From an uncultured Chloroflexota bacterium (GTDB lineage: Bacteria; Chloroflexota; Anaerolineae; Aggregatilineales; Phototrophicaceae): a stretch of 64,000 nucleotides of DNA. This document shows positions 1 to 64,000 of the stretch, piece after piece. The DNA lies in contig CALKIA010000187.1 in assembly GCA_937988705.1 (NCBI GenBank), positions 2,716 through 66,715 on the forward strand, in the 5' to 3' direction. How positions within the stretch are numbered: position 1 is the stretch's first letter; the number at the start of each line of letters is the position of its first letter. The notes under the pieces are model-generated. The model was not told the DNA's origin and made no database searches. It saw only the letters and a program-made list of their open reading frames with translations. Position numbers and translations under genes: made by a program.

Positions 1-1
1 C

Positions 2-457
2 CAGGCGCTGAACTGGACGGGACTGGCAATGGTTGAGTTCAAAGTGGGTGCGCAGCAGACCACATTAATGGAAATCAACGGACGCGTGTGGGGATCGCTG
101 CCTCTCGCCGTACATAGCGGCGTTGATTTTCCGCGCGGACTCGTTGAACTTTTGCTGGAAGGGACTGCATCTGGCCAGAGTGACGACCGCCCACCAGAGA
201 CGAGCTACCGGCTCGGAGTGCGGTCACGGAACTTACAGCTCGATATGGTGTGGATTGCCTCCGTGCTGTCGGGAAGGCGGCGCTATCCGTTTATCCGCCA
301 GCCAAACAGGCGCGAAGCGTTGTCCGCGCTGCTTGGCATCTTCAACCCGCGCAATCGCTTCGACATCTTATCCCTTGAAGACCCGATGCCCGGATTAGCC
401 GAGCTTCCAAGAATCGTTCGGAACATGAGCAGCAAGCGCAAGCGGCTGCACGCCTAG
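2..457 (+). CDS. ATP-grasp domain protein, C-terminal part (5' truncated by window edge)
   Basis: Frame is open from nt 2 (QALNWTGLAMVEFK). The MVEFK...LMEINGRVWGSL...GVDFP motifs are typical of carbamoyl-phosphate-synthase-like ATP-grasp proteins of polysaccharide loci. Confidence 0.75.
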   Translation, partial: QALNWTGLAMVEFKVGAQQTTLMEINGRVWGSLPLAVHSGVDFPRGLVELLLEGTASGQSDDRPPETSYRLGVRSRNLQLDMVWIASVLSGRRRYPFIRQPNRREALSALLGIFNPRNRFDILSLEDPMPGLAELPRIVRNMSSKRKRLHA

Positions 458-465
458 GGGAAGAT

Positions 466-1446
466 TTGATGAACCGCATGCTCATGACTGCAGCGCGCAG
501 CCCCGCTTTGGCGGCGTTCGTCAGCCTGCTTGAACGGATTCGCCCCTCGGTCAGCACGCGCTTTCATGTGCTCACTTACCATCGGGTCGATGAAGTGGCC
601 GCGCACCCCGAGCGCAGTCCAGCGCTTTTGAGCGCCACCCCCGACGAGTTTGAGCAGCAAATGCGCTATCTATCAGCGTGCTGCCAGGTCATTTCGATCG
701 CTGATTTAATCCAGATACTGGAAGTAGGGCGGCCAATGCCGCCGCGCACCGTACTGATCACATTTGATGATGCTTATACCTGTTTTGACGAACACGCATT
801 TCCGATTTTGCAACGTTACGGGTTACCCGCGACGCTCTTTGTTCCCACAGCTTTCCCGGATCAGCCGGAGCGGACGTTCTGGTGGGATCAACTTTATTAC
901 GCCCTATCAACTACCCATCGCCAGCGTGTGCAGATGCCGGTTGGAGAGTTCGAGTTAGGTACACCTACCCAGCGCCGTCAGTCATTCAAAGCGCTGCGCG
1001 CGTATGTTAAGTCGCTGCCGCATGAGAGCGCGATGGAGTGGATAGACGATTTGGTTACAGCACTCGATGTTACGCCGCTGAATCAGGCGACCGTTCTTGG
1101 TTGGACACGCCTACGCGCATTGGCAGCCGACGGCGTGACCCTTTGCCCGCACACGCGTACTCACCCCTTACTCAACCGAATTTCAGCGGACGCCGCGTGC
1201 GCGGAGGCGGTCGGCTCGCTGCGCGATTTGGAGATGCAGATTGGTCCCACCCTACCTGTAATTGCCTATCCGAGCGGCGGGATCAGTGAGACGGTCACGC
1301 GGGCGCTCCAGCAAGAGGGGTTTGTGCTGGGCTTTACCACCCAACGTGGCAGTAATGATTTGCAAACGCTGGATCGCCTGCAATTACGGCGGATCAACAT
1401 CGGTCGTTCGACCTCACTCACAGTGCTGCGAGCGCAGTTGCTGTGA
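466..1446 (+). CDS. Polysaccharide deacetylase (CE4/NodB fold)
   Basis: LTYHRV, LITFDDAY, HTRTHP and IAYPSG motifs. Confidence 0.9.
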   Translation: MMNRMLMTAARSPALAAFVSLLERIRPSVSTRFHVLTYHRVDEVAAHPERSPALLSATPDEFEQQMRYLSACCQVISIADLIQILEVGRPMPPRTVLITFDDAYTCFDEHAFPILQRYGLPATLFVPTAFPDQPERTFWWDQLYYALSTTHRQRVQMPVGEFELGTPTQRRQSFKALRAYVKSLPHESAMEWIDDLVTALDVTPLNQATVLGWTRLRALAADGVTLCPHTRTHPLLNRISADAACAEAVGSLRDLEMQIGPTLPVIAYPSGGISETVTRALQQEGFVLGFTTQRGSNDLQTLDRLQLRRINIGRSTSLTVLRAQLL

Positions 1447-1524
1447 GCAGGGCGCAAGAATCACTTGCGTGTTTTGGAACACCCGCTGCGTTTTACTTTT
1501 AGAATGCAACTAGGAGTCGAAATT

Positions 1525-2634
1525 GTGTTGAAAGTACGCATAATGTTCAAATTTCTTTGTTTCGCGCTGCTTTTCGGCTTCTTGGTGAGTGCGGCACCGG
1601 TCGCACTTATGCAGGCAAGCGACCAGCCGTTCGCTGGTTACCACATTTACTTCTCAGAGAGTAATGAGGAAGCTAGTCCGTTTGATCGTTCCTCGAGTGG
1701 GGCGTCGCGGTTCGCTGGGTTTTTGGAGCAACTTGGTGCTGAAGTCCGCATTCTTGACTGGAGGAAAGATATCCCTGACGATGCTAATCTCGTCGTGATT
1801 TTGGGGCCGCAACGCGATCTATCGGCAGATCAAGTCGCACGCTTGTGGCATTATCTTATCAATGGGGGAGAACTGCTTTTGGCCCTCGATCCACTTGAGA
1901 TCACAAGCGATCAGGGCACACAGATCATCGATGCGACACGCGCTCTAGGGGCGACGCGCGGACTCTTCCAACTGCTGTGGGCAGATTTTGGCATCCGTGG
2001 TCGCGACGATTTGTTGATGCTCCAGCCTGACACAGGTACTGAAGCGGTCGAAGCCGATGTCGAGTTAGGTCTTGACCAGATGCTGAGCTTAGTGGCAGAT
2101 TTTACAACCACCAATCTGAATGGCGACGCCCCCCTCAATGAGGGAGTCGATTCCGCGCTGGCATTCTTCAGCACACGTTCGATCGAGTTCGATGCGACGA
2201 TCCAACCTTATGAAATAGTGCCGCTGGTATTCGCTGCTGAGGGTTACTACGGCGAAAGCGACTATGCCAGTTATCTGACCGATGGTCTCGCTGAGTATGA
2301 CGAGGTTGCTGACACCGAGGCCGAGTCCCTGGCGCTGGCCGTCGCCTTTATGAATCCGAGCTCAAGCGCCCGGATTATTCTTATTGGAGATCGAGACTTT
2401 GCCACCAATGGTGGGGGTTTCCAGTCATCGCCTGCGACCAGCACGAATTTTACTTATGTTTCAAACATCCAATTCCTCATCAACTCAGTCGCTTGGCTGA
2501 TGGATAGCGAAACTCCGGTCGCTATCCCCCTGATCCGATCAACGCCGGCGGCATTCGCGCCGGCGGATCTGGTAGACACGCGTTTGGGGAAGCAGCACAA
2601 CGGTAACAGCAATGGACTCGCTCGTGAGCGGTAG
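1525..2634 (+). CDS. Secreted GldG/ABC-auxiliary (GIFT-like) domain protein
   Basis: N-terminal signal peptide; IPDDANLVVILGP..DL, GGELLLALDP, RIILIGDRDF and N..FLINSVAWL motifs. Start placed at GTG 1525 after AGGAG (ATG 1543 also possible). Confidence 0.7.
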   Translation: MLKVRIMFKFLCFALLFGFLVSAAPVALMQASDQPFAGYHIYFSESNEEASPFDRSSSGASRFAGFLEQLGAEVRILDWRKDIPDDANLVVILGPQRDLSADQVARLWHYLINGGELLLALDPLEITSDQGTQIIDATRALGATRGLFQLLWADFGIRGRDDLLMLQPDTGTEAVEADVELGLDQMLSLVADFTTTNLNGDAPLNEGVDSALAFFSTRSIEFDATIQPYEIVPLVFAAEGYYGESDYASYLTDGLAEYDEVADTEAESLALAVAFMNPSSSARIILIGDRDFATNGGGFQSSPATSTNFTYVSNIQFLINSVAWLMDSETPVAIPLIRSTPAAFAPADLVDTRLGKQHNGNSNGLARER

Positions 2635-2652
2635 AGGAGTTGAACGGCGAAT

Positions 2653-4332
2653 ATGTTGATAAAACGCTATCTGCTGTTGACACTCGTAACTATTACCCTA
2701 TCAACAGCGCTCGTCATTCGCGCACAGGACGACCTCTTCATTGTCTTCATTGAAGGGCGTGATTTAGGGGCCGCTGAGACAACGGACATCGGCCCCGATG
2801 GCACGAGCCTGTTTGCGGCAATGCTGGTATCGCGCGGAGCACGGGTTGAGCGAATCACGCTGGATGAGGCGATTCCGACTGATGCCGATGCGGCTGTCCT
2901 GATTCGTCCCACTCGTCGGCTACAGGTGACGCATGTCGCTCGCCTGTGGACATTTCTTAGAAGTGGCCACCGGGTGCTCTTAGCGATCGATCCGGAGAAC
3001 TACCATTTGGACTCGATCAACGTTCGCCCCGGTTTAGGACGCAGTCGGTTGGCAACATTACTCGCGGAAGACTACGGTCTGCTCATACAAGAGTCCTTTC
3101 TGGCAGAGGATTATTTCTCGACCGACACCATTCAGAACCTGAGTACCAATTATTTGCTGGCCCAGGCCGAACCCAACGGTCATCCCATAATCGAAACGGT
3201 GCAGCGCTACAATCTGCCCTTGTGGATCTGGGGTTCACGACACTTGGATGTCGAGCCTATTGGAATTGGCAGCACAGCGATTCCACTACTCTATACGGAA
3301 AATGCGTTTGGGGAGACGGATAGTACCATTTTTGCTGATGCGCGCGATGCAACAGTCCTGCCGACACCGCTCGAATACAACCCTGCCGTGGATTATGCGG
3401 GAAGATTGACGATTGCTGCCCTTGGGGAGAGCACCACTAACCAATCCGCAGTTCTGTTTTTGAGCGATTCGGAATTGCTCCAAAACGGGTACGGTTTGAT
3501 GACCGATGGCAGTGTTCCGCGCTATCCGGGGAACTTCGTCTTTGCGCAAGGGGTGGCGGAATGGCTGCTTGGATTTCCAGCAGATGGGGGATTCGCTTTG
3601 CCCGAAGTCTTCACATGGATCTCAATCGATGGGAACGGGGCCGACTGGTCAGATCACCTCGCCCGCCAACCGGATGCTACCACGTCACTTCCGTCTGCCA
3701 GATACCGGATTGAGCAATACCGCATGTTCCGCGATGATCAGTACCTTTACGTGCGCATCGATACCAATGAGCCTCCGGATGCTGTCGCGAGGGTGTACTT
3801 ACGCTTTGATGTTGACAATGACGGTCTGAATGACGTTAGGATTACAGTTCACGCCGATGGATCGGCGGAGCGAACAGCAGGCGAAATCCGCAGCTTCTCG
3901 GACGCACGCTTCGCTGTTGGTGAAATTCTCGAACTGCGGATACCGCTGCGTGTGATTCCGAATCTGCAGCGCGTGCGCAGCATCTGCGCAGACTTCATAG
4001 TGGACACGTCTACAGAGGAGCAAACGCCCTGTATCCGAGGCGATTTGGTGATTCGACAAGCTGCGACCGTCGCGCTTCTCGATGCCAGATTGACTGATAA
4101 CATCCTTGTGACCGCCTTTAGTTTTGAACGGGCCAACCTGCGGCTCGAACCGGGGATCGAGTTTCCGCGCATTACGGCGACAAGGAACGGAACGGTGTTT
4201 GCCGCGATCGGGCGCGACGAGTCGGGTGAATGGATTCAGGTGCAGAACGCGCGCTTTGAAGGCTGGATCGCCCGGTTCTTGCTTGCTCCAAACGGAGACG
4301 TCATGCGTCTGCCCATAACTAGTCCGAATTAG
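2653..4332 (+). CDS. Secreted GldG/GIFT-like protein with C-terminal bacterial SH3-like domain
   Basis: Signal peptide ending AQD; IPTDADAAVLIRP, VLFLSDSELLQN and N..FAQGVAEWL motifs. C-terminal ANLRLEPG...IGRDESGEWIQV...GWIA is SH3b-like. Confidence 0.65.
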   Translation: MLIKRYLLLTLVTITLSTALVIRAQDDLFIVFIEGRDLGAAETTDIGPDGTSLFAAMLVSRGARVERITLDEAIPTDADAAVLIRPTRRLQVTHVARLWTFLRSGHRVLLAIDPENYHLDSINVRPGLGRSRLATLLAEDYGLLIQESFLAEDYFSTDTIQNLSTNYLLAQAEPNGHPIIETVQRYNLPLWIWGSRHLDVEPIGIGSTAIPLLYTENAFGETDSTIFADARDATVLPTPLEYNPAVDYAGRLTIAALGESTTNQSAVLFLSDSELLQNGYGLMTDGSVPRYPGNFVFAQGVAEWLLGFPADGGFALPEVFTWISIDGNGADWSDHLARQPDATTSLPSARYRIEQYRMFRDDQYLYVRIDTNEPPDAVARVYLRFDVDNDGLNDVRITVHADGSAERTAGEIRSFSDARFAVGEILELRIPLRVIPNLQRVRSICADFIVDTSTEEQTPCIRGDLVIRQAATVALLDARLTDNILVTAFSFERANLRLEPGIEFPRITATRNGTVFAAIGRDESGEWIQVQNARFEGWIARFLLAPNGDVMRLPITSPN

Positions 4333-4361
4333 CAGGGAGTTGACCAGATGAACGTTCACGA

Positions 4362-5504
4362 GTGCAAGCGATGAAAACATCTAGCGCCTTTCGGGGAGTG
4401 CTATGGCGCGCAATCGTAAGCGTCTTCCTCTGGGGAGGATCTGGAGCGCTGCTCGGGGCAGGCCAGTTAGCGCCGCGTACGCAATCGATCAGCGTTTCGG
4501 CTGATGTCGAGACTGTGCCTGTTCCCAATATGGGCGACGCTGCCGACGATCCAGCGATCTGGGTTCATCCGTCTGATTCTGCCTTGAGCATCATCCTAGG
4601 CACCGACAAGAAAGGCGGCTTGGCAGTCTACGACCTGTCTGGTCAGGAGCTGCAGTACGTTGCCGACGGACGCATGAATAACGTCGATTTGCGCTACAAC
4701 TTTCCACTCGGCGATCAACGTGCAGCGTTGGTTGCTGTAAGCGAACGTTCGGATGATGTACTGTTGTTCTACACGATCGATTCATCGACGCGCAGCCTGA
4801 TCCATGTGACGAGCCACCCCATTGAAATCGGTATTGGCGAGGCCTACGGGTTATGTATGTACTACAGCGTGCGTACAGGTCAGTACTATGTGTTTGTCAA
4901 CGACGAAGACGGACTTGTTGAGCAGTGGCGTTTGTTTGACGATGGCAACGGACGTGTCGATGCTGAGTTGGTGCGCAGCTTGGCGGTCGGATCGCAAACT
5001 GAAGGCTGCGTCGTTGATGATGAACGTGGCCGCTTATACATTGCTGAGGAGAATGTTGGAATCTGGAAATACGACGCGGAACCAGATGCTGGAGAAACAC
5101 GAGTACTTGTGGATTCTGTGGATGGCGGGCGGCTTGTCGCCGACGTGGAGGGGCTAACGATATATTATGGCATGGGCGGAAGTGGCTACATGATTGCATC
5201 GAGCCAGGGAAGCGATAGCTTTGTGGTCTATCAACGGGACGGTGACAATGCCTATGTTGCCACTTTCGAGATCTCCGCTGGTGAGACCATCGACAATGTG
5301 ACCAACACGGACGGCATTGATGTCATTAATCTCGCTCTAGGCAATGATTTCCCCGCCGGTTTATTCGTGGCACAAGACAATAACGGCACTGAAGACGGAA
5401 GGCAGAACTTTAAACTGGTGTCGTGGGCGGTGATTGCTGAAGCAACGGGCCTCACAACCGATACACGCTGGGAGCCGGGGCAGGCACAAGTCATCGACGA
5501 CTAG
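4362..5504 (+). CDS. Beta-propeller phytase (3-phytase)
   Basis: DAADDPAIWVHP, GTDKKGGL, NNVDLR, QTEGCVVDDE, DVEGL, SSQG, TDGI and QNFK motifs; signal peptide. Confidence 0.93.
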   Translation: MQAMKTSSAFRGVLWRAIVSVFLWGGSGALLGAGQLAPRTQSISVSADVETVPVPNMGDAADDPAIWVHPSDSALSIILGTDKKGGLAVYDLSGQELQYVADGRMNNVDLRYNFPLGDQRAALVAVSERSDDVLLFYTIDSSTRSLIHVTSHPIEIGIGEAYGLCMYYSVRTGQYYVFVNDEDGLVEQWRLFDDGNGRVDAELVRSLAVGSQTEGCVVDDERGRLYIAEENVGIWKYDAEPDAGETRVLVDSVDGGRLVADVEGLTIYYGMGGSGYMIASSQGSDSFVVYQRDGDNAYVATFEISAGETIDNVTNTDGIDVINLALGNDFPAGLFVAQDNNGTEDGRQNFKLVSWAVIAEATGLTTDTRWEPGQAQVIDD

Positions 5505-5552
5505 TTCTATACCCGAAGCGCCTGCCTGATGCCTGCGTTTATGACGAGATTT

Positions 5553-6833
5553 TCATTCAATCGGCACGACGTTATAATAATACGCAGCAGTTGTGCGGTC
5601 GCTGGCGAGAATGACAATTCCCGTTTCGTTGTTAACACCCTGCTTGGTCGAAGTCACGTCATTGAGTCGAGTGGCGTTCGGGTAACGGAGGATCGGCGTC
5701 CCCAAACCCTCGGAAAAGGCAATTTCGTCAAGGGGTGTCGATTTGTAGTAGATACTACCCCCTGACTGCGGTGCGGTGGCGAACATGTAGAGGCGACGGT
5801 TCACGTTGTCTATCAAGATGACCGGGCGGGTATGACCGTCGTGTCTGTAACCGAAGACATGATGTGTCCATGTATCGGGCGCTTCGCGAACGTACAGCAT
5901 TAACAGCGGATCGTTTCCGCGGGCGGATGTTTTGCCGGCAGCATAGACAATGCCGTTTGTGTCAACGGCCAAATGTAGATGATTATCCGCTGCTCGGTAC
6001 CCTTCAATGATGATTTCCTCCTTCCACTGATCGTCGGGCGTACCGTCCACGTGAACGGCAAAATGCATCGAGTCGCGTTCGCGGTTGCTCCACGTTATCC
6101 CGATTTGTCCATTAAACGCAATGATAGCGGAAATGTCATTCAGCGCTGTGGATGCGCCGGAGGCGGGTAACGGGTAGGAATCAAGCCAAACCTGATCTTC
6201 TCCACTCGTTCGGCGAACCACCACCTGACCGTGAAACACATATGTGATCCACAACTGCCTGAGCGAGTCCTTTGCCAATGTGACCGCTTGCGCGCTTCCC
6301 GGCGTAACAACCACAGGATAGCCCGCATCGCGCGTATATTGTTTGGTTATCGGATCGTAGCTATAGCGATAGAAAAAGCCTCGTTCGTCAAGCGGAGTCG
6401 TCCGCGGAATGCTGGCCGGAACGTGCGAGATGACGTAGAGTTTTTGTGTGGTTTCATCCCACAAACAATCGGAATGAACTCGGTCACGTTCATCCAGCAC
6501 CGTGCCCGTATCTTCCCAGTGTTGCTCATCCCAATTCAGATGATAAATATGATGCGACTGATCGGCGGCATTAAACATGTCGGCCCACCAGGAGCCGTCA
6601 TTCCACCAGAGCGTGCTCTGAGATTTCCCCTCCGTTGGGGAACTGTAATCAGCGTTCGCAAAACTGAGACTGCGGTAACCGATAATTTGATTGTCGCTCT
6701 GCGACTGCACTGAAGGTAGCGCGATCGCAACGAACCAACTGATGAGCATCAGGACGCCGAGTACTGCTGACAGGATCCACTGCGCATGCGTACGAGTACT
6801 TAGGTGCTGGAGGCGCTTAAGCGATTGATTCAA
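5553..6833 (-). CDS. Secreted/membrane-anchored hypothetical protein, probable beta-propeller (BNR/sialidase-like)
   Basis: Long ORF with an N-terminal hydrophobic segment and Trp-rich beta repeats (PTEGKSQSTLWWNDGSWW, ADNHLHL). Start is uncertain (TTG 6833 after GAGG, or ATG 6893). The extension to 6992 lies inside the adjacent IS. Confidence 0.6.
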   Translation of the reverse strand: MNQSLKRLQHLSTRTHAQWILSAVLGVLMLISWFVAIALPSVQSQSDNQIIGYRSLSFANADYSSPTEGKSQSTLWWNDGSWWADMFNAADQSHHIYHLNWDEQHWEDTGTVLDERDRVHSDCLWDETTQKLYVISHVPASIPRTTPLDERGFFYRYSYDPITKQYTRDAGYPVVVTPGSAQAVTLAKDSLRQLWITYVFHGQVVVRRTSGEDQVWLDSYPLPASGASTALNDISAIIAFNGQIGITWSNRERDSMHFAVHVDGTPDDQWKEEIIIEGYRAADNHLHLAVDTNGIVYAAGKTSARGNDPLLMLYVREAPDTWTHHVFGYRHDGHTRPVILIDNVNRRLYMFATAPQSGGSIYYKSTPLDEIAFSEGLGTPILRYPNATRLNDVTSTKQGVNNETGIVILASDRTTAAYYYNVVPIE

Positions 6834-6895
6834 ACAGACCTCACAATTACATTGCCGCGGTGCGATGAGACACACCTCCAATCGTATCATCATTA

Positions 6896-7863
6896 GGTAC
6901 TGCTGAACTAGACCGTTGAGAATTCGCGCTTGACGTTCGCCGCGGTTGTCGTAGGATTCGGAGCCACAATCGGATTGTTCACGGAACCCCATCTGTGTCT
7001 GACCTCACCCAGCTCCTCAATGTGGTACTCTTGCTGGTGATCCTGTTCATGCAGCGTCGTGTGCTTCAGCGCTGGTTCCAAGAACTGCGTGGCACCTAGT
7101 AGCAACGTCCACGCCGCTGGAAACCCCAGTTGCCGCATGACTGCCTGCATTGTCAGAGCGGTGTGAAGCTGCACAAGCTGCGTTCCAAAGCCGACATTTG
7201 TCCATATGCCGAGCGGAAAAACCGCCGTGGACGTAATAAAAGGGCCTCTATACGCGGATATGCATGCCCCAATCCGCACTGCGACTACTGTGGTGTGATC
7301 GACGACCACCTCCATGCCCTCGTCGGGTATGGTGCGCACAACGGGATTCAGCGGTTCAAGTGCCAAGCCTGCGCCAAAGTCTTCACCAGTCGCATCAACA
7401 CCCCGCTGAGCAAGGCGATCCCCTCCCTGCATGCCGGGGGACGCACCAAAGTGGATGCCTTCGCGCTCGTGCATGACGTCCAGCTCCGTCTCCTCATCCA
7501 GACGGCCTTCGTTGAGCGGATTAACCTCACCTTTCGTCAGTCGGTCGTGGCTCGCTTCCGTCGCACGTGGGCATATGCTCAGTTTGAGCGTCATTTGCTC
7601 CTGCATTGCGAATGGTTTCGCCTCTACTGCCAGTTCATCCGGGCGCACGAATCGCTGGCACTCGAAGTTCCCGGTCTGAAGCGCCGCTTTCGTTCGTGGT
7701 CTCCGGCGATGGCGCTTAAGCTCACCGACCATCTGTGGCCGGTTCACGACCTGCTGCACTACCCCGTGCCGCGGGTCGCTTGAAGTTTTGAAACAACAAA
7801 ACACCCAATTAAGAGCGAGGTGTTACAGCGAGATCTTGTGTTTTCCACCCCGTTGACAGTATT
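6896..7863 (+). mobile_element. Defective IS1-family element
   Basis: Left end GGTACTGCTGAAC resembles IS1 termini. The right end GTTGACAGTATT is degenerate. Contains a transposase pseudogene. No target duplication seen; ends are approximate. Confidence 0.6.
6995..7783 (+). pseudogene. IS1-family transposase pseudogene
   Basis: Zn-ribbon CPNPHC...CQAC and C-terminal TAFVERINLTFRQ...SPAMALKLTDHLW motifs. Two in-frame TAG stops at 7097-7102. The central DDE region appears deleted. Confidence 0.75.
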
Positions 7864-8201
7864 TGGGACTAGTGAATGCTTTTTGCCTCCACGACTGGAA
7901 CGCGAAAGCACGTTTTGAATTGTCGACGATTCCTATTTGCTGCGCCTAGGTCACCGGTAGGACCCACGGACAACGCCAGTAGTACCCGTGAACGGAAAGG
8001 CTCGCTTGACCGCAATCCGGGCAGGTACTCAAGACGAATCATACAGTTTAGTTCAGCAGTACCGTGTTTGCCCGTAGCGGTTGCTAATCCAGAAAGCATT
8101 TTGGATCGTGTCAGTCGTACATCCAAGAGCACACATCTGTCGTGCCGCCAAGGGTTGTGCACTGGTTACAATGGACAGAAACGAGACCAGAGTACAGATC
8201 C

Positions 8202-10835
8202 ATGTCTTTGCTGCGCACAAAAATTCAACTACCACCTCTGCGCGTTCAGCATGTTCAACGTGAACGAGTGCTGCGGCGTTTGGTGAACGCACCTCATCCA
8301 CAGACGCGTTTGATACTTGTTTCTGCTCCGGCGGGGTTTGGGAAGTCCTCCTGTTTAGTCGAGTGGGGGCACCAATTGCGCAAAAAAGGGGCGTTGGTGG
8401 CGTGGTATGCGCTGGATGAACACGACAATGATCCTGTGCGCTTTGGAACGTACCTCCTAGGTGCTTTTCAACAAGTGAGCAGCTTATTCCAAGCCTCTGA
8501 TTATCCCAAACAGATGGGGGTGCAAGAAACGATCTATCACATCCTCAATACCGTAGGCGACCTACAGTCACAGAGTATCTTAATTCTGGATGATTATCAC
8601 CTGATCACCGATCCGCAAATTCATGACGCTGTCGGCTTGATGACAGAATATCTCCCAGAGAACATGTGCCTCGCGCTTGGTACACGTGCCGATCCGCCCC
8701 TGCCGCTTGCGCGTCTGCGGACACAGGGTTTGATCACCGAAGTGCGCGTGGCCGATCTCAGATTCCAAAAAGAGGAGGTGGCCGATTGGCTGCAAGCCAT
8801 GCTCGGCTGGATTCCCTCGGAGCGGCTGCTCAAGCAGCTTGACGGGCTGACCGAAGGCTGGGCAGTCGCACTTGCTCTAATCCTGATGAACCAATCACTG
8901 ACCAATGAGCAGACGCTGGAAAATCAGCTCGTCCGCTATTCGCTTACGCAGCGGCACATTTTCGATTACTTTGCACAGGAAGTGTATGAGCGGCAGTCTG
9001 AACCATTCAAAGCGTTTCTGCTTGATACATGTGTCCTTGACGGGTTGAATCCCGAAGTGTGTACCGCGCTGACGGGCAGACCCGATGCGCCGCTCATACT
9101 AAACCAATTGGCGACGGGTAGTCTGTTCATTGTGCCGCTCTCCGAAACCGAACCGCTGTATCGCTATCACCATCTGTTTGAACAATTTCTGCGTCAGGGG
9201 CTGGAACTGACTGACCATGCGCGCTATCTCCACCAGCATTATCGGGCATCACAGTGGCACGAAGCGCATGACAACCTCGTCGAGGCAGTGCAGCACTGTC
9301 TGGCGGCGCAGAATTTCGATTCCGCCGCGCAGTTGATCGAAACACGAGTGTGGGAAACACTGACCTCGCGAGGCGAGATCACGACGATTTTAAACTGGCT
9401 AACACGCTTCACCGACGAGGTATTGAAGAGCCGTCCCCGTCTTTGCCTATATTTCTCACGCGCGCTCTATTTGAACGGTGATGTCAAAGGCTCCCGACAT
9501 TATCTTGAGCTTGCCGCACAGACGTTGAAGGATGCTGAAAGCGGCATCCCTAACCGTCAGGCGCTCCAGACCATCGCCTTCAACTATCAGGCGACGCTGG
9601 CAGCGTATCAGGGCGATATTGAAGCAGGGCGGCGCTGGATCGAGCAGGCGAACGCGCAGCAGCATACCGTTGACGCCCTGGATCGGGTGCGCATCGCCAA
9701 TACGTACGCATTTCTGCACTATCTGATCGGCAATGTTTCGGCAGCTCGCGGGGCTTATCAATCGGCATTGGAACAGGCGGAGCAGCTACAACACCATTAT
9801 TTGATGCTCGACGCGCATTACTATCTGGCGCAGACCGATCTGCTGGCGGGGAAACTCGACTTAGTTGAGGCACGCTGCCAGGGCATACTTACGCAGTATT
9901 ATCCTGCGAAGATGGGGCCACTCAGCGCACTGATGCTGCCGTTGGCGGCGGTATACTACCAACGCAACCGGATCATTGAGGCAGAAGCTACACTGCGCGA
10001 AGCAATTGCGCTCGCTCGGCGTAAGAACATCCCCGATTTACTGTGGTTCGCCCATCTGAACCTCGCAGAGATTCTGTTGGCACGGGGCGAATTTAACGAA
10101 GTCGAAGCGAGCATGGCGCAAGCGCAGAGCTACGCACGTGGCTTCCAGAGCCCGATAATATCATCGGTCATTGGTGCAGCGGGCGCGCACCTCGCCCTAC
10201 GTTTGAGTCAGCTCGAAGCAGGGGCGGAGTGGGCCGCCGCCTACCAGACAACGAAAGAGCGTGGGTTCCACCGAGACTACGAAGACCTGACACTGGCGCG
10301 AATTTGGCTGGCACAGGGAAAACTTGACCAAGCGTTAGCATTTCTGGAGCAGCTTATTGCCAGCGCCGACACGGGAGGGCGACTGGGCAGCGCGATCAGT
10401 GCGAAATTCCTGCAGGCACTGGCATATCAAGCGAAAGGTCAGATGAATGAAGCGCTGTCAGCGCTCGAACCTGTGCTTGTGCACGCCGAGCGCGAAGGTT
10501 TTGTCCGTCTGTTTCTGGATGCCGGACCGCCTGCACTCAAACTCTTGCGCCTCGCCGTCGATCGGCACATCGTCACTGACTATGCAGCTTATCTGCTAGA
10601 CGCAGCTGCTCAGAATGCAAGCGCACAGCACCCCTCTGATACGCTAACCGAGCGTGAAATTGACGTGCTGAAGTACATAGCAGCTGGTGCCAGCAACCAA
10701 GCGATTGCGGATGCGTTTGTCATTAGTTTGGGTACGGTCAAAAGCCATATCCACCACATCATGAACAAGCTCAACGCGCAAAACCGTACCGAAGCCGTCA
10801 GCAAAGCCCGGAGCTTGCATATCCTCGCGGATTAA
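8202..10835 (+). CDS. MalT-family ATP-dependent transcriptional regulator (AAA + TPR + LuxR HTH)
   Basis: LLRTKIQLPP start; Walker A APAGFGKS; LDDYHLI; TRADPPLPLARLR; C-terminal LTEREIDVL...SNQAIA...TVKSHIHHIMNKL. Confidence 0.93.
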   Translation: MSLLRTKIQLPPLRVQHVQRERVLRRLVNAPHPQTRLILVSAPAGFGKSSCLVEWGHQLRKKGALVAWYALDEHDNDPVRFGTYLLGAFQQVSSLFQASDYPKQMGVQETIYHILNTVGDLQSQSILILDDYHLITDPQIHDAVGLMTEYLPENMCLALGTRADPPLPLARLRTQGLITEVRVADLRFQKEEVADWLQAMLGWIPSERLLKQLDGLTEGWAVALALILMNQSLTNEQTLENQLVRYSLTQRHIFDYFAQEVYERQSEPFKAFLLDTCVLDGLNPEVCTALTGRPDAPLILNQLATGSLFIVPLSETEPLYRYHHLFEQFLRQGLELTDHARYLHQHYRASQWHEAHDNLVEAVQHCLAAQNFDSAAQLIETRVWETLTSRGEITTILNWLTRFTDEVLKSRPRLCLYFSRALYLNGDVKGSRHYLELAAQTLKDAESGIPNRQALQTIAFNYQATLAAYQGDIEAGRRWIEQANAQQHTVDALDRVRIANTYAFLHYLIGNVSAARGAYQSALEQAEQLQHHYLMLDAHYYLAQTDLLAGKLDLVEARCQGILTQYYPAKMGPLSALMLPLAAVYYQRNRIIEAEATLREAIALARRKNIPDLLWFAHLNLAEILLARGEFNEVEASMAQAQSYARGFQSPIISSVIGAAGAHLALRLSQLEAGAEWAAAYQTTKERGFHRDYEDLTLARIWLAQGKLDQALAFLEQLIASADTGGRLGSAISAKFLQALAYQAKGQMNEALSALEPVLVHAEREGFVRLFLDAGPPALKLLRLAVDRHIVTDYAAYLLDAAAQNASAQHPSDTLTEREIDVLKYIAAGASNQAIADAFVISLGTVKSHIHHIMNKLNAQNRTEAVSKARSLHILAD

Positions 10836-10843
10836 ACCCACAA

Positions 10844-10861
10844 ATCTAACTTCCGGTTGAT
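10844..10861. promoter_or_regulatory. Candidate operator for the MalT-like regulator
   Basis: Imperfect palindrome ATCTAAC-TTCCG-GTTGAT between the regulator stop and the next operon. Confidence 0.3.
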
Positions 10862-10929
10862 GACAGCCACAGGGGGTTTACGACTACTCTGAGGATAGTT
10901 CGATAAAGTTCAACCCGGAGGAAAACCTC

Positions 10930-11589
10930 ATGATCGACCCCGCATCCGACCACTTTAATCAGTGGGGCTATATGGTGATCTGGATCATCCTGTTCGCCGT
11001 GATGCTCCTGTTTGTACCCTTCTACAAGAAGTCCCAACGTAAACCGAGCAGCGCCTATCTCGCCTTCATCATCGCGCTGGCGCTGGAGATGTTTGGCGTC
11101 CCGCTCAGTATGTATGTCATCACCTGGTTGATCGGCACCACACTCCCGGATGGTGTGTTGTACGGACATACCTTGCAACCGTGGATCGGTCACTGGGGCA
11201 TGTACATCGGCACCGTGCTGATACTGTGCGGTGTCGGTCTAGTGATCATTGGTTGGCGCGTCATTCACAAGCGCTTCTGGAGTAAGGAAGAAGGTGAAGG
11301 CGAACTGGTCACCGACGGAATTTACGACTATATCCGACACCCGCAATATACCGGCTTCATGCTTGTCACGCTCGGCATGATCCTCGACTGGGCGACCCTG
11401 CCGCTGCTCATCATGTGGCCCATTCTGGTCGTCGTTTACTACCGTTTGGCCCGCATGGAAGAACGTGGGATGCTGGCGCAGTTCGGTTCTGCCTATGAGC
11501 TGTACCGCTCGAACACGGGGATGTTCCTGCCGAAGCTGCTCCATCGTCAGTCGGCGGCGCAGGTGGCACACAAAGCCTCATCTCGCTGA
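10930..11589 (+). CDS. Isoprenylcysteine carboxylmethyltransferase (ICMT/PEMT) family membrane protein
   Basis: LVTDGIYDYIRHPQYTG and EERGMLAQFGSAYELY motifs; several TM helices; GGAGG RBS. Confidence 0.88.
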   Translation: MIDPASDHFNQWGYMVIWIILFAVMLLFVPFYKKSQRKPSSAYLAFIIALALEMFGVPLSMYVITWLIGTTLPDGVLYGHTLQPWIGHWGMYIGTVLILCGVGLVIIGWRVIHKRFWSKEEGEGELVTDGIYDYIRHPQYTGFMLVTLGMILDWATLPLLIMWPILVVVYYRLARMEERGMLAQFGSAYELYRSNTGMFLPKLLHRQSAAQVAHKASSR

Positions 11590-11610
11590 AGCGAGGGAAA
11601 GAGTCCTCTC

Positions 11611-12147
11611 ATGTCTAAAAACCTTCTCATTGGCGTGGCACTGGCGGTTCTGCTGGCGTGCGGTCTGTTGACCGCCGCCGCACCCGCCCTTTGGAAGCAG
11701 ATCACCGACTTCAACCATGTCAACGATCTGGCCCAGCACATTGCGAATTTTGATCTCCCCGCGGGTTATCGGCCAGATTACGCGGTCGAGATGCTCGGAT
11801 ACACCGTTGTCGCCTATCAGGGTGAAGATGAATATAGCCACCTCTCACTGCTGCAAGCGCCGTCTGGAGTTATCCCGGACGATGCAGCGCTCGATGGGTA
11901 TATCCCGGATGACCGTGCCAAGACGCGCTGGAACGAAGCGACACTGGTGCGGACAGAGCAGCGAACAATCTGCGATCAGGCTGCGACCCTCACGGTGAGC
12001 GAACGGACGAATTCGGAAGGACGACGTTATCGCAGCCTGAATCTGGTTTTTCAGGGTCGAGAGGGTACGGCGCTGCTGGTTATCAACCAACCTATATCCA
12101 TGTGGAATGACGACCAGATCGAAGCCTTCATCGCCTCCATCCACTAG
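11611..12147 (+). CDS. Hypothetical exported protein
   Basis: N-terminal hydrophobic signal (possible lipobox LLAC); co-oriented in the operon. Confidence 0.65.
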   Translation: MSKNLLIGVALAVLLACGLLTAAAPALWKQITDFNHVNDLAQHIANFDLPAGYRPDYAVEMLGYTVVAYQGEDEYSHLSLLQAPSGVIPDDAALDGYIPDDRAKTRWNEATLVRTEQRTICDQAATLTVSERTNSEGRRYRSLNLVFQGREGTALLVINQPISMWNDDQIEAFIASIH

Positions 12148-12157
12148 GAGGCACCGC

Positions 12158-12505
12158 ATGAACACGCATCTCAGGGAGCGTGTCGAGGCACTACTTGGGC
12201 AGTATAGTGAGGTCACATTGGGGACTTGCGGACAAGTGGGTCCCCAGCTGACCTTCGTCTCGTGTGAACTGCGGAATCATGTGCTGCTTCTCTTTCTAGC
12301 GCGCAGTTCCGATCACCTGTTCAATCTCGAACAGCAATCGCAGCTTGCGCTGCTTACGCCCACATGGAAGCTCGATGGACAGGCTGACTCATCAGGCCAA
12401 GTCGCGGCGCCGCACAGCTGGCAAATTGTCGTGTCCGTCCAGCCAAGCCGCCTCCACATCCTGTCCGATGACGGGCAAAGTATCGTCGAAACTATCGACT
12501 TCTAA
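12158..12505 (+). CDS. Small protein, possible pyridoxamine 5'-phosphate oxidase-like split barrel
   Basis: AGGAGG RBS before ATG 12158; VTLGT..G..GPQLTFV and SDHLFNLEQQ..LAL resemble PNPOx-like proteins. Confidence 0.5.
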   Translation: MNTHLRERVEALLGQYSEVTLGTCGQVGPQLTFVSCELRNHVLLLFLARSSDHLFNLEQQSQLALLTPTWKLDGQADSSGQVAAPHSWQIVVSVQPSRLHILSDDGQSIVETIDF

Positions 12506-12879
12506 AGGCGAACTTCAATCGAGTTAGGTAGAGCAAACGACCTCATGAAGCAACGGATTGGAACAACCGCGCTTGGCGGTCGATACGAGATAAAGACATG
12601 AGAAATTCTGGCCATCATCAATTCCATGGAAAACAATGAATGATGCAGTCAACAGCGTTTGCTCGTCTTTACGATGATCATTATAGCCCGTTTCCCGTCG
12701 TCGCAATGGCTGCGGCAGATTTCCACCCTTCAGGCTCACTGGCATATGCGCTGACCTCCGTGGTTGCTCTCGCGCTGCGTTTCGTCCGGTTTCTCAGCCG
12801 CAAGGGTAGCATGCCGCACCGCCGTCAAAGCCGTGGCCAGCTTCGGCGACGGGCGCGCGCCTGGTTGGTGCCGCTCCGC

Positions 12880-13398
12880 TCAGGCGCGCCCGTGCCGCCC
12901 GATGGGTGCCGGCGGGCTATGCGGCGATACTCGTGCGCCCAACGCCAGGATCAACGCGCCATGTCCTTGGAAGTCCTGTTCACTCAGCGAATTTATGTCG
13001 ATCCACAATGGCTCATCAAGGCCTTCATCTGGCGTGAAGTGCGTCGCGCCGATCTGCGTGGATAACGGCTCACAGCGGAAGAAGAACAGGAACCCGTGAA
13101 AAGCGAGATCCAGCGGGTCGTAGTAGAAGAAATCGGTTTGAAAATGCAGGAATTCCTCCACTGTGACGGCAATGCCCGTCTCTTCGTGCACTTCCCGGAT
13201 CAGAGCGGCATCCATCGCCTCCCCTTTTTCAATACCCCCGCCGGGCAGAACATACCGCTGAGTATAGGTGGCGCGCACCACCAGCAGCTGCTGGTTCTGC
13301 ACAATCAGCCCATAGACTGACGGTCGCTGAATCAGGGTTTCCGCATCGACGAACCTCTCGGCATTGAAGAGAGTTCGGCATTTCACCTGCACTCCCAT
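12880..13398 (-). CDS. NUDIX hydrolase
   Basis: Nudix box LPGGGIEKGEAMDAALIREVHEETG; RPSVYGLI. Start placed at ATG 13398. Confidence 0.9.
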   Translation of the reverse strand: MGVQVKCRTLFNAERFVDAETLIQRPSVYGLIVQNQQLLVVRATYTQRYVLPGGGIEKGEAMDAALIREVHEETGIAVTVEEFLHFQTDFFYYDPLDLAFHGFLFFFRCEPLSTQIGATHFTPDEGLDEPLWIDINSLSEQDFQGHGALILALGARVSPHSPPAPIGRHGRA

Positions 13399-13461
13399 TA
13401 TCCGCCTTTCTGTAACTGCCCCGTCCACATAGTGAGAGCTAAATTCGAGGAGAAATGATAC

Positions 13462-14189
13462 ATGGCACGCACTGAATCGAAAATGATTATGGGCTACCTG
13501 CCCATCGAGGAGCGCCACTACCCGGCGCTCCTTCCATTAGTCGCACCTGCGACTCCCGCCGTGCGATTGCTCGATCCGTTCGCCGGAGAAGGCGCATTCC
13601 TCGAAGCGGCGGCGAAAGCGTGGAACCTCACACCCTACGCCAATGAACTCGATGGGGAGCGGGCGGCGGCGTGCATCACCCGTTTTGGCGCGACGCAGGC
13701 ATTACGCTGTGACGTAGAGCGGTTGGTAGCCTCCAACAACGTGTTTGGCACCGCGTGGTTGAACCCACCCTATAATCACGACGCGAGTGCGTCGGGCCGC
13801 AAGCGGGTCGAGTTCCGCTATCTGTGCCATGCGTGGAAATGGGTGCAGGACGGCGGCTTGGCGCTCTGGTGCATCTACCGCCAGCATATCACCAGCGAAG
13901 CGGCAGCATTCCTTGCCAAACACAGCAACCGCGTCGAGGTGTGGGCGCTGCCGGGGAAAGCACTTGGGCGAAAATGATCAGATGGTGGTCGCGGCGATCA
14001 AGGGCGTGCCGCTTGATCCCGTCGCGCACTATGAGCAGATCGTCCGCGACCGTGATAATCCACAGCCGCACACCGTCCAAGCAGAACCGCTCTACCGGTT
14101 GCCCGCCCCGCGCCCGATTCAGCGGTTCGTGTTCGCACCGGATATGCTCGATGAGGCATCCGGGCTGAAGCTGATCGAGGAGCAGGGCC
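13462..14189 (+). pseudogene. DUF6094-like N6-adenine methyltransferase-fold gene, frameshifted and truncated
   Basis: GAGGAG RBS; LLDPFAGEG (SAM binding) and WLNPPY (catalytic) motifs. Frameshift near 13955-13960 (continues as KHLGENDQMVVAAIKG). Cut off at about 14190 by an IS fragment. Confidence 0.7.
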
Positions 14190-14452
14190 CGTTCGGTACG
14201 CGAGGAAATTCTCGACCGGGTCATCATTTTGAATGCGGCGCACCTGAAGTAGGTGCTGCGCGAGTATGAGCATTTCTTCAACACAGCGCGACCGCATCAA
14301 GGGATTGGGCAAAAGACCCCGATCCACCCCCAGCAAGGTCAATCAGCGGGACAGTCAAACGGCGCGATCAACTCGGCGGTGTACTCCACGACCACTATCG
14401 AACTGCTTAACCCAAGGGAAACACCGCGCGGATAAGGTTTTTTGCTACTACA
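14190..14452 (+). mobile_element. 3' fragment of an rve-integrase (IS481-like) element with right TIR
   Basis: Reads RSVREEILDRVIILNAAHLK*VLREYEHFFNTARPHQGIGQ. Ends GGATAAGGTTTTTTGCTACTACA (14430-14452), like the other copies in the window. Confidence 0.75.
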
Positions 14453-14618
14453 GGATATGAAATCGGTTTGAGGTATCACACGAATGCTTCAGAACGCTTG
14501 TGCGAAATGCTGATTTCGCAATGCTGAACTACGGCAAAGATGGTACTATATCTCGACAGTAGATAGTTCATTTTAAGCTCAAAACTCGAATAGCCGCTAT
14601 TTCGGAGTCAGTGCATCG

Positions 14619-16757
14619 CTACCTTATTATGATCCGCGTACTGATGATCACCGCGCCTTTAATTGGCGGCTGACCGCCGATACAGAGTTCATATTCGCCG
14701 GGAATGATCACCGACTCGCCCTCATCAGTGATCGATGCCAATTCTTTTCCGGTGATCTCGAACAGGATTTCCCGCTGTTCCCCTACATCCAGATGAAATT
14801 GTTGAAACCCGCGCAGTGCCAGACGGGGAAACCGTGATTCATGGGCGCTCAAGCGGCGCACATAAAGCTGAGTGACTTCATCTCCTGCCACGTTTCCACG
14901 GTTCGTCACCATGACAGATACCCGCACAGTTTCACCTGCTTCGATCGACTTTGCGCTCACTCGCGGATCATCGTAGTGGAAGGTGGTGTAACTCAGTCCA
15001 TATCCGAAGGGATATAAAGCCTCTTCTTCAAAATACCGGTACGTTCGCCCGCGCATGTCGTAACTATCAAAACTCGGCAGATCACGGGTTGCCCGGTAAA
15101 CCGTCAGCGGCAGTCGTCCCGCCGGATTGTGATAACCGAACAGCACATCTGCAATACCTTCGCCCGCCTCACCTGGGTACCATGCTTGAAGAATCGCGGG
15201 GAGTGCTTCGTCCGCCCAGGGGATCGCCAAGGTGCTTCCACCGAGCAAAACGAGAACGATTGGCTTGCCGGTCTCATGCAGCCGCTTGAGCAGTTTTTCT
15301 TGGACGGCGGGCAGCTCGATTGTGGTTCGATCCCCCTGGCTGGTTGTACCTTCGGGCACGCCCTCAACCTGAAGCTCTTCACCTTCGATCACTTGCGACA
15401 GCCCACCCACAAAAATCACGACATCCGAAGCTTCTGCCAAGCGCACTGCCTCTGCAAAACCGCGCTCGTCTTCTAGAAGAACATCGCATCCGACGGCATA
15501 ATTAACGATTGTCGCGCCGTCGCCTGCTTGACTAATCCCTTCCAGTATCGTGACCGGTTTTATGGGCGTGCCATGATAATTGCCCAACTGCGCGGTCAGG
15601 TTATCGGCATTCGGTCCGATCACGGCAATCGACGCTAGGGTTTTGCTCAAGGGAAGGAGTCCCATGTTTTTAAGCAGCACCAGCGACTCGCAGACTGCTT
15701 GTCGGGCCAGGGCACGATGTTCCGGTTGTCCTACGATTTCGACTGGAATTTGTGTATACGGAACCTGTTCAGGGGGGTCAAACATGCCCAGACGAAAGCG
15801 CGTTTTGAACAAGCGCCGCAGGCATTGATCAAGCTGTGCTTCGCTGACTAAGCCCCGCTCAACCGCTTCGACCAGCGCTTCATAAGCACAACCGCAGCAC
15901 AAATCACATCCTGCACTGACCGCCAGCGCCGCCGCACCAGCGTGCGAATCTGCAAGTTTGTGCCGCTCGGAAATATCCTCAATCGCGCCGCAGTCCGACA
16001 CGACATGCCCGGCAAACTGCCATTGATCCCGTAGAATCTTACCGAGCAGCGTCGGGCTGGCGCAGCACGCTTCACCGTTGGTGCGTGTATACGCGCCCAT
16101 AATCGATTCGACATCCGCCTCACGCACACAAGCCTCAAATGCGGGTAGGTAAGTATCCCACAGATCATAGGGGCTAACTTGAGCATCAAAGGTATGGCGG
16201 AGCGCTTCCGGTCCGCTGTGGGCGGCATAATGTTTGGCACACGCGGCAAGTTTGAGATACCGGGGATGATCGCCTTGCAGCGCCTTGACAAACACAACCG
16301 CTAATCGCCCGGTCAAAAACGGGTCTTCTCCGAAGGTTTCCTGTGCCCGTCCCCAACGCGGATCACGCACAATATTGATGTTGGGCGTCCAGAAGGTCAG
16401 CCCACCATAAATTTCGACCCGTCCTTCGCGCACAGCCTGATGATGTTTGGCGCGGGCTTCATCACTTGTGACTGTACCCACACGCGCCAATAGGTCAGTA
16501 TCCCAGGTCGCCGCCAGTCCGATTGCATGGGGAAAAACCGTCGAAAGCCCGGCACGTGCCACCCCATGTGAACATTCATTCCACCAGTTGTAAGCCGGAA
16601 CGCCGAGACGCTCAATAGCAGGGGCATCATGCAGCATCTGCGCGACCTTTTCTTCAAGTGTCAGCACACGAATGAGCGAATCAACGCGTACATCCAGCGA
16701 TTGTGACAGATCGCGGCTGATTTCTGGCAGCTTGTCCAGAACAGCTTGAGCCAGCAT
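14619..16757 (-). CDS. GH3 beta-glucosidase/beta-xylosidase
   Basis: WWNECSHG, RDPRWGRAQETFGEDP, KHY, VVSDC, AWYPG and FGYGLSY motifs; C-terminal Fn3-like domain. Confidence 0.93.
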   Translation of the reverse strand: MLAQAVLDKLPEISRDLSQSLDVRVDSLIRVLTLEEKVAQMLHDAPAIERLGVPAYNWWNECSHGVARAGLSTVFPHAIGLAATWDTDLLARVGTVTSDEARAKHHQAVREGRVEIYGGLTFWTPNINIVRDPRWGRAQETFGEDPFLTGRLAVVFVKALQGDHPRYLKLAACAKHYAAHSGPEALRHTFDAQVSPYDLWDTYLPAFEACVREADVESIMGAYTRTNGEACCASPTLLGKILRDQWQFAGHVVSDCGAIEDISERHKLADSHAGAAALAVSAGCDLCCGCAYEALVEAVERGLVSEAQLDQCLRRLFKTRFRLGMFDPPEQVPYTQIPVEIVGQPEHRALARQAVCESLVLLKNMGLLPLSKTLASIAVIGPNADNLTAQLGNYHGTPIKPVTILEGISQAGDGATIVNYAVGCDVLLEDERGFAEAVRLAEASDVVIFVGGLSQVIEGEELQVEGVPEGTTSQGDRTTIELPAVQEKLLKRLHETGKPIVLVLLGGSTLAIPWADEALPAILQAWYPGEAGEGIADVLFGYHNPAGRLPLTVYRATRDLPSFDSYDMRGRTYRYFEEEALYPFGYGLSYTTFHYDDPRVSAKSIEAGETVRVSVMVTNRGNVAGDEVTQLYVRRLSAHESRFPRLALRGFQQFHLDVGEQREILFEITGKELASITDEGESVIIPGEYELCIGGQPPIKGAVIISTRIIIR

Positions 16758-19273
16758 TAGAGGGTCTCCTCAATGAGGTTGACAGCAGTCCACCCGCCAT
16801 CACGGGTAATTTTGAAGGTTTTTAGCTCGAACGGTGCGAACATGACGGTTGTGGGTACACCCCCTTCGAATGTCAATTGAGCAGCAGTCATCTTGCCTAT
16901 GCTTTCTGCTAAGCGCACAATCAGCGCTTCCTCAAGCTCGGCTTTCTTGAGCGCTCCTAAAGTGATCGTCGCAGGCTCAATCTGCAAGAATGGCGCAGCG
17001 ACGCTGGGTGAGCCTTCCAGCGGAGTGGGGGGGAAGTAGCTAAAAAACGCTTCCAGCGGTTGATTCAGCGTCAGGGCTGCCGAGATAAGCGCTTGATCGA
17101 AATTGGCGCTCGATTCACTTGAGGTGATCAACCGGAAACGTGTGTCAAGCTGTGTTTGATCCATAAAGGTGTAAGCTTTGTGGGTCGGCACATCGGTTTC
17201 GCTCCAGGCACAGTGCGTCCCCCCTCGGCTGAGGCTCAGATTTAGAATCCCATCCGCGCTTATATCAAAACCGTTCTGACCGCTGTTGGCTACACCAACC
17301 CGCATGTCATCACTTTCAAGACGCAGCCAGCGCGCATACGGGTATTCAGTCGCATCGGCTGGATAGTTGGCTGCGCTGTAAGGTACTTCCGCCGTCACCC
17401 GGCATCCCGCCAGCGCGAACGGAATTTGCAGCTTGATCAGCTTGCGCCGCGCTTGCATATACAGCCGCACATCCAGATCGACATACGCTTGATCGGCGTA
17501 GAACGTGTGACGAATGGCGGCGCGGGTGTGCTGCCACCCTACCAAGCATTCGACTGTCACCCATGCTGCGCCGCTGGCGATTACCCGCAGTGCCGGACCG
17601 AGCGCCCCTTCCATGCCCACAAAATCACCGACTTGCGCCGCCGTAAGCGCTGCCAACGGCGCGACCGGCTCGTTAAAGGCGACGCGGTTTTCGCCACCCC
17701 ATCCATGCGAGACATCCTTCATCGCAAACAAGCGCAGCGGCGCACGTAACAATTCATATGATGCGGCCGTTAAACTCACCAGTGCCACTTGAGTGGTGTC
17801 AAAATAGGCATGGTAAAAAGGTGATTTGACGCTGATTCCGTCTGCATTTTCGATCACCTCAATCCGAGGGACGTGTACGGGCGGCGGATCGAAGCGGATT
17901 TCGTACCGGCGCACCGAGAGCGCTGGTACATGCGCCATGAACCCACAGAACGGCTGCCATGTGCCTTCATCAATCAGGACGTTGTCCCCACCGGATTCCT
18001 GATGCGGTACAACCTCGCCCTGATCATCGATCAACGTGAACGGTTTTCGCTGTGGAGGGGGCGCGTAGGCACTCAGGAAATTCAGCCCGACCGGCGCTTT
18101 TACCGGCGTGCTGTGCGGATTGAAGACATAGACCGGCACGGTGTCCGGCTGCGGGGAGATGTTCGGGATCAGCGCTGATTGTGCCTTGGTGATGATCCGA
18201 CGCGCGGTGTCCTCCGCATGGCCGAACATCGCCATCACACCGGGAATTGCCGACTCGCGCAGTGAACCGCACAACACATCGTGGAACGAGTTGAACATCA
18301 AGCGCTTCCAGGCTTCGCGCAGCATGTCCGATGGGTACGCGAATCCGCTGCGCCACCAGGCAAGCGCTGCCCACCGTTCGGCGGATGCCAGCAGTGTTTC
18401 ACCGTTTCGCATCTGCCGCTTGATCGCAGCCACCGAGGTATAGGTGCCGGCTAAGGTGCGCTGAAGTTCGCCTTCCACAACTGGAAAATCGGGAATGTGT
18501 GGTTCAATGCGCGCTAGAAAAGCTTCCGGGGTACTGTGACGCAGTTCGATGTCAGCGTCCGCGAATTCTTCAAAGAGTGTGCGGAAACTTAGCAGGTCGG
18601 CACGGGTCGCGCCGCCGCCGTGATCGCCTAAGCCCCATGTCACCAGCGTATCCATGCCGGTTTCGCGGGCGATTTTGATCCCGCGCCGCGCCTGGTCTTC
18701 GGCTTGACCGGGAGCAGGTGTCCCGTACCAACCGCTATCCGGTCGCACTGCCAAGATTTCACTGCCATCAGCACTGCGCCAGCGGTAGAAGGGCGCGGGC
18801 AATGCCAGCTGTGCCTCAACCGGACGACAGTGGATATACATCGAAAAACCGCTGTGCCGGAGCAGTTTGGGAACACTGTTGGGGTGACCAAAACTGTCAA
18901 AGTTGTAGGAGACCGGCGGACGCACACCGAACTTGTCCGCGAAGTAACGCCGACCTTCCAAAATGACCCGTACCAGCGTTTCGCCCCCGGTCAGGTTGAG
19001 ATCGGGCTGCAAATACCAGCCGCCGGTAATATTCCAGCGTCCGCTTTTGACGAGCGTTTTGATCCGGTCGAACAGCGGTGGATCGTATTCTTCCGCCCAC
19101 TCGTATAACAGACTCTCATTATGGTTAAAGACAAACTCCGGAAATTCCTCAAGCAGTGCGACAGCGGTGTGAAAGGTCGAAATGGTTTCGCGCAGCCCTT
19201 CTTCCCAACCCCACATCCAAACCGGGTCGATATGCGCGGTACAAATCAGATGAACTAGCGGACGGTGTGCCAT
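16757..19273 (-). CDS. GH38 alpha-mannosidase
   Basis: AHIDPVWMW, GGWYLQPD, DSFGH, GDHGGG and FHDVLCGS motifs. Confidence 0.9.
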   Translation of the reverse strand: MAHRPLVHLICTAHIDPVWMWGWEEGLRETISTFHTAVALLEEFPEFVFNHNESLLYEWAEEYDPPLFDRIKTLVKSGRWNITGGWYLQPDLNLTGGETLVRVILEGRRYFADKFGVRPPVSYNFDSFGHPNSVPKLLRHSGFSMYIHCRPVEAQLALPAPFYRWRSADGSEILAVRPDSGWYGTPAPGQAEDQARRGIKIARETGMDTLVTWGLGDHGGGATRADLLSFRTLFEEFADADIELRHSTPEAFLARIEPHIPDFPVVEGELQRTLAGTYTSVAAIKRQMRNGETLLASAERWAALAWWRSGFAYPSDMLREAWKRLMFNSFHDVLCGSLRESAIPGVMAMFGHAEDTARRIITKAQSALIPNISPQPDTVPVYVFNPHSTPVKAPVGLNFLSAYAPPPQRKPFTLIDDQGEVVPHQESGGDNVLIDEGTWQPFCGFMAHVPALSVRRYEIRFDPPPVHVPRIEVIENADGISVKSPFYHAYFDTTQVALVSLTAASYELLRAPLRLFAMKDVSHGWGGENRVAFNEPVAPLAALTAAQVGDFVGMEGALGPALRVIASGAAWVTVECLVGWQHTRAAIRHTFYADQAYVDLDVRLYMQARRKLIKLQIPFALAGCRVTAEVPYSAANYPADATEYPYARWLRLESDDMRVGVANSGQNGFDISADGILNLSLSRGGTHCAWSETDVPTHKAYTFMDQTQLDTRFRLITSSESSANFDQALISAALTLNQPLEAFFSYFPPTPLEGSPSVAAPFLQIEPATITLGALKKAELEEALIVRLAESIGKMTAAQLTFEGGVPTTVMFAPFELKTFKITRDGGWTAVNLIEETL

Positions 19274-19283
19274 AACAGGAGAA

Positions 19284-20156
19284 TCATCCTTTAACTGCGC
19301 CTAGTGAAAGCCCACGCTGCATATAGCGCTGCATCACAATCGCAATGATTAACGGTGGAAGCATCGCCATGAAATACCCTGCCATTTGAATATTCGGTGG
19401 GGTCGCACTGCGTTGTTCGACCACGAATAACGCGACGCTGATCGGCTGAAGTTCAGGATTACCGAGCAGCATCAGATAGGGCCACAAGAAATCCTTCCAT
19501 AGATTGACGAAAGTCAGGATCGACAGCACGATTAGGATCGGTAGGCTGAGTGGCAGCACGATATGGCTGAAGATTTGCAGCGCCGAGGCACCATCTACGC
19601 GCGCCGAATCGAAAATTTCAGGCGGCAGTCCATCAAAGAAGTTCTTGAGGATGAAGATCATAAAGGCGTTGACACCGTATGACAGCCATAAGCCCCAATA
19701 GCTGCCCAACAGCCCCAGACGAGCCGCGGTCACATATAACGGAATGATGTAGGCAATTCCGGGAATCATCAATGTCGTGAGAAAGCCGATCAGCAGAAAA
19801 CGCCCGCCGATGGGTTTGAGCTTGGAAAGGCTGTATGCCGCCAGCATCGACACACTAAGCTGGACGAACAACCCGCCAGTAACCATAAATGTCGTGTTCA
19901 GGAACAGACGCGGCAGATTGAAATAGGCCCACGCCTGCCCATAGTTATCCCAGTTGGCGACCGTAGGGAAAAGCTGAAAGGTCGTACTGAAAACCTCCCG
20001 GCTTGTCTTCAGTCCGCTCGTGAAAGCATAGATGAACGGCACGACCACAACCAGCGCCAGCAGCAGCAGCGCCAGCGTGATCAGCGCATAGGTCAGCCGA
20101 CCGCGTGGCGTCCGTACTTCCAGATCAGACAGAACGGCACGAACTGACGAGTCCAT
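19284..20156 (-). CDS. Carbohydrate ABC transporter permease (MalG-like)
   Basis: EAA-loop variant EIFDSARVDGAS; TM helices; ends GAVKG. Start placed at ATG 20156 after GAGGA. Confidence 0.9.
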   Translation of the reverse strand: MDSSVRAVLSDLEVRTPRGRLTYALITLALLLLALVVVVPFIYAFTSGLKTSREVFSTTFQLFPTVANWDNYGQAWAYFNLPRLFLNTTFMVTGGLFVQLSVSMLAAYSLSKLKPIGGRFLLIGFLTTLMIPGIAYIIPLYVTAARLGLLGSYWGLWLSYGVNAFMIFILKNFFDGLPPEIFDSARVDGASALQIFSHIVLPLSLPILIVLSILTFVNLWKDFLWPYLMLLGNPELQPISVALFVVEQRSATPPNIQMAGYFMAMLPPLIIAIVMQRYMQRGLSLGAVKG

Positions 20157-20167
20157 ATTGATTATCC

Positions 20168-21106
20168 TCACTGCTGCACTGCGCGTGTCACGCGCAGATA
20201 GACGAGCGATAACGCACCCAATACGATCATGAGCAGCACACTCCATGCCGCTGCAAGCCCATAATCGCCGTTCAAGAAGCCTTTGCGATAGAGCGTAAAG
20301 ACCGGTGTCATAGTTGCCTGTCCCGGTCCACCTTCGGTCAAGACAAGCGGTTCCATAAATATCTGAACAATCCCGAGTATCTGCACGATCAGCAGTACCA
20401 GCATGGTCGGGCGCAAGTACGGCATCGTGATAAAGCGGACGCGATCCCAAGGATGCGCGCCATCGATCTCTGCCGCTTCATACAGCTCAATGGGCAAATC
20501 TTGCAGCGCTGCCAGATAGATCAGCATGGTTGCTCCAAAACCGCCCCACGTCATAATTACGAGAATCGACGGCTTGACGAGCGCTGCATCTTGCAGCCAT
20601 CCGGCACGTGTCCCACCTAATCCGATCACCACCTGATTGAGCAGTCCGCCCGGCTGCGGGCTATAAATGAGCTGCCAGACGAGAATTCCGATCAGCGGCG
20701 GAATCACGCTCGGCAAAAAATAAACGATGCGAAAGAAGCTTTTCGCCGCGCGCATCTCATTGACAAGGACGGCAACCAGGACGGGGATAAAAAAGCCGAT
20801 CAGGATGCTGAGTCCCGCGAACTCAAAGCTGTTACGCCACGAGGCGGCAAACGTTGGATCGGCAAACATGCGTTCGTAGTTGCGAAAACCAACCCACACT
20901 GATGCTCCCGCATCCATCAGATCAACTTGCTGAAAACTCATCACGATGCTGTTGAGGATGGGCCACCATGCAAAAACGGCGAACGCGGCAAGCGCCGGAA
21001 GCAAGAACAAATAGGCGACAAACTGTTCCCGCCAGTTGATCCGATTTCGGTGATGGGGTATATCCGACGCGTCGGCGCGTTCCTTACGAAGGGGTAGAGC
21101 CATCAT
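20168..21106 (-). CDS. Carbohydrate ABC transporter permease (MalF-like)
   Basis: ELYEAAEIDGA loop; WVGFRNY; TM helices. Confidence 0.92.
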   Translation of the reverse strand: MMALPLRKERADASDIPHHRNRINWREQFVAYLFLLPALAAFAVFAWWPILNSIVMSFQQVDLMDAGASVWVGFRNYERMFADPTFAASWRNSFEFAGLSILIGFFIPVLVAVLVNEMRAAKSFFRIVYFLPSVIPPLIGILVWQLIYSPQPGGLLNQVVIGLGGTRAGWLQDAALVKPSILVIMTWGGFGATMLIYLAALQDLPIELYEAAEIDGAHPWDRVRFITMPYLRPTMLVLLIVQILGIVQIFMEPLVLTEGGPGQATMTPVFTLYRKGFLNGDYGLAAAWSVLLMIVLGALSLVYLRVTRAVQQ

Positions 21107-21160
21107 TGTGTCTCCCTGATCAGCGCTTGTGGCGTGGTTGTTCTGGGGTGATAGGACAGA

Positions 21161-21189
21161 TCAGGCGGTATCGTTGGGATACCGCCTGA
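21161..21189 (-). terminator. Intercistronic stem-loop after the solute-binding protein gene
   Basis: Perfect 12-bp stem TCAGGCGGTATC-N5-GATACCGCCTGA. No clear U-tract, so it may be an mRNA-stabilising hairpin rather than a terminator. Confidence 0.6.
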
Positions 21190-21213
21190 CAATTTCACAC
21201 GGTCAGTTTGAAA

Positions 21214-22617
21214 TTAGCTGCCAGCCGCCGGGTCAAGAATACCTGTCTGGAAGGCTTCGGCATTCGCCGCCATCAGCGCCGCTACGTCCGCGCTTTCGTC
21301 AGTGAGGACCGTCGTCATCACTTCGGCAATCGCGACATAGAAGTCCTGTGCGAAGGGCGGTTCTGGCACGAGCACAATTTCGCCCGCGTTGAGTGCATCA
21401 TAGAAGCCTTGATAGTTCTCGACCGGCATCGTAATAAACTGCTGATCGAAGGCATCAACCGTCGCCTGGAGCTCGCCCGTGAAGATGGGCAGCACGGGGG
21501 TACCAGCGCCAGCCTGCGTCGCATGGAAGATCGTGCGGGATGGGGCAAATTCGCCGGGGCTGAGGGTACGCCACACTTGGAAGACGATAGCGGCTTCTTG
21601 CTGGTCAGCGCTTGCGCCAGCAAACACCATCTGGTGACTTCCGCCGGTCAGCGTATAACGCATGCCATCGGGGGCTTGCGGCATTGCGCCGTAACCGAAG
21701 CGGGCAAGATCAACATCCGGCATATTGACGCGCAGCCAGCCGATACTGCCATCTGCGGGACTCATGAACATGATCGAGCGCCCATCGATGGTTTCAAATG
21801 TCGGGTTGCTGGCAAGGTCAAGCGGCAGTGCGTTTTCAGCATCGGGCCAACGCAGATCATAGAGGAATTGCATCGCTTCAACGGCTGCGCCTTCACCATA
21901 GACAGCGCTGTACGTGCCGTCGCCGTTATCGCGGATCAATTCGGTTGCGCCAAAGCCGTAGGCGAGGTTCGTGAAGTGCCAACCGCCAGCGCCACCCGAC
22001 AGGAACATGGCAAACCCGGCGACTCCGGCCGCTGGATCGGCTACTTCTTGCGCGACTGCGCCGAAGCCTTCCCATGTGGCAGGCGGGGCATCGTATCCGG
22101 CGACGCTTAGGGCGGCAATATCCCAACCGATTCCCTGTGCGTAGGAGAATTCGGGGAGGCCATAGGCGTGACCTTCGGCATCAGACAGCAGCGCCAGCAG
22201 CGTCGGATTGTAGACACCGCTCAGCCCCAATTGTTCAAACGATGCGGAGAGATCAGCGGCGACCCCTTGCGCGATCAAACGCTGAGGCTCAGTTGCCGGA
22301 ACGCCGAACAGCGTCGGCAGTGTGTCACCTGCGACCAGTGCCGCAAACGATTCGGGCGAGAAGCAGTACTGCGTCCGCTCAACAGTCACATTCGGATAGA
22401 CTTCCATGAAGCGGGCCAGCTGCGCGTCGAAATCTTGGCGCTGCTGCTCTTGATCCTCGCCGATACAAGCCGACACCGTAATCGAGACATCACGCCCTTC
22501 GGCGATGGTATCGGGCAGCGTGATCGGAAATTCTGGGAGTGTGACATCCTGTGCGGTAAGTGGTGCGATGGCGAACAGCATCAAACAGAAAACGAATACG
22601 AGGGTAAAACGCTTCAT
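21214..22617 (-). CDS. Sugar ABC transporter substrate-binding protein
   Basis: Signal peptide (LTAQD); GHAYGLP and PPATWE motifs; lies upstream of two permeases. Confidence 0.9.
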   Translation of the reverse strand: MKRFTLVFVFCLMLFAIAPLTAQDVTLPEFPITLPDTIAEGRDVSITVSACIGEDQEQQRQDFDAQLARFMEVYPNVTVERTQYCFSPESFAALVAGDTLPTLFGVPATEPQRLIAQGVAADLSASFEQLGLSGVYNPTLLALLSDAEGHAYGLPEFSYAQGIGWDIAALSVAGYDAPPATWEGFGAVAQEVADPAAGVAGFAMFLSGGAGGWHFTNLAYGFGATELIRDNGDGTYSAVYGEGAAVEAMQFLYDLRWPDAENALPLDLASNPTFETIDGRSIMFMSPADGSIGWLRVNMPDVDLARFGYGAMPQAPDGMRYTLTGGSHQMVFAGASADQQEAAIVFQVWRTLSPGEFAPSRTIFHATQAGAGTPVLPIFTGELQATVDAFDQQFITMPVENYQGFYDALNAGEIVLVPEPPFAQDFYVAIAEVMTTVLTDESADVAALMAANAEAFQTGILDPAAGS

Positions 22618-22855
22618 AATCGTTACTCCTATGTTAACGAATTTATGTTTGGGGCAGTTGTGGGAAACGAGTGTGGTTAAGAAGTAAAGCCAGAAGCAAA
22701 AAGCCCGACTCCCGAATATTGTGGTTGATCGTAGGTTCGCAATTTATAGTCGTGTCGCAGCTTAGCAGTTCCCCCTTTCAGTGAGTGCAGCATCCGGTGA
22801 CACCTGCAAACGGGAGGCTGCTTACCCTACCAAAACACTCGATCTCACAGTTTCA

Positions 22856-23836
22856 TCATAGGCTAGTGTCTTCCGTCCCGGAAGATAAAATCGTCTCACA
22901 AGCTGAACTGATTTTCTGATCTCCCCTACTGCCATCGAAAGCGCGGCGGAACTGCGAAGGCTGCATTCCAACCTGACGCAGGAATAGACGGTTGAATTCT
23001 TGCGCGCTGCTGAACCCGACCGAATAGGCAATCTGATGAATTGGCAGGTCGGTTGAACGCAGCAGGCGTTCTCCTTCGACCAAGCGCCGGGAATTACGAT
23101 ACGCGATAGGGGACGCGCCGAGCGCAGTGTTAAATAACGCGCACAGATGCGAACGGCTGACGAGCGCTGCCTGAGCCATATTATCCAGCGTCAATGGATC
23201 GGCAAACCGGCTTTCGACGAGCCGCAGCGCCGAACTAATCCGCCGGAGCGCTTCTCGGCGTTCATGATATTGGGGGGGCGTTTCCTGCTCGTGCAGCAGC
23301 CGCCGCGCCAGATGTCCCGCCGCCTGTATCAATAAGCCGCCTGTGACGATTTCCCACGCATGTTCCTGCTGTTCGGCTTCCTCCGCAATTTGATTGAGCA
23401 GGTCACGCAGGATCGGCGTGGCGGGGTCATGAAGTGGAATCATTGGACCCGACCGGTTGAAATCGAGAGTAAAGGGCAGCCATGTTTCTGAACGCATTTT
23501 CGTGATCCAGCTGTCCGTGATGATCGCCGGATGAAAATGCACGACAAACAATCCGACGGTTTCACACGAGTCGTCGGTATATGCCATATGGGGCTGTAGG
23601 TCATTGATGATGAAAACCTGTCCTGTTTGGAACTGATATTCTTCATCGCCAAAGACGAACATCCCATAGCCGGACGTGATCACGCCGATTTCATAACAAT
23701 CGTGAATGTGGCGTGCTTGTGGCGTGCTGCGATGAAGCTCACCCGGACCGAGATGAAACAAACGATCATGCTTGACGAGGTGTGTGCTGCACAGCACCGG
23801 AACATAAACGGGGGTAAGAGAACGCCAATTGATCAT
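22856..23836 (-). CDS. AraC-family transcriptional regulator
   Basis: Cupin HIHDCYEIG; C-terminal IAYSVGFSSAQEFNRLF...GMQPSQFR. Confidence 0.93.
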   Translation of the reverse strand: MINWRSLTPVYVPVLCSTHLVKHDRLFHLGPGELHRSTPQARHIHDCYEIGVITSGYGMFVFGDEEYQFQTGQVFIINDLQPHMAYTDDSCETVGLFVVHFHPAIITDSWITKMRSETWLPFTLDFNRSGPMIPLHDPATPILRDLLNQIAEEAEQQEHAWEIVTGGLLIQAAGHLARRLLHEQETPPQYHERREALRRISSALRLVESRFADPLTLDNMAQAALVSRSHLCALFNTALGASPIAYRNSRRLVEGERLLRSTDLPIHQIAYSVGFSSAQEFNRLFLRQVGMQPSQFRRAFDGSRGDQKISSACETILSSGTEDTSL

Positions 23837-23990
23837 AAGTCACATCGCAAATAAGCGAACCTGTTTCTAAAATGAATACAGCGTATTTTGAAACTCATTG
23901 TAAGCTCAACCAGAAAGTGAGGCAAGATGTCCGGCTTTGATCTGTTTTCGGGGATAGCAGACTTTCCAGCGCTCAATCCCGCTCGATAAG

Positions 23991-24153
23991 TGGTCTACCC
24001 CCGATAAAATGGGTCATCCGCATTTTGTATAAAAGGTAACATGCCAGTTGCATCACGCTTACTGAGTATTCCATCCCAAGCACCCTGTTATTTCAATTGG
24101 CGAGATTTGCTTCACACGAAGTGCAGATGAGCCACTAAACTGGGGGTAGACTA
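23991..24153. mobile_element. 163-bp IS3-type MITE/scar
   Basis: 26-nt imperfect TIRs: TGGTCTACCCCCGATAAAATGGGTCA versus reverse complement of the right end TAGTCTACCCCCAGTTTAGTGGCTCA (19/26). No internal ORF. Confidence 0.5.
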
Positions 24154-24168
24154 GGGGAATAGGGAAAC

Positions 24169-24197
24169 AAAAAACGGCGGGAACATTCCCACCGTTT
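24169..24197 (-). terminator. Rho-independent terminator (minus strand)
   Basis: Minus strand reads AAACGGTGGGAA-TG-TTCCCGCCGTTTTTT, followed by GTTT. Confidence 0.55.
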
Positions 24198-24529
24198 CAC
24201 CCGGAGCATGTTCGAATCAGCTCCAATTCTGCTGGGGCAGCATATTGCAAGGCTTCTCTATCTGTTTGGCGAAGTTGACTTATAGGCTTGCCGAGTTCAA
24301 TCTACAATACACACTCCAGACATGAACAGATGTCGTATCGCAATGTGAGCTTAGTCACTACGAAATACGACATTATTTCCGTATCTTAAACGAAGGGAGT
24401 GCTGCTTTTATTTCACGATTTACTCGATCTCCATATGGTTAAGGCGGCAATCCGAGAGTGATGGCACATTAACCCTGTCGGTACTCACTTTTACTTATGC
24501 GTTGCAGCTCAAGCGGAGTCTCGGCAGCA

Positions 24530-25912
24530 ATGGCCATCGAGCTTTTTAGTGTTTCCTTGTTCGGCACAATTCTCATCTACGCGCCACTGCTGTCCCTGTC
24601 TGCTTTGATAAACCCTCGCGCGGCAGAGGCCATCACTCAAGCTTACCCGGATGCTACATCGCTCCCACCCGTTCTCTATGAGTTCGGGCAAGCTGTATTT
24701 TCCTCTGCGCCTGAGCCATCTGCCCCGCTCAACGCTCCACTCGACCCTTTCTATCTTGGCATCATTCCAACGCGCGGATGCAATATCGGCTGCAAATACT
24801 GCGATTTCGCCGCGCCCAAGCACATCAGCCCGGTGATGTCCCTTGACACAGCACAACAAGCAGTGGACGCCTACCTCACCCTGCTGAGGCAGGCGGGGCA
24901 TACCGATGGACAAATTCACTTCTTCGGGGGAGAGCCGTTTTATGCGCCCGTGCTCGTGCGCGATGTGGTTGAATACGCCGAGGCAGCGGCGCAAAAGCAC
25001 GGAATTACCTTGCGTTTTGAAGCGACGACCAACGGTGTCTTTGGCGCTGATCTGTGCCAGTGGATTGGCGATCACTTCGATGCGGTTGTTCTCTCGCTGG
25101 ATGGTTTGCGGCAAGACCATGACCGCCACCGTCCAGCACTCAACGGACGCGGAACCTTCGAGATCGTCGCCCGAACCGCACGCAGTCTCTCCGCCAGCCC
25201 ATGCGATCTCATCGTACGCGCTTGTGTCACCGCCGAGTCGGTGGCGTGTATGCCCGATTTCGCCCATTGGATTGGGGCAGAACTCAAACCGAGCATCGTC
25301 TGCTTTGAGACGCTGAGTGTCTCCCCACTCGCAGTTGAAGCCGGATTCGCCGCGCCCGATCCGCATGACTTCGCGCGCTATTTTGACCGCGCCACCGAAA
25401 TCCTGTCTACGTATGGGATTGAGACCGTGACATCTTCTGCCGATATCAGTGAAGCGCGAACGAGTTTCTGCCCGGTGAGCAAAGACGCGCTGATCGTTTC
25501 GCCGGATGGTGCGGTCGATGCGTGTTATTTGCTGGAAAGTGACTGGCAGGCACGCGGACTCGATATGCGGTTGGGGCAGCTGCAAAGCGGCACATTTGCG
25601 CTTGACTCTGCATCTTTGCGTCGCGTCCGCTCGATGCAGGTACAGAACCGCCCGCTGTGCGCCGACTGCCTGTGCCGCTTTCACTGCGCGGGCGGCTGCC
25701 ACGTTCACCACAACACCCACCGCGCACCGGGTCAATTTGACGACTGGTGCATCCAGACGCGGCTGATAACGATTACGCGGCTGCTGCGCGGTTTGGGCGA
25801 ACATGAGCGCGCCGACGCTTTTCTCGCTGACCGTTCCGCATCGGAAATAGCGGTTTGGCAACCGAGTGATCGCCTGATTACGCATCCAATCTCCCAGTCG
25901 GTACCCGAATGA
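24530..25912 (+). CDS. Radical SAM/SPASM peptide/protein maturase 1
   Basis: CNIGCKYC; FFGGEP; TTNG; SLDG. SPASM region C(PVSK)...AC...CADCLCRFHCAGGC...C. Start placed at ATG 24530 after GGAG. Confidence 0.92.
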   Translation: MAIELFSVSLFGTILIYAPLLSLSALINPRAAEAITQAYPDATSLPPVLYEFGQAVFSSAPEPSAPLNAPLDPFYLGIIPTRGCNIGCKYCDFAAPKHISPVMSLDTAQQAVDAYLTLLRQAGHTDGQIHFFGGEPFYAPVLVRDVVEYAEAAAQKHGITLRFEATTNGVFGADLCQWIGDHFDAVVLSLDGLRQDHDRHRPALNGRGTFEIVARTARSLSASPCDLIVRACVTAESVACMPDFAHWIGAELKPSIVCFETLSVSPLAVEAGFAAPDPHDFARYFDRATEILSTYGIETVTSSADISEARTSFCPVSKDALIVSPDGAVDACYLLESDWQARGLDMRLGQLQSGTFALDSASLRRVRSMQVQNRPLCADCLCRFHCAGGCHVHHNTHRAPGQFDDWCIQTRLITITRLLRGLGEHERADAFLADRSASEIAVWQPSDRLITHPISQSVPE

Positions 25913-27291
25913 GCCGAAACAGGAGTCCCAACATGAGCATGTACGTCTACACGATCCCGATTCAAGACCAGTACCTCATCTACCGACCGCTGCGTAAGTT
26001 GGCATTTGTCGGTAACCGGGCGCTCGGCACGATTTGTCAGAACATCGCGGCGGGCAAGCTCACCCGTGAGCAAGTCCCGGACTCGGTGCGTGCCTTCTTA
26101 GACGGCATCGACTTCTTCGCGGATGATCCGCCGCCGCCCACGCCGCCGGATCACGCCTTTCGACCCACCAGCGCCGTCCTGCTGATGACCAACCGCTGCA
26201 ATTTGCGCTGCACCTACTGCTACGCCAACGCCGGAGTACTCGCACCCGTCGATCTGTCGCTGGAACTGGCGCAAACCGTGATCGATCAAGTGGCGGCGAG
26301 CGCACAGGCACAGGGCGGATCGTACTTTGAACTGTGTTTTCACGGCGGCGGCGAACCGACCCAAAACTGGCAGGTCATGCAGCAGGCAACCGCCTATGCC
26401 CGCACGAAGCTGATCCCTGCGAAGGTGGTGATGGTCAGCAATGGGATATGGTCGCCCGCACAGCGCGAATGGGTGCTGACGCACATGGACGGCGTGACGA
26501 TCTCGTTTGATGGTCGCCCCTCAACGCAGGACGCGCAGCGCATTCTCCCCAATGGCGCAGGATCATCGGCGCTGGTGCTGGAGACGATCCACGCGCTTGA
26601 TGAAGCCCATTTCGATTACGGCATTCGGATGACGGCGACTGCCCCTTGGCGCGAAACGCTGCCCGCCGATGTGCGGTTCATCTGCGAGAACACGGGCTGT
26701 AAATCGCTGCAAGTCGAACCCGCGTTCAACACGGTGCGCGGCACCCACCGTGAGTCGTCGGAGGAGCAGAGTCAGGCGTTCGTTGATGCATTTATGGAAG
26801 CGTTTGAGATCGCGGCGCGTGCCGGACGCCAACTGACCTATTCCGGGGCGCGTCCCTGGTTGCTCACGATGAGCTTTTGCACCGCCCCCTACAACGCACT
26901 GATCGTCAATGCGAACCGTGAACTGGTGACCTGTTACGAGATCGCCAGTGATGCTCACGCGCTGGCAAACATCTCTACGATTGGCGCGATTGATGCCGCA
27001 GGCGAATTGACGCTCGATTCAACCCGGCGCGAGTCCCTGCTCAACCGCCTTGAAACCAAGCAGACGGATCACTGTGCCGACTGCTTCGCCCGCTATCACT
27101 GCGCGGGGGATTGCTACACACGCTCAACGAGTGTGATTGACGGGGAATTACAGGTAACAAGCGCGCGCTGCCAGATCAACCGGGCACTGACCGCTCAACT
27201 GCTGCTGTGGTACGTCATGGCAGGGGATGGCGTGTGGAACGGGCAAACAATTTTGACAATGCCAACTTCGCAACTATCAGCCATGTACTAG
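25909..27291 (+). CDS. Radical SAM/SPASM peptide/protein maturase 2
   Basis: CNLRCTYC; FHGGGEP; SNG; SFDG. SPASM region CTAP...TC...CADCFARYHCAGDC...C. ATGA overlap with the upstream gene; ATG 25933 after AGGAG is an alternative start. Confidence 0.93.
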   Translation: MSRNRSPNMSMYVYTIPIQDQYLIYRPLRKLAFVGNRALGTICQNIAAGKLTREQVPDSVRAFLDGIDFFADDPPPPTPPDHAFRPTSAVLLMTNRCNLRCTYCYANAGVLAPVDLSLELAQTVIDQVAASAQAQGGSYFELCFHGGGEPTQNWQVMQQATAYARTKLIPAKVVMVSNGIWSPAQREWVLTHMDGVTISFDGRPSTQDAQRILPNGAGSSALVLETIHALDEAHFDYGIRMTATAPWRETLPADVRFICENTGCKSLQVEPAFNTVRGTHRESSEEQSQAFVDAFMEAFEIAARAGRQLTYSGARPWLLTMSFCTAPYNALIVNANRELVTCYEIASDAHALANISTIGAIDAAGELTLDSTRRESLLNRLETKQTDHCADCFARYHCAGDCYTRSTSVIDGELQVTSARCQINRALTAQLLLWYVMAGDGVWNGQTILTMPTSQLSAMY

Positions 27292-27304
27292 AGGACTGAC
27301 AGCA

Positions 27305-28678
27305 ATGTCCGATCAAACCCATAAGCCCAATGAAGATGAGCCGCAAATCTTTGCCGTGAACAAAGGCGCGCGGGGTTGGCACTTCAATCGCCGGAACTTC
27401 CTGAAAGCGACCAGTGTCGCTGGTGCGGCGCTAACCGTAGGCGGATGTCAATCGCAGACTCCTACACCTACTAGCACATCCATGCCAACCAACACGCCGC
27501 CTCCAACCAATACGCCAATGCCAACCGGCGTGCCGCCGGCACGAGGCGCACGGGCGCATGCATCTGACGTTCAGTCAGTTGCTATCAGCGCGGATGGGAT
27601 GCTGCTCGCTTCTGGTAGCTCTGATAACACCATCAAGTTGTGGTCGCTGCCCGATGGCGCGCTACTCAACACGCTCGAAGGGCATGCATCTGAAGTTAAC
27701 TCAGTAGCCATCAGCGCAGATGGGACACTGCTCGCGTCAGGGAGTTACGATAATACCATCAAACTGTGGTCGCTGCCGGATGGCACCCTTCGCCACACGC
27801 TTGATGGGCATGCATCTATCGTTAACTCACTTGTTATCAGCGCGGATGGGATGCTACTCGCTTCTGGCAGTTCTGATAACACCATCAAGTTGTGGTCGCT
27901 GCCCGATGGAGCGCTACTCAACACGCTCGAAGGGCATACAAATTTGGTTGTGTCAGTTGCTATCAGTGCGGATAGGACGCTGCTCGCATCAGGGAGTTAC
28001 GATAATACCATCAAACTGTGGTCGCTGCCGGATGGCACCCTTCGACATACGCTTGAAGGATCTGCATCATATGTTCATTCAGTTGCAATTAGCGCGGACG
28101 GCACTCTGCTCGCATCGGCAGGGTCTGGTCAAAGTAGCGGCAGCAACGGCAACATCAAGCTGTGGTCGCTGCCAGATGGAGCACTTCTCAACACGTTTGG
28201 CGAACCTTATTCTGAAGTTCACCTACTTGCTATAAGCGCGGATAGTACTCTGCTCGCGTCAGGACGTTCCGGTGGTAGTACCATCGAGCTGTGGTCGCTG
28301 CCGGATGGCGTGATGCGTGGATTTATGTCGGACGTTTCCTTTTTTTCAGTTGACATTTTTTCAATTGCCATCAACCCGGATAATACTCTGCTCGCATCGG
28401 CGGGGAGGTCTCCCGGCGGTAGCGGTGGTAGTATCAAGTTGTGGTCGCTAGCGGACGGGACGTATCTACGTGATTTGATAGATATTGCTGTAAGTGAACC
28501 TGAATTTGAAGGAGCACAGTATTCCCCCGATGATGAAGGTAGCAGCGTAATCACCTTATCCTGTGGTTCACCTATTCCCGCCGGATCGACCTGCATCTGC
28601 AATTGCGTGACGGGCAGCGGTTGTTCCTGTGTGGGGCATCGTAGTGGCGGGGGTAGTCATTACTGGTATCCGAATTAA
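27305..28678 (+). CDS. Tat lipoprotein, 7-bladed WD40 propeller with Cys-rich HYWYPN tail (paralog 1)
   Basis: NRRNFLK; lipobox VGGC (Cys48); Pro/Thr linker; 7 WD repeats; tail CGSPIPAGSTCICNCVTGSGCSCVGHRSGGGSHYWYPN. Confidence 0.9.
   Translation: MSDQTHKPNEDEPQIFAVNKGARGWHFNRRNFLKATSVAGAALTVGGCQSQTPTPTSTSMPTNTPPPTNTPMPTGVPPARGARAHASDVQSVAISADGMLLASGSSDNTIKLWSLPDGALLNTLEGHASEVNSVAISADGTLLASGSYDNTIKLWSLPDGTLRHTLDGHASIVNSLVISADGMLLASGSSDNTIKLWSLPDGALLNTLEGHTNLVVSVAISADRTLLASGSYDNTIKLWSLPDGTLRHTLEGSASYVHSVAISADGTLLASAGSGQSSGSNGNIKLWSLPDGALLNTFGEPYSEVHLLAISADSTLLASGRSGGSTIELWSLPDGVMRGFMSDVSFFSVDIFSIAINPDNTLLASAGRSPGGSGGSIKLWSLADGTYLRDLIDIAVSEPEFEGAQYSPDDEGSSVITLSCGSPIPAGSTCICNCVTGSGCSCVGHRSGGGSHYWYPN
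27557..28060 (+). repeat. Four near-identical 126-bp WD40 coding repeats in A-B-A-B pattern
   Basis: Units start at 27557, 27683, 27809 and 27935. Units 1/3 and 2/4 are the closest pairs (252-bp period). Confidence 0.9.
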
Positions 28679-28697
28679 CTGAGAAAGTGCAGCGAAC

Positions 28698-29996
28698 GTG
28701 ACTGAGGAAAGTTTCAACCCTAATCAGAACGAAGACGAACCACAAGTGTACGCCGTGAACAAAGGCGCGCAGGGCTGGCAGTTCAATCGCCGGGATTTCC
28801 TGAAAGCGGCAGGGGTCGCGGGTGCGGCGGGCGCGATAGGGAGTGCCACATCACCGGCGCACGCCCAAGCCGGCGATGGCACTGCGCTGACTCCTGCCGA
28901 CCCGCCGCCTTTGGGCACGCGCGCTCACCGGCTCGGAGTCACTTCAATTGCTCTCAGCGGAGATGGAACGCTGCTCGTATCAGCGAGCAGCGATCAGACA
29001 TTCAAACTGTGGACATTGCCAGATGCTGCCCTCATTCGCACCCTCGATCGACATTTAGGTAGCGTTACCGCTGTGGCCATCAGTGAGGATGGGACATTGC
29101 TCGCGTCCGGCGGCGATTTCATGGATCGAACTATTCGTTTATGGTCGTTGCCAGATGCCGATTATCGCCGCACGCTGCGGTCAGGCCCTGCGCAAGCCAT
29201 CAAGATCAGTCCGGATGGCACCCTGCTCGTCGTAGCTGATGCGGATCATGCTATCCAGTTGCGATCACTGCCGACTGGCGAACTTCTGAATACATTGGAA
29301 GGTCACCGAGACCTGATTTATTCGCTCGCGATCAGTCCGGATGGAAGATTGCTCGCTTCGGGCGCAAGAGACAACACGGTCAAGCTGTGGTCACTGCCAG
29401 ACGGTGAACTCCTCCAGACCCTCGAAGGGCATACTGATGGAATAAAAGCCGTCGCGATCAGCGCTGATGGTCGGTTGCTTGCTTCCGGGAGTGAGGACGC
29501 TACGATCAGGTTATGGACACTGCCCGAAGGAACGCTGCTACGCACGATCAACAATCAATATAATCTTGAATCCCTAGCAATCAGTCCGGATAGTAGCCTG
29601 CTGGCCGTGGCGAGTTGGGATCGTACGGTCAAATTGTGGTCACTGCCGGATGGCATACTCGGCAATACGCTGCAAGGGCACTCTGACGTTGTCAGTTCCG
29701 TCGCGATCAGCGCCGATGGGACTCTGCTCGCCTCTGGAAGCTGGAATGGTACGCTCAAGTTGTGGTCACTGCCAGATGGAGTGTATCTGCGGGAATTTAT
29801 CGACATTGCCGCTAGTGGCCCTGAATTCGAAGGGGTGCAGTATTCCCCCCACGACGAAGGCGCCAGTGTTATCACGTTGCCTTGCGGTTCGCCGATTCCC
29901 GCAGGATCGACCTGTATCTGTAACTGTGTGACGGGGAGTTCCTGTTCTTGTGTCGGATTTAGCGGCGGTAGCGGTCACTACTGGTATCCGAACTAG
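28698..29996 (+). CDS. Tat-exported 7-bladed WD40 propeller with Cys-rich HYWYPN tail (paralog 2)
   Basis: NRRDFLK; AHA|Q SPase I site; 7 WD repeats; tail CGSPIPAGSTCICNCVTGSSCSCVGFSGGSGHYWYPN. Confidence 0.9.
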   Translation: MTEESFNPNQNEDEPQVYAVNKGAQGWQFNRRDFLKAAGVAGAAGAIGSATSPAHAQAGDGTALTPADPPPLGTRAHRLGVTSIALSGDGTLLVSASSDQTFKLWTLPDAALIRTLDRHLGSVTAVAISEDGTLLASGGDFMDRTIRLWSLPDADYRRTLRSGPAQAIKISPDGTLLVVADADHAIQLRSLPTGELLNTLEGHRDLIYSLAISPDGRLLASGARDNTVKLWSLPDGELLQTLEGHTDGIKAVAISADGRLLASGSEDATIRLWTLPEGTLLRTINNQYNLESLAISPDSSLLAVASWDRTVKLWSLPDGILGNTLQGHSDVVSSVAISADGTLLASGSWNGTLKLWSLPDGVYLREFIDIAASGPEFEGVQYSPHDEGASVITLPCGSPIPAGSTCICNCVTGSSCSCVGFSGGSGHYWYPN

Positions 29997-30020
29997 TATA
30001 TTCACATTGAGGATAAGCTC

Positions 30021-31361
30021 ATGACCGACGAAACACACAAACCCGAACACGGCGAAGACGAACCCCAAGTCTACGCTGTGAACAAAAGCTCACAAGGCTG
30101 GCACTTCAACCGGCGCAGCTTTCTGAAAGCTGCGGGAACATCCGCCGCCGGTATGGTCGCGCTGAGTGCATGCAGCACGACACCAGTTCCCACACCAACC
30201 ACTTCGCCCATACCACGCCCGACCAATACTTCACCGCCTACGGTTGACCCAGCCACAACCGAAGGGGTGGCCCATAAGGCAACCATCAATGCGACCGTGC
30301 TTAGCCCGGACGGCAAACTCTTGGCATCGCACTGCTCGGACAGCAGGGATAGGTCGCTCAAGGTCTGGAATACAGCCGACAAGCAGCTTTTGCTAGTGTG
30401 GGAGGATGAGGCGGAATCTCTGCGAGCTTCACCTGGTCCAGTGGTATTCACACCGGATGGCAATGTCCTGATTGCTGGCGCGCACCGTTGGTCATTGTCC
30501 AATTTTACCGTGATCGATGTGATCCCCAACCTAGGCGGCAGTGAATATGCGATCAGCCCCGATGGGACACTCCTCGCGGCGGGTAATGATAATGCTCTGA
30601 TCAACCTGTGGGATCTGAACGCCATGACGGTTCGTAAGATTCTCAGCGGACACCGAGAATACATCGGCGATCTTGTCATCACGCCCGATAGCTCGCGGCT
30701 AATTTCGAGCGATGGGGCGGGACAGATTAGGTTGTGGAGCTTGCCCGATGGGGAACTCCTTGCGGAGATCGAAGCGGACACGATGAGCGTTTCGGCTCTG
30801 GCGATCAGTCCAGATGGCCTGTATTGTGCATCGGGGGCAGGGAGTGGGAACATAAAACTGTGGCGTGTAGCGGATTTGACACTTATTCGCGACATCGCCA
30901 ATGATGGTGGTTGGGTCCACGCGCTCACCTTCAACGCAGACGGAACTCTGTTGGTATCAGGTGATAATGGGGGGATCCGTTTCTGGACACTACCCGATGG
31001 CGGTCTCTCCAATACTGTCGGCTTTAGGAGCGCTGTGCAATCGTTGGTGCTTAGCCCAGATAGCTCTTGGATGATTTCGGGACACGCATCTACAGTGGGT
31101 GGTACCGGCATCATCCGACAGTGGACACTGCCCGATGCCCAGCCCGCCGGTTACTACATCGACATTGCTGCCAACGATCCAGCCTTTGCTGGTGTACAGT
31201 ATTCACCAAATGACAACGGTGCGGGTGTGGTTACGCTGCCGTGCGGTTCACCAATTCCAACTGGATCAACCTGCATATGCAATTGTGTAGCGGGAAGTAG
31301 CTGCACTTGTGTGGGGCATCGTAGCAGCGGTGGCGGCGGACACTACTGGTATCCGAACTAA
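30021..31361 (+). CDS. Tat lipoprotein, 7-bladed WD40 propeller with Cys-rich HYWYPN tail (paralog 3)
   Basis: NRRSFLK; lipobox LSAC (Cys51); Pro/Thr linker; 7 diverged WD repeats; tail CGSPIPTGSTCICNCVAGSSCTCVGHRSSGGGGHYWYPN. Confidence 0.9.
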   Translation: MTDETHKPEHGEDEPQVYAVNKSSQGWHFNRRSFLKAAGTSAAGMVALSACSTTPVPTPTTSPIPRPTNTSPPTVDPATTEGVAHKATINATVLSPDGKLLASHCSDSRDRSLKVWNTADKQLLLVWEDEAESLRASPGPVVFTPDGNVLIAGAHRWSLSNFTVIDVIPNLGGSEYAISPDGTLLAAGNDNALINLWDLNAMTVRKILSGHREYIGDLVITPDSSRLISSDGAGQIRLWSLPDGELLAEIEADTMSVSALAISPDGLYCASGAGSGNIKLWRVADLTLIRDIANDGGWVHALTFNADGTLLVSGDNGGIRFWTLPDGGLSNTVGFRSAVQSLVLSPDSSWMISGHASTVGGTGIIRQWTLPDAQPAGYYIDIAANDPAFAGVQYSPNDNGAGVVTLPCGSPIPTGSTCICNCVAGSSCTCVGHRSSGGGGHYWYPN

Positions 31362-31376
31362 CGGAGGAGGACGCCC

Positions 31377-31814
31377 ATGCGTCAGTACAGTCGCCGCCAG
31401 TTCTTCCCGATGCTCGTGCAGGAATTGATCGTCAACGTCCAGCAGGTGCGGCAGGGGAAGCCCGCTTATACGCTGGAAAACCTCGGCGATTTGCCCGATG
31501 ACAAGCTGGCGGTCATCCGCCCGATGATCAGCCCGCTGTACAGAATCCGCGTGGTCGATGGACAGGTGTGCAGTCAGTTCAAAGACGATGCCGACGCGCC
31601 CGTGCGTCCGCATTTCCCCACCACACCGGAATATCTGGCGGCGTTCAATCGCTTCAACGGTCGGCAGTCGCTCCAAGAGATCGCAGGAGCGGTTGCCGCG
31701 GAATTTGTCTGGGAGACGGACGCTGCGTTCCGTTTCACGCGCGATTTGTTTCTTGCGCTGGCGGCGCAGGGTGTTGTCGTCCCGCAAAATCCGCTGGATA
31801 CCGACCTTGAATAA
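31377..31814 (+). CDS. Stand-alone PqqD/RRE-like protein
   Basis: GGAGGAGG RBS. The C-terminal half FNRFNGRQSLQEIAGAVAAEF...TRDLFLALAAQGVV follows the PqqD pattern (..DG..T..EI...L..EF......DV..FL..L...G). N-terminal SRRQFF. Confidence 0.65.
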   Translation: MRQYSRRQFFPMLVQELIVNVQQVRQGKPAYTLENLGDLPDDKLAVIRPMISPLYRIRVVDGQVCSQFKDDADAPVRPHFPTTPEYLAAFNRFNGRQSLQEIAGAVAAEFVWETDAAFRFTRDLFLALAAQGVVVPQNPLDTDLE

Positions 31815-31960
31815 CAATGCGCTTACATCGATGAAAACACGCGGGTTCACCGTAGTGCTTCACAGCGGCAGCGTGGCGAGTTTGTCATAAGATCAGTTGG
31901 AACAGACGCTCGATATCACCTATTAACGCAGTGATGACGTACTAAGCAGGAGTTGTGAGG

Positions 31961-32890
31961 ATGCCTCAAGTGTTTCTCAGCTACCGACGGAGCGACTCAG
32001 CAGGCCATGCTGGACGGATCTATGATCATCTAGGCAGGCGACTGGGAAAAGATGCGCTATTTATGGACATAGATAGCATCAAGCCCGGCGAAGATTTTGC
32101 GCAGACAATTGAAAAGGCCATTGTCTCCTGCGAGGTTGTCCTTGTGCTAATTGGGCCACATTGGCTATCTGCCTCTGATGGACTTGGCAATCGACGCCTT
32201 GATAATCCCGACGATCCAGTCAGACTAGAGATCATGATGGCACTCCGCCACAAGCTTTGGGTGATTCCGCTTCTGCTGGATAACACAAGCATGCCTTCTC
32301 CAGCGGATTTTCCTTCCGATCTGACCCCCTTTCTGCTGCGTAATGCCCTTGAGATTTCCAATGAGCGTTTCGAGTACGACATCGAACGGCTCGTAACTAC
32401 ACTACTTGAATCTCAATCTCTTGCAGGACTCAGGCGATCGCTTCGTTTGTCCTCCGTATCCGAACAGCGTAGGTTTCGGCGTAATTGGATGATTGTGACG
32501 TTGTTAGCAAGTGTTTGGTGTCTCGTTACATTGATTTTGTATTGGAGTGCTAACACAAATCCGCCTGATAACTTCCTCACTTCGCTTACGTGGGCGGTTG
32601 TCCTACCGATCACTTACGCTGGATTAACCGCATTTTCGCCGATAACACCCCTTGACGCAGGGTTTTGGGCATTTGGGGTGCATGTCGTCTATGCCGGCTT
32701 GATATGGGGGACCGATGCCTATCGTGAGTACATAGGCGTACTTGAAACCACGCAAGAACTGAGTCTACTCAATCTTGCAGTTTACGGCGGGTTCATCCTT
32801 ATCCCGTCCATACTGGTTGGTCTAGTAATTAGCCTTATCAGTTGGGTATGCCATCGCAGAAATCGAAATCCGCCGCTTCATAGCACTTGA
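31961..32890 (+). CDS. TIR-domain protein with C-terminal transmembrane helices
   Basis: VFLSYRRSDS, FMDIDSIKPGEDF, LVLIGPHW, DDPVRLEI (catalytic Glu position) and VIPLLL motifs; about 4 hydrophobic helices after residue ~175. GTG 31955 is an alternative start. Confidence 0.88.
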   Translation: MPQVFLSYRRSDSAGHAGRIYDHLGRRLGKDALFMDIDSIKPGEDFAQTIEKAIVSCEVVLVLIGPHWLSASDGLGNRRLDNPDDPVRLEIMMALRHKLWVIPLLLDNTSMPSPADFPSDLTPFLLRNALEISNERFEYDIERLVTTLLESQSLAGLRRSLRLSSVSEQRRFRRNWMIVTLLASVWCLVTLILYWSANTNPPDNFLTSLTWAVVLPITYAGLTAFSPITPLDAGFWAFGVHVVYAGLIWGTDAYREYIGVLETTQELSLLNLAVYGGFILIPSILVGLVISLISWVCHRRNRNPPLHST

Positions 32891-32971
32891 TCAGGCCCGA
32901 TTTCGAGCGTGTGTAGGCATGAAGAAGCGAGCAGATACTCAAAGATAGAAGTTCATATAGGTATCACTTGA

Positions 32972-34369
32972 ATGTTGATCTTGAACAACAATGCGCCATC
33001 GTCCACGCTCACGTCAATCCTCACGGGTGATCTGCCGGTTTTCGGGCAGACCACCGCCGAGTACACGCTGCTCTATGCGTCGGGGTGCGTGGTCGCCGCC
33101 GCCCCTGACGCGGCGGAGTCGATGATTCAGGCGTTAAGAAAGAGTGTACCGTCGCCGGGTTGGGGCGATACACTGCGTCGTCATGCCGTTCAAGCTGTGC
33201 AGCGCATGGATCAGCAGATACACGCCCCGTTCGCGCCGGAGTGCCTGACGCTCTATCTGCACAACCAGTGCAATCTGGCGTGCGCCTACTGCTACACCGA
33301 TCCCGATCACCTAGCGGGTGAGCGTTTGCAGCCCGAAGCGATTGCATCGGCGGCGACGCTGGTTGCGGAAAACTGCCGCGCCAAAGGACTGCCGCTCACG
33401 GTAGTGTTTCACGGCGGCGGAGAACCGAGTCTGTTTCAGGATCAGGTGGAACAGGCACTCGCCCTCGTTGATGAGGCGGCACGCCGTCACGGACTGCGGC
33501 AGTTCCGCTACATTGCCACCAACGGAATCATGCCGGAAACGAAAGTGCGCTGGTTAGCCGACCGCTTTGACCTGATCGGGCTGTCATGCGATGGCACGCC
33601 CGATATTCAGGATCGCCAGCGTCCGCGTCATGGCGGCGGCGGAACATCCGCCGCGATGGAACGGACGGCGCGCGGTCTACGAGATATCGGCAAGCCATTT
33701 CATATCCGCGTGACGATCACCCGTGCATCAATGCGCCGCCAAGCCGAAATCGCCGCTTATCTATGTCAAGTGCTTGCGCCGGACGAAATCCATTTTGAGC
33801 CAGTCTACTACGGCGGCAAAACGAACGGCGCTTCGGCGCTCGTGGAAGTCGAAGCTCGGGCATTCGTGGAGGAATTTCTTGCCGCACAGACGATCGCGCA
33901 GCAGCACGGCATTTCGCTCACCTGCTCCGGCAGTCGCGTTAACGCCATTCACGGCGCATACTGTCATGTCTTCCGGCAGGTTTTGAACCTCGTCCCGTCG
34001 GGGACGGCGACCGCGTGTTTCAAGCTGACGCGGCGCGAACAGCTTGAGCGGCACAACGCGCAGATCGGGGATTTCAGCAGCGAAGCTGGTTTCATGCTCG
34101 ATCAGCGCCAGATTTCAGACTTGCGCGAACAACTTGGCGCGCTGCCTGATGCTTGCATAGACTGTTTCAATCGCTTCCACTGTACCCGTTCCTGTCCGGA
34201 TGAGTGCCTCCTATCCGGTTCCGTTGATGCGCAGTCGAGTTTTCGCTGTCAGGTGCAGCAGCTTCTCGCCTACCGGCGCGTTCGCGCTGCCGCCGATGAG
34301 GTGTGGTCGCAGCGACGCGGAGAATCGATTGTCGGAGTCCACCTTGACCACGCTGAAGGAGTATCATAA
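32972..34369 (+). CDS. Radical SAM/SPASM peptide/protein maturase 3
   Basis: CNLACAYC; FHGGGEP; ATNG; SCDG. SPASM region CHVF...AC...CIDCFNRFHCTRSCPDEC...C. Confidence 0.92.
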   Translation: MLILNNNAPSSTLTSILTGDLPVFGQTTAEYTLLYASGCVVAAAPDAAESMIQALRKSVPSPGWGDTLRRHAVQAVQRMDQQIHAPFAPECLTLYLHNQCNLACAYCYTDPDHLAGERLQPEAIASAATLVAENCRAKGLPLTVVFHGGGEPSLFQDQVEQALALVDEAARRHGLRQFRYIATNGIMPETKVRWLADRFDLIGLSCDGTPDIQDRQRPRHGGGGTSAAMERTARGLRDIGKPFHIRVTITRASMRRQAEIAAYLCQVLAPDEIHFEPVYYGGKTNGASALVEVEARAFVEEFLAAQTIAQQHGISLTCSGSRVNAIHGAYCHVFRQVLNLVPSGTATACFKLTRREQLERHNAQIGDFSSEAGFMLDQRQISDLREQLGALPDACIDCFNRFHCTRSCPDECLLSGSVDAQSSFRCQVQQLLAYRRVRAAADEVWSQRRGESIVGVHLDHAEGVS

Positions 34370-35703
34370 TGCTGCTCTCCTCCTTTGATGAATACTTCCA
34401 AAACACCTCTCCGCTGCTCGATCTCGCGCCAGTGCGCGACTCGTGGCTGGCGCTTACACCTACCTATCAGGCTGGCGATTGGATTCTGCCACTTCCCCCT
34501 TGGCGGCATCGCCCTTATTCCAATTCCGGCGAACAGGCGTGGACGATTCTGCGCCGCGATCTCGCGCGAGCAGCTACCGACAAGCCGTTTTGTATCTATC
34601 TCCATGCGCCGTTCTGTTCTGCCAAATGCGGCTTTTGCGATAATTACTCTTTCAAGTTGGGCAATCAGCAGCAGGAACACATCACCGCCTACGTGGATCA
34701 ATTGTGCGCCGAACTGCGCTTGTGGAGTCAGCAGGGGAATCTCAGCCAGCGCCCGGTATCGACCGTTCACATGGGCGGCGGCACACCAACGTTTTTAGGG
34801 GCTGCGGCTCTGGAACAAATCGCGGCGTGCTGCCGCGAGTGTTTCGCCATTTCTGACGAAACTGAATGGGCGCTCGAATCGACTGCGCACGATCTGACAC
34901 CGGAGGTGATCGCCACGATGCATCAGATCGGCTATCGCCGGTTGCACATCGGCGTGCAAACGCTTGAGGATGCGGTGCGTGCGGCAATCGGACGGCGCTC
35001 ACGCGCTGGCGATGTGCTGAACAAGATTGAGTCGGTGTTGGCGCTCGGTTGGGTAGTCAGCGTGGATTTGATCTGCGGGCTGCCGGGGCAGACACTCGAT
35101 GGTTTCTTAGCCGGTATCGACCATCTGATCCGCATAGGCGTTCACGGTTTCTCCCTCTATGAACTGCTCGTCTACCCGCAGAATCAACGCTGGGCGGCGC
35201 GACATGGACTAGTTGATCCGGATCGCCATCAGCTAAATTTCTGGATGTTTCTCGCGGGGGCGCATCTCTTAGAACAGCGCGGATTCAAGAAAAATCTCTT
35301 TAACCATTGGGCAAATGAACAAGATAAAAACATCTACTTCACTTTCCCGACACGGAACGAAGATCTGTTGGCGATAGGCACCATTGCTGATGGCATATTT
35401 GGCGATTACCGCTATCGTCATCCGCGCTATGCGGACTATCTGCGTTCTGCTTCCGCCACCTCACCGGGGCTAGAAGGTGGGTTGTTGCACAATGCTTACG
35501 AAAAACGCCTTTCTCCATATGTTACGGATTTACTCTCCGCCCGTGGTAGTACGCGCTTTGCAGCGATGGTTCCCCAGCTGATGGAGATTTGGCACCAACA
35601 TGGATTGATCACATTGCAAGAGTCCGGCGCATTTGACCTTACACCATCAGGCTCATGGTTTACCGGCAACATGATCGACGAAGTTTATCAGCAGATCAGG
35701 TGA
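34369..35703 (+). CDS. HemN-like radical SAM enzyme (possible class C methyltransferase)
   Basis: IYLHAPFCSAKCGFC, HMGGGTPTFL, IGVQTL, VDLICGLPGQT and SLYEL motifs. Translationally coupled (TAATG) to maturase 3. Confidence 0.85.
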   Translation: MLLSSFDEYFQNTSPLLDLAPVRDSWLALTPTYQAGDWILPLPPWRHRPYSNSGEQAWTILRRDLARAATDKPFCIYLHAPFCSAKCGFCDNYSFKLGNQQQEHITAYVDQLCAELRLWSQQGNLSQRPVSTVHMGGGTPTFLGAAALEQIAACCRECFAISDETEWALESTAHDLTPEVIATMHQIGYRRLHIGVQTLEDAVRAAIGRRSRAGDVLNKIESVLALGWVVSVDLICGLPGQTLDGFLAGIDHLIRIGVHGFSLYELLVYPQNQRWAARHGLVDPDRHQLNFWMFLAGAHLLEQRGFKKNLFNHWANEQDKNIYFTFPTRNEDLLAIGTIADGIFGDYRYRHPRYADYLRSASATSPGLEGGLLHNAYEKRLSPYVTDLLSARGSTRFAAMVPQLMEIWHQHGLITLQESGAFDLTPSGSWFTGNMIDEVYQQIR

Positions 35704-35743
35704 CGAAGCCAGCCAACACTTCGTCTGGTCAGTCAATGAACCC

Positions 35744-36078
35744 TGTATGGTGCGAAAACCCTATCCATTCTCATGTATTCTCGACCAAAACCCGATCTCC
35801 TCTGGTAAGATAGCGCCTTTCATCGCTCGAATTGGTCACTGCTCTTCATGTTCTGGCACTCCCTTTATCAACTCCTTGCCTTCCTACTCGATATGGTACG
35901 CATTGTGCGGCAACCGCTCGATCAGAAAGACCTCGAAATCCTATTCCTGCGCCAGCAACTCGCCGTTGTTCGCCGTCGGCAGAAACGTGCACCTGGCGCG
36001 ACATCTTGCACGGTCTCATCCACGATTTTCGCCGCGTCGCTTAGCTTTCCCGTGCGGATATGGTTTTCGCACCCTACA
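35744..36078 (+). mobile_element. 335-bp internally deleted IS481-like element (MITE) with both TIRs
   Basis: TIRs TGTATGGTGCGAAAACCCTATCC and reverse complement TGTAGGGTGCGAAAACCATATCC (21/23). Contains only the transposase N-terminus (QKDLEILFLRQQL) and C-terminus (DILHGLIHDFRRVA). Confidence 0.8.
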
Positions 36079-36173
36079 CGGGATGGCTTATGCGATCCAG
36101 TCGGAGGAAGTACTCGACATGATGCGGCGTTACGATGTGTTGCCAGTGTAGTGCTATATAAGGAAGCGAAAAC

Positions 36174-36233
36174 CCGTTCACGCCCTTCACCCCCTTCACT
36201 TCTTCCCTCAGGATTTGTGAACGGTGTGAACGG
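36174..36233. repeat. Inverted array of 9-bp-period units (CCSTTCAC x3 / GTGAACGG x2)
   Basis: CCGTTCAC-G-CCCTTCAC-C-CCCTTCAC ... GTGAACGG-T-GTGAACGG. Confidence 0.6.
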
Positions 36234-36299
36234 TTCAGGGTCGGAAGAGATTCAGCGCTCTACTAACTCTAGAGATATTTTGCCGTTCCTATCGGAATG

Positions 36300-36363
36300 A
36301 CTTCAGCAATACGATCGCATCTCTGCCTGATTTCTCGCGTGGATAAAGTTTTCATCTACCACA
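36300..36363 (+). mobile_element. Orphan right end of the same IS family
   Basis: LQQYDRISA-stop followed by GGATAAAGTTTTCATCTACCACA. Confidence 0.45.
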
Positions 36364-36485
36364 GGTATTTCGATCCTATATGATCTCGCTGTGAAATGGC
36401 GCAAACCAGTCTGGTGTGATTCTGAGTTGAGAGTTTTCTCGCACGAAAAATGGGATTACGTCAAGCGGTGCATTAACTTCGACCC

Positions 36486-37714
36486 TGTATGGTGGAAAAA
36501 CTCTGTCTGACACCGACTATGCCTCAACTAGAAGGGAAGAACGTGCTATGCTTCTCTCCTGTTATTCGATATCGGAGAAGTGATTCCCTTACCAATGGTC
36601 TATCACTTCCTATTGTACTTGACTACGCTCATCTTCGACCTGTTTGCGTCCATCCGCCTTGCACCTGATGAGAAAGACCTGCAGATTGCGCTCCTCCAGC
36701 AGCAACTCCGCGTGCTGAAGCGCAAAGTCAAGAAGAAACCACGTCTCTCGCGACCTGCGAAGTTGATGCTTATGGCCTTGACGACCCATATGCAGCGCCA
36801 AACGCAGCAGTGGCAGCAGCGTTTGCGCGAAGCCGTGTGACCGGTTCAACCTGAAACGGTGCTGAACTGGCATCGAGAGCTGGTGCGTCGGGAATGGGCT
36901 TTTCGGCGACCAAACCATGGAGGACGGCCAAAGCTGGATGGCGAGATCGAGGCGCTGATCGTGCGGAATGTGCGCGAGAACCGCGCATGGGGTACGACAA
37001 AATCCAAGGCGAGTTGTTGAAATTCGGTTTCGTCGTCGATCCAACGACTGTCAAGAACGTCCTGCGCCGCCATCATCTCCTGCCCGCGCCCCAACGCGGT
37101 CAGGGTTCGTGGCGGACGTTTCTGAACCACTATCGACAGCAGCTGCTCGCGTGCGATTTCTTCACCGTCGAAACGCTGCATCGGCAAACGGTGTATGTCC
37201 TCTTCTTCATCGAGCTGGGAACTCGCCGTGTTCAGGTCGTCGGTTGTACCGAACATCCCACTTCCGCTTGGGTCACGCAACAAGCCCGGCAACTCTGTTG
37301 GTCGGTCGAAGGGCGCCAGCCAACGGTGCGTTATCTCCTTCATGATCACGATACCAAATTTCCTGCCTCCTTCGATCAGGTATTTGCTGCCCAGCAGATC
37401 GACGTCATCCACACTCCCATTCGAGCCCCGAATGCCAATGCGTTTGCCGAACGCTGAGTGCGTTCAGTTCGTCAAGAGTGTCTTGACCATCTGCTGATTT
37501 TGAATCAGCGGCATCTTGTCCATGTCCTCACCGAATACATCGACTATTACAATGTGCCTCGTCCTCATCAAGGACTCGATCAGCAAGCGCCTATTGCCAT
37601 ACCACGATCTCCGCAAGGAGTCATCCGATGCCGCGATGTTCTCGGAGGTGTTTTGCACGATTATTACGGCGAGGCTGCTTGAATTCCCCTCGGGTAAGGT
37701 TTTTCCACCTTTCA
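36486..37714 (+). mobile_element. IS481-like rve-integrase element, copy A (inactive)
   Basis: Left TIR TGTATGGTGGAAAAAC; right TIR GTTTTTCCACCTTTCA; transposase pseudogene inside. Confidence 0.8.
36595..37682 (+). pseudogene. Integrase-core (rve) transposase pseudogene A
   Basis: LACDFFTVE, HDHDTKF, NAFAER and RPHQG motifs. Stop at 36838-36840, a 1-bp deletion near 36980, and TGA at 37455-37457. Confidence 0.85.
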
Positions 37715-38112
37715 CTCTATCCTCTTTTCAGAGTTGAGCGAGAAGACTCATACAGTCTGCATCACGACTATCGACGAAGTGCTTGATTCCTGTTTTCTCC
37801 CTCAAATGCGCTAAGTAGCCAGCACAACCCGTTTTCCACAGCTTCTATACACTGTTTGAGATACTGTTGGGCATCGACTGGATCGATTAAGCTAGCAGTG
37901 GATGCGGCGGGTCTGGCGCTAGGCTTACACCAGAGCGTGCTTTGTATTTAGCGTTCTCGAGTGCTTTTCTGATCTTTCTCTGGTCTGCATTCACTAATTC
38001 CTACATTAGGTGTTTTGATAGAATGAAATCCATTGCGCATCCTCTGTGTTGTATCAGTTCATCAAGTGTTCGGTTTGGAACCCGATATTATCAGATTCGC
38101 TGCGGACAAAGC

Positions 38113-38967
38113 TTATCCTATTCGAGGAGGTTTGTTGCGCTGGCGGGTCAACAGTAAATATGCATCCTCCAACGTTGCATCGACGCTTACAGCCTCCAGA
38201 TGAGATGGGCGCTTGAGGGAGCGGACGATGCAGTAATCTCCCTGTGGGGTGATGCGAACAATCGATTCTGGCATTGTTAGCCGTGACAATTGCTCAATAG
38301 GTAGTCGAAGTTCATAAATCTGTCCGGCAGCTGCGGCACACAGCGTCTCGATGTCGCCAGCGTACAAAATATGACCGTCCTGCAGAATGATGACAGTCTG
38401 AGCCAGTCGTTCCGCCTCTTCGGGGAGATGTGTGCTAAAAATCGTCAATCCACTGTATTTCTTCACTAGACGATGGACGTTCTCTCGTTCCGTGACATCT
38501 AAACCGCGACTGAGCTCATCCAGCAGCAGCAGGCGGGGCTGGTTGAGCAGCGCTTGCGCGATCCCCACACGGCGCATTTGCCCGCTGGAAAGCTGGCGGA
38601 AGGGGTGATCTGCGAGGTCATCTAAATGCAGTGCGGCTAACACGCTTGCCGGGCTGCCGCCTCGCAGTCGAGCGAGATAGGTCAGGAGTTTGCGCGGTGT
38701 CAGGGCGGCGGGCAGTTCTACATCTTGCGGCAAGTAACCGATCTGCGTCCGCAGCGCGCGCTGATCGTGCCCGTAGTGCTGCCCCTCAAAGGACAATTCG
38801 CCGGCATCCGGCTGACACAACGTTGCCAATACCCGCAGCAGCGTCGATTTTCCTGACCCATTCGCCCCCAATAGGGCAACCACCCCGTCCGACAAGGTGA
38901 AGCTCACGTCTTGAAGTGCAACTTGTGAGCCATAGCGTTTACTCAGATTGCGGACGATCAGTGCCAT
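38113..38967 (-). CDS. ABC transporter ATP-binding protein (copy 1)
   Basis: GANGSGKS, LSSGQ, LLLLDE and STH motifs. Confidence 0.92.
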   Translation of the reverse strand: MALIVRNLSKRYGSQVALQDVSFTLSDGVVALLGANGSGKSTLLRVLATLCQPDAGELSFEGQHYGHDQRALRTQIGYLPQDVELPAALTPRKLLTYLARLRGGSPASVLAALHLDDLADHPFRQLSSGQMRRVGIAQALLNQPRLLLLDELSRGLDVTERENVHRLVKKYSGLTIFSTHLPEEAERLAQTVIILQDGHILYAGDIETLCAAAAGQIYELRLPIEQLSRLTMPESIVRITPQGDYCIVRSLKRPSHLEAVSVDATLEDAYLLLTRQRNKPPRIG

Positions 38968-39791
38968 TGTGTCAGTGAACGCCCCGACTCGTAAATCAGG
39001 AACAACCCAGCTATCAATACTATCGCTGCTAGGAGCGGCAGCGTGCTGGATAAGCTGAGATGGGCGATAATCGTGCTGGCGTTCGGTATATCAATGGAGG
39101 TCGCCAGCACGATCTCGCGCCACCCCCCGAACACCAGCAGTCCCCACACGAGCATCGGCGCGATCACCCCAGCGAAATTGTTCCAACGGACTGAACAGAA
39201 CAAGGCAATTCCGACTACGCCCAGCATCGGCCCGAACCAGATGAGCAGCAGTCGCCACAGGACGATCTGCAACCCTTGTGTCCAGACCACCAACAAAAGC
39301 AGCAGGGCGACTGTACCCGTCAGCGCCAAGATGAGCGCCAAGCGGATATAGAGAAATTCGAGCGGCTGGATCTGACTGAGCTGCTCAAACTCCCACAGGG
39401 TGCGCGTTGCTGGACGAAAGAGATAGGCTACGCCGATGACAGCGATCAAAGGGGAGAGGACGACCAGACAGAGAGTCGCTTCTGCCCCGCCGACGCCGAT
39501 ACTGAGCAGCACCCCGATCAGCATAACCAACCCGCTCGACCACCAGAACGGCGCTTCTAACAGGCTCATCTGCGCCCATGCTAAGCGCAGCCAATCGCGT
39601 ACCCCTCGGCGGGGGAACATCGGGACAGGCAGCGGTAATTCGGTACGCTGTTTTTCCAGCAGAGGCGTGATTGCTGCCAGCAATCGTCCCGTATCGGGTT
39701 CTGCGACAGCATACTGCTCTAAACGCGCGATCAATGGTTGCACATCGCCCAATTCAGCGCGTTCCTCCGGCGACAAATCATGTTCAATCAT
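38958..39791 (-). CDS. Membrane protein, probable anti-sigma factor/permease (copy 1)
   Basis: Soluble N-terminus plus about 6 TM helices; overlaps the 3' end of the ECF sigma gene. Confidence 0.65.
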   Translation of the reverse strand: MIEHDLSPEERAELGDVQPLIARLEQYAVAEPDTGRLLAAITPLLEKQRTELPLPVPMFPRRGVRDWLRLAWAQMSLLEAPFWWSSGLVMLIGVLLSIGVGGAEATLCLVVLSPLIAVIGVAYLFRPATRTLWEFEQLSQIQPLEFLYIRLALILALTGTVALLLLLVVWTQGLQIVLWRLLLIWFGPMLGVVGIALFCSVRWNNFAGVIAPMLVWGLLVFGGWREIVLATSIDIPNASTIIAHLSLSSTLPLLAAIVLIAGLFLIYESGRSLTQWH

Positions 39792-40320
39792 GGATCACCT
39801 CGGTGAGCGCTAAAAAACCTTTCATCTGCTTCAGGGCATGGAACAGGCGGCTTTTCACCGTGCCGACCGGCGTGTGCGTCACATCCGCGATTTCGTCCAG
39901 CTTCAGATCATGGTAGAAACGCAAAATCAGCACCTCGCGGTGATCGGGCGACAATTTTGCCAGCGCCTGAATGACCGTTTCCCGATCATGGGCGGCAAAA
40001 CCAGTGTCATCGGAAAAAACCTCCGCCTGTTCCTCAAAATCAGCGGCACGCTCGTAACGGTAGCGAGCGGACTTGAAATAGTCGCGTGCCAGATTCCGCG
40101 CCACAGTATAGGCCCATGACTTGAAGTGTGTCGGCGGCACGCCTTGATAGGTGAGCAGGCGTGTAAACGTTTCTTGCGTCAAATCGTCGGCCAGCGCCAC
40201 ATCACCGGTAAAACGACACAAGAACTTGTATAGAGGAACGTGATAACGCTGGACCAATTCGATGAGTGCGGCCTCATTCCCGTGAAGCACCTGTCGATAC
40301 AGCGTTTCATCGTCCAACAT
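39784..40320 (-). CDS. ECF RNA polymerase sigma factor (copy 1)
   Basis: ADDLTQETF, SWAYTVARNLARD and EIADVTHTPVGTVKSRLFHA motifs; GGAGGGG RBS before ATG 40320. Confidence 0.93.
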   Translation of the reverse strand: MLDDETLYRQVLHGNEAALIELVQRYHVPLYKFLCRFTGDVALADDLTQETFTRLLTYQGVPPTHFKSWAYTVARNLARDYFKSARYRYERAADFEEQAEVFSDDTGFAAHDRETVIQALAKLSPDHREVLILRFYHDLKLDEIADVTHTPVGTVKSRLFHALKQMKGFLALTEVIHD

Positions 40321-40975
40321 AGCCCCTCCGACGCCAAGCGCTGTAGGCAGCGTTGAGTGCAAAAAAGATCACCGCACCGCCAATCAGCAGGGCGCGATTG
40401 AGCGCCGGATCTAGGCCTGGCAGCGGGGTCGAGTGGTTGAACAGGAACAAGACCTGCGTGTAGGCGCCCTGAGAGGTCAACTCTCCGTACCAGTAACCGA
40501 CAATCACGCCGGCGGCGATCCAATAGCTGCCGCTGAGGTTGTTGACCAGGAGCGCCAAGCCCGCCAGATAGAGCGCGGGCGCGAAGGCGGGCAGCACCAC
40601 GTGCTTGAAATCGTACTCGCCATAGGCAAAATAGCACAACAGCGCCGCCAGCAGTCCGCTCAAGGCGATGAGCACGGCGGCTTCCAGTGCCCGCAGCAGC
40701 GGTACATACCATGAACGTTCGGCATAGGTGCGGCGCAGCTCATCGAACCCTTCTTCACGTTCAATTGTCATCAGATGCCCGCACGCCAGCCCGCCGGACA
40801 GCGCCAGCGCGAGTTCGAACACGCTCACCATCTGCGCCAACGATGGGAGGGACTGGCGGTTCGTCCAGACAATCCACCCAATGAGCATGTACCCCGGCAG
40901 GATCAAGAGGGGTAACAGGGCTGTGATGCCAAAGACGATGCGCGCTTCGTAATAGACGACGCTTCTAAGCGCCAT
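40307..40975 (-). CDS. ABC-2 type permease (copy 1)
   Basis: About 6 TM helices; IEREEGFDEL loop. Confidence 0.7.
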   Translation of the reverse strand: MALRSVVYYEARIVFGITALLPLLILPGYMLIGWIVWTNRQSLPSLAQMVSVFELALALSGGLACGHLMTIEREEGFDELRRTYAERSWYVPLLRALEAAVLIALSGLLAALLCYFAYGEYDFKHVVLPAFAPALYLAGLALLVNNLSGSYWIAAGVIVGYWYGELTSQGAYTQVLFLFNHSTPLPGLDPALNRALLIGGAVIFFALNAAYSAWRRRGYVGR

Positions 40976-43019
40976 GCAGCGTCTCCGTGATCCAACCGTC
41001 GACTTCTTCGACCGACAGTGCGCTCAATCCATCGATTTGGGCACGCATAGCGCGCAGCAGGTCGAAGGTCGCCGTTTCGCCAGCCGAAACATAGGCAGCA
41101 TACAGCCGGCTAGCGATTCGATAGCGTTCTGCGAAGGGCACAGATGAGTAAAACATCGTATTGCCCGCGGGCAGTCCATCTTCCAGCAGCGGACGCATCG
41201 CCGCTGCGTCCCCGCCTGTCAGATAATGCACCCACAGGAAATAGGCGATGTTTTCCGTCAGCGCATTGTCGCGCCCCAAGAGGCTTTTAATCAATGGCGC
41301 GCCCACGTCCATGTAGACGTTTTGCTCGCCTGTGTCCAAGTAGGCAAAGTCGCGCGGATCAATGAACAGGTACAGCGCTTCGCGGGTTGCCGGGTACACC
41401 TGCCAGCCAGAAAAGCTGTCACTCGCCAGCGACACAGCAGCTACCGTCAGATCGGGCAGATCGGGAAAGAAGCGGTGCAGGTAATCGTAGGCGGGTACGA
41501 TGTAGTGTTCGATGGGCGCAAGCACATCACCGCCGTCTGCGACACTGATAACCGTCAGCCGTCCCTCTATCAGCGTTCGAAGGTTGCTGGCCGCGACCAC
41601 CTGTGCCCAGGTGGTGCTGTCCGATGCAAACGTCGTCGCGTCGATTGGTGTCAGATTCGAAGCGAATGTGAGTGGGCCGGGATTATCCACCGTAAGGCGG
41701 AAGGCAGCCGGTTGATCGAGGAGGCAGGTCGGCACAGCGGCGAAGTTCTCATCGTACTGCGTAAAATTCGGGAAGAGGCGTCCCGGCACTGGATACCACA
41801 GCACGGCACATGGTAGATACACCCCCTCCGGGCGAATGAAGTAGGTCGCTTCAGGCGGTCGACCCAGTCGTCGCTCCCGATAGGTGATGCTGCCCGTGTA
41901 GGCGAGACTAACTGATGTGGAGTCGCCGGGAGCGAGCGGCGCGGGCAGCGTCAGCGTCACGATATCGCCGTCACGCACCAGTGGAACACTCGCTTCGACG
42001 ATCTCGAACTGGTGATACAGCGAGAAAGTAAGTTCGGTCAGCGGCGCACTGCTCCGATTTACCACCTCCATCTGTGCGGAGAGCTGCGCCGGATCGTCCA
42101 GCGCAAAAACGACAGCATAGGCCGTCACGCTGAATGGCATGGCGGAGGGCAGTATGGGAGCGCCTGAAGCGGCTTGCTGCTGTTCCTCAATCCGGATCTG
42201 CTGGTTGGCGGCATGAACCTCTAATGCAAAACTGGCAGTGGCTAAGACGACGATACCGAGGGCTGTCATTAGCAGCGCGGCAATCCACGGCGACCGCCGT
42301 TGAAAGCGAACCGTCAACATCCACCACAGCATCAAACTCCCCAGCAGCGCAATCAGCCCGGCATAAAACAGGGTCGTCAAGCTGGGCAGCTGACCCTGCG
42401 GAATCTGTCCCCACACCAGTGGATTGACGGATTGGTTCATCGTCACGAAATTGATCAGGTTGATGCCGGGAAGGGGCAGACCGTCATTATTCAGTAGGTT
42501 TGGGATGAGCCCCGCTCCCACCCACAGCACCGCGAACAACGGATACATCCAGCGTCGAATGCTCACCGTGTGCTGCACCGCTGTGATCAACATCGTGATA
42601 AACCCGAACGATAGGAGCACTAAAAGCAGCTGATGCAAAGTATAGGCTAGGGGCAAACGCCCCGGCGGCGCCGTGACCAGTACGACTAGGGGGGCGACAA
42701 CCAGTGCCCCGAGCGCCGTGATCCCGGCCATCCAGCGCGCTAGCAGTACTTCCACGCCCGTAGGAAGTGCCACTTCCAGCAGATCAAAGCGATTGCGCGT
42801 CGGGCGCGAGACCTGAATGCCCGTGAGGAACAGGGCGATCAAACTGCCGAAGCCCAGCACGATGTTGAATAAGCCGCGAATGCTGCGATAGTCGTCCTGC
42901 GTGTACGTGGCGATGATGAAGCCGCTCCACACCACTAGAAACAGCAGATAGCTCCAGTGGAAGGCGAGGCGCAGTTCGAGCCGGTAGACAGCCCCAAAGC
43001 GTCGCAGTGTGCTAGACAT
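40965..43019 (-). CDS. ABC permease fused to extracellular aminopeptidase-N-like domain lacking HEXXH (copy 1)
   Basis: N-terminal ~7 TM helices; LSAQMEVVN...LTFSL, PLAPGDS...VSLAYTG and WYP motifs; no HEXXH visible. Confidence 0.65.
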   Translation of the reverse strand: MSSTLRRFGAVYRLELRLAFHWSYLLFLVVWSGFIIATYTQDDYRSIRGLFNIVLGFGSLIALFLTGIQVSRPTRNRFDLLEVALPTGVEVLLARWMAGITALGALVVAPLVVLVTAPPGRLPLAYTLHQLLLVLLSFGFITMLITAVQHTVSIRRWMYPLFAVLWVGAGLIPNLLNNDGLPLPGINLINFVTMNQSVNPLVWGQIPQGQLPSLTTLFYAGLIALLGSLMLWWMLTVRFQRRSPWIAALLMTALGIVVLATASFALEVHAANQQIRIEEQQQAASGAPILPSAMPFSVTAYAVVFALDDPAQLSAQMEVVNRSSAPLTELTFSLYHQFEIVEASVPLVRDGDIVTLTLPAPLAPGDSTSVSLAYTGSITYRERRLGRPPEATYFIRPEGVYLPCAVLWYPVPGRLFPNFTQYDENFAAVPTCLLDQPAAFRLTVDNPGPLTFASNLTPIDATTFASDSTTWAQVVAASNLRTLIEGRLTVISVADGGDVLAPIEHYIVPAYDYLHRFFPDLPDLTVAAVSLASDSFSGWQVYPATREALYLFIDPRDFAYLDTGEQNVYMDVGAPLIKSLLGRDNALTENIAYFLWVHYLTGGDAAAMRPLLEDGLPAGNTMFYSSVPFAERYRIASRLYAAYVSAGETATFDLLRAMRAQIDGLSALSVEEVDGWITETLHGA

Positions 43020-43896
43020 GCTGCGCCTCTTTCCCGGAAGCAGCCATCACCGCCATATACCCTTCTTCCAGTTCAGGATTGACCAGCACACCCCGTCCCC
43101 AGGGGTTTTCCGGCGCCACGATGCGCACCTGCAAGCGTCCGTTCACTGTGCGACTGGCCGTGACCCGATACGCGCTTTCGATCTGCTCATACTCGCGTGG
43201 TTCAATGTCAAGCTGCCAGACACGCCCGCTGGCGTGCTGCATGAGCGTTTCAGGTGTACCACTGAAAATGACCTGTCCGCGATTGAGCACCGCGACGGCG
43301 GAGCAACTGGCCTCAATGTCGCCCACGATGTGGGTCGAGAGCAGCACGGTTCGCTCACCGGACAGGCGAGTGAGAAGATTGCGGAAGCGAATCCGTTCTT
43401 CGGGATCAAGTCCGGCGGTAGGTTCATCAACGACGATCAGCTGGGGATCACCGAGCAATGCCTGGGCGATCCCTAAACGCTGTTTCATGCCGCCGGAGTA
43501 ACCACCAACGCGCCGCTTGGCATCTTTTGTCAGGTTCACTTGCTCCAGCAGTGTTTTGACCTGCTTTTGTCGATCGGCGCGGGCTAAACCCTTCATCATG
43601 CCGATGTAATCCAACAGGTCGTAAGCGTTGAGACTCTTGTAGAAGCCGAAATCTTGCGGGATATAGCCTAGGTTTTTCCTTACAAAGCCCGGGTCACGCA
43701 TGACATCTACGCCCCCGACCCGCACCTGACCGCTCGTGACCGGCATAAGGGTCGTTATGACCCGCATCAGTGTCGTTTTGCCCGCGCCATTCGGACCCAA
43801 AAGCCCGAACATGCCCCGATTGATGGAGAGTGAAACGTCATTTAGTGCGCGGAATTTGCCATAATCTTTTACGAGATCGATGATCTCAATCTTCAT
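43012..43896 (-). CDS. ABC transporter ATP-binding protein (copy 1)
   Basis: GPNGAGKT, YSGGMKQR, VDEPTAGLDPEERIRFRNLL and STH motifs. Confidence 0.95.
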   Translation of the reverse strand: MKIEIIDLVKDYGKFRALNDVSLSINRGMFGLLGPNGAGKTTLMRVITTLMPVTSGQVRVGGVDVMRDPGFVRKNLGYIPQDFGFYKSLNAYDLLDYIGMMKGLARADRQKQVKTLLEQVNLTKDAKRRVGGYSGGMKQRLGIAQALLGDPQLIVVDEPTAGLDPEERIRFRNLLTRLSGERTVLLSTHIVGDIEASCSAVAVLNRGQVIFSGTPETLMQHASGRVWQLDIEPREYEQIESAYRVTASRTVNGRLQVRIVAPENPWGRGVLVNPELEEGYMAVMAASGKEAQHV

Positions 43897-43929
43897 GGTC
43901 GAGGCTTTCGGTTATCCACTTTCTTATAG

Positions 43930-43956
43930 GACGACAGGCCACACAAAAAGGTTTAA
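43930..43956 (-). promoter_or_regulatory. Candidate ECF sigma promoter (copy 1)
   Basis: Minus strand TTAAAC-N17-CGTC, 33 nt upstream of the first gene of an operon that encodes an ECF sigma. Confidence 0.55.
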
Positions 43957-44043
43957 AATCGGCTGACTACTTCAGGGGCACCGAAAGCTTATCAAACGCA
44001 ATTGGACACTCAACCATACGGCGAAGCAAGTCGTTCCTGACTG

Positions 44044-45164
44044 ATGGTCTATCACTTCCTGTTGTGCCTCACCACGCTCATCTTCGACCTGTTTGCGTCC
44101 ATCCGTCTTGCGCCTGACGAGAAAGACCTGCAGATTGCGCTCCACCGACAACAGCTCCGCGTGCTGGAGCGCAAAATCACGAAGAAACCGCGTCTTTCAC
44201 GTCCTGAGAAGCTGATGCTTTTTGCCCTCACGACCCATTTGCAGCGACAAACGCAGCGGTGGCAGCAGCGTTTGTGCGAAGCCGTGTTCCTGGTTCAACC
44301 CGAAACCGGGCTGAAATGGCATCGGGAGCTGGTGCGTCGGGAATGGGCTTTTGGGCGATCAAATTATGGAGGACGACCAAAGCTGGACGGCGAGATCGAG
44401 GCGCTGATCGTGCGGATTGCGCGAGAGAACCCGCGCATGGGGTACAACAAAACCCAAGGCGAGCTGTTGAAGCTGGGCTTCGTCGTCGATCCAACGACCG
44501 TCAAGACCGTCCTGCGCCGTCATCATCTCCTGCCCGCGCCCCAACGCGGTCGGAGTTCGTGGCGGACGTTTCTGAACCACTATCGACAGCAGCTGCTCGC
44601 GTGCGATTTCTTCACCGTCGAAACGCTGCATCGGCAAACGGTGTATGTCCTCTTCTTCATCGAGCTGGGAACTCGCCGTGTTCAGGTCGTCGGTTGTACC
44701 GAACATCCCACTTCCGCTTGGGTCACGCAACAAGCCCGGCAACTCTGTTGGTCGGTCGAAGGGCGCCAGCCAACGGTGCGTTATCTCCTTCATGATCACG
44801 ATACCAAATTTCCTGCCTCCTTCGATCAGGTATTTGCTGCCCAGCAGATCGACGTCATCCACACTCCCATTCGAGCCCCGAATGCCAATGCGTTTGCCGA
44901 ACGCTGAGTGCGTTCAGTTCGTCAAGAGTGTCTTGACCATCTGCTGATTTTGAATCAGCGGCATCTTGTCCATGTCCTCACCGAATACATCGACTATTAC
45001 AATGTGCCTCGTCCTCATCAAGGACTCGATCAGCAAGCGCCTATTGCCATACCACGATCTCCGCAAGGAGTCATCCGATGCCGCGATGTTCTCGGAGGTG
45101 TTTTGCACGATTATTACGGCGAGGCTGCTTGAATTCCCCTCGGGTAAGGTTTTTCCACCTTTCA
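44044..45164 (+). pseudogene. rve transposase pseudogene B with right TIR (duplication junction copy)
   Basis: Open for 287 codons, then TGA (44905-44907) at a Trp position, then the remaining C-terminal segment to 45132. No clear left TIR. Confidence 0.85.
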
Positions 45165-45562
45165 CTCTATCCTCTTTTCAGAGTTGAGCGAGAAGACTCA
45201 TACAGTCTGCATCACGACTATCGACGAAGTGCTTGATTCCTGTTTTCTCCCTCAAATGCGCTAAGTAGCCAGCACAACCCGTTTTCCACAGCTTCTATAC
45301 ACTGTTTGAGATACTGTTGGGCATCGACTGGATCGATTAAGCTAGCAGTGGATGCGGCGGGTCTGGCGCTAGGCTTACACCAGAGCGTGCTTTGTATTTA
45401 GCGTTCTCGAGTGCTTTTCTGATCTTTCTCTGGTCTGCATTCACTAATTCCTACATTAGGTGTTTTGATAGAATGAAATCCATTGCGCATCCTCTGTGTT
45501 GTATCAGTTCATCAAGTGTTCGGTTTGGAACCCGATATTATCAGATTCGCTGCGGACAAAGC

Positions 45563-46417
45563 TTATCCTATTCGAGGAGGTTTGTTGCGCTGGCGGGTCA
45601 ACAGTAAATATGCATCCTCCAACGTTGCATCGACGCTTACAGCCTCCAGATGAGATGGGCGCTTGAGGGAGCGGACGATGCAGTAATCTCCCTGTGGGGT
45701 GATGCGAACAATCGATTCTGGCATTGTTAGCCGTGACAATTGCTCAATAGGTAGTCGAAGTTCATAAATCTGTCCGGCAGCTGCGGCACACAGCGTCTCG
45801 ATGTCGCCAGCGTACAAAATATGACCGTCCTGCAGAATGATGACAGTCTGAGCCAGTCGTTCCGCCTCTTCGGGGAGATGTGTGCTAAAAATCGTCAATC
45901 CACTGTATTTCTTCACTAGACGATGGACGTTCTCTCGTTCCGTGACATCTAAACCGCGACTGAGCTCATCCAGCAGCAGCAGGCGGGGCTGGTTGAGCAG
46001 CGCTTGCGCGATCCCCACACGGCGCATTTGCCCGCTGGAAAGCTGGCGGAAGGGGTGATCTGCGAGGTCATCTAAATGCAGTGCGGCTAACACGCTTGCC
46101 GGGCTGCCGCCTCGCAGTCGAGCGAGATAGGTCAGGAGTTTGCGCGGTGTCAGGGCGGCGGGCAGTTCTACATCTTGCGGCAAGTAACCGATCTGCGTCC
46201 GCAGCGCGCGCTGATCGTGCCCGTAGTGCTGCCCCTCAAAGGACAATTCGCCGGCATCCGGCTGACACAACGTTGCCAATACCCGCAGCAGCGTCGATTT
46301 TCCTGACCCATTCGCCCCCAATAGGGCAACCACCCCGTCCGACAAGGTGAAGCTCACGTCTTGAAGTGCAACTTGTGAGCCATAGCGTTTACTCAGATTG
46401 CGGACGATCAGTGCCAT
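45563..46417 (-). CDS. ABC transporter ATP-binding protein (copy 2)
   Basis: Identical translation to 38113-38967. Confidence 0.9.
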   Translation of the reverse strand: MALIVRNLSKRYGSQVALQDVSFTLSDGVVALLGANGSGKSTLLRVLATLCQPDAGELSFEGQHYGHDQRALRTQIGYLPQDVELPAALTPRKLLTYLARLRGGSPASVLAALHLDDLADHPFRQLSSGQMRRVGIAQALLNQPRLLLLDELSRGLDVTERENVHRLVKKYSGLTIFSTHLPEEAERLAQTVIILQDGHILYAGDIETLCAAAAGQIYELRLPIEQLSRLTMPESIVRITPQGDYCIVRSLKRPSHLEAVSVDATLEDAYLLLTRQRNKPPRIG

Positions 46418-47241
46418 TGTGTCAGTGAACGCCCCGACTCGTAAATCAGGAACAACCCAGCTATCAATACTATCGCTGCTAGGAGCGGCAGCGTGCTGGA
46501 TAAGCTGAGATGGGCGATAATCGTGCTGGCGTTCGGTATATCAATGGAGGTCGCCAGCACGATCTCGCGCCACCCCCCGAACACCAGCAGTCCCCACACG
46601 AGCATCGGCGCGATCACCCCAGCGAAATTGTTCCAACGGACTGAACAGAACAAGGCAATTCCGACTACGCCCAGCATCGGCCCGAACCAGATGAGCAGCA
46701 GTCGCCACAGGACGATCTGCAACCCTTGTGTCCAGACCACCAACAAAAGCAGCAGGGCGACTGTACCCGTCAGCGCCAAGATGAGCGCCAAGCGGATATA
46801 GAGAAATTCGAGCGGCTGGATCTGACTGAGCTGCTCAAACTCCCACAGGGTGCGCGTTGCTGGACGAAAGAGATAGGCTACGCCGATGACAGCGATCAAA
46901 GGGGAGAGGACGACCAGACAGAGAGTCGCTTCTGCCCCGCCGACGCCGATACTGAGCAGCACCCCGATCAGCATAACCAACCCGCTCGACCACCAGAACG
47001 GCGCTTCTAACAGGCTCATCTGCGCCCATGCTAAGCGCAGCCAATCGCGTACCCCTCGGCGGGGGAACATCGGGACAGGCAGCGGTAATTCGGTACGCTG
47101 TTTTTCCAGCAGAGGCGTGATTGCTGCCAGCAATCGTCCCGTATCGGGTTCTGCGACAGCATACTGCTCTAAACGCGCGATCAATGGTTGCACATCGCCC
47201 AATTCAGCGCGTTCCTCCGGCGACAAATCATGTTCAATCAT
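46408..47241 (-). CDS. Probable anti-sigma/permease membrane protein (copy 2)
   Basis: Identical translation to 38958-39791. Confidence 0.65.
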   Translation of the reverse strand: MIEHDLSPEERAELGDVQPLIARLEQYAVAEPDTGRLLAAITPLLEKQRTELPLPVPMFPRRGVRDWLRLAWAQMSLLEAPFWWSSGLVMLIGVLLSIGVGGAEATLCLVVLSPLIAVIGVAYLFRPATRTLWEFEQLSQIQPLEFLYIRLALILALTGTVALLLLLVVWTQGLQIVLWRLLLIWFGPMLGVVGIALFCSVRWNNFAGVIAPMLVWGLLVFGGWREIVLATSIDIPNASTIIAHLSLSSTLPLLAAIVLIAGLFLIYESGRSLTQWH

Positions 47242-47770
47242 GGATCACCTCGGTGAGCGCTAAAAAACCTTTCATCTGCTTCAGGGCATGGAACAGGCGG
47301 CTTTTCACCGTGCCGACCGGCGTGTGCGTCACATCCGCGATTTCGTCCAGCTTCAGATCATGGTAGAAACGCAAAATCAGCACCTCGCGGTGATCGGGCG
47401 ACAATTTTGCCAGCGCCTGAATGACCGTTTCCCGATCATGGGCGGCAAAACCAGTGTCATCGGAAAAAACCTCCGCCTGTTCCTCAAAATCAGCGGCACG
47501 CTCGTAACGGTAGCGAGCGGACTTGAAATAGTCGCGTGCCAGATTCCGCGCCACAGTATAGGCCCATGACTTGAAGTGTGTCGGCGGCACGCCTTGATAG
47601 GTGAGCAGGCGTGTAAACGTTTCTTGCGTCAAATCGTCGGCCAGCGCCACATCACCGGTAAAACGACACAAGAACTTGTATAGAGGAACGTGATAACGCT
47701 GGACCAATTCGATGAGTGCGGCCTCATTCCCGTGAAGCACCTGTCGATACAGCGTTTCATCGTCCAACAT
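47234..47770 (-). CDS. ECF sigma factor (copy 2)
   Basis: Identical translation to 39784-40320. Confidence 0.92.
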   Translation of the reverse strand: MLDDETLYRQVLHGNEAALIELVQRYHVPLYKFLCRFTGDVALADDLTQETFTRLLTYQGVPPTHFKSWAYTVARNLARDYFKSARYRYERAADFEEQAEVFSDDTGFAAHDRETVIQALAKLSPDHREVLILRFYHDLKLDEIADVTHTPVGTVKSRLFHALKQMKGFLALTEVIHD

Positions 47771-48425
47771 AGCCCCTCCGACGCCAAGCGCTGTAGGCAG
47801 CGTTGAGTGCAAAAAAGATCACCGCACCGCCAATCAGCAGGGCGCGATTGAGCGCCGGATCTAGGCCTGGCAGCGGGGTCGAGTGGTTGAACAGGAACAA
47901 GACCTGCGTGTAGGCGCCCTGAGAGGTCAACTCTCCGTACCAGTAACCGACAATCACGCCGGCGGCGATCCAATAGCTGCCGCTGAGGTTGTTGACCAGG
48001 AGCGCCAAGCCCGCCAGATAGAGCGCGGGCGCGAAGGCGGGCAGCACCACGTGCTTGAAATCGTACTCGCCATAGGCAAAATAGCACAACAGCGCCGCCA
48101 GCAGTCCGCTCAAGGCGATGAGCACGGCGGCTTCCAGTGCCCGCAGCAGCGGTACATACCATGAACGTTCGGCATAGGTGCGGCGCAGCTCATCGAACCC
48201 TTCTTCACGTTCAATTGTCATCAGATGCCCGCACGCCAGCCCGCCGGACAGCGCCAGCGCGAGTTCGAACACGCTCACCATCTGCGCCAACGATGGGAGG
48301 GACTGGCGGTTCGTCCAGACAATCCACCCAATGAGCATGTACCCCGGCAGGATCAAGAGGGGTAACAGGGCTGTGATGCCAAAGACGATGCGCGCTTCGT
48401 AATAGACGACGCTTCTAAGCGCCAT
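47757..48425 (-). CDS. ABC-2 type permease (copy 2)
   Basis: Identical translation to 40307-40975. Confidence 0.7.
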   Translation of the reverse strand: MALRSVVYYEARIVFGITALLPLLILPGYMLIGWIVWTNRQSLPSLAQMVSVFELALALSGGLACGHLMTIEREEGFDELRRTYAERSWYVPLLRALEAAVLIALSGLLAALLCYFAYGEYDFKHVVLPAFAPALYLAGLALLVNNLSGSYWIAAGVIVGYWYGELTSQGAYTQVLFLFNHSTPLPGLDPALNRALLIGGAVIFFALNAAYSAWRRRGYVGR

Positions 48426-50469
48426 GCAGCGTCTCCGTGATCCAACCGTCGACTTCTTCGACCGACAGTGCGCTCAATCCATCGATTTGGGCACGCATAG
48501 CGCGCAGCAGGTCGAAGGTCGCCGTTTCGCCAGCCGAAACATAGGCAGCATACAGCCGGCTAGCGATTCGATAGCGTTCTGCGAAGGGCACAGATGAGTA
48601 AAACATCGTATTGCCCGCGGGCAGTCCATCTTCCAGCAGCGGACGCATCGCCGCTGCGTCCCCGCCTGTCAGATAATGCACCCACAGGAAATAGGCGATG
48701 TTTTCCGTCAGCGCATTGTCGCGCCCCAAGAGGCTTTTAATCAATGGCGCGCCCACGTCCATGTAGACGTTTTGCTCGCCTGTGTCCAAGTAGGCAAAGT
48801 CGCGCGGATCAATGAACAGGTACAGCGCTTCGCGGGTTGCCGGGTACACCTGCCAGCCAGAAAAGCTGTCACTCGCCAGCGACACAGCAGCTACCGTCAG
48901 ATCGGGCAGATCGGGAAAGAAGCGGTGCAGGTAATCGTAGGCGGGTACGATGTAGTGTTCGATGGGCGCAAGCACATCACCGCCGTCTGCGACACTGATA
49001 ACCGTCAGCCGTCCCTCTATCAGCGTTCGAAGGTTGCTGGCCGCGACCACCTGTGCCCAGGTGGTGCTGTCCGATGCAAACGTCGTCGCGTCGATTGGTG
49101 TCAGATTCGAAGCGAATGTGAGTGGGCCGGGATTATCCACCGTAAGGCGGAAGGCAGCCGGTTGATCGAGGAGGCAGGTCGGCACAGCGGCGAAGTTCTC
49201 ATCGTACTGCGTAAAATTCGGGAAGAGGCGTCCCGGCACTGGATACCACAGCACGGCACATGGTAGATACACCCCCTCCGGGCGAATGAAGTAGGTCGCT
49301 TCAGGCGGTCGACCCAGTCGTCGCTCCCGATAGGTGATGCTGCCCGTGTAGGCGAGACTAACTGATGTGGAGTCGCCGGGAGCGAGCGGCGCGGGCAGCG
49401 TCAGCGTCACGATATCGCCGTCACGCACCAGTGGAACACTCGCTTCGACGATCTCGAACTGGTGATACAGCGAGAAAGTAAGTTCGGTCAGCGGCGCACT
49501 GCTCCGATTTACCACCTCCATCTGTGCGGAGAGCTGCGCCGGATCGTCCAGCGCAAAAACGACAGCATAGGCCGTCACGCTGAATGGCATGGCGGAGGGC
49601 AGTATGGGAGCGCCTGAAGCGGCTTGCTGCTGTTCCTCAATCCGGATCTGCTGGTTGGCGGCATGAACCTCTAATGCAAAACTGGCAGTGGCTAAGACGA
49701 CGATACCGAGGGCTGTCATTAGCAGCGCGGCAATCCACGGCGACCGCCGTTGAAAGCGAACCGTCAACATCCACCACAGCATCAAACTCCCCAGCAGCGC
49801 AATCAGCCCGGCATAAAACAGGGTCGTCAAGCTGGGCAGCTGACCCTGCGGAATCTGTCCCCACACCAGTGGATTGACGGATTGGTTCATCGTCACGAAA
49901 TTGATCAGGTTGATGCCGGGAAGGGGCAGACCGTCATTATTCAGTAGGTTTGGGATGAGCCCCGCTCCCACCCACAGCACCGCGAACAACGGATACATCC
50001 AGCGTCGAATGCTCACCGTGTGCTGCACCGCTGTGATCAACATCGTGATAAACCCGAACGATAGGAGCACTAAAAGCAGCTGATGCAAAGTATAGGCTAG
50101 GGGCAAACGCCCCGGCGGCGCCGTGACCAGTACGACTAGGGGGGCGACAACCAGTGCCCCGAGCGCCGTGATCCCGGCCATCCAGCGCGCTAGCAGTACT
50201 TCCACGCCCGTAGGAAGTGCCACTTCCAGCAGATCAAAGCGATTGCGCGTCGGGCGCGAGACCTGAATGCCCGTGAGGAACAGGGCGATCAAACTGCCGA
50301 AGCCCAGCACGATGTTGAATAAGCCGCGAATGCTGCGATAGTCGTCCTGCGTGTACGTGGCGATGATGAAGCCGCTCCACACCACTAGAAACAGCAGATA
50401 GCTCCAGTGGAAGGCGAGGCGCAGTTCGAGCCGGTAGACAGCCCCAAAGCGTCGCAGTGTGCTAGACAT
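48415..50469 (-). CDS. ABC permease/aminopeptidase-N-like fusion (copy 2)
   Basis: Identical translation to 40965-43019. Confidence 0.65.
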   Translation of the reverse strand: MSSTLRRFGAVYRLELRLAFHWSYLLFLVVWSGFIIATYTQDDYRSIRGLFNIVLGFGSLIALFLTGIQVSRPTRNRFDLLEVALPTGVEVLLARWMAGITALGALVVAPLVVLVTAPPGRLPLAYTLHQLLLVLLSFGFITMLITAVQHTVSIRRWMYPLFAVLWVGAGLIPNLLNNDGLPLPGINLINFVTMNQSVNPLVWGQIPQGQLPSLTTLFYAGLIALLGSLMLWWMLTVRFQRRSPWIAALLMTALGIVVLATASFALEVHAANQQIRIEEQQQAASGAPILPSAMPFSVTAYAVVFALDDPAQLSAQMEVVNRSSAPLTELTFSLYHQFEIVEASVPLVRDGDIVTLTLPAPLAPGDSTSVSLAYTGSITYRERRLGRPPEATYFIRPEGVYLPCAVLWYPVPGRLFPNFTQYDENFAAVPTCLLDQPAAFRLTVDNPGPLTFASNLTPIDATTFASDSTTWAQVVAASNLRTLIEGRLTVISVADGGDVLAPIEHYIVPAYDYLHRFFPDLPDLTVAAVSLASDSFSGWQVYPATREALYLFIDPRDFAYLDTGEQNVYMDVGAPLIKSLLGRDNALTENIAYFLWVHYLTGGDAAAMRPLLEDGLPAGNTMFYSSVPFAERYRIASRLYAAYVSAGETATFDLLRAMRAQIDGLSALSVEEVDGWITETLHGA

Positions 50470-51346
50470 GCTGCGCCTCTTTCCCGGAAGCAGCCATCAC
50501 CGCCATATACCCTTCTTCCAGTTCAGGATTGACCAGCACACCCCGTCCCCAGGGGTTTTCCGGCGCCACGATGCGCACCTGCAAGCGTCCGTTCACTGTG
50601 CGACTGGCCGTGACCCGATACGCGCTTTCGATCTGCTCATACTCGCGTGGTTCAATGTCAAGCTGCCAGACACGCCCGCTGGCGTGCTGCATGAGCGTTT
50701 CAGGTGTACCACTGAAAATGACCTGTCCGCGATTGAGCACCGCGACGGCGGAGCAACTGGCCTCAATGTCGCCCACGATGTGGGTCGAGAGCAGCACGGT
50801 TCGCTCACCGGACAGGCGAGTGAGAAGATTGCGGAAGCGAATCCGTTCTTCGGGATCAAGTCCGGCGGTAGGTTCATCAACGACGATCAGCTGGGGATCA
50901 CCGAGCAATGCCTGGGCGATCCCTAAACGCTGTTTCATGCCGCCGGAGTAACCACCAACGCGCCGCTTGGCATCTTTTGTCAGGTTCACTTGCTCCAGCA
51001 GTGTTTTGACCTGCTTTTGTCGATCGGCGCGGGCTAAACCCTTCATCATGCCGATGTAATCCAACAGGTCGTAAGCGTTGAGACTCTTGTAGAAGCCGAA
51101 ATCTTGCGGGATATAGCCTAGGTTTTTCCTTACAAAGCCCGGGTCACGCATGACATCTACGCCCCCGACCCGCACCTGACCGCTCGTGACCGGCATAAGG
51201 GTCGTTATGACCCGCATCAGTGTCGTTTTGCCCGCGCCATTCGGACCCAAAAGCCCGAACATGCCCCGATTGATGGAGAGTGAAACGTCATTTAGTGCGC
51301 GGAATTTGCCATAATCTTTTACGAGATCGATGATCTCAATCTTCAT
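50462..51346 (-). CDS. ABC transporter ATP-binding protein (copy 2)
   Basis: Identical translation to 43012-43896. Confidence 0.93.
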   Translation of the reverse strand: MKIEIIDLVKDYGKFRALNDVSLSINRGMFGLLGPNGAGKTTLMRVITTLMPVTSGQVRVGGVDVMRDPGFVRKNLGYIPQDFGFYKSLNAYDLLDYIGMMKGLARADRQKQVKTLLEQVNLTKDAKRRVGGYSGGMKQRLGIAQALLGDPQLIVVDEPTAGLDPEERIRFRNLLTRLSGERTVLLSTHIVGDIEASCSAVAVLNRGQVIFSGTPETLMQHASGRVWQLDIEPREYEQIESAYRVTASRTVNGRLQVRIVAPENPWGRGVLVNPELEEGYMAVMAASGKEAQHV

Positions 51347-51379
51347 GGTCGAGGCTTTCGGTTATCCACTTTCTTATAG

Positions 51380-51406
51380 GACGACAGGCCACACAAAAAG
51401 GTTTAA
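51380..51406 (-). promoter_or_regulatory. Candidate ECF sigma promoter (copy 2)
   Basis: TTAAAC-N17-CGTC on the minus strand. Confidence 0.55.
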
Positions 51407-51493
51407 AATCGGCTGACTACTTCAGGGGCACCGAAAGCTTATCAAACGCAATTGGACACTCAACCATACGGCGAAGCAAGTCGTTCCTGACTG

Positions 51494-52291
51494 ATGGTCT
51501 ATCACTTCCTGTTGTGCCTCACCACGCTCATCTTCGACCTGTTTGCGTCCATCCGTCTTGCGCCTGACGAGAAAGACCTGCAGATTGCGCTCCACCGACA
51601 ACAGCTCCGCGTGCTGGAGCGCAAAATCACGAAGAAACCGCGTCTTTCACGTCCTGAGAAGCTGATGCTTTTTGCCCTCACGACCCATTTGCAGCGACAA
51701 ACGCAGCGGTGGCAGCAGCGTTTGTGCGAAGCCGTGTTCCTGGTTCAACCCGAAACCGGGCTGAAATGGCATCGGGAGCTGGTGCGTCGGGAATGGGCTT
51801 TTGGGCGATCAAATTATGGAGGACGACCAAAGCTGGACGGCGAGATCGAGGCGCTGATCGTGCGGATTGCGCGAGAGAAACCGCGCATGGGGTACGACAA
51901 AATCCAAGGCGATCTGATGAAGCTGCGTTTCCTCATTCATGACCAGCTTCGATCAGTTTTTCGTCTCAGAAGGCATAGAAATCGTGTGCACGCCGTTTCG
52001 CGCACCGAAAGCCAATGCGTTTGCTGAGCGTTGGATCCGCACTGTTCGCGAAGAATGCCTTGATCGGCTTATCGTGCTTGACCAGCGGCACCTACATTAC
52101 GTCCTTACCCAATACATCAGATACTATAATTGTGCCCGCCCGCATCAAGGTATCGAACAACGCACGCCCATCCCGCTGCCGGTTTCAAACCCGCAAGGGC
52201 AGATCGAACGGCGAGACATCTTGCACGGTCTCATCCACGATTACCGCCGCGTCGCTTAGTTCCCCTGCGGATAAGGTTTTCGCACCGTATA
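51494..52291 (+). pseudogene. rve transposase pseudogene C, internally deleted, with right TIR
   Basis: N-terminus as in B. Jumps from DLMKL to RFLIHD (CDFFTVE segment lost) and frameshifts. Then NAFAERWIRTVREECLD...HDYRRVA. TIR GGATAAGGTTTTCGCACCGTATA at 52269-52291. Confidence 0.85.
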
Positions 52292-52340
52292 GGTATTCCT
52301 CATCTCACCGAAGTTTCCACAGCTTGCAGAAATTGCCCTC

Positions 52341-52369
52341 TTGACTCCAACCCCGAATCTGGATATTCT
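52341..52369 (+). promoter_or_regulatory. Sigma70-type promoter of the LacI gene
   Basis: TTGACT-N17-TATTCT. Confidence 0.65.
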
Positions 52370-52374
52370 GTCAT

Positions 52375-52400
52375 TTAAGCGCTTAAGGTGATGCGCTTAA
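52375..52400. promoter_or_regulatory. LacI-family operator(s)
   Basis: Perfect palindrome TTAAGCGCTTAA (52375-52386) with a central CG, plus a near copy TGATGCGCTTAA (52389-52400), at the predicted transcription start. Confidence 0.7.
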
Positions 52401-52438
52401 TGAAAATTTGCTGAAATAGTTGTGTATTCAGAGCTCTC

Positions 52439-53467
52439 ATGAAACGACCTACACAAGCCACGGTTGCTCGTCATGCTGGCGTCTCAGCGGCGACCGTCTC
52501 ATACGTGCTCAATGGAACCAACAATGGGCGTGTGCAAATCTCTGAAGAAACTCGCCAGCGCGTTTTAGCTGCCGTTGAAGAACTCGGTTATGAACCAGAT
52601 GCTCGAGCTCAAGCGTTAGCCTCCGGAAGCACCAAGACTGTCGCAGTCCTCATTCCTGACCTACGGAATCCCCATTTTGGCGAATACGCAACCGGCATTG
52701 AGGAAGCAGCTCGTGAGGCAGGCTATCACATCCTTCTTTCCAGCAGCGCCCTGAATGACGAATATGCATTGGACATTCTGAAAGTCTTGGCGCGGCGTCA
52801 AGTGGATGGTTTGATTGTTTCAAGTTCCTTCATCCTCGAATCCGAGGAGGCACGCGCTACGCTGGCTGATATCCTCACCCGTGGTCTTCCTGTCGTCGGT
52901 TTGGGCGAAAACTATGGTGTAGACACGGTTTCAGCTCCCTATGACGCGGCGACGAAAGAAGCAATCACCTATTTGTTGTCACTTGGACATCGTCGTCTTG
53001 GGTTGGTTTATGGGACAGGGGGGCATGAGCTTGGTCTCGACCGTTTACAACCATTCCAGGACGGTTTGCAGGCTGGGGGGATTTCTTTCGACTCTGACCT
53101 CATTGTTGAATGCGGTCCCACTATCAAAGATGGTTATCAAGCGGCTACCCGCCTCCTCGAACTTGCATCGCGGCCCACAGCCATTATTGCCATCAATGAT
53201 CTGCTAGCAATTGGCACCATTCGCGCCGCGGTTGATCTTGGTTTGCACGTTCCCAATGACCTGTCTGTCATGAGCTACGACGACATCCCGATGGCGGATT
53301 ATTTGGTTCCACGCCTGACAACGGTGACGAAAGATGCCCTTAACCTTGGGCGCAAAGCGTTTGAAGTTTTGCTTGCACGACTTCAAAACCCGGATCTTCC
53401 GCAACAACATGTCCATTGCCCGGTACGGCTCATTATTCGCGAGTCGACTGGGGCAGTACCTGCGTGA
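52439..53467 (+). CDS. LacI-family transcriptional regulator
   Basis: VARHAGVSAATVSYVLN HTH; ISEETRQRV; PTAIIAINDLLAIG; VPNDLSV; LIIREST. Confidence 0.95.
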   Translation: MKRPTQATVARHAGVSAATVSYVLNGTNNGRVQISEETRQRVLAAVEELGYEPDARAQALASGSTKTVAVLIPDLRNPHFGEYATGIEEAAREAGYHILLSSSALNDEYALDILKVLARRQVDGLIVSSSFILESEEARATLADILTRGLPVVGLGENYGVDTVSAPYDAATKEAITYLLSLGHRRLGLVYGTGGHELGLDRLQPFQDGLQAGGISFDSDLIVECGPTIKDGYQAATRLLELASRPTAIIAINDLLAIGTIRAAVDLGLHVPNDLSVMSYDDIPMADYLVPRLTTVTKDALNLGRKAFEVLLARLQNPDLPQQHVHCPVRLIIRESTGAVPA

Positions 53468-53751
53468 TAGTTGCCCATCAAACAGCCTTCAGATTCTGAC
53501 CAATCGGGGTTGAAAAAGTGGGAGTGGGACTGACTGTAGAAAATTCGGTTCATACCCACTACACATACCAGAGGTCTGGCATCCGTAGTTTCAGACCTGA
53601 CACGTTACCTTCAGCGAGCTGAACCCGCTGCCCGCAGGATATCCGGCTCTAATTTGAAAGGAGACACTGCCTATAGTCTTAAAGATATGAACCGCATCTC
53701 CATTATAGCTGGCAAACTGCAATCACCAACCGAAGTATAGGGAGATTTAAA

Positions 53752-55023
53752 GTGGCAGTAAAAATTATGCGTGTTCTGTCCGTGGTGGCGCTCGTCGTCA
53801 TGGCATTTTCGATGGTCCAAGCACAGGATGAGCCGGTTACGCTAACTGTTTGGTATCTGTCAGTGGATCCCCAGCCCTTTATCGACGTCTTCCAGCGCTG
53901 GGCAGACCAGAGCGGTAACCAAGTCGAACTCATCAGTATTCCAGCTAGCGGCTTCGAAAATCAATTCTTGACGCGGTGGACGGCAGGTGAGCGACCAGAC
54001 ATCCTAGAGTATCACGGTAGTCAACGAGATGTGCTGCAGTTGGGGCCTGAGGAAAACCTCCTTGACCTCACTGATCTGGGTTTCGCGGAACGCGCCCCGA
54101 ACCTCTACCCGGCTCTCGGAACCTATAATGGTCGTGTCTACAATGCGATCACTTCCTTCCCGCAGGTGTTCGGCCTGTACTACAACAAGCAGGTCCTTGC
54201 TGATGCAGGGCTTGAAGTACCGCAGACCTTCGATGATCTCTTTGCAATCTGCGAGACTCTTAAGGAAGTAGCGCCCGGCGTTGTCCCGATTTGGGAAAAT
54301 GGCGGCTCAGGCTGGCCTCCTCAAATCCTCCCTGTCATGTATCAGACAGACCGGAACGATTCCTTCGACCAGGCTGTTCTCGATAGAGAAACAACGGTCG
54401 ATGCTCCCGATTCGCCATACTTGGCATCTCTACAGGTCTACGCTGAACTGCAACAGAACGGTTGCTTCAACGAGGATATCACGACGGCGATTTTCGAGAC
54501 TGGCATCACCGAAGTTGCTGAAGGTAGAGCCGCGATGATTGCGCTCCCGCCCTTTGTCGACATGTGGAATGAACGGTTTGGCGGTGATACGGCGCTAACC
54601 GATAGCACGATTGGCTTTGCCTATCCCTCGTCGACGGAACCGCGCGCATGGTGGATACCCAGCCCCACTGGCACGTACTATGGCGTAAAGTCTGGTGACC
54701 CAGCCCGTGAGGCAGCGGTCCTAGACTTCATCCGCTACGCGACAGGTGAGGGATATCAGCAGACGATTGATGAGTCACAGACTTTCCCCGTCTTCGAAGG
54801 TTTCGAAAACCCAGCTAACGCTCAGGAGCTTACGCTGTCACTCAAAGAGGCGTTTGACAATAACAGCCGTGCCCCGAACCTATTCCCCGGCGGAATCCAG
54901 TTCGATCGCATCATGAACCAACTGCTCAGCGGGCAGTTAACACCAGAGGCGGCAGCACAGTTGTACCAATTGCAGCTCGAACAAGGCGCAATAGCTGCAG
55001 GTTTCCCCGGTTGGGGCGAATAA
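53752..55023 (+). CDS. Sugar ABC transporter substrate-binding protein
   Basis: Signal peptide (QAQD); GLYYNKQVLADAGLEVPQTFDDL. Confidence 0.9.
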   Translation: MAVKIMRVLSVVALVVMAFSMVQAQDEPVTLTVWYLSVDPQPFIDVFQRWADQSGNQVELISIPASGFENQFLTRWTAGERPDILEYHGSQRDVLQLGPEENLLDLTDLGFAERAPNLYPALGTYNGRVYNAITSFPQVFGLYYNKQVLADAGLEVPQTFDDLFAICETLKEVAPGVVPIWENGGSGWPPQILPVMYQTDRNDSFDQAVLDRETTVDAPDSPYLASLQVYAELQQNGCFNEDITTAIFETGITEVAEGRAAMIALPPFVDMWNERFGGDTALTDSTIGFAYPSSTEPRAWWIPSPTGTYYGVKSGDPAREAAVLDFIRYATGEGYQQTIDESQTFPVFEGFENPANAQELTLSLKEAFDNNSRAPNLFPGGIQFDRIMNQLLSGQLTPEAAAQLYQLQLEQGAIAAGFPGWGE

Positions 55024-55068
55024 CTAGATGACTCGATAGCACAATAAGTGCTTGTCGACCAATATCTG

Positions 55069-55105
55069 GATGCCAGAGACGTGCATCAGGTGCGCCTCTG
55101 GCATC
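55069..55105 (+). terminator. Intercistronic stem-loop after the SBP gene
   Basis: GATGCCAGAG...CTCTGGCATC 10-bp stem with an extended inner stem. Confidence 0.55.
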
Positions 55106-55147
55106 TTAAGCAACAAATATTGATACATAACCTACGGGTAACAAGTC

Positions 55148-56080
55148 ATGATCAAACGGCGATATTTAGAACCAGCAAAGACTGAGCGAGTTCGATTTCT
55201 CCTATTAGGGCGGAGTTGGAGTCCGAGTGGCAACTGGTGGCCATTCGCACTCCCAACTATTGCCCTAGTTGGTCTATTCTTTGTCGTTCCATTTGTTCTC
55301 AATTTTCCGCTGGCTTTCACAAACTGGACCAGCTACAGCAGTACGATTAAGTTCAATGGACTTGATAACTTCCAAGTGCTTATCAGGCAGAATATTCTGT
55401 TTGAATCCATTCGTATCACCGTATCTTACGCGGTGATCGCCATGGTAGTACAGAATGTCGTCAGCTTGCTCCTCGCTCTGGCATTGGAACGCACAAATCT
55501 CATCAATTCCATCTTTCGATCCATACTTTTCATCCCTGTGTTGATCTCGTCTGTCGCTGCGGGTTTCATCTGGTATGCCATGCTCAGCCCACATGGCCCT
55601 ATCAATCAACTCATTGGCATCGTCGTCCCGGGCTTTGATTATGCCTGGTTCGGTGATCGTACAACTGCCCTTTACACAGTGGCTTTCACAGATGCCTGGA
55701 AGTGGAGCGGTATCGCCACGCTTGTCTACATCGCCGGCCTAAACTCCATACCCCAGGAGATCATCGAAGCGGCAACGATCGACGGTGCTTCTGCATGGCA
55801 GAGGTTGCTGAGAATTCGACTTCCACTGCTAGCGCCCGCATTTACCTTCACCATCGTGACAACGCTTCTCGGAGCCATCAGCGCCTATGATATTCCGGCA
55901 TCAACAACCCGTGGCGGCCCGGGAACCTCGACGATGGTGCTAAATCTCGCCATGCAACAGCAGTGGACTGCCGGTTTTTTTGGAACCGGGAGCGCGTTGA
56001 GCCTCGTCGTTACGTTGATCGTAGTGTTCACTGCCATTCCGCTAGTTACCTATCTCCGTAGACGTGAGGTTTCATTCTGA
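55148..56080 (+). CDS. Carbohydrate ABC permease
   Basis: EIIEAATIDGAS loop; FNGLDNF. Confidence 0.92.
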   Translation: MIKRRYLEPAKTERVRFLLLGRSWSPSGNWWPFALPTIALVGLFFVVPFVLNFPLAFTNWTSYSSTIKFNGLDNFQVLIRQNILFESIRITVSYAVIAMVVQNVVSLLLALALERTNLINSIFRSILFIPVLISSVAAGFIWYAMLSPHGPINQLIGIVVPGFDYAWFGDRTTALYTVAFTDAWKWSGIATLVYIAGLNSIPQEIIEAATIDGASAWQRLLRIRLPLLAPAFTFTIVTTLLGAISAYDIPASTTRGGPGTSTMVLNLAMQQQWTAGFFGTGSALSLVVTLIVVFTAIPLVTYLRRREVSF

Positions 56081-56931
56081 TGGCACCAAGAAGCTCCCGT
56101 CCAAGCATCATCGTGACAGTCAAATATACAGCGTTGGCACTCTTTGCCCTTCTATGGGTAATTCTGCCCTTGTGGTTACTGGTCGTCAATTCATTCAAGC
56201 CGCTCTCGGAAGCGGGGAGTCTGTCGATTAGCTTGCCGCAAACTTGGCAAATCATAGAGAACTATACAACGGTTATTGAACGTGGAAACTTTCTCAGGGG
56301 GTTGGGAAACAGCCTTGTGATCGCGGCTCCAACGATTATAACCGTGCTTCTACTAGGGGCTGCCGCAGCGTGGGCTTATGCACGATCAAAGTCCACACTA
56401 CTCAAGGTGACCTACTATGTAGCAACGCTGACACTTCTGCTGCCGCCAGCTTTGCTGCCGACGATCTTTCTACTCAAGAATTTAGGAATCGATGGGACTC
56501 GCATCGGTTATTTGCTCGTCACAATTGGTACCCGTTTGGGGGGGATGGTTTTCCTGACCACAGGGTTTATCCGCAGCTTGCCCATCGATTTTGAGGAAGC
56601 CGCATCGATTGATGGTGCTTCGAAGATACAAATCTTCATTCGAATCATACTGCCGCTAGTCGCCCCCATTCTGTTCGTAAACGCGATCCTGCTGATGATC
56701 GGCGTGTGGAATGAGTTCTTCTTCGCTTCATTCCTCATGCCCCGTAACGAGCTTATGACTCTGCCGCTTGCTCTCTATCGTTTTTCGCAAACAGGGGCAA
56801 CTTTCTCAGCACAAAACTGGCACTTAATCTTTGCACATGTGGTTCTGACGAGCCTGCCCTTACTCCTTATCTACGTTTTCGGGCAGCGCCGGATCATTTC
56901 GAGCCTTGCTGCAAGTGGTGTCAAAGGCTAA
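56080..56931 (+). CDS. Carbohydrate ABC permease
   Basis: DFEEAASIDGAS; WNEFF; ends SGVKG. Confidence 0.92.
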   Translation: MAPRSSRPSIIVTVKYTALALFALLWVILPLWLLVVNSFKPLSEAGSLSISLPQTWQIIENYTTVIERGNFLRGLGNSLVIAAPTIITVLLLGAAAAWAYARSKSTLLKVTYYVATLTLLLPPALLPTIFLLKNLGIDGTRIGYLLVTIGTRLGGMVFLTTGFIRSLPIDFEEAASIDGASKIQIFIRIILPLVAPILFVNAILLMIGVWNEFFFASFLMPRNELMTLPLALYRFSQTGATFSAQNWHLIFAHVVLTSLPLLLIYVFGQRRIISSLAASGVKG

Positions 56932-57020
56932 GTCCAACTGTCGTTTCAATCAGGGAAATAACTTACCCAGCATGATGAGAGTCGGCTGGCGCTAGATTGA
57001 ATTTGCATAGAGAGAAGTTC

Positions 57021-59843
57021 ATGTCACCAACCTTTGAAATCAAAATCAGACATCTGCGCGCGGAGCACCTGCGCGAAACGCTCGGAATCGGGGCGGACAA
57101 ACCCCGTTTATCATGGCGCATTGAGACTCCTCTGCAAAACTGGACTCAGGCGGGGTATGAGCTTGAATGTCAGCGCGCCGACGGTCAGCAGCTAACCGGA
57201 CGGATTGAGTCCAATCAGTCGGTACTGGTCAATTGGGGGTTTGAGCCGCTCGCTTCCCGCGAACGGGTGAGTGTTCGTGTGCGTGTCTGGGGAAAAGACG
57301 GCAGCGAATCGGCGTGGAGTGAACCGCTGACTCTCGAAACCGGACTGCTTGAAACCGCGGATTGGAGTGCGCAGTTCATCTCGCCCGATTGGAGCGAAGA
57401 CACCGAACAGTCCAACCCGGCCCCCTACTTGCGCCGCGAGTTCGAGGTGCGCACGAATGTACAGTCGGCGCGGTTGTATAGCACGGCACTCGGCGTGTAC
57501 GAAGCGCAGATCAACGGTGTGCGGGTTGGCGATCACATCCTTGCGCCCGGTTGGACGGTCTACGATCAGCGTCTGCGGTATCAAACCTTCGATGTGACCG
57601 CACTGCTGCATGAGGGCCGCAATGCCCTTGGCGCGATCCTCGGTGACGGTTGGTATCGCGGACGGCTCGGCTTCGGCGGCGGCCAGCGCAATATCTGGGG
57701 CGATCGGCTGGCGCTGCTCGCGCAGCTGGAAATCGAGTACGCGGACGGGACAAGCGAACGCATTTTCACCGACGAGCATTGGCGTGCGGCGACAGGCGCT
57801 ATCCTCACGAACAGTCTTTATGACGGGGAAACCTATGATGCTCGTCTGGAGCGGATTGGCTGGTCACAACCGAACTATGACGATACTGATTGGAGTGGCG
57901 TTCGCCAGCTCGAGCGCGACTTGAGCACTCTGGAAGCGACCATTAGTCCGCCCGTGCGTCGGATGGAACAAATTGCGCCAGTAGCGATCACGCAGTCGCC
58001 AAGTGGAAAGACTCTGGTGGATTTTGGGCAAAATCTGGTGGGTTGGCTGACCATTACCGTACAGGGCACAGCCGGACAGATGATCACGCTGCGGCATGCC
58101 GAAGTGCTGGAAAACGGTGAACTGAGCAGTCGTCCGCTCCGTGTCGCCGAAGCGACGGATCGCTACATCCTGCGCGGTGAAGGTGTCGAAACATGGGAAC
58201 CTCGCTTCACCTTTCACGGCTTCCGCTACGTCGAAGTCACTGGTTGGACAGGAGAACTAAGTCCTGCTGACATCTGCGCGGTCGTGATCCACTCTGATTT
58301 GGAGCGCACAGGTTGGTTCGAATGCTCCGACCCGCTGCTCAACCAACTGCACAAAAATGTGGTGTGGGGGATGCGCGGTAACTTTATCGATGTACCCACC
58401 GACTGTCCACAGCGTGATGAGCGTCTTGGTTGGACAGGCGATACTCAAGTTTTCGCCCCCACTGCTAGCTTTTTGTATGACGTGAGCGGTTTTCTACAAT
58501 CCTGGCTCATTGATCTCGCCCTTGAACAGCGCAAAGCGGGCGGCGTGGTCGCCCATGTCGTCCCCAATCCCTTTCCTACGCCGATAGGGGCTGCTGCCTG
58601 GGGTGACGCGGCAACCATCGTTCCATGGGTACTTTACCAACGCTTTGGTGATCTCGGCATTCTGCGCGACCAGTTTGAGAGTATGCGCGCGTGGGTTGAT
58701 CACGTGGCTTCCGTTGCCAGTGCCACGCGACTGTGGGACAAAAGCTTTCAATTTGGCGACTGGCTCGACCCGGCAGCACCACCAGACAAGCCCGGTCAGG
58801 CGCGCACCGACAAAGCCATCGTTGCCACCGCCTATTTCGCCCGATCGGCGGAATTAGTCGCTCGTGCTGCTGAATTGTTGGGATGTACTGATGAACAACG
58901 GCGCTATCAGGCACTTGCCGATGAAATCCGGACAGCATTTGCCAAGGAATATGTGACCCCCTTAGGTCGCATCATGAGTGACGCCGAAACTGCCTACGCA
59001 CTGGCGCTGGAATTCGACTTGCTGCCTACTATCGAACAGCGGCAGCATGCCGGGAATCGCCTCATGCAGCTCGTCCGTGCCAGCGGTTATCACATTCGCA
59101 CCGGGTTCGTCGGTACGCCCTTGATCTGTGATGCGTTGTGCCGCAGCGGACACACCACTGCTGCCTATCGCCTGCTGGTGCAGCAGGACTGCCCCTCGTG
59201 GTTGTACCCGGTGACGATGGGCGCGACGACGATCTGGGAGCGGTGGGACAGTATGTTACCCGACGGCTCGATCAACCCCGGTGAAATGACTTCATTCAAT
59301 CATTATGCGCTCGGCGCAGTCGCCGATTGGATGCACCGCACCATCGCTGGCATTGCACCCGCTGAACCCGGCTACCGTCGCATTACCATTCGCCCCTATC
59401 CGGGCGGCGGCTTGACCTCTGCTCACGCCCGTCACCTGACACCGTTTGGGCGCGTCGAGTGCCGGTGGGAGCTGAAAAACGATCAATTCGATTTGCACAT
59501 CGTCGTACCACCAAACACGACTGCACAGGTCACACTACCGGGGAACGACTCCGCCGCTATCGAAGTCGGTTCAGGCACGTGGCAGTGGTCGGTGCTGTTT
59601 GCAGCGGATGCCCATACGCCCTTCACTCTGGATGCTTACATTGGTGATGTAGCCAGCGACAAAGTGTGCTTCGACACCCTCGTGATAAAGCTGACCGAGA
59701 TGGATGCGCCCGCCATGCTGCTGAGTGTACTCAACAACGACCGCGGCTTCACCCTGCGCGAAGCTGTCGCCTTGTTGGACGACTCCGAGTACTGGAAGCA
59801 AGTCGTCAATGATGTGTTAGCGGATCTAGACGAGCGCAACTAA
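57021..59843 (+). CDS. GH78 alpha-L-rhamnosidase
   Basis: DFGQN, FTFHGFRY, PTDCPQRDERLGWTGD, GATTIWERWD and SFNHYALG motifs. Confidence 0.95.
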   Translation: MSPTFEIKIRHLRAEHLRETLGIGADKPRLSWRIETPLQNWTQAGYELECQRADGQQLTGRIESNQSVLVNWGFEPLASRERVSVRVRVWGKDGSESAWSEPLTLETGLLETADWSAQFISPDWSEDTEQSNPAPYLRREFEVRTNVQSARLYSTALGVYEAQINGVRVGDHILAPGWTVYDQRLRYQTFDVTALLHEGRNALGAILGDGWYRGRLGFGGGQRNIWGDRLALLAQLEIEYADGTSERIFTDEHWRAATGAILTNSLYDGETYDARLERIGWSQPNYDDTDWSGVRQLERDLSTLEATISPPVRRMEQIAPVAITQSPSGKTLVDFGQNLVGWLTITVQGTAGQMITLRHAEVLENGELSSRPLRVAEATDRYILRGEGVETWEPRFTFHGFRYVEVTGWTGELSPADICAVVIHSDLERTGWFECSDPLLNQLHKNVVWGMRGNFIDVPTDCPQRDERLGWTGDTQVFAPTASFLYDVSGFLQSWLIDLALEQRKAGGVVAHVVPNPFPTPIGAAAWGDAATIVPWVLYQRFGDLGILRDQFESMRAWVDHVASVASATRLWDKSFQFGDWLDPAAPPDKPGQARTDKAIVATAYFARSAELVARAAELLGCTDEQRRYQALADEIRTAFAKEYVTPLGRIMSDAETAYALALEFDLLPTIEQRQHAGNRLMQLVRASGYHIRTGFVGTPLICDALCRSGHTTAAYRLLVQQDCPSWLYPVTMGATTIWERWDSMLPDGSINPGEMTSFNHYALGAVADWMHRTIAGIAPAEPGYRRITIRPYPGGGLTSAHARHLTPFGRVECRWELKNDQFDLHIVVPPNTTAQVTLPGNDSAAIEVGSGTWQWSVLFAADAHTPFTLDAYIGDVASDKVCFDTLVIKLTEMDAPAMLLSVLNNDRGFTLREAVALLDDSEYWKQVVNDVLADLDERN

Positions 59844-59882
59844 CCTGCAAACCTTTGCCAGTCCTTGAAAGGAAATCTCCTA

Positions 59883-61409
59883 ATGGCGATTCAGATCGAA
59901 AAGTGGGATTGCTTTGAATATACGCTGATTCACGCGTCTGCCTCCAACCCGTTTGTCGATGTCAAATTGGAAGCCACGTTTACGCATGAAAATCGGCGCG
60001 TGAACGTTAGCGGGTTTTACGATGGCGCGGGCGTGTTCAAAGTTCGTTTCATGCCTGACCAAGAAGGATCGTGGCAGTTTGTTACCCGCAGCAATGTCCC
60101 GGGACTGGACGCGCAGCACGGTGAATTCGTCTGCATCCCTTCATCAGCCGGGAATCACGGCCCCGTGCGCGTCGCTGAGCAAACCCGCTTCGCCTACGAA
60201 GATGGGACCCCCTACATTCCAGTTGGCACAACCTGCTACGTGTGGAATTTGCAGGGGGATGAATTGGAAGAAGAAACGCTGAAAACGTTGGAGCAAGCCC
60301 CCTTCAACAAGATGCGGATGTGTGTGTTTCCCAAGCGTTTCCCTTTCAACCAGAATGAGCCGCCGAGCTATCCTTTCCCCGGTGAAATTGGTAGTTGGGA
60401 TGTCAGCCAATTCAACCCGGCGTATTTTCAGCATCTGGAAAAGCGCATCCTCGACTTACGTGACCGTGGGATTGAAGCCGACCTCATTGTCTTCCACCCC
60501 TACGATAATAGTGCTTGGGGTTTCGACCGTCTGCCGGCAGAGGTCAACGACCGGTATTTGCATTACCTGGTAGCGCGCTTAGCCGCGTTCCGCAACCTCT
60601 GGTGGTCCTTTGCCAATGAATTTGATGTGCTGTTTGATCGGGCGATGGGCGACTGGGATCACTATATGCAGCTCGTTCAGACAGCCGATCCCTATAATCA
60701 CTTGCGCTCAATCCATAACCTTGGCGAGTTCTACGACCATAGCAAACCCTGGGTCACTCATTGCAGCATTCAGGACGAGAGTACCGAGAAAACCGCGCAA
60801 TGGCTAATACGCTACCAAAAACCCGTCATCTTCGACGAGTGTGGGTACGAGGGCAATATTCAATACTCATGGGGAGATTTATCTCCCGAAGAACTGGTGG
60901 CACGTTTCTGGCGCGGGTTTACTCAGGGGGGCTACGTCGGTCACGGTGAAACTTACGTAAATGATGCCGAAATACTGTGGTGGTCGAAAGGCGGCCAACT
61001 GCACGGGCAAAGCGTGCCGCGCATTGCCTTCCTTCGCCAAATCTTCGAACAAGCGCCATCTCTCACGCCTACGGGTGTGATCGAACGCCAAAATATCAAC
61101 CTGTTTGACCCGGAAATGCGCGCGCGACTAATGGGGAAGCGGAATGCTGACGAGGATGTGATTGCGGCGGCGCTCGCGTGGGGCGGACCGTGTGTCTATA
61201 ACACCGACAAGGGCTACTACTTGACATATCTGGACGCGCATCAACCTGCCTCGCGTCAGTTCGATTTTCCTGCGGGCAGCAGCTACCAAATCGATGTCAT
61301 TGATACGTGGAATATGACCATCGAAACAGTAGCCACAGCGGCTGTTGGAGCAACACAAGTGCCACTGCCAGGCAGAAAATTCATGGCCATCCGCCTTCAA
61401 CGTAATTGA
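59883..61409 (+). CDS. DUF5060/DUF4038(/DUF5605)-type putative glycoside hydrolase (apiosidase-like fold)
   Basis: NPFVDV...GFYDG...VRFMP; GTTCYVW; PFNKMRM; WWSFANEFD; DECGYEG; IDTWNMT. Confidence 0.8.
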   Translation: MAIQIEKWDCFEYTLIHASASNPFVDVKLEATFTHENRRVNVSGFYDGAGVFKVRFMPDQEGSWQFVTRSNVPGLDAQHGEFVCIPSSAGNHGPVRVAEQTRFAYEDGTPYIPVGTTCYVWNLQGDELEEETLKTLEQAPFNKMRMCVFPKRFPFNQNEPPSYPFPGEIGSWDVSQFNPAYFQHLEKRILDLRDRGIEADLIVFHPYDNSAWGFDRLPAEVNDRYLHYLVARLAAFRNLWWSFANEFDVLFDRAMGDWDHYMQLVQTADPYNHLRSIHNLGEFYDHSKPWVTHCSIQDESTEKTAQWLIRYQKPVIFDECGYEGNIQYSWGDLSPEELVARFWRGFTQGGYVGHGETYVNDAEILWWSKGGQLHGQSVPRIAFLRQIFEQAPSLTPTGVIERQNINLFDPEMRARLMGKRNADEDVIAAALAWGGPCVYNTDKGYYLTYLDAHQPASRQFDFPAGSSYQIDVIDTWNMTIETVATAAVGATQVPLPGRKFMAIRLQRN

Positions 61410-61424
61410 CCACGAAGTCCGAGA

Positions 61425-61454
61425 AACTGCTCATCACGGTCGTCATGAGCAGTT
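61425..61454. terminator. Intergenic stem-loop
   Basis: AACTGCTCAT-N10-ATGAGCAGTT. Confidence 0.45.
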
Positions 61455-61551
61455 CTGGATCGGAAATGACAAGAGTATCAGCTAGCCACCTACACTTTTT
61501 GCGAAGATGTAGCTGTTTTATCGCGCCTTGAAGTCAGTGTCAGGCTTAACC

Positions 61552-62598
61552 ATGAGCTATTCATCAGTCAAACCCGGTCAAATCTGGTTGGATACAGAAG
61601 GAAAACGAGTTCACGCGCACGGCGGTTCTATTCTGACCGTGGATGACACCTTCTACTGGTATGGAGAGAACAAAGAGCATTCTACGGAGAACAGCAACGT
61701 CTGGCATTGGGGGGTGCGCTGCTACAGATCCAAAGACTTATATAACTGGGAAGATCTGGGATTGATCATCCCGCCAGACGTAGAGAACATCAACTCCCCG
61801 CTGCATCCGTCAAAATCGATGGATCGACCGCACATTATTTACAACCAGTCGAATCAACAGTACGTTTGCTGGCTCAAAATTATGGGAACTGGGAACGTCC
61901 AAGAATCCACAGTTCTGGTTGCTGACAACATTCTCGGACCTTACCGCATGGTTCGAACCGGACTGCGCCCCTTAGGGATGAATGCTGGCGATTTTGATCT
62001 GGTTGTTTCGCCGTCAGAGGGCAAAGCCTACTACTACTTTGAGCGCGTTCACAGCGAACTGATCTGCGCCGACCTGACGGCAGATTACACGGACGTAACT
62101 GGATATTACTCGACGCATTTTCCCAACGGACACCCGCCGCACGTCCGCGAGGCACCCGCCTATTTCTACCGAAAAGGGCTGCACTATCTTTTCACTTCAG
62201 GCACGACGTGGTACTTCCCGAATCCGTCTGAAGTTGCGTGTGCCAAGAGCTATCATGGTCCGTGGACAGGCCTGGGTAATCCCCATCCTAGCGATCCAAC
62301 CCTCACCTCGTTCCGCTCGCAAATTAGCTCGGTGTTCAAACACCCCCACAAGCAGGACTTGTACATTGCGCTGGCGGATCGCTGGTTGCCCAACAATCCT
62401 CTAGGTGGTCCGGACGTGATGAAGTGGTTCGACACGATGTTTGGTGATAAACCGACAGCAGATACTCATGAAATCAATCAAGTCTGGGATTATCCCGATA
62501 CTTCACTGGCAGATTATGTTTGGCTACCAGTTCGCTTTGACGGTGACATGGCGTACCTCGATTGGCACGACGAATGGCGAGTTGAAGAATATGAATAA
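61552..62598 (+). CDS. GH43-family glycoside hydrolase
   Basis: HAHGG, YWYGE, YRSKDLYNW, REAPA, YIALADRW and YVWLP motifs. Confidence 0.88.
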   Translation: MSYSSVKPGQIWLDTEGKRVHAHGGSILTVDDTFYWYGENKEHSTENSNVWHWGVRCYRSKDLYNWEDLGLIIPPDVENINSPLHPSKSMDRPHIIYNQSNQQYVCWLKIMGTGNVQESTVLVADNILGPYRMVRTGLRPLGMNAGDFDLVVSPSEGKAYYYFERVHSELICADLTADYTDVTGYYSTHFPNGHPPHVREAPAYFYRKGLHYLFTSGTTWYFPNPSEVACAKSYHGPWTGLGNPHPSDPTLTSFRSQISSVFKHPHKQDLYIALADRWLPNNPLGGPDVMKWFDTMFGDKPTADTHEINQVWDYPDTSLADYVWLPVRFDGDMAYLDWHDEWRVEEYE

Positions 62599-62607
62599 GG
62601 CGACAAC

Positions 62608-64000
62608 ATGACCAATGCAGTGTCCGATCCGGTATACAAAAACCCCCACCTGCCGATTGCTGAGCGGGTGAATGATCTCCTAGCCCGCATGTCACCAGCG
62701 CAGAAGCTCGCTCAGCTCAATTGTAGCCCCTTGACCTTCATGCCGGATGAGCGCAGAGCTGCGACGATGGGCCAGGGAATGGGGCACTTGGCGCTGTCGG
62801 TGTCCTCCGGCCAATCAATGGAAGTGAACCTTGCCCTTGTCGAAGAAGCTCAGCATTTCCTAATAGAGCAGACCGAGTTAGGAATTCCGGCGCTTATCCA
62901 TACCGAGGCGTTGTCGGGAGCAATGCTCGTCGGGGCAACGAATTTTCCGGGAGCGATCGCGCTTGGCGCAACTTGGAACCCGGAACGTGTTCAAGCTATG
63001 GGACGTGTCACCGCCAAACAGCTCGTTGCGCTGGGCATCCGCCATGTGCTCTCCCCAGTCATGGACGTAGCCCGCGACCCACGTTGGGGACGAATCGGTG
63101 AGACGTACGGCGAAGATGCGACCCTGGTGGCGCGCATGAGCGTTGCCTTCGTGCAAGGCGTACAGGGTGAGGATCTTGCCGATGGCGTAGCGGCGACGGG
63201 CAAGCATTTCCTAGGTTATGCCATGACCGAAGGGGCCTTGAATACGACCTCCGAACGCATCACGCCACGAGAGCTTCGTGAAGTCTACGCCAAACCGTTC
63301 GCGGCCGCGATTCGGAACGCTAAACTGGCTGCGGTCATGAATTCCTATAGCAGCCTAGACGGTATTCCGATTACGGCATCACCAGAACTGCTGACCGATC
63401 TACTGCGCGGTGAGCTCGGCTTCGGCGGCATGACGATCTCTGATTACAGTTCGATCAACAAACTTGTCGTCCCCTTCTACATCGCGTCCGACTACACAGA
63501 GGCTGGGATTCAGGCGCTGCAAGCGGGTATGGACGTAGAGGCACCAGAGGTCGCGGCGTATGGAAAGGGGCTGCTAGAGGCAGTGGAGACCGGGCGACTG
63601 CCGATTGACGTCCTCGACCGCGCAGTTCGGCATGTGCTGGAACTCAAGTTCAGGCTAGGTCTGTTCGAGCATCCCTATCCCGATCACGATGCAATTGCGC
63701 AGGTATTCGCTCAACCTGTGGATGATGCACTTTCCTACCGTCTGGCGCAAGAAGCCATTGTCCTGTTGGACAACCAGGAGGAACTGCTGCCGCTCTCAAA
63801 AGCAGTCCATAGTATCGCAGTGATCGGCCCCTGTGCCGATGTACTGCGCACTTTGTTCGGAGGTTACTCGTATCCTGCCGCCCTCGAAGTCAGCTCCGGT
63901 GTCGGTACAGGTCCCCAAACCGTGGATATCGACCCAGATGCGGCAGTTGAATCTACAGCGAAATACTACCGGGATCAGGCGGCGCTTGAAACCAAGCTTG
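62608..64000 (+). CDS. GH3 glycoside hydrolase (3' truncated; absent from ORF track)
   Basis: MTNAVSDPVYKNPHLPIAERVNDLLARM; RDPRWGRIGETYGED; KHFLGY; ISDY; IAVIGP. Frame appears open to the window end. Confidence 0.9.
   Translation, partial: MTNAVSDPVYKNPHLPIAERVNDLLARMSPAQKLAQLNCSPLTFMPDERRAATMGQGMGHLALSVSSGQSMEVNLALVEEAQHFLIEQTELGIPALIHTEALSGAMLVGATNFPGAIALGATWNPERVQAMGRVTAKQLVALGIRHVLSPVMDVARDPRWGRIGETYGEDATLVARMSVAFVQGVQGEDLADGVAATGKHFLGYAMTEGALNTTSERITPRELREVYAKPFAAAIRNAKLAAVMNSYSSLDGIPITASPELLTDLLRGELGFGGMTISDYSSINKLVVPFYIASDYTEAGIQALQAGMDVEAPEVAAYGKGLLEAVETGRLPIDVLDRAVRHVLELKFRLGLFEHPYPDHDAIAQVFAQPVDDALSYRLAQEAIVLLDNQEELLPLSKAVHSIAVIGPCADVLRTLFGGYSYPAALEVSSGVGTGPQTVDIDPDAAVESTAKYYRDQAALETKL

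Follow-up and report, generated by a model that had tools for sequence, protein, structure and literature searches.

The window, a 64,000-nucleotide stretch of DNA, contains nine co-oriented ORFs at 24530..35703, all on the + strand: three radical SAM/SPASM enzymes, one HemN-like radical SAM enzyme, three WD40 proteins with Tat signals, an RRE and a TIR-transmembrane protein (TIR-TM). The intergenic gaps are, in order, -4, 13, 19, 24, 15, 140, 81 and -1 nt, in keeping with the tight spacing described in an earlier note on this DNA. The features are:

24530..25912, + strand: rSAM1, radical SAM/SPASM enzyme, accessory; the longest ORF starts at 24497
25909..27291, + strand: rSAM2, radical SAM/SPASM enzyme resembling CteB, the core partner shared by all tail types
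27305..28678, + strand: WD1, putative precursor, 457 aa; leader 27332-27385, Tat motif 27386, lipobox Cys48
27554-28477 and 28478-28675, + strand: 7-bladed WD40 domain and tail of WD1
28698..29996, + strand: WD2, putative precursor, 432 aa; leader 28731-28784, Tat motif 28785, without lipobox
28923-29798 and 29799-29993, + strand: WD40 domain and tail of WD2
Within the WD2 tail, + strand: module A to 29930, CxC unit 29943-29960, tip 29976-29993
30021..31361, + strand: WD3, putative precursor, 446 aa; leader 30054-30107, Tat motif 30108, lipobox Cys51
30270-31157 and 31158-31358, + strand: WD40 domain and tail of WD3
31377..31814, + strand: stand-alone RRE, PqqD-like, 145 aa, with an extra N-terminal helix
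31955..32890, + strand: TIR-TM, passenger insertion
32972..34369, + strand: rSAM3, radical SAM/SPASM enzyme, accessory
34369..35703, + strand: HemN-like radical SAM enzyme, class C type, which tracks the tip His

Three of the radical SAM enzymes contain CxxxCxxC and the full seven-Cys SPASM pattern of ranthipeptide maturases and the fourth is HemN-like, as first reported. The best sequence and PDB matches of rSAM1-3 are the ranthipeptide maturases CteB/SCIFF and PapB/freyrasin. All three match CteB (5WGG; E 1e-22, 1e-14 and 8e-12 for rSAM1, rSAM2 and rSAM3) with its SPASM Cys spacing; for rSAM2 this is the best PDB match, and all seven SPASM Cys align. The N-terminus of rSAM2 is a conserved extension of about 85 residues; the CteB alignment begins at residue 49, and a profile match to the stand-alone RRE reached 0.1% probability. 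rSAM1-3 lie below the ranthipeptide cut-offs, with 121, 108 and 83 of 340 bits for NF047865 (PapB) and 109, 79 and 55 of 425 bits for TIGR03974. The HemN-like enzyme carries CxxxCxxC and its fold matches 1OLT (E 2e-21) and NocN (9P2U, E 3e-17), but it stays short of the threshold for each named subfamily (HutW, 211 of 400 bits). Curated cut-offs lie well above the scores of all four enzymes, so family membership does not reveal their chemistry.

The 145-aa ORF has no match in Pfam or NCBIfam, including Pfam PqqD. Its predicted models nevertheless form an RRE fold of three strands and three helices with a winged helix, and the Atlas TM score of 0.74 to PqqD bears out its description as PqqD-like. 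The AF2 model gave TM scores by target of 0.72-0.76 to TbiB1 and lasso B1 at Foldseek E values of 2e-3 to 8e-3, none at E<=1e-3. TIR-TM, which had been counted as a cluster member, was rejected as a component of the system. Since its GC content is lower (0.50) and no homolog was found in 112 related loci, it is regarded as a passenger.

Most full related clusters carry a second RRE and a fifth radical SAM enzyme. The window cluster lacks both and no match was found in the window genome, which is 88% complete, so this copy may be only partly functional. DNA contigs of runs X1-X3 match the window piecewise and bridge the RRE-TIR and TIR-rSAM3 junctions, although the best-matching run may be the window's own source, so this is not independent. 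No RNA datasets matching the window were listed. A promoter and terminator scan was uninformative: 7 promoter sites compared with 7.4 in shuffled sequence, and 6 terminator sites compared with 11.1.

All three WD40 proteins pass Tat model TIGR01409 (25.1, 32.6 and 17.9 bits; cut-off 16.7). They possess an RRxFLK motif followed by a hydrophobic stretch, and TatC is encoded in the genome, which supports the Tat export proposed earlier. The two ends had been called nearly identical, an overstatement: pairwise identity is 72-85% at the ends and 35-57% in the propellers (57% for WD1/WD2). About 55% of tail codons differ at identical residues among WD1-3, as in the propellers. Recent gene conversion is thereby rejected as the cause, and the conservation of the ends reflects selection. 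About half of the precursors (74/145) have a lipobox. The distribution of this motif in the window makes it likely that WD1 and WD3 stay lipid-anchored while WD2 is released. A Cys pair that closes the propeller also covaries (78 both, 35 neither, 11 discordant), which would be expected of a protein residing outside the cytoplasm. A fold search with the WD2 model returned only propellers.

Precursors in related clusters are Tat proteins of 130-1300 aa in which the cargo varies between a retained leader and a retained tail. Among complete locus precursors, 12/70 have no match to a window propeller; Pfam names SH3_3, NBR1 Ig-like and ConA-like domains as other cargoes, and some precursors have the same leader with only a Pro/Thr linker and no domain. 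The leader consensus differs between tip-bearing and tip-less types. The layout of leader, variable propeller and core put forward in the earlier note is supported, with the amendment that other cargoes can take the place of the propeller, which is sometimes absent.

The tail is a portable module, with 552 representatives found. A six-frame scan of the window genome confined the motif to the WD1-3 genes. No NCBIfam or Pfam model describes it among the proteins scanned, its search against PDB sequences gave a single match at E 0.21, and against the Atlas it returned no features and structure TM scores <=0.40. Viral contigs gave 44 tail-pattern matches, none of them confirmed. A fold is predicted for module A (pLDDT 81-92), which may shield its CxC. 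Cys1 and Cys4 of module A covary without exception (188 both, 14 neither, 0 discordant), so that Cys396-Cys410 in WD2 numbering is quite likely a disulfide formed after export. Module A is followed by 0-10 CxC units per tail. The residue three after the first Cys is Val in 320/588 cases, not the Asp of PapB substrates. The CxC units, which track rSAM2, are the probable modification sites, but not all tail cysteines look like thioether donors, given the disulfide-like pair.

rSAM2 adjoins the tail in 27/31 loci with both flanks of at least 3 kb (13/13 tip-less and 14/18 tip-bearing). The four loci without rSAM2 belong to two genomes, each encoding a full cluster at another site, as do 3/5 checked genomes with orphan tails. 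Among 400 phylum genomes drawn without selection, 2 had the tail, both times beside an rSAM2 ortholog (E<1e-150). Four weaker rSAM2 matches in the draw (E 1e-76 to 1e-94) have no tail, and the two that were read lie in other contexts. Tail homologs therefore do not occur mostly without radical SAM neighbours, the outcome that the earlier note had named as fatal to its proposal. By analogy with CrpC, rSAM2 probably makes Cys-to-carbon thioethers, likely as short rings to residue i+3.

The accessory genes (rSAM1, rSAM3, RRE and HemN) go with the tip of the tail. They occur in 42/64 loci bearing the H-Y-W-x-P-N tip versus 0/38 tip-less loci. In a quick tree the tip-less loci form one rSAM2 clade of 18 and one separate case; the contrast thus rests on about two independent losses and Fisher values overstate it. 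rSAM1 was found only with the H-Y-W-x-P-N tip, and the stand-alone RRE only with an aromatic tip. In several relatives rSAM3 and the HemN-like enzyme form a single fused protein. At locus L030 and on the Chlorohelix plasmid, tip-bearing precursors lie beside transposases and part of the enzyme set is missing; the plasmid cluster, with WP_341472205/6, is interrupted by IS21, so only partial modification would be expected there. These associations suggest, with somewhat better than even odds, that the accessory set acts on the aromatic tip, where rSAM1 and rSAM3 would probably form aromatic cross-links.

The HemN-like enzyme tracks the tip His. A His-tip precursor is present in 21/22 HemN loci versus 0/6 loci (4 distinct clusters) that have rSAM1 and rSAM3 without HemN, against a background of His in 122/135 tails; the link goes back to about three independent losses, seen in metagenome contigs whose genomes might carry HemN at another place. 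At one locus (L057, 1.8 kb) HemN adjoins a His-less tip. Addition of one carbon to the His imidazole by this enzyme, proposed by analogy with class C methylases, has about an even chance of being correct.

Taken together, the gene order, motifs, RRE fold, co-occurrence and exchangeable cargo support the earlier proposal that the WD40 proteins are themselves the precursors. We judge with a probability of about 75% that they are protein-scale RiPP precursors whose tail is modified by radical SAM enzymes and then displayed on the surface. The tail is quite probably the substrate. Since the same portable Cys-rich tail adjoins the same radical SAM enzymes across many phyla, it is likely cross-linked in the cell before export. 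The leader preceding the twin-arginine signal would be bound by RRE domains. rSAM2 would cross-link the C-terminal Cys-x-Cys units as thioethers, and the terminal H-Y-W-Y-P-N would be modified by rSAM1, rSAM3 and the HemN-like enzyme together with the stand-alone RRE. The folded, matured proteins would then exit by Tat. The predicted product is a surface protein with a rigid, modified tip, in which the middle domain (WD40, SH3, Ig-like or none) would give binding or reach.

Because CxC is invariant, repeated and often followed by His or Asp, the tail might instead be a metal-binding module, with free Cys-x-Cys thiolates in metallothionein-like or three-chain sites that the radical SAM proteins build or load. 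Tat carries cofactor-loaded proteins, which suits this explanation. The S74 trimer chaperone is pertinent here: it directly follows the last CxC unit in 12/46 tip-less relatives by motif count (Pfam-confirmed in 8/8 tested) and implies three chains side by side. However, RREs and SPASM enzymes of the CteB kind work on peptides, tails differ freely in how many CxC units they have, and no metal transport or cluster-assembly gene recurs among annotated neighbours. A metal module is therefore unlikely, although it could overlap with the thioether reading, and it is possible that some Cys are modified and others metal-bound.

The modified tail might also be cut off after export to yield a small diffusible RiPP, leaving the propeller as a mere carrier. 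The tip follows a Gly-rich linker, disorder is predicted for the last 14 residues, and cargo-less precursors exist. On the other hand no protease was found among the window's nine genes, as had been noted earlier, and none recurs in annotated related clusters. Release is also difficult to reconcile with the frequent lipobox (74/145), with cargoes that are diverse binding domains, or with S74, whose cleavage would fall after the tail and so keep it attached to the cargo. This possibility is quite improbable.

QHNDH maturation, in which QhpD installs radical SAM thioethers on QhpC, an exported protein beside a beta-propeller, raises a third possibility. In a quinoprotein like QHNDH or MADH, the Trp/Tyr/Cys tail would become a redox cofactor that folds into the propeller. 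The locus shares with QHNDH a propeller, a Cys-rich chain with a conserved Trp, and predicted thioethers on an exported protein, and QhpD-like matches are present. The best of these is only 112 bits against the TIGR03906 cut-off of 453. Here the propeller is fused to the substrate and is replaced by SH3, Ig-like domains or nothing, its faces are not conserved, and the Trp tip is absent in 38 loci. The nine genes include no heme or quinoprotein subunit, cytochrome or flavin oxygenase. A quinoprotein is thus very unlikely. Least plausible of all is that the target of the enzymes is a separate short peptide or a small molecule and the WD40 genes are mere neighbours, for although four to six radical SAM enzymes are many for one 65-residue tail and short ORFs are easily missed, rSAM2 plus one tail protein is the minimal unit in 13/13 well-flanked tip-less loci, enzyme content follows tail sequence, no short precursor-like ORF was seen in the cluster's flanks or gaps (as the earlier note had it), and the sole conserved small ORF found in related clusters, where a separate short precursor was sought, is a second PqqD-like protein.

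RiPP enzymes normally act on short peptides. CteB and PapB substrates are of this kind, whereas the precursors here reach 1300 aa and the acceptor is mostly not Asp. The closest published system is CrpC/CrpA of Methanococcus voltae, in which, as a 2026 paper shows, CrpC installs ranthionines on a 29-kDa protein, forming short rings at motifs with Val, Asp and Met (PMC13692751). Both systems pair a seven-Cys SPASM enzyme and an RRE with a protein-sized substrate, and CrpA likewise has a conserved N-terminus and repeated C-terminal Cys motifs (PMC13692751). As for CrpC, an adjacent large protein with a repeated Cys motif and a shared N-terminus is present here. The enzymes differ, as the CrpC model TIGR04463 (cut-off 525 bits) gives 51.4 bits for rSAM1 and 32.2 for rSAM3, with rSAM2 outside the best 25 matches. 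The CrpC system has one enzyme, in contrast to four to six in the window-type system, and the consulted sections of PMC13692751 mention neither a Tat signal nor an aromatic tip, nor a folded domain placed as cargo between leader and core. The class C methylases NosN/NocN, TbtI and C10P share the HemN-like fold and transfer one carbon to sp2 carbons (PMC12871812), which fits imidazole. A His target on a protein tail is our inference, and a literature search found no case of a class C enzyme acting on histidine. No published description of the whole system was found in the freely accessible literature, although the homologs listed with the Crp paper could include such proteins.

S74 also matures trimeric fibres such as phage spikes and Bdellovibrio MAT adhesins (the latter in PMC10769870), and the twelve tip-less relatives that carry it have it at the C-terminus. 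The three window proteins differ in lacking S74; a trimeric tail is a candidate only, and a trimeric modified tip is a tentative suggestion.

In the RiPP precursors proposed here, an entire folded domain, freely swapped in nature, lies between leader and core. With an export signal on the product, this would be an off-the-shelf means of bringing radical chemistry to surface proteins. At its most speculative, and rather doubtfully, it would be a portable surface-protein tag in which as many as six radical SAM enzymes arm whatever cargo lies between leader and tail. The tip would be thioether-stapled, possibly three-chain, and end in a cross-linked, C-methylated His-Tyr-Trp-Tyr cage serving as an adhesin tip, covalent anchor or metal site, with a class C enzyme that C-methylates protein histidine. 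Three to five uncharacterised radical SAM families have a predicted division of labour that is testable gene by gene. The two-gene form, rSAM2 and a precursor, would suffice for a minimal assay, and the correlations with the His and the tip point to the residues expected as targets.

The system is present in Chloroflexota, Acidobacteriota, Planctomycetota, Bacteroidota, Myxococcota, Thermodesulfobacteriota and Pseudomonadota. It is rare per genome (2/400 in the phylum draw, 0/60 relatives), and a partial copy resides on a plasmid of Candidatus Chlorohelix allophototropha.

In the window, all nine genes of the cluster lie on the plus strand with intergenic gaps of −4 to 140 nt, just as the earlier note had described them, co-oriented and tightly spaced.

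24530-35703 (longest ORF from 24497), plus strand: nine-gene cluster

The four radical SAM (rSAM) enzymes claimed there were also confirmed. rSAM1, rSAM2 and rSAM3 each combine CxxxCxxC with all seven Cys of the SPASM pattern, and the final gene is HemN-like. Top NCBIfam models of rSAM1-3 are the PapB, QhpD and SCIFF maturases, with all scores far under cut-off, and CteB is the top PDB match for each. The 145-aa ORF, described as PqqD-like, is a predicted leader-binding domain (RRE) recognised by fold only, in predicted structures. Its N-terminus (31377-31450) bears an S-R-R-x-F-F motif without a hydrophobic signal stretch, part of which homologs keep; this is a Tat-signal look-alike. TIR-TM was dropped as a cluster member, as homologs are absent from all related loci compared. 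Broken IS481/IS3-like transposase pieces lie immediately 3' of the cluster (35848-37682) and the tail of the WD40 proteins was found in 0/60 relatives of the host, suggesting that the cluster was gained by horizontal transfer. By eye, both flanks are ordinary: sugar ABC transporter, glycoside hydrolase and AraC regulator at 16757-23836, and ECF sigma, anti-sigma and ABC transporter genes at 38113-43019.

The proposed Tat export of the predicted precursors WD1-WD3 was upheld, since 3/3 pass the Tat model and the host genome encodes TatC. Inspection by eye finds a lipobox in two of the three. In its AlphaFold2 model (pLDDT 86.9), WD2 has a propeller of seven blades, residues 19-30 make up a hairpin in the leader and the tail folds as a small three-stranded domain, the final 14 residues being disordered. 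Propellers do vary more (35-57% identity), but the ends, described as nearly identical, are only 72-85% identical. Synonymous divergence is equal between tail and propeller. A 1597-bp contig (P0001) encodes a tail 100% identical to that of WD1 and, by eye, matches a large part of its propeller, but with a different leader; it may be either a paralog recombination or an assembly chimera.

A profile built from ten tails matched 552 representatives among the 1.84 billion searched (E≤0.001). From the best 150 of these, three modules of the tail were distinguished: A, T-L-P-C-G-x-P-I-P-x-G-A-x-C-x-C-N-C-V, repeated in some tails; B, 0-10 additional C-x-C units; and C, the C-terminal aromatic tip H-Y-W-[YHF]-P-[NCD]. 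The tail thus forms a separate family, for which Pfam, NCBIfam, PDB and Atlas offer no match among the proteins scanned. Both the first and fourth Cys of module A are present in 188/202 distinct modules and neither in 14/202; because they never occur singly they fit a putative disulfide. The intervening CxC never varies. Relatives have a second covarying Cys pair closing the propeller, which WD1-WD3 lack. Cargo is exchangeable: 12/70 complete precursors at related loci are unlike the window propeller and carry SH3_3, NBR1 Ig-like or ConA-like domains, or a Pro/Thr linker alone. A 130-aa precursor without cargo consists of leader, Tat signal and modules A-C (L045:5228-5656), and in a 40-aa remnant the leader is fused nearly straight onto the tip (L009:5117-5425).

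Related loci (n=107, near-duplicates each counted separately) comprised 30 from genome contigs and the best 77 of 285 confirmed metagenome stretches. Module C is present in 64 and missing from 38 (tip-less); four cut-off loci and one mixed locus were excluded. In a check set beforehand, the expected radical SAM neighbours of tail homologs were found, with rSAM2 at 27/31 loci having flanks of at least 3 kb on both sides (13/13 tip-less, 14/18 tip-bearing). The four exceptions come from two genomes. Five genomes were checked for enzymes distant from the tail gene, and rSAM2 was present in 5/5 and RRE in 4/5. Three hold a full cluster, one holds enzymes on separate contigs and one has just rSAM2 and a precursor, adjoining a transposase. 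In an even phylum draw of 400 genomes the tail occurred in two, each adjoining an rSAM2 match, and these were the sole rSAM2 matches at E<1e-150.

The usual order of a full cluster is rSAM1, second RRE, rSAM5, (U32-like), precursor(s), rSAM2, (rSAM6), RRE, rSAM3, HemN-like, sometimes with YcaO or with a PMT_2-type glycosyltransferase. The second RRE is a ~90-aa ORF found in 19/19 gaps examined; among 11 tested against Pfam PqqD, one was above cut-off, one weak and nine unmatched. The window cluster lacks the second RRE, rSAM5, U32-like and rSAM6 genes, and their profiles match nothing in the 88% complete genome.

Accessory genes (rSAM1, rSAM3, stand-alone RRE, HemN-like) occur at 42/64 tip-bearing vs 0/38 tip-less loci, or 13/18 vs 0/13 with 3-kb flanks. 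In a quick rSAM2 tree, 18 tip-less loci group in a single clade that is nested in tip-bearing ones, and one further case stands apart, so tip and accessory genes were probably lost jointly about two independent times. The HemN-like gene accompanies a His-tip precursor at 21/22 loci. rSAM1 and rSAM3 occur without HemN at six loci, which represent four clusters and, on the tree, about three independent cases; there Ser or Thr replaces the tip His, which is present in 122/135 tails overall. HemN-like genes thus appear to track the tip His. Class C radical SAM enzymes transfer one carbon onto sp2 centres, according to PMC12871812, so the His imidazole would be a fitting target. An S74 chaperone directly follows 12/46 tip-less tails (Pfam passes 8/8 tested). 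According to PMC10769870, S74 ensures trimerisation and self-cleaves, and these fusions hint that mature tails may form trimers. Eight tip-less tails continue into a conserved helical domain at the S74 position that begins C-Q-A-H and has no Pfam name.

L049, L053, L054, L073, L088, L094, L105: loci with the C-Q-A-H helical domain

The most likely reading joins gene content, motifs and folds, which are observed, to chemical steps that are all inferred. In the cytoplasm the precursor would be bound through leader-RRE contact, rSAM2 would convert CxC units to thioether staples and accessory enzymes would act on the tip. Tat would then carry the folded product out, with WD1 and WD3 lipid-anchored and WD2 free, and the module A disulfide would form after export. 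That the tail is instead a metal-binding module is unlikely, and release of a small RiPP from the precursor slightly more so. A quinoprotein is very improbable, and modification of a separate substrate by the enzymes is the least credible. Against the most likely reading, the enzymes fit no family at assignment level, independent losses are few, the i+3 residue is most often Val, the RRE on rSAM2 is putative, incomplete clusters adjoin transposases and the window's own gene set is reduced.

The working principle would be like that of CteB/PapB and of CrpC/CrpA (PMC13692751). Window enzymes fail the CrpC and CteB/PapB membership cut-offs. What sets the present system apart from these, as described, is export by Tat, a cargo placed between leader and core, the aromatic tip and a set of four to six enzymes. 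No published description was found in freely accessible full-text literature; the system is apparently unpublished. We conclude that it is real and widespread and is probably a form of protein-scale RiPP modification.

A Candidatus Chlorohelix allophototropha plasmid (NZ_CP128402.1; L130:8773-15822) carries rSAM1, a small RRE, rSAM5, two precursors with a common leader (one WD40, one unnamed cargo), rSAM2 and RRE, and is truncated by IS21 after the RRE. The conserved U32-like protein, separate or fused to rSAM5 (L017:6791-8818, L120:3338-4264, L121:13953-14876), reaches E 0.015 against Pfam U32 in 1/3 tested, no better, and is possibly an Fe-S hydroxylase acting on the tip. YcaO and PMT_2-type glycosyltransferase genes lie within some clusters without HemN-like (L090:15281-16954; L083:8703-10682; L092:11097-13118). 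Some full clusters include a ~300-aa conserved unnamed protein with the motif S-W-W-S-N-C-L (no Pfam match, one tested).

L014:13984-14862, L110:1875-2777, L090:14346-15284, L084:3324-4277: S-W-W-S-N-C-L protein

At L127:8123-13368 the neighbours of a remoter rSAM2 relative are an ATPase-TPR protein and another SPASM enzyme, whose C-terminal extension is rich in Tyr/Trp/Glu; this is a different system.

Follow-up and report, generated by a model that had tools for sequence, protein, structure and literature searches.

Why three neighbouring WD40 proteins, encoded among radical SAM enzyme genes in a 64,000-nucleotide stretch of DNA (the window), should end in the same Cys-rich tail, and what those enzymes might do to it, is the question raised by this locus. 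From sequence comparisons, we consider it probable that the tail is a protein-tethered, RiPP-like core that would be modified by the neighbouring radical SAM enzymes in the cytoplasm before Tat export.

Three target proteins with a common leader and tail

The proteins, their leader and their tails are encoded as follows:

27305..28678, + strand: Target 1 (457 aa); leader/Tat signal, lipobox-like VGGC (Cys48), Pro/Thr linker, WD40 propeller, tail
27332..27406 (also at 28731 and 30054), + strand: conserved leader EDEPQ..AVNK..GW.FNRR.FLK, within the n-region of the Tat signal
28478..28678, + strand: Tail 1; hairpin, four-Cys module (28562-28606), one hexad CSCVGH (28622-28639), Gly/Ser linker, HYWYPN (28658-28675)
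28698..29996, + strand: Target 2 (432 aa); leader/Tat signal (AHA site, no lipobox), 7-blade WD40, tail
29799..29996, + strand: Tail 2; four-Cys module (29883-29927), hexad CSCVGF (29943-29960), HYWYPN (29976-29993)
30021..31361, + strand: Target 3 (446 aa); leader/Tat signal, lipobox-like LSAC (Cys51), diverged WD40, tail
31158..31361, + strand: Tail 3; four-Cys module (31242-31286), hexad CTCVGH (31302-31319), HYWYPN (31341-31358)

Each tail begins at IDIA (28478, 29799 and 31158) and closes with HYWYPN and a stop codon (28678, 29996 and 31361), and the spacing C-x9-C-x-C-x-C-x5-C-x-C is kept in 3/3 tails (Cys420, 430, 432, 434, 440 and 442 of Target 1). The original prediction of a Cys-rich tail shared by three paralogues was thus verified in its coordinates, its spacing and its HYWYPN-stop, and the motif was found exactly three times in the whole 6.88 Mb assembly. 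Protein-level selection on the tails had also been proposed, and this was borne out by the variety of synonymous codons, since 46 residues are invariant among the three tails and more than one codon is used at 34 of these. Comparison of the three paralogues gave pN/pS values of 0.11-0.17 for the tail (pN 0.09-0.14; pS 0.76-0.81, uncorrected and near saturation); the four-Cys module gave 0.03-0.06, the leader 0.12-0.23 and the propeller part 0.42-0.60. The low tail pN/pS and the differing codons at invariant residues show that purifying selection at the protein level acts on the tails and that recent copying is not the cause of their likeness.

The twin-arginine signal model TIGR01409 scored 25.1, 32.6 and 17.9 bits for Targets 1, 2 and 3 (cut-off 16.7), and by this signal the three targets are predicted Tat substrates, with export predicted as well. 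In the AlphaFold model of Target 2 (pLDDT 86), the propeller (residues 81-367) reached 94-98 and its Foldseek matches were 7-blade propellers, and residues 410-432 in the tail mostly had pLDDT <50, the distal tail being predicted as disordered.

The tail proteins form an unnamed family of 717 clusters at 50% identity, and no published description of the tail was found in our literature search. In this family a conserved leader/Tat signal is followed by a swappable passenger (WD40, SH3 or Ig-like) and then by the tail, with unrelated domains (PF16158, PF08239, PF17851-like and WD40) placed between the same leader and tail. The leader is conserved across WD40, SH3 and Ig-like carriers, and we infer that it is the binding site for RRE domains. 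The N-terminal leader, the Tat signal, the swappable middle domain, the HemN-like gene and the PqqD-like gene were absent from the original prediction.

Family-wide, the tail is assembled from a four-Cys module and CxC hexads, which number 0-10 or more, and it may close with xYW[YH]P[NDCT]. Among 148 parsed top hits, 0 to 10 hexads followed the four-Cys module, some of the zeros being duplicated modules, as the parse starts at the last four-Cys-like match. The six Cys predicted to be invariant are so among the three paralogues, but only four are invariant across the family. The aromatic end, where present, is always at the extreme C-terminus; in 147 ends, W occupies position -4 in 145, Y/H/F position -3 in 146 and N/C/D/T/S position -1 in 146. 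The His of the end motif is replaced in 23/147 ends, and the final Asn is variable too.

Enzyme genes that travel with modules of the tail

The enzyme and accessory genes of the cluster lie on both sides of the target genes:

24497..25912, + strand: rSAM1, radical SAM/SPASM enzyme; 7 SPASM Cys and invariant C243; PF04055 above cut-off, SPASM just below
25909..27291, + strand: rSAM2, radical SAM/SPASM enzyme; 7 SPASM Cys; sole enzyme common to all subtypes
31377..31814, + strand: orf145, stand-alone PqqD/RRE-like protein; conserved N-terminal RRxF[F] helix
31955..32890, + strand: TIR_2 and membrane-region gene (PF13676); insertion in the cluster, outside the conserved system
32972..34369, + strand: rSAM3, radical SAM/SPASM enzyme; extra SPASM Cys C412; relatives often fused to a HemN-like domain
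34369..35703, + strand: HemN-like radical SAM enzyme (class C type); PDB matches HemN 1olt and NocN 9p2u

The three SPASM enzymes all score far below every curated family cut-off. The Cys pattern of rSAM1 is supported by 31 orthologues, and the SPASM Cys of rSAM2 (C324, C342, C389, C392, C398, C402 and C421) are invariant in 40 and 24 sequences, from which we infer an open AuxI site in its SPASM domain. The closest PDB sequence to rSAM2, a predicted Cys-thioether maturase, is CteB (5wgg, E 1e-14). For orf145, the profile match to PqqD (3g2b) was weak (E 0.029) and no Pfam match was found; its predicted structure (Atlas) aligned with PqqD at a TM score of 0.74 by target and 0.54 by query. The HemN-like enzyme scored 211 bits on the HutW model (cut-off 400), and CxxxCxxC is intact in 27/28 orthologues. 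We also considered the heme chaperone HemW, whose motif is CXHNX2YW (PMC13495026), and rejected it, as HNxxYW occurs in 0/28 orthologues. A single homologue of the TIR_2 gene was found among the fetched loci, on the opposite strand (L066). The genes for rSAM5 and a small PqqD, found in most relatives, are absent from the present cluster, and none was found in genome G000 (87.8% complete).

At least one system enzyme was found in the fetched flank at 58/67 genome loci. Where tails lack the aromatic end, an rSAM2 orthologue lies nearby in 24/25 loci with no other system enzyme there, and rSAM1, rSAM3 and orf145 were found in 0/25 of these loci. At the genome level, rSAM1 is present in 0/25 genomes without the aromatic end vs 10/14 with it, rSAM3 in 0/25 vs 11/14 and orf145 in 0/25 vs 12/14; the compared genomes are all MAGs, with completeness known for a minority. 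At the six A-type loci without these extra enzymes (L001, L004, L009, L011, L035 and L064), the enzymes are encoded elsewhere in the same genome (that of L004 also holds L010). On the rSAM2 tree, the loci that lack the aromatic end do not group as a single clade (p-AU 1e-46), and L065, inside a Bryobacterales group having both the end and the enzymes, has lost both. Thus, rSAM1, rSAM3 and orf145 track the aromatic end. The earlier idea of two separately modifiable modules needing different maturases is supported, and more strongly than the letters alone could show: without the end there is one SPASM enzyme, and with it there are others too.

The HemN-like gene was found in 27/27 loci with His in the end motif vs 0/7 without, and in 8/8 His genomes vs 0/6 His-less ones, of which four are informative, two (G025 and G032) being without most or all of the enzymes. 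As predicted beforehand, the gene was absent in 14/14 loci fetched by a His-excluding pattern, and at L085 the HemN-like part is missing from the position of the rSAM3-HemN fusion. The HemN-like enzyme therefore tracks the His of HYWYPN. Each co-loss, of the aromatic end and of His, comprises 3 independent pairs, with 3/3 in the same direction (p 0.25). It is unlikely that the end motif is built around an H-x-W link, because His is replaceable and its loss tracks the HemN-like rather than the SPASM enzymes; W-x-x-N, Y-x-Y and [YHF]-P-[NDCT] links in the aromatic end are possible. Within the parts of the literature available to our search, no report was found of a class C radical SAM enzyme whose substrate is His.

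The same enzymes and tail could instead make a true RiPP core, whose modified C-terminal piece would be cut at the Gly/Ser linker and released, leaving the passenger as a carrier. The terminal position of the aromatic end behind a flexible linker would suit this, as would the six residues that occupy up to five or six enzymes and the fit of Y-W-[YH]-P-[ND] to links known from dynobactin, W(i)-N(i+3), and from triceptides, aromatic(i)-C-beta(i+2), as given in the accessible text of PMC11002830. However, no protease or transporter family was found among the gene families common to at least three loci, and the earlier suggestion that the Gly-rich spacer is a cleavage site thus gained no support. 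Furthermore, many targets carry a lipobox-like Cys and Pro/Thr stalks, the linker is missing in some tails (CTCVPVHYWYPN), and up to 7 or 8 paralogues per genome (e.g. L007) have different propellers and near-identical ends, suggesting that the passenger matters. Release of the tail is, in our judgment, unlikely.

Cys positions and the nature of the tail

G, S, T or P was found at the two Cys+3 positions of the hexads in 1/588 and 0/588 cases, at the position between them in 418/588 and in linkers at 1926/3436. The four-Cys module holds exceptions to this rule, with Pro at +3 of the first Cys and mostly Gly at +3 of the last. In the available text on CrpA (PMC13692751), the motifs are C-X-X-Q/D, with thioethers at CAVD, CAGM/D and CPLV. 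A six-residue active-site profile has been described for ranthisynthases, reading F,F,T,S,H,Q in CteB (available text of PMC10288494). With residues assigned by regular expression, the profile is D/G,F,A/T,S,Y,L in rSAM1, Y,H,A/T/V,S,Y/F,E in rSAM2 and F/Y,H,A,S,F,K in rSAM3. It does not mark rSAM2 as a ranthisynthase when the references are CteB and part of ChlB; in this available part, the first two positions of rSAM2 resemble ChlB (Y,H,Q,S), and rSAM1 has the Phe of CteB.

Alternatively, a metal or Fe-S cluster might be bound by the Cys as free thiolates, with the radical SAM enzymes building or inserting a separate cofactor and no cross-links in the tail. Tat export is typical for cofactor-loaded proteins, CxC repeats resemble metallothioneins, the four-Cys module (CGxxIPxGAxxC) may resemble one half of a zinc ribbon, and heme-handling enzymes are known among HemN-like proteins. 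Yet this would leave unexplained the exclusion of G/S/T/P at both Cys+3 positions, the tracking of one His by one enzyme and the RRE-type helpers; the lack of the HemW motif in all 28 HemN-like orthologues speaks against it, as does the tail sequence, which had no match in Pfam, NCBIfam or PDB sequences. We regard it as improbable.

The hexad spacings (6 in 188 cases, 7 in 23 and 8 in 65) bear on a further alternative, in which disulfides or metal hold the tail together as a structural trimerisation needle or beta-helix, its link to the enzymes being secondary. The commonest spacing, six, would be compatible with such a fold, and in four loci (L029, L037, L043 and L049) a Peptidase_S74 chaperone domain, scoring above cut-off, directly follows the last hexad; S74 domains occur in trimeric fibres. 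However, spacings of 7, 8 and more would disrupt a regular helix, S74 was seen in no tail but those without the aromatic end, the four S74 loci form one clade, and the rSAM2 gene is adjacent there as well. We find a needle very improbable.

Proposed mechanism and comparison with known systems

If the tail is modified while tethered to its protein, the RRE domains at the N-termini of the SPASM enzymes and in orf145 would bind the conserved leader preceding the twin arginines. By a somewhat better than even estimate, rSAM2 would form Cys-to-side-chain thioethers (ranthionines), in which both Cys of a C-x-C unit are joined to their respective residues at +3; the predicted acceptors in the present tails are Asn, Val, Val and His/Phe. 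There is perhaps an even chance that Y-W-[Y/H]-P-[N/D/C/T] is where rSAM1 and rSAM3, acting with orf145, introduce cross-links or oxidations, the simplest products being aromatic-to-C-beta cyclophanes. The HemN-like enzyme quite likely acts on the His, and by analogy with class C enzymes and thiazoles its likeliest reaction would be imidazole C-methylation, for and against which we judge the odds about equal. Signal peptidase would cut away the leader along with the signal, and no dedicated protease would therefore be required. The protein that keeps the modified tail would be periplasmic or lipid-anchored, and the tail itself most likely a rigid tip for binding or for holding a metal. More tentatively, the leader/Tat signal and the tail might be a portable two-part tag that gives any enclosed folded domain a radical-SAM-built appendage (fused thioether rings and a cross-linked, His-C-methylated aromatic hexapeptide), serving at the cell surface as a tethered cofactor or as a head that binds metal or ligand. 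Such a tag would bring with it a RiPP leader that doubles as an export signal and the first class C radical SAM enzyme to modify a histidine in a protein.

Few examples of radical SAM cross-linking of whole proteins are known (QhpC; CrpA, published in 2026). If our reading is correct, this chemistry would reach exported bacterial proteins by the hundred, from eight phyla or more, and up to six radical SAM domains would act on a single tail. Within the literature searched, class C chemistry on histidine would be a new reaction. The natural losses would provide an enzyme-to-residue map, in which rSAM2 is assigned to the Cys units, the YW[YH]Px end belongs to rSAM1, rSAM3 and orf145, and the His to the HemN-like enzyme. 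Since the passenger domain has already been swapped in nature, the tag may suit the placing of macrocycles on chosen proteins.

Among known systems, the class C methyltransferases (TbtI, PbtM2/3, NosN/NocN, ChuW/HutW) share the two-domain HemN-like architecture; PbtM2/3 methylate thiazole carbons (available text of PMC11285071), whereas the present gene tracks His in a protein tail. The triceptide enzymes (XncB, OscB, HaaB, YhhB; ChlB) make aromatic(i)-C-beta(i+2) links, and dynobactin has a W(i)-N(i+3) link (accessible text of PMC11002830); the Y-W-[YHF]-P-[NDCT] of our ends fits both patterns. An aromatic-x-acceptor or W-x-x-N motif is present in our ends, the cross-link itself being putative, and the Tyr and His profile residues in the available part of ChlB are common to rSAM2 and rSAM3. 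However, those products are free short peptides made by a single enzyme; the SPASM enzymes scored 51-67 on the DynA model (cut-off 450) and at most 51 bits on cyclophane models (cut-offs 310-445), and none exceeded the DynA, GrrM, YhhB, AmcB or FxsB cut-offs.

For the ranthipeptide systems CteB/CteA (SCIFF) and PapB/PapA, 5wgg is the best PDB sequence and PapB the best NCBIfam model for the SPASM enzymes, and a seven-Cys SPASM domain is common to their maturases and rSAM2. Their precursors are short, the SCIFF one having six Cys in ~45 residues, in contrast to targets of 432-457 aa. The SCIFF-type six-Cys core of the original prediction is not supported: the Cys number varies, and the enzymes fall below the cut-off of the SCIFF maturase model (TIGR03974, 55-109 vs 425). 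They also score below the PapB cut-off (83-121 vs 340), and their active-site residues, as assigned by regular expression, read differently from those of CteB. QhpD/QhpC of quinohemoprotein amine dehydrogenase, as described in the available text of PMC13692751, is likewise an RRE-guided radical SAM system, and the thioethers that it makes within a protein subunit are Cys-Asp and Cys-Glu; it differs in that its substrate is a fixed, small subunit belonging to a single enzyme and there is no passenger to be swapped, and TIGR03906 scores were 64-113 (cut-off 453).

The closest published system is CrpA/CrpC. In the available text on CrpA/CrpB/CrpC of Methanococcus voltae (TIGR04463; PMC13692751, 2026), a full-size protein is the substrate of a single archaeal SPASM enzyme that has seven Cys and an RRE, and no Tat signal, propeller or aromatic end is described; the supplement text contains no WD40, twin-arginine, YWYP or CGSPIP. 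TIGR04463 gave 51 bits for rSAM1 and 32 for rSAM3 (cut-off 525) and was not among the best 25 models for rSAM2. CrpA nevertheless has, in the same available text, a conserved N-terminal leader and C-terminal C-X-X-Q/D Cys repeats with ranthionines detected by MS, and the present targets share the features of a Crp substrate, being large, with an N-terminal leader and C-terminal C-X-X-[D/Q/aliphatic] repeats, just as rSAM2 has seven SPASM Cys, the number found in CrpC.

Tail-bearing targets and their gene cluster in the window

We found the Cys-rich tail at the end of three tandem genes of the window, which lie in one co-directional run with genes for three SPASM-type radical SAM enzymes (rSAM1, rSAM2 and rSAM3), a HemN-like radical SAM gene, a 145-residue PqqD-like gene (orf145) and an inserted TIR gene. 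The original prediction had assigned coordinates and a Cys spacing to the three paralogous tails, and both were borne out in 3/3 genes. The whole genome holds three copies of the tail motif. The features of this region are:

27305-28678, target 1 gene, first of the three tandem genes ending in the tail
28698-29996, target 2 gene, second of the three
30021-31361, target 3 gene, third of the three
31377-31420, start of orf145: conserved RRxF[F] motif, then an amphipathic helix without a hydrophobic stretch
31955-32890, insertion between orf145 and rSAM3: a TIR_2 gene that also encodes a membrane region
35747-37700 and 44044-45132, a pair of near-identical elements, both partly broken, just downstream of the cluster
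38113-43896, ABC-transporter/sigma-factor-like block flanked by these two elements

The two broken elements are presumably integrase-like. The TIR gene was rejected as a component of the system, and the RRxF[F] N-terminus of orf145 is a Tat-motif look-alike. None of the cluster's enzymes reached the curated family cut-offs, and scans for promoters and terminators gave signals at chance level. Three genes present in most relatives, encoding rSAM5, a small PqqD and a 308-residue orphan, are missing from the window cluster.

Comparison of the three paralogs by uncorrected proportions showed that the tail is near saturation at synonymous sites (pS 0.76-0.81), with a pN of 0.09-0.14. On the same uncorrected basis, pN/pS was 0.11-0.17 for the tail and 0.03-0.06 for its four-Cys module, and 0.12-0.23 for the N-terminal leader versus 0.42-0.60 for the WD40 part. 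The conserved leader of each target runs into a twin-arginine motif, and all three targets exceeded the TIGR01409 cut-off for a predicted twin-arginine signal; a lipobox-like Cys is present in targets 1 and 3. AlphaFold modeled target 2 as a seven-blade propeller (pLDDT 94-98) with a hairpin and four-Cys module of moderate order (blocks of 72-91) and a final 23 residues that are mostly disordered. The tail alone had no match in NCBIfam, Pfam, PHROGs or PDB sequences, and no usable match in the Atlas. Its isolated model was poor (pLDDT 59, pTM 0.40) and had no VIA match reaching Z 2, both being uninformative on fold.

In many relatives, the pre-tail alignment columns contain a Cys in a CL.D motif at the propeller end and another near an N-terminal AH motif. 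These two residues, which are absent from the window's three target proteins, could possibly form a propeller-closing disulfide.

Spread and tail variants of the family

A tail search recovered 32 family proteins among 60 candidates, in which the same leader and tail frame a middle domain of WD40, SH3 (PF08239) or Ig-like (PF16158) type. With a profile built on the four-Cys module, 717 cluster representatives matched at E 0.001, and 381 when the threshold was tightened to 1e-10; the best 150 were examined; one match, P0036, was a spurious repeat protein, and another, P0152, was left out of the parse. Of 142 matching stretches in GTDB, 133 were confirmed, and 80 of these were analysed as 67 loci, all from MAGs and several sharing a genome with another locus. 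These loci belong to Chloroflexota, Acidobacteriota, Thermodesulfobacteriota, Planctomycetota, Actinomycetota, Bacteroidota, Pseudomonadota, Verrucomicrobiota and other groups. The distribution is patchy: among the genomes sampled, 5/120 from the window's family and 0/6 from the window's genus contain the system. Viral contigs gave only two matches, both spurious and in non-coding frames. Our results indicate that the tail and its enzymes are a real, widespread system.

Across the family, the tail consists of an invariant C-x9-C-x-C-[N/D]-C module, sometimes duplicated (the seed pattern favoured N), a variably spaced series of C-x-C-x-x-x hexads, and an aromatic end or none. The hexads number from 0 to 10 or more in relatives, so the earlier view of six Cys as an invariant core was abandoned. 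Among 147 aromatic ends, collected with a pattern that required the aromatics and P, Y and P are invariant and W is present in 145. Position -3 is Y in 122, H in 23, R in 1 and F in 1, and the last residue is N in 129, C in 6, D in 6, T in 4, S in 1 and G in 1. The first residue of HYWYPN, His, is replaced in 23/147 ends, which argues against the proposed H-x-W link as the core of the aromatic end. Tail variants include:

L029:10220-10618, L037:10235-10648, L043:10205-10669 and L049:10190-10582, final CxCxPV hexad followed immediately by a fused Peptidase_S74 chaperone domain
L051:10220-10618, L048:10220-10720, L062, L066 and many profile matches, C-terminal extension of ~130-200 aa after the hexads, starting CQAH.LL
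P0047, P0052, P0056, P0058, P0069, P0085, P0090 and P0124, third tail subtype, with a diverged second module, PCT[PA].PVPPGY.C.CNC[VI]PG[RQY], at its end
L073:10335-11879, target without aromatic end but with about ten acidic C-x-C-D-S-D-x-G repeats, adjoining a lone rSAM2
L007:2-10213, seven tandem targets of differing hexad number in a single cluster

All four loci with the S74 chaperone behind the tail are without an aromatic end (end-less), and self-cleavage would leave a C-terminus identical to that of unfused relatives. S74 domains are linked to trimers, and the fusion hints at trimers here. The CQAH.LL extension had no Pfam match in the two examples scanned. The genome of the seven-target cluster has an eighth YWYPN end outside that cluster.

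The aromatic end, its His and the accompanying enzymes

The 67 loci divide into 42 with an aromatic end and 25 that are end-less; the former include a frameshifted His-less target (L061) whose genome is without any of the enzymes, and the target of L067 is cut by the contig end. An rSAM2 orthologue adjoins the target in 24/25 end-less loci, the exception being a 2.7 kb contig. None of the 25 has rSAM1, rSAM3, the HemN-like gene, orf145, rSAM5, PqqD or the 308-residue orphan, and at least one of these lies within the flank in 33 of the 42 aromatic-end loci. We also searched 39 whole genomes, comprising all 25 end-less ones and 14 with an aromatic end that were picked for loci lacking some enzymes and deliberately included His-less ones. 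Orthologues of rSAM3, rSAM1 and orf145 were found in 0/25 end-less genomes versus 11/14, 10/14 and 12/14 aromatic-end genomes, respectively, an rSAM3 match in G019 (E 3e-53, 29% identity) being counted as a paralogue and a YWYPN match in G027 as chance. A single clade of end-less loci is rejected on the rSAM2 tree (p-AU 1e-46, quick tree). The association with the enzymes amounts to three independent pairs, all in the same direction (p 0.25). The losses in L065 and L060 are nested, and an rSAM3 orthologue was found in neither genome. Further genes of these clusters are:

L076:12477-13631 and L075:9495-10652, in two Chloroflexota clusters, an additional (sixth) radical SAM gene of 385 aa located between rSAM2 and orf145
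L008:6707-8914, L014, L020, L032, L065 and L085, NHL-repeat protein inside Acidobacteria clusters, retained even after enzyme loss
L078:877-2853, L087:5704-7593 and L090:4075-6072, hydrophobic protein of 630-670 aa in the HemN-like gene's place, in His-less loci of one clade
L059:4560-5483 and L023:6604-7524, 308-residue orphan, fused to rSAM5 in L008:4703-6664

Within the 14 aromatic-end genomes, the HemN-like gene was present in 8/8 with His versus 0/6 without, four of these six being informative (G025 and G032 are without most or all enzymes). G034, a His-less genome, has three additional targets that are likewise His-less. When counting was restricted to loci in which rSAM3 is complete and the sequence extends far enough past it, the gene was found in 27/27 with His (the window counted) versus 0/7 without; excluded were six rows that were duplicates or truncated and three whose flanks were short, and one locus, L070, was typed from the only target of its genome. 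One of the short-flanked loci, L085, has an unfused rSAM3 that abuts orf145; at this place its four closest relatives carry an rSAM3-HemN fusion. A His-excluding metagenome scan gave 14 loci, several short or from the same organism, of which 13 have a target and none the HemN-like gene. On the rSAM3 tree, the pattern needs 4-5 changes and provides three independent pairs, all concordant (p 0.25).

The 630-670 aa hydrophobic protein had no NCBIfam match. The 308-residue orphan has seven invariant Cys and was confined to loci with His-containing tails; it is reminiscent of U32-family Fe-S hydroxylases, but had no Pfam, NCBIfam or PDB match to back this. The HemN-like protein resembles HemN and NocN. 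It was rejected as a HemW, 28/28 orthologues missing the HemW motif described in PMC13495026.

Likely chemistry and known systems

The residue three positions after the first Cys of a hexad is V, N, D, Q, I, L, M or E, and that after the second is V, H, I, Y, N, D or Q. In 588 cases from related, not independent, sequences, G/S/T/P occupy these two positions in 1 and 0 cases, and the position between them in 418; in linkers of these related sequences their share is 56%. Because a turn would admit Gly, we infer that the Cys+3 residues may be side-chain acceptors for Cys thioethers, similar to the C-X-X-Q/D motifs of CrpA. In the four-Cys module, this rule fails for the two outer Cys, the first and the last; these may be engaged in a disulfide or serve as metal ligands.

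Seven SPASM Cys are invariant in rSAM2, a pattern that in CrpC leaves one iron free for the substrate Cys (PMC13692751); rSAM1 and rSAM3 contain extra conserved Cys. In the active-site profile of PMC10288494, the rSAM2 residues match CteB poorly and ChlB partially, and rSAM1 has CteB's Phe, which speaks against firmly assigning the enzymes. No conserved protease or transporter was found among the shared neighbour genes, and for this reason signal peptidase would probably remove the leader, with the tail probably remaining attached. Altogether, we consider it fairly probable, judging from sequence, that the tail is a RiPP-like core that would be modified by the neighbouring radical SAM enzymes before predicted Tat export.

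HYWYPN was found in no paper, and searches on the system's terms returned reviews at most, with most subscription papers beyond reach of either search. Papers on the motifs YWYPN, YWHPN, CGSPIP, CTCNCV and CICNCV included none on radical SAM enzymes, as judged by titles and the opening of abstracts. The tail system is apparently unpublished. Family tests rejected membership in SCIFF, triceptides and DynA/dynobactin, as well as in the CrpA/CrpC (TIGR04463) and QhpC/QhpD families. The comparison with known systems draws on PMC13692751 (for CrpA/CrpC and QhpC/QhpD), PMC11002830, PMC11285071 and PMC10114670. The system would add to radical-SAM protein modification and offers a testable map from enzyme to residue; we propose that the tail system works in a way similar to CrpA/CrpC and QhpC/QhpD.

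Follow-up and report, generated by a model that had tools for sequence, protein, structure and literature searches.

The locus raises the question of why three neighboring Tat signal peptides should each begin with a long, conserved n-region. We analyzed a 64,000-nucleotide stretch of contig CALKIA010000187.1 from an uncultured Chloroflexota bacterium (the window), which encodes three paralogous precursors beside a set of radical SAM enzymes (Table 1). The original prediction was that the signal peptide doubles as a RiPP leader. Our analysis favors a version of this reading, at a probability of roughly two in three. The n-region is predicted to be an RRE-binding leader built into the Tat signal. 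A housekeeping signal peptidase would remove it, and the product would be a modified, exported protein.

Table 1. Precursors and neighboring radical SAM and RRE-type genes in the window
Feature	Positions	Strand	Support
R2, radical SAM/SPASM enzyme with N-terminal RRE-like region	24497..25912	+	PF04055, weak SPASM
R1, core radical SAM/SPASM enzyme, CteB-like, with N-terminal three-strand/helix RRE-type domain	25909..27291	+	
Precursor 1: leader-Tat signal, Pro/Thr linker, WD40 propeller, Cys tail	27305..28678	+	
Paralog 1 extended n-region, residues 1-28, candidate maturase leader	27305..27388	+	
Paralog 1 RRxFLK, h-region and lipobox-like VGGC (C48)	27389..27448	+	TIGR01409, 25.1 bits; sequence
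Precursor 1 tail: TLxCGSPIP..CxCNC module, CxC, HYWYPN end	28547..28675	+	
Precursor 2: leader-Tat signal, WD40 propeller, Cys tail	28698..29996	+	
Paralog 2 extended n-region, residues 1-30	28698..28787	+	
Paralog 2 RRxFLK, h-region and AHA (SPase I-type) site	28788..28865	+	TIGR01409, 32.6 bits; sequence
Precursor 2 tail	29868..29993	+	
Precursor 3: leader-Tat signal, Pro/Thr linker, WD40 propeller, Cys tail	30021..31361	+	
Paralog 3 extended n-region, residues 1-30	30021..30110	+	
Paralog 3 RRxFLK, h-region and lipobox LSAC (C51)	30111..30173	+	TIGR01409, 17.9 bits; sequence
Precursor 3 tail	31227..31358	+	
X4, stand-alone PqqD/RRE-fold protein; N-terminal extension with invariant RRxF, no hydrophobic h-region	31377..31814	+	
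R4, radical SAM enzyme, type-A only; elsewhere often fused to the class C enzyme	32972..34369	+	
Class C radical SAM enzyme, HemN/HutW-like, predicted methyltransferase-type, type-A only	34369..35703	+	

The conserved stretch ahead of the twin arginines is present in each paralog as first noted. The RR pair lies at residues 29-30 in paralog 1 and 31-32 in paralogs 2 and 3, after 28 to 30 conserved residues, and all three share the motif E-D-E-P-Q-[IV]-[FY]-A-V-N-K-x3-G-W-[HQ]-F-N-R-R-x-F-L-K-A. Pairwise identity among the paralogs is 0.74-0.84 over the 19 residues before RR and 0.80-0.96 over the Cys module. Over the h-region it is 0.26-0.47, and over the propeller 0.35-0.56. Paralog 2 starts with GTG and has no clear Shine-Dalgarno site. 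A promoter and terminator scan gave signal at chance level.

Such an n-region is unusual for this genome. It holds 40 Tat-like pattern matches, of which 27 lie off this contig and have a start and a Shine-Dalgarno-like site. The n-regions of those 27 have a median length of 7 residues, with 3 reaching at least 25. The premise that TorD/DmsD-type chaperones bind n-regions is not supported, since their specificity is mapped to the signal h- and c-regions (PMC3316669). The leader motif is absent from the other Tat-like proteins of the genome. An n-region-only profile, which included the paralogs, found no further match in 131,898 reading-frame segments (next E = 5.1).

The three precursors belong to a large family without a name. 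Searches returned 748 tail matches and 503 leader matches, with the leader motif in at least nine phyla. Neither the tail nor the leader beyond its Tat part is covered by a Pfam or NCBIfam model. A single-sequence leader search found two proteins only and was too insensitive, so the profile was used instead, and an Atlas search with a body-less member gave only low-information matches without names. Across the family the leader travels with the tail, not the body. Twenty-nine of 31 tail matches have the leader, on bodies that are WD40 (23), Ig-like (5, PF16158) or SH3 (3, PF08239); the two that lack it start in the middle of a protein or with unrelated sequence. Across 64 genome loci and the window, the leader is present in 86 of 93 module-bearing ORFs. 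The other seven are four contig-end pieces, one N-gap and two frameshift pieces whose leader lies in upstream ORFs. In the reverse test, on the best 150 of the 503 leader matches, the module or an aromatic-Pro end was found in 59/59 proteins of at least 400 aa and in 9/12 of 300-399 aa. Among those shorter than 300 aa, 60 of 79 have no tail, which counts against the leader reading; judged outside their contig context, these mostly look like truncated genes.

Bodies are exchanged while the surroundings stay the same. Members with Ig-like, SH3 and other bodies have an identical operon order, and several members of 148-204 aa have no folded body at all. The suggestion that a closed propeller brings the two termini together is therefore not needed, because Ig-like, SH3 and body-less members retain leader, tail and operon. 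The distance from leader to core runs from 100 to over 400 residues, and to far more in some type-B members, which also counts against the leader reading. The overall pattern is the one expected of RRE-dependent substrates, with a conserved N-terminal motif common to all and the rest variable.

The leader also varies with the enzymes. We compared 65 loci (35 type-A and 30 type-B, the window included). A short leader with the HYWYPN end occurs in 32 loci, a long leader without HYWYPN in 25, and a short leader without HYWYPN in 2, so that leader form changes along with tail type and enzyme set. On a quick tree of R1 the A/B label switches four to five times, and at least three switches are forced by well-supported branches. 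Extra enzymes or RREs are found in 25/35 type-A and 0/30 type-B loci. R2, whose start may be at 24530, occurs only beside HYWYPN-type precursors (20/35 versus 0/30), and the class C enzyme is present in 16/35 versus 0/30. R1 is found in both types (21/35 and 26/30). At 53 of the 65 loci the retrieved DNA includes a radical SAM gene. Where precursors are orphans, R1 is encoded elsewhere in 5/5 genomes tested, which is what recognition in trans would need.

R1 resembles a ranthipeptide maturase in layout, with RRE, radical SAM and SPASM domains and a Cys-rich substrate. Its best PDB profile match is CteB (5wgg, E 8e-48), within which its N-terminal domain aligns, and a structure model (pLDDT 93) has 5why and 5wgg as top Foldseek matches. 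R1 falls under every NCBIfam cut-off (PapB 108 vs 340, SCIFF 79 vs 425, QhpD 82.7 vs 453), and type-B R1 scores 49 bits against the TIGR04463 cut-off of 525. It is likely a thioether former. CteB/CteA (SCIFF) and the PapB/PapA ranthipeptides, which provide R1's closest solved structure and best family matches, likewise pair RRE and SPASM. In these systems the leader is bound as a beta strand and, unlike here, the precursors are short peptides that are not known to carry signal peptides. The class C enzyme scores 211 bits with TIGR04107, below its cut-off of 400. A further cluster, X11, was an out-of-frame shadow of R1 and was discarded.

RRE domains are thus encoded beside the precursors: X4, the N-terminal domain of R1 and, in other loci, X6 (PF05402, at cut-off). 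By profile X4 matches PqqD (3g2b, E 9e-5). By Foldseek it matches lasso B1-leader complexes (5v1u, 5v1v and 6jx3) at E values of 2e-3 to 4e-3, although a methyltransferase scores better at 3e-4. No cluster protein has a Pfam or NCBIfam match to the REMP family (TorD/DmsD-type chaperones), and the small conserved proteins are PqqD-like. Distances in the n-region track those in X4, with a Spearman correlation of 0.62 (n=25) and, in a second set, of 0.66 (partial 0.44, permutation p 0.004, n=15), values that come from small samples with many pairs tried. The h-region tracks X4 too (0.48-0.54; partial 0.29, p 0.03), so the X4 signal is partly shared ancestry. We take X4 as the best candidate leader binder, likeliest in HYWYPN-type systems. 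In type A, R1's RRE was rejected as a partner that co-evolves with the n-region (partial 0.02, p 0.38, n=29; 0.09 in the other set), and over both types the correlation is weak (0.11). Derivation of the leader from the RRE's own first strands was likewise rejected (profile comparison probability 0.3%).

The missing co-variation with R1's RRE would fit a different role for the n-region, in which it serves timing and not catalysis. A dedicated chaperone, X4 in type-A and R1's RRE in type-B systems, would bind it and delay Tat export in the manner of REMPs, and the enzymes would read the tail module directly. The TLPCGSPIP..CxCNC module is conserved enough to be its own recognition site, and X4 carries an RRxF of its own (R6, R7 and F9 invariant across 19 rows). 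Signal-independent modification is documented for bufferins, whose Sec signal was dispensable on overexpression (PMC11626156), and for DAG-RiPPs, whose enzymes recognize the C-terminal motif alone (PMC13056109); both observations count against the leader reading. Masking has been proposed for bufferins (PMC12452194). However, R1, R2 and R4 each retain an N-terminal RRE-like region, members without the module keep leader and operon, and type-B systems have a longer conserved leader yet no stand-alone RRE. We therefore consider a holding role without recognition unlikely.

A still less probable reading is that RRxFL belongs to the enzyme-recognition leader and is no export signal, leaving products cytoplasmic or uncleaved on the membrane. 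X4 has its RRxF without an h-region, and its weak profile match to the leader spans the RRxF columns only. Tat n-regions are described as carrying a net positive charge (PMC13673990), but those of paralogs 2 and 3 are net acidic. By pattern, 8/53 type-A and 11/32 type-B signals have neither lipobox nor AxA. Against this, a hydrophobic stretch follows RR in 85/85 signals (12-residue mean hydropathy minimum 0.78, median 1.73), and 45/53 type-A signals have a lipobox or AxA, again by pattern only. All three paralogs exceed the 16.7-bit cut-off of the Tat model TIGR01409 and carry the RRxFLK of the Tat signature (S/T-RR-x-F-L-K) with a following h-region. The genome encodes TatC (187 bits), Lgt, LspA and SPase I. 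The cleavage sites in Table 1 are pattern assignments; the lipobox-like Cys in two of the three paralogs points to SPase II and a lipoprotein.

The tandem arrangement of the three genes could suggest that the motif simply remains from a recent duplication or gene conversion, or that it is an RNA or regulatory element with no peptide function, an idea largely refuted by its occurrence in those phyla and on unrelated bodies and by a codon pattern of protein-level selection. The leader core, P-x-[VIL]-[YF]-x-[VIL], sits at RR-16/-17 with fixed spacing to RR. In 52 type-A leaders, codon positions 1 and 2 of P, V/I and A are almost invariant and third positions vary (entropy 1.7-1.9 bits), which indicates selection of the motif as protein. 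In the wider family AVNK is not conserved, and W is present in 35/52 type-A leaders. An in-frame ATG, GTG or TTG lies within 12 codons of RR in 58/85 leaders (22 ATG; 10 with a Shine-Dalgarno-like site), so some may use secondary starts.

Known systems share parts of this arrangement. In CrpA/CrpB/CrpC of Methanococcus voltae (TIGR04463), an RRE-radical SAM/SPASM enzyme cross-links C-terminal Cys repeats of a protein-sized substrate, and N-terminal recognition is common to paralogous substrates (PMC13692751). Unlike here, one enzyme acts on the motif C-x-x-Q/D, and the available part of that report mentions no export signal. Modification of CrpA remains partial without leader or RRE, which counts against the leader reading. 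In QhpC/QhpD (quinohemoprotein amine dehydrogenase; PMC7876137) a 28-residue leader is required for radical SAM enzyme binding, and thioethers form in the cytoplasm before export. That system has its own protease QhpE and ABC exporter QhpF, neither of which is conserved here, where leader and Tat signal are joined in one peptide. Together, Qhp and Crp are precedent for an N-terminal leader that serves radical SAM modification of a protein.

In bufferins and DAG-RiPP lipoproteins (PMC11626156, PMC12452194, PMC13056109), RiPP-type modification is followed by export along housekeeping routes that involve signal peptidase I or II. Some of their substrates are proteins above 30 kDa with C-terminal modification, and signal masking by a partner protein is proposed. 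They differ in using Sec, not Tat, and MNIO, not radical SAM, enzymes, and the available text of those reports describes no separate conserved n-region leader. TorD/DmsD REMPs (PMC3316669, PMC13673990) resemble the present system in that a substrate-specific cytoplasmic protein sits on the Tat signal while the passenger matures. Their h/c-region specificity and cofactor insertion set them apart, the binder here being a predicted PqqD/RRE fold. A literature search covering the main texts of open-access papers found nothing on HYWYPN, no radical SAM/SPASM system with WD40 precursors, no twin-arginine ranthipeptide and nothing that joins twin-arginine, radical SAM, RiPP leader and signal peptides; the Crp supplemental data might list members.

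We return to the signal peptide as RiPP leader, a reading supported by inference: the n-region is tied to tail and enzymes and not to the body, RREs are present and no cluster protease is conserved. The propeller argument has been dropped. RRE domains of the neighboring machinery would grip the P-x-V-Y-x-V strand in the cytoplasm, and this contact would tether the enzymes as they modify the distant C-terminal tail. R1 may cross-link Cys residues through thioethers, both within the CGSPIP..CxC[N/D]C module and in the CxC repeats, as its likeness to CteB, PapB and QhpD suggests. R2, R4, the class C enzyme and X4 may act on the HYWYPN end through aromatic cross-links and methylation. The modified protein would then exit by Tat, losing leader and signal as one piece to housekeeping signal peptidase I or II. 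No protease is conserved in the clusters across the 65 loci, a lack that the prediction of signal peptidase as leader protease was meant to explain; nor is a transporter conserved. That prediction would hold for leader removal but not for core release, since the tail would stay on the 40 kDa body. At 432-457 aa, with no conserved protease, the precursors are not classical RiPPs with a short precursor and a protease-freed core. The product would be a modified protein, periplasmic or lipid-anchored and perhaps able to bind metal, with no released peptide. That a bound RRE shields RR until modification ends is plausible but the least supported part of this reading, and we rate it somewhat short of even odds.

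If true, this reading would join the fields of RiPP leader recognition and Tat proofreading. Published signal-bearing RiPP precursors use Sec, their signals are dispensable or unproven as leaders, and lipoprotein-route RiPPs have been reasoned to be leader-independent (PMC13056109). Here a family hundreds strong apparently has its leader inside the signal itself. More tentatively still, the family may constitute a portable two-ended tag, with an RRE-binding leader in the Tat n-region and a C-terminal Cys/HYWYPN core. Up to five radical SAM enzymes would decorate any folded passenger between them, and a stand-alone RRE with its own RRxF would gate the twin arginines from TatC until the chemistry is done, so that a single peptide would govern both RiPP chemistry and Tat quality control. 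The natural exchange of bodies hints that a protein of choice could be given cross-links or aromatic modifications and afterwards be displayed at the cell surface; the members of 150 residues with no body offer a cheap route to testing such use. The four to five uncharacterized radical SAM subfamilies that accompany this single aromatic end of six residues probably represent new chemistry.

In each of the three tandem precursors, 28–30 residues lead into RRxFLK and an h-region, followed by a linker, then the WD40 propeller, and finally a Cys-rich tail with an HYWYPN end. The original observation of a long, conserved n-region before the Tat arginines is borne out: it spans 28–30 residues, against a median of 7 in 27 other Tat-like pattern matches with an SD-supported start in the same genome (the pattern gave 40 matches altogether, including false Tat calls). 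The motif quoted there is present in all three paralogs. Pairwise identity is 74–84% over the 19 residues preceding RR and 80–96% in the Cys module, but 26–47% in the h-region and 35–56% in the propeller. Both precursor ends are thus conserved and the middle is not. A fourth leader copy was not found in the same genome, by motif or by n-region profile. The codon pattern of 52 homologous leaders shows that leaders are under protein-level selection. Leaders were located with a motif-aware pattern anchored on a proline, so proline invariance and the motif spacing at RR-16/-17 (53/53) are partly built in; the freedom of third codon positions to vary in the motif is not.

Leader and tail were tested against each other in both directions. 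The leader is present in 29/31 tail matches and in 86/93 ORFs bearing the module (~40 residues, CGSPIP..CxCNC), the remaining 7 being broken or cut genes. Among the best 150 of 503 cluster representatives matched by the leader profile, the tail is present in 59/59 of at least 400 aa, 9/12 of 300–399 aa, 17/35 of 150–299 aa and 2/44 below 150 aa; judged from sequence, the short tail-less matches mostly read like truncated genes. The body between the ends is WD40, NBR1-type Ig, SH3 or none. Since Ig, SH3 and body-less members keep leader and tail, the proximity of termini in a closed propeller, invoked originally, is unnecessary to the model. In such members (P0016, P0039, P0041, P0059) the module can be repeated in tandem, with two or three copies, and therefore behaves as a small domain. 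Its C-x-C-[N/D]-C always carries Asn or Asp, as a looser pattern and the N/D pattern each gave 93 ORFs; Asn/Asp is a typical beta-carbon acceptor for thioether formation. Some members without CGSPIP, and one without any tail cysteines, still have the leader and an HYW[YH]P end.

Operon genes in order, with neighbouring features
Feature	Window position	Description
R2	24497	Radical SAM enzyme
R1	25909	Radical SAM enzyme
Precursor 1	27305 (start)	Three in tandem
Precursor 2	28698 (start)	
Precursor 3	30021 (start)	
X4	31377	PqqD/RRE-like, stand-alone
X4 start	31377–31500	RRxF helix
TIR-membrane gene	31955–32890	TIR_2 domain and membrane helices; lies between X4 and R4
R4	32972	Radical SAM enzyme
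Class C	34369	Radical SAM enzyme, HemN/HutW-like
Direct repeat	36595–44475 and 44044–51925	7.9 kb, 99.2% identity

By profile and by predicted-structure comparison, R1 comes nearest to CteB, a thioether maturase of the RRE/SPASM type; none of the operon's enzymes reaches an NCBIfam family cut-off. The N-terminal helix of X4, modelled at low confidence, opens with an invariant RRxF; with neither h-region nor cleavage site, it is possibly a Tat-motif mimic or decoy. The TIR-membrane gene has weak Thoeris ThcB4 similarity, far under cut-off, and is not among the conserved neighbours in homologous loci. Ig-, SH3- and other-bodied members share the order R2-X6-R3-precursor-R1-X4-R4-C (78 metagenome loci, many short), X6 being a PF05402 RRE-type protein; R3 and X6 were not found in the host genome (assembly 88% complete), which encodes TatC, LspA, Lgt and SPase I. 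The direct repeat carries an ABC transporter, an ECF sigma factor and membrane proteins, with transposase-like genes at its joints, and reflects either tandem duplication mediated by an IS or an artefact of assembly.

The proposal that the signal peptide doubles as a RiPP leader is probably right. We put at about 0.68 the reading of the n-region as an RRE-docking leader, for which we infer chemistry, binding and export alike. Docked enzymes would reach the tail via flexible linkers, R1 would form thioethers there, and type-A enzymes would act on the aromatic end. The folded product would be exported by Tat and the leader removed by SPase I or II. Signal peptidase as leader protease, as first suggested, thus explains leader removal, but the product would be a modified protein, often a lipoprotein, rather than a peptide. 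TorD/DmsD, cited as precedent for n-region binding, is a poor one, going by PMC3316669. The main alternative, which we consider unlikely, is that the handle serves only to delay export while the enzymes read the tail directly, for which PMC13056109 and PMC11626156 provide precedent in MNIO systems.

For the docking leader, the binder question was approached by comparing distance matrices in type A (HYW[YH]P[NCT] end, short leader), a weak substitute for a complex model. The n-region correlates with X4 at 0.62 (n=25) and 0.66 (partial 0.44, n=15), with the RRE of R1 at 0.18 and 0.06, with that of R4 at 0.38, between X4 and R1, and with the R2 catalytic core at 0.60; the h-region correlates with X4 at 0.48–0.54. 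This points to X4 as the first candidate leader binder, the correlations fitting contact or co-inheritance alike.

Type B has CxC repeats at its end, no aromatic end and a longer leader, with P-x-F-x-L-x-R-V..DG ahead of the shared P-x-I-V-P-V. R1 is present in 21/35 type-A and 26/30 type-B loci; R2, R3, R4, class C, X4 or X6 occurs in 25/35 and 0/30, respectively. With R1 only, type B must use R1's RRE for binding, if the leader model holds. The loci themselves are not independent, yet the A/B label switches 4–5 times on the R1 tree. In Acidobacteriota, R1 enzymes of the B-like kind serve substrates with a short leader as well, consistent with a core strand shared by both leaders. Twelve loci lack any enzyme in the DNA fetched, and R1 lies elsewhere in the genome in the five genomes tested. 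Neither a protease nor an ABC transporter emerged as a shared component when neighbour genes at homologous loci were clustered. Some type-A clusters additionally contain a radical SAM gene of the B12-binding type, together with a PMT_2-like membrane protein (L005:13195-14601, L018:12727-14130, L019:1-1704), and radical SAM domains are fused in one chain at L018:16590-19382 (two, 931 aa) and L048:5934-10679 (three, 1582 aa).

At five type-B loci (L024:11728-13785, L058, L061, L062, L064) the Cys tail runs straight into a Peptidase_S74-like chaperone domain, whose S-D-R-x-x-K start lies three or four residues after the last CxC; databases annotate these precursors as 'tail fiber proteins'. S74 domains self-cleave, and cleavage here would expose the tail. 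Another helical C-terminal extension follows the type-B Cys tail in P0060, P0061, L056:9716-11764 and L060:9944-11827; that of P0060 has no match in Pfam or NCBIfam.

The tail profile matched 748 proteins among 7,989 scored candidates. The 65 tail-seeded loci, taken from the best 80 of 144 matches and nearly all metagenome-assembled, span Chloroflexota, Acidobacteriota, Planctomycetota, Bacteroidota, Desulfobacterota, Nitrospirota, Pseudomonadota, Armatimonadota and Verrucomicrobiota; one (L022:455-11317) holds seven tandem precursors. Distribution is patchy, with 3/401 sampled genomes of the host phylum, the host included. The system resembles Crp and QhpC in chemistry and bufferins/DAG-RiPPs in export, but is a member of none of these, and no description of a Tat-leader/HYWYPN-tail system was found in the literature searched. 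The present analysis contributes a leader-tail test run both ways, examples that lack a body or the module, the switch in leader form between A and B together with the enzyme set, orphan substrates that are served in trans, and the nomination of X4 as a candidate binder.
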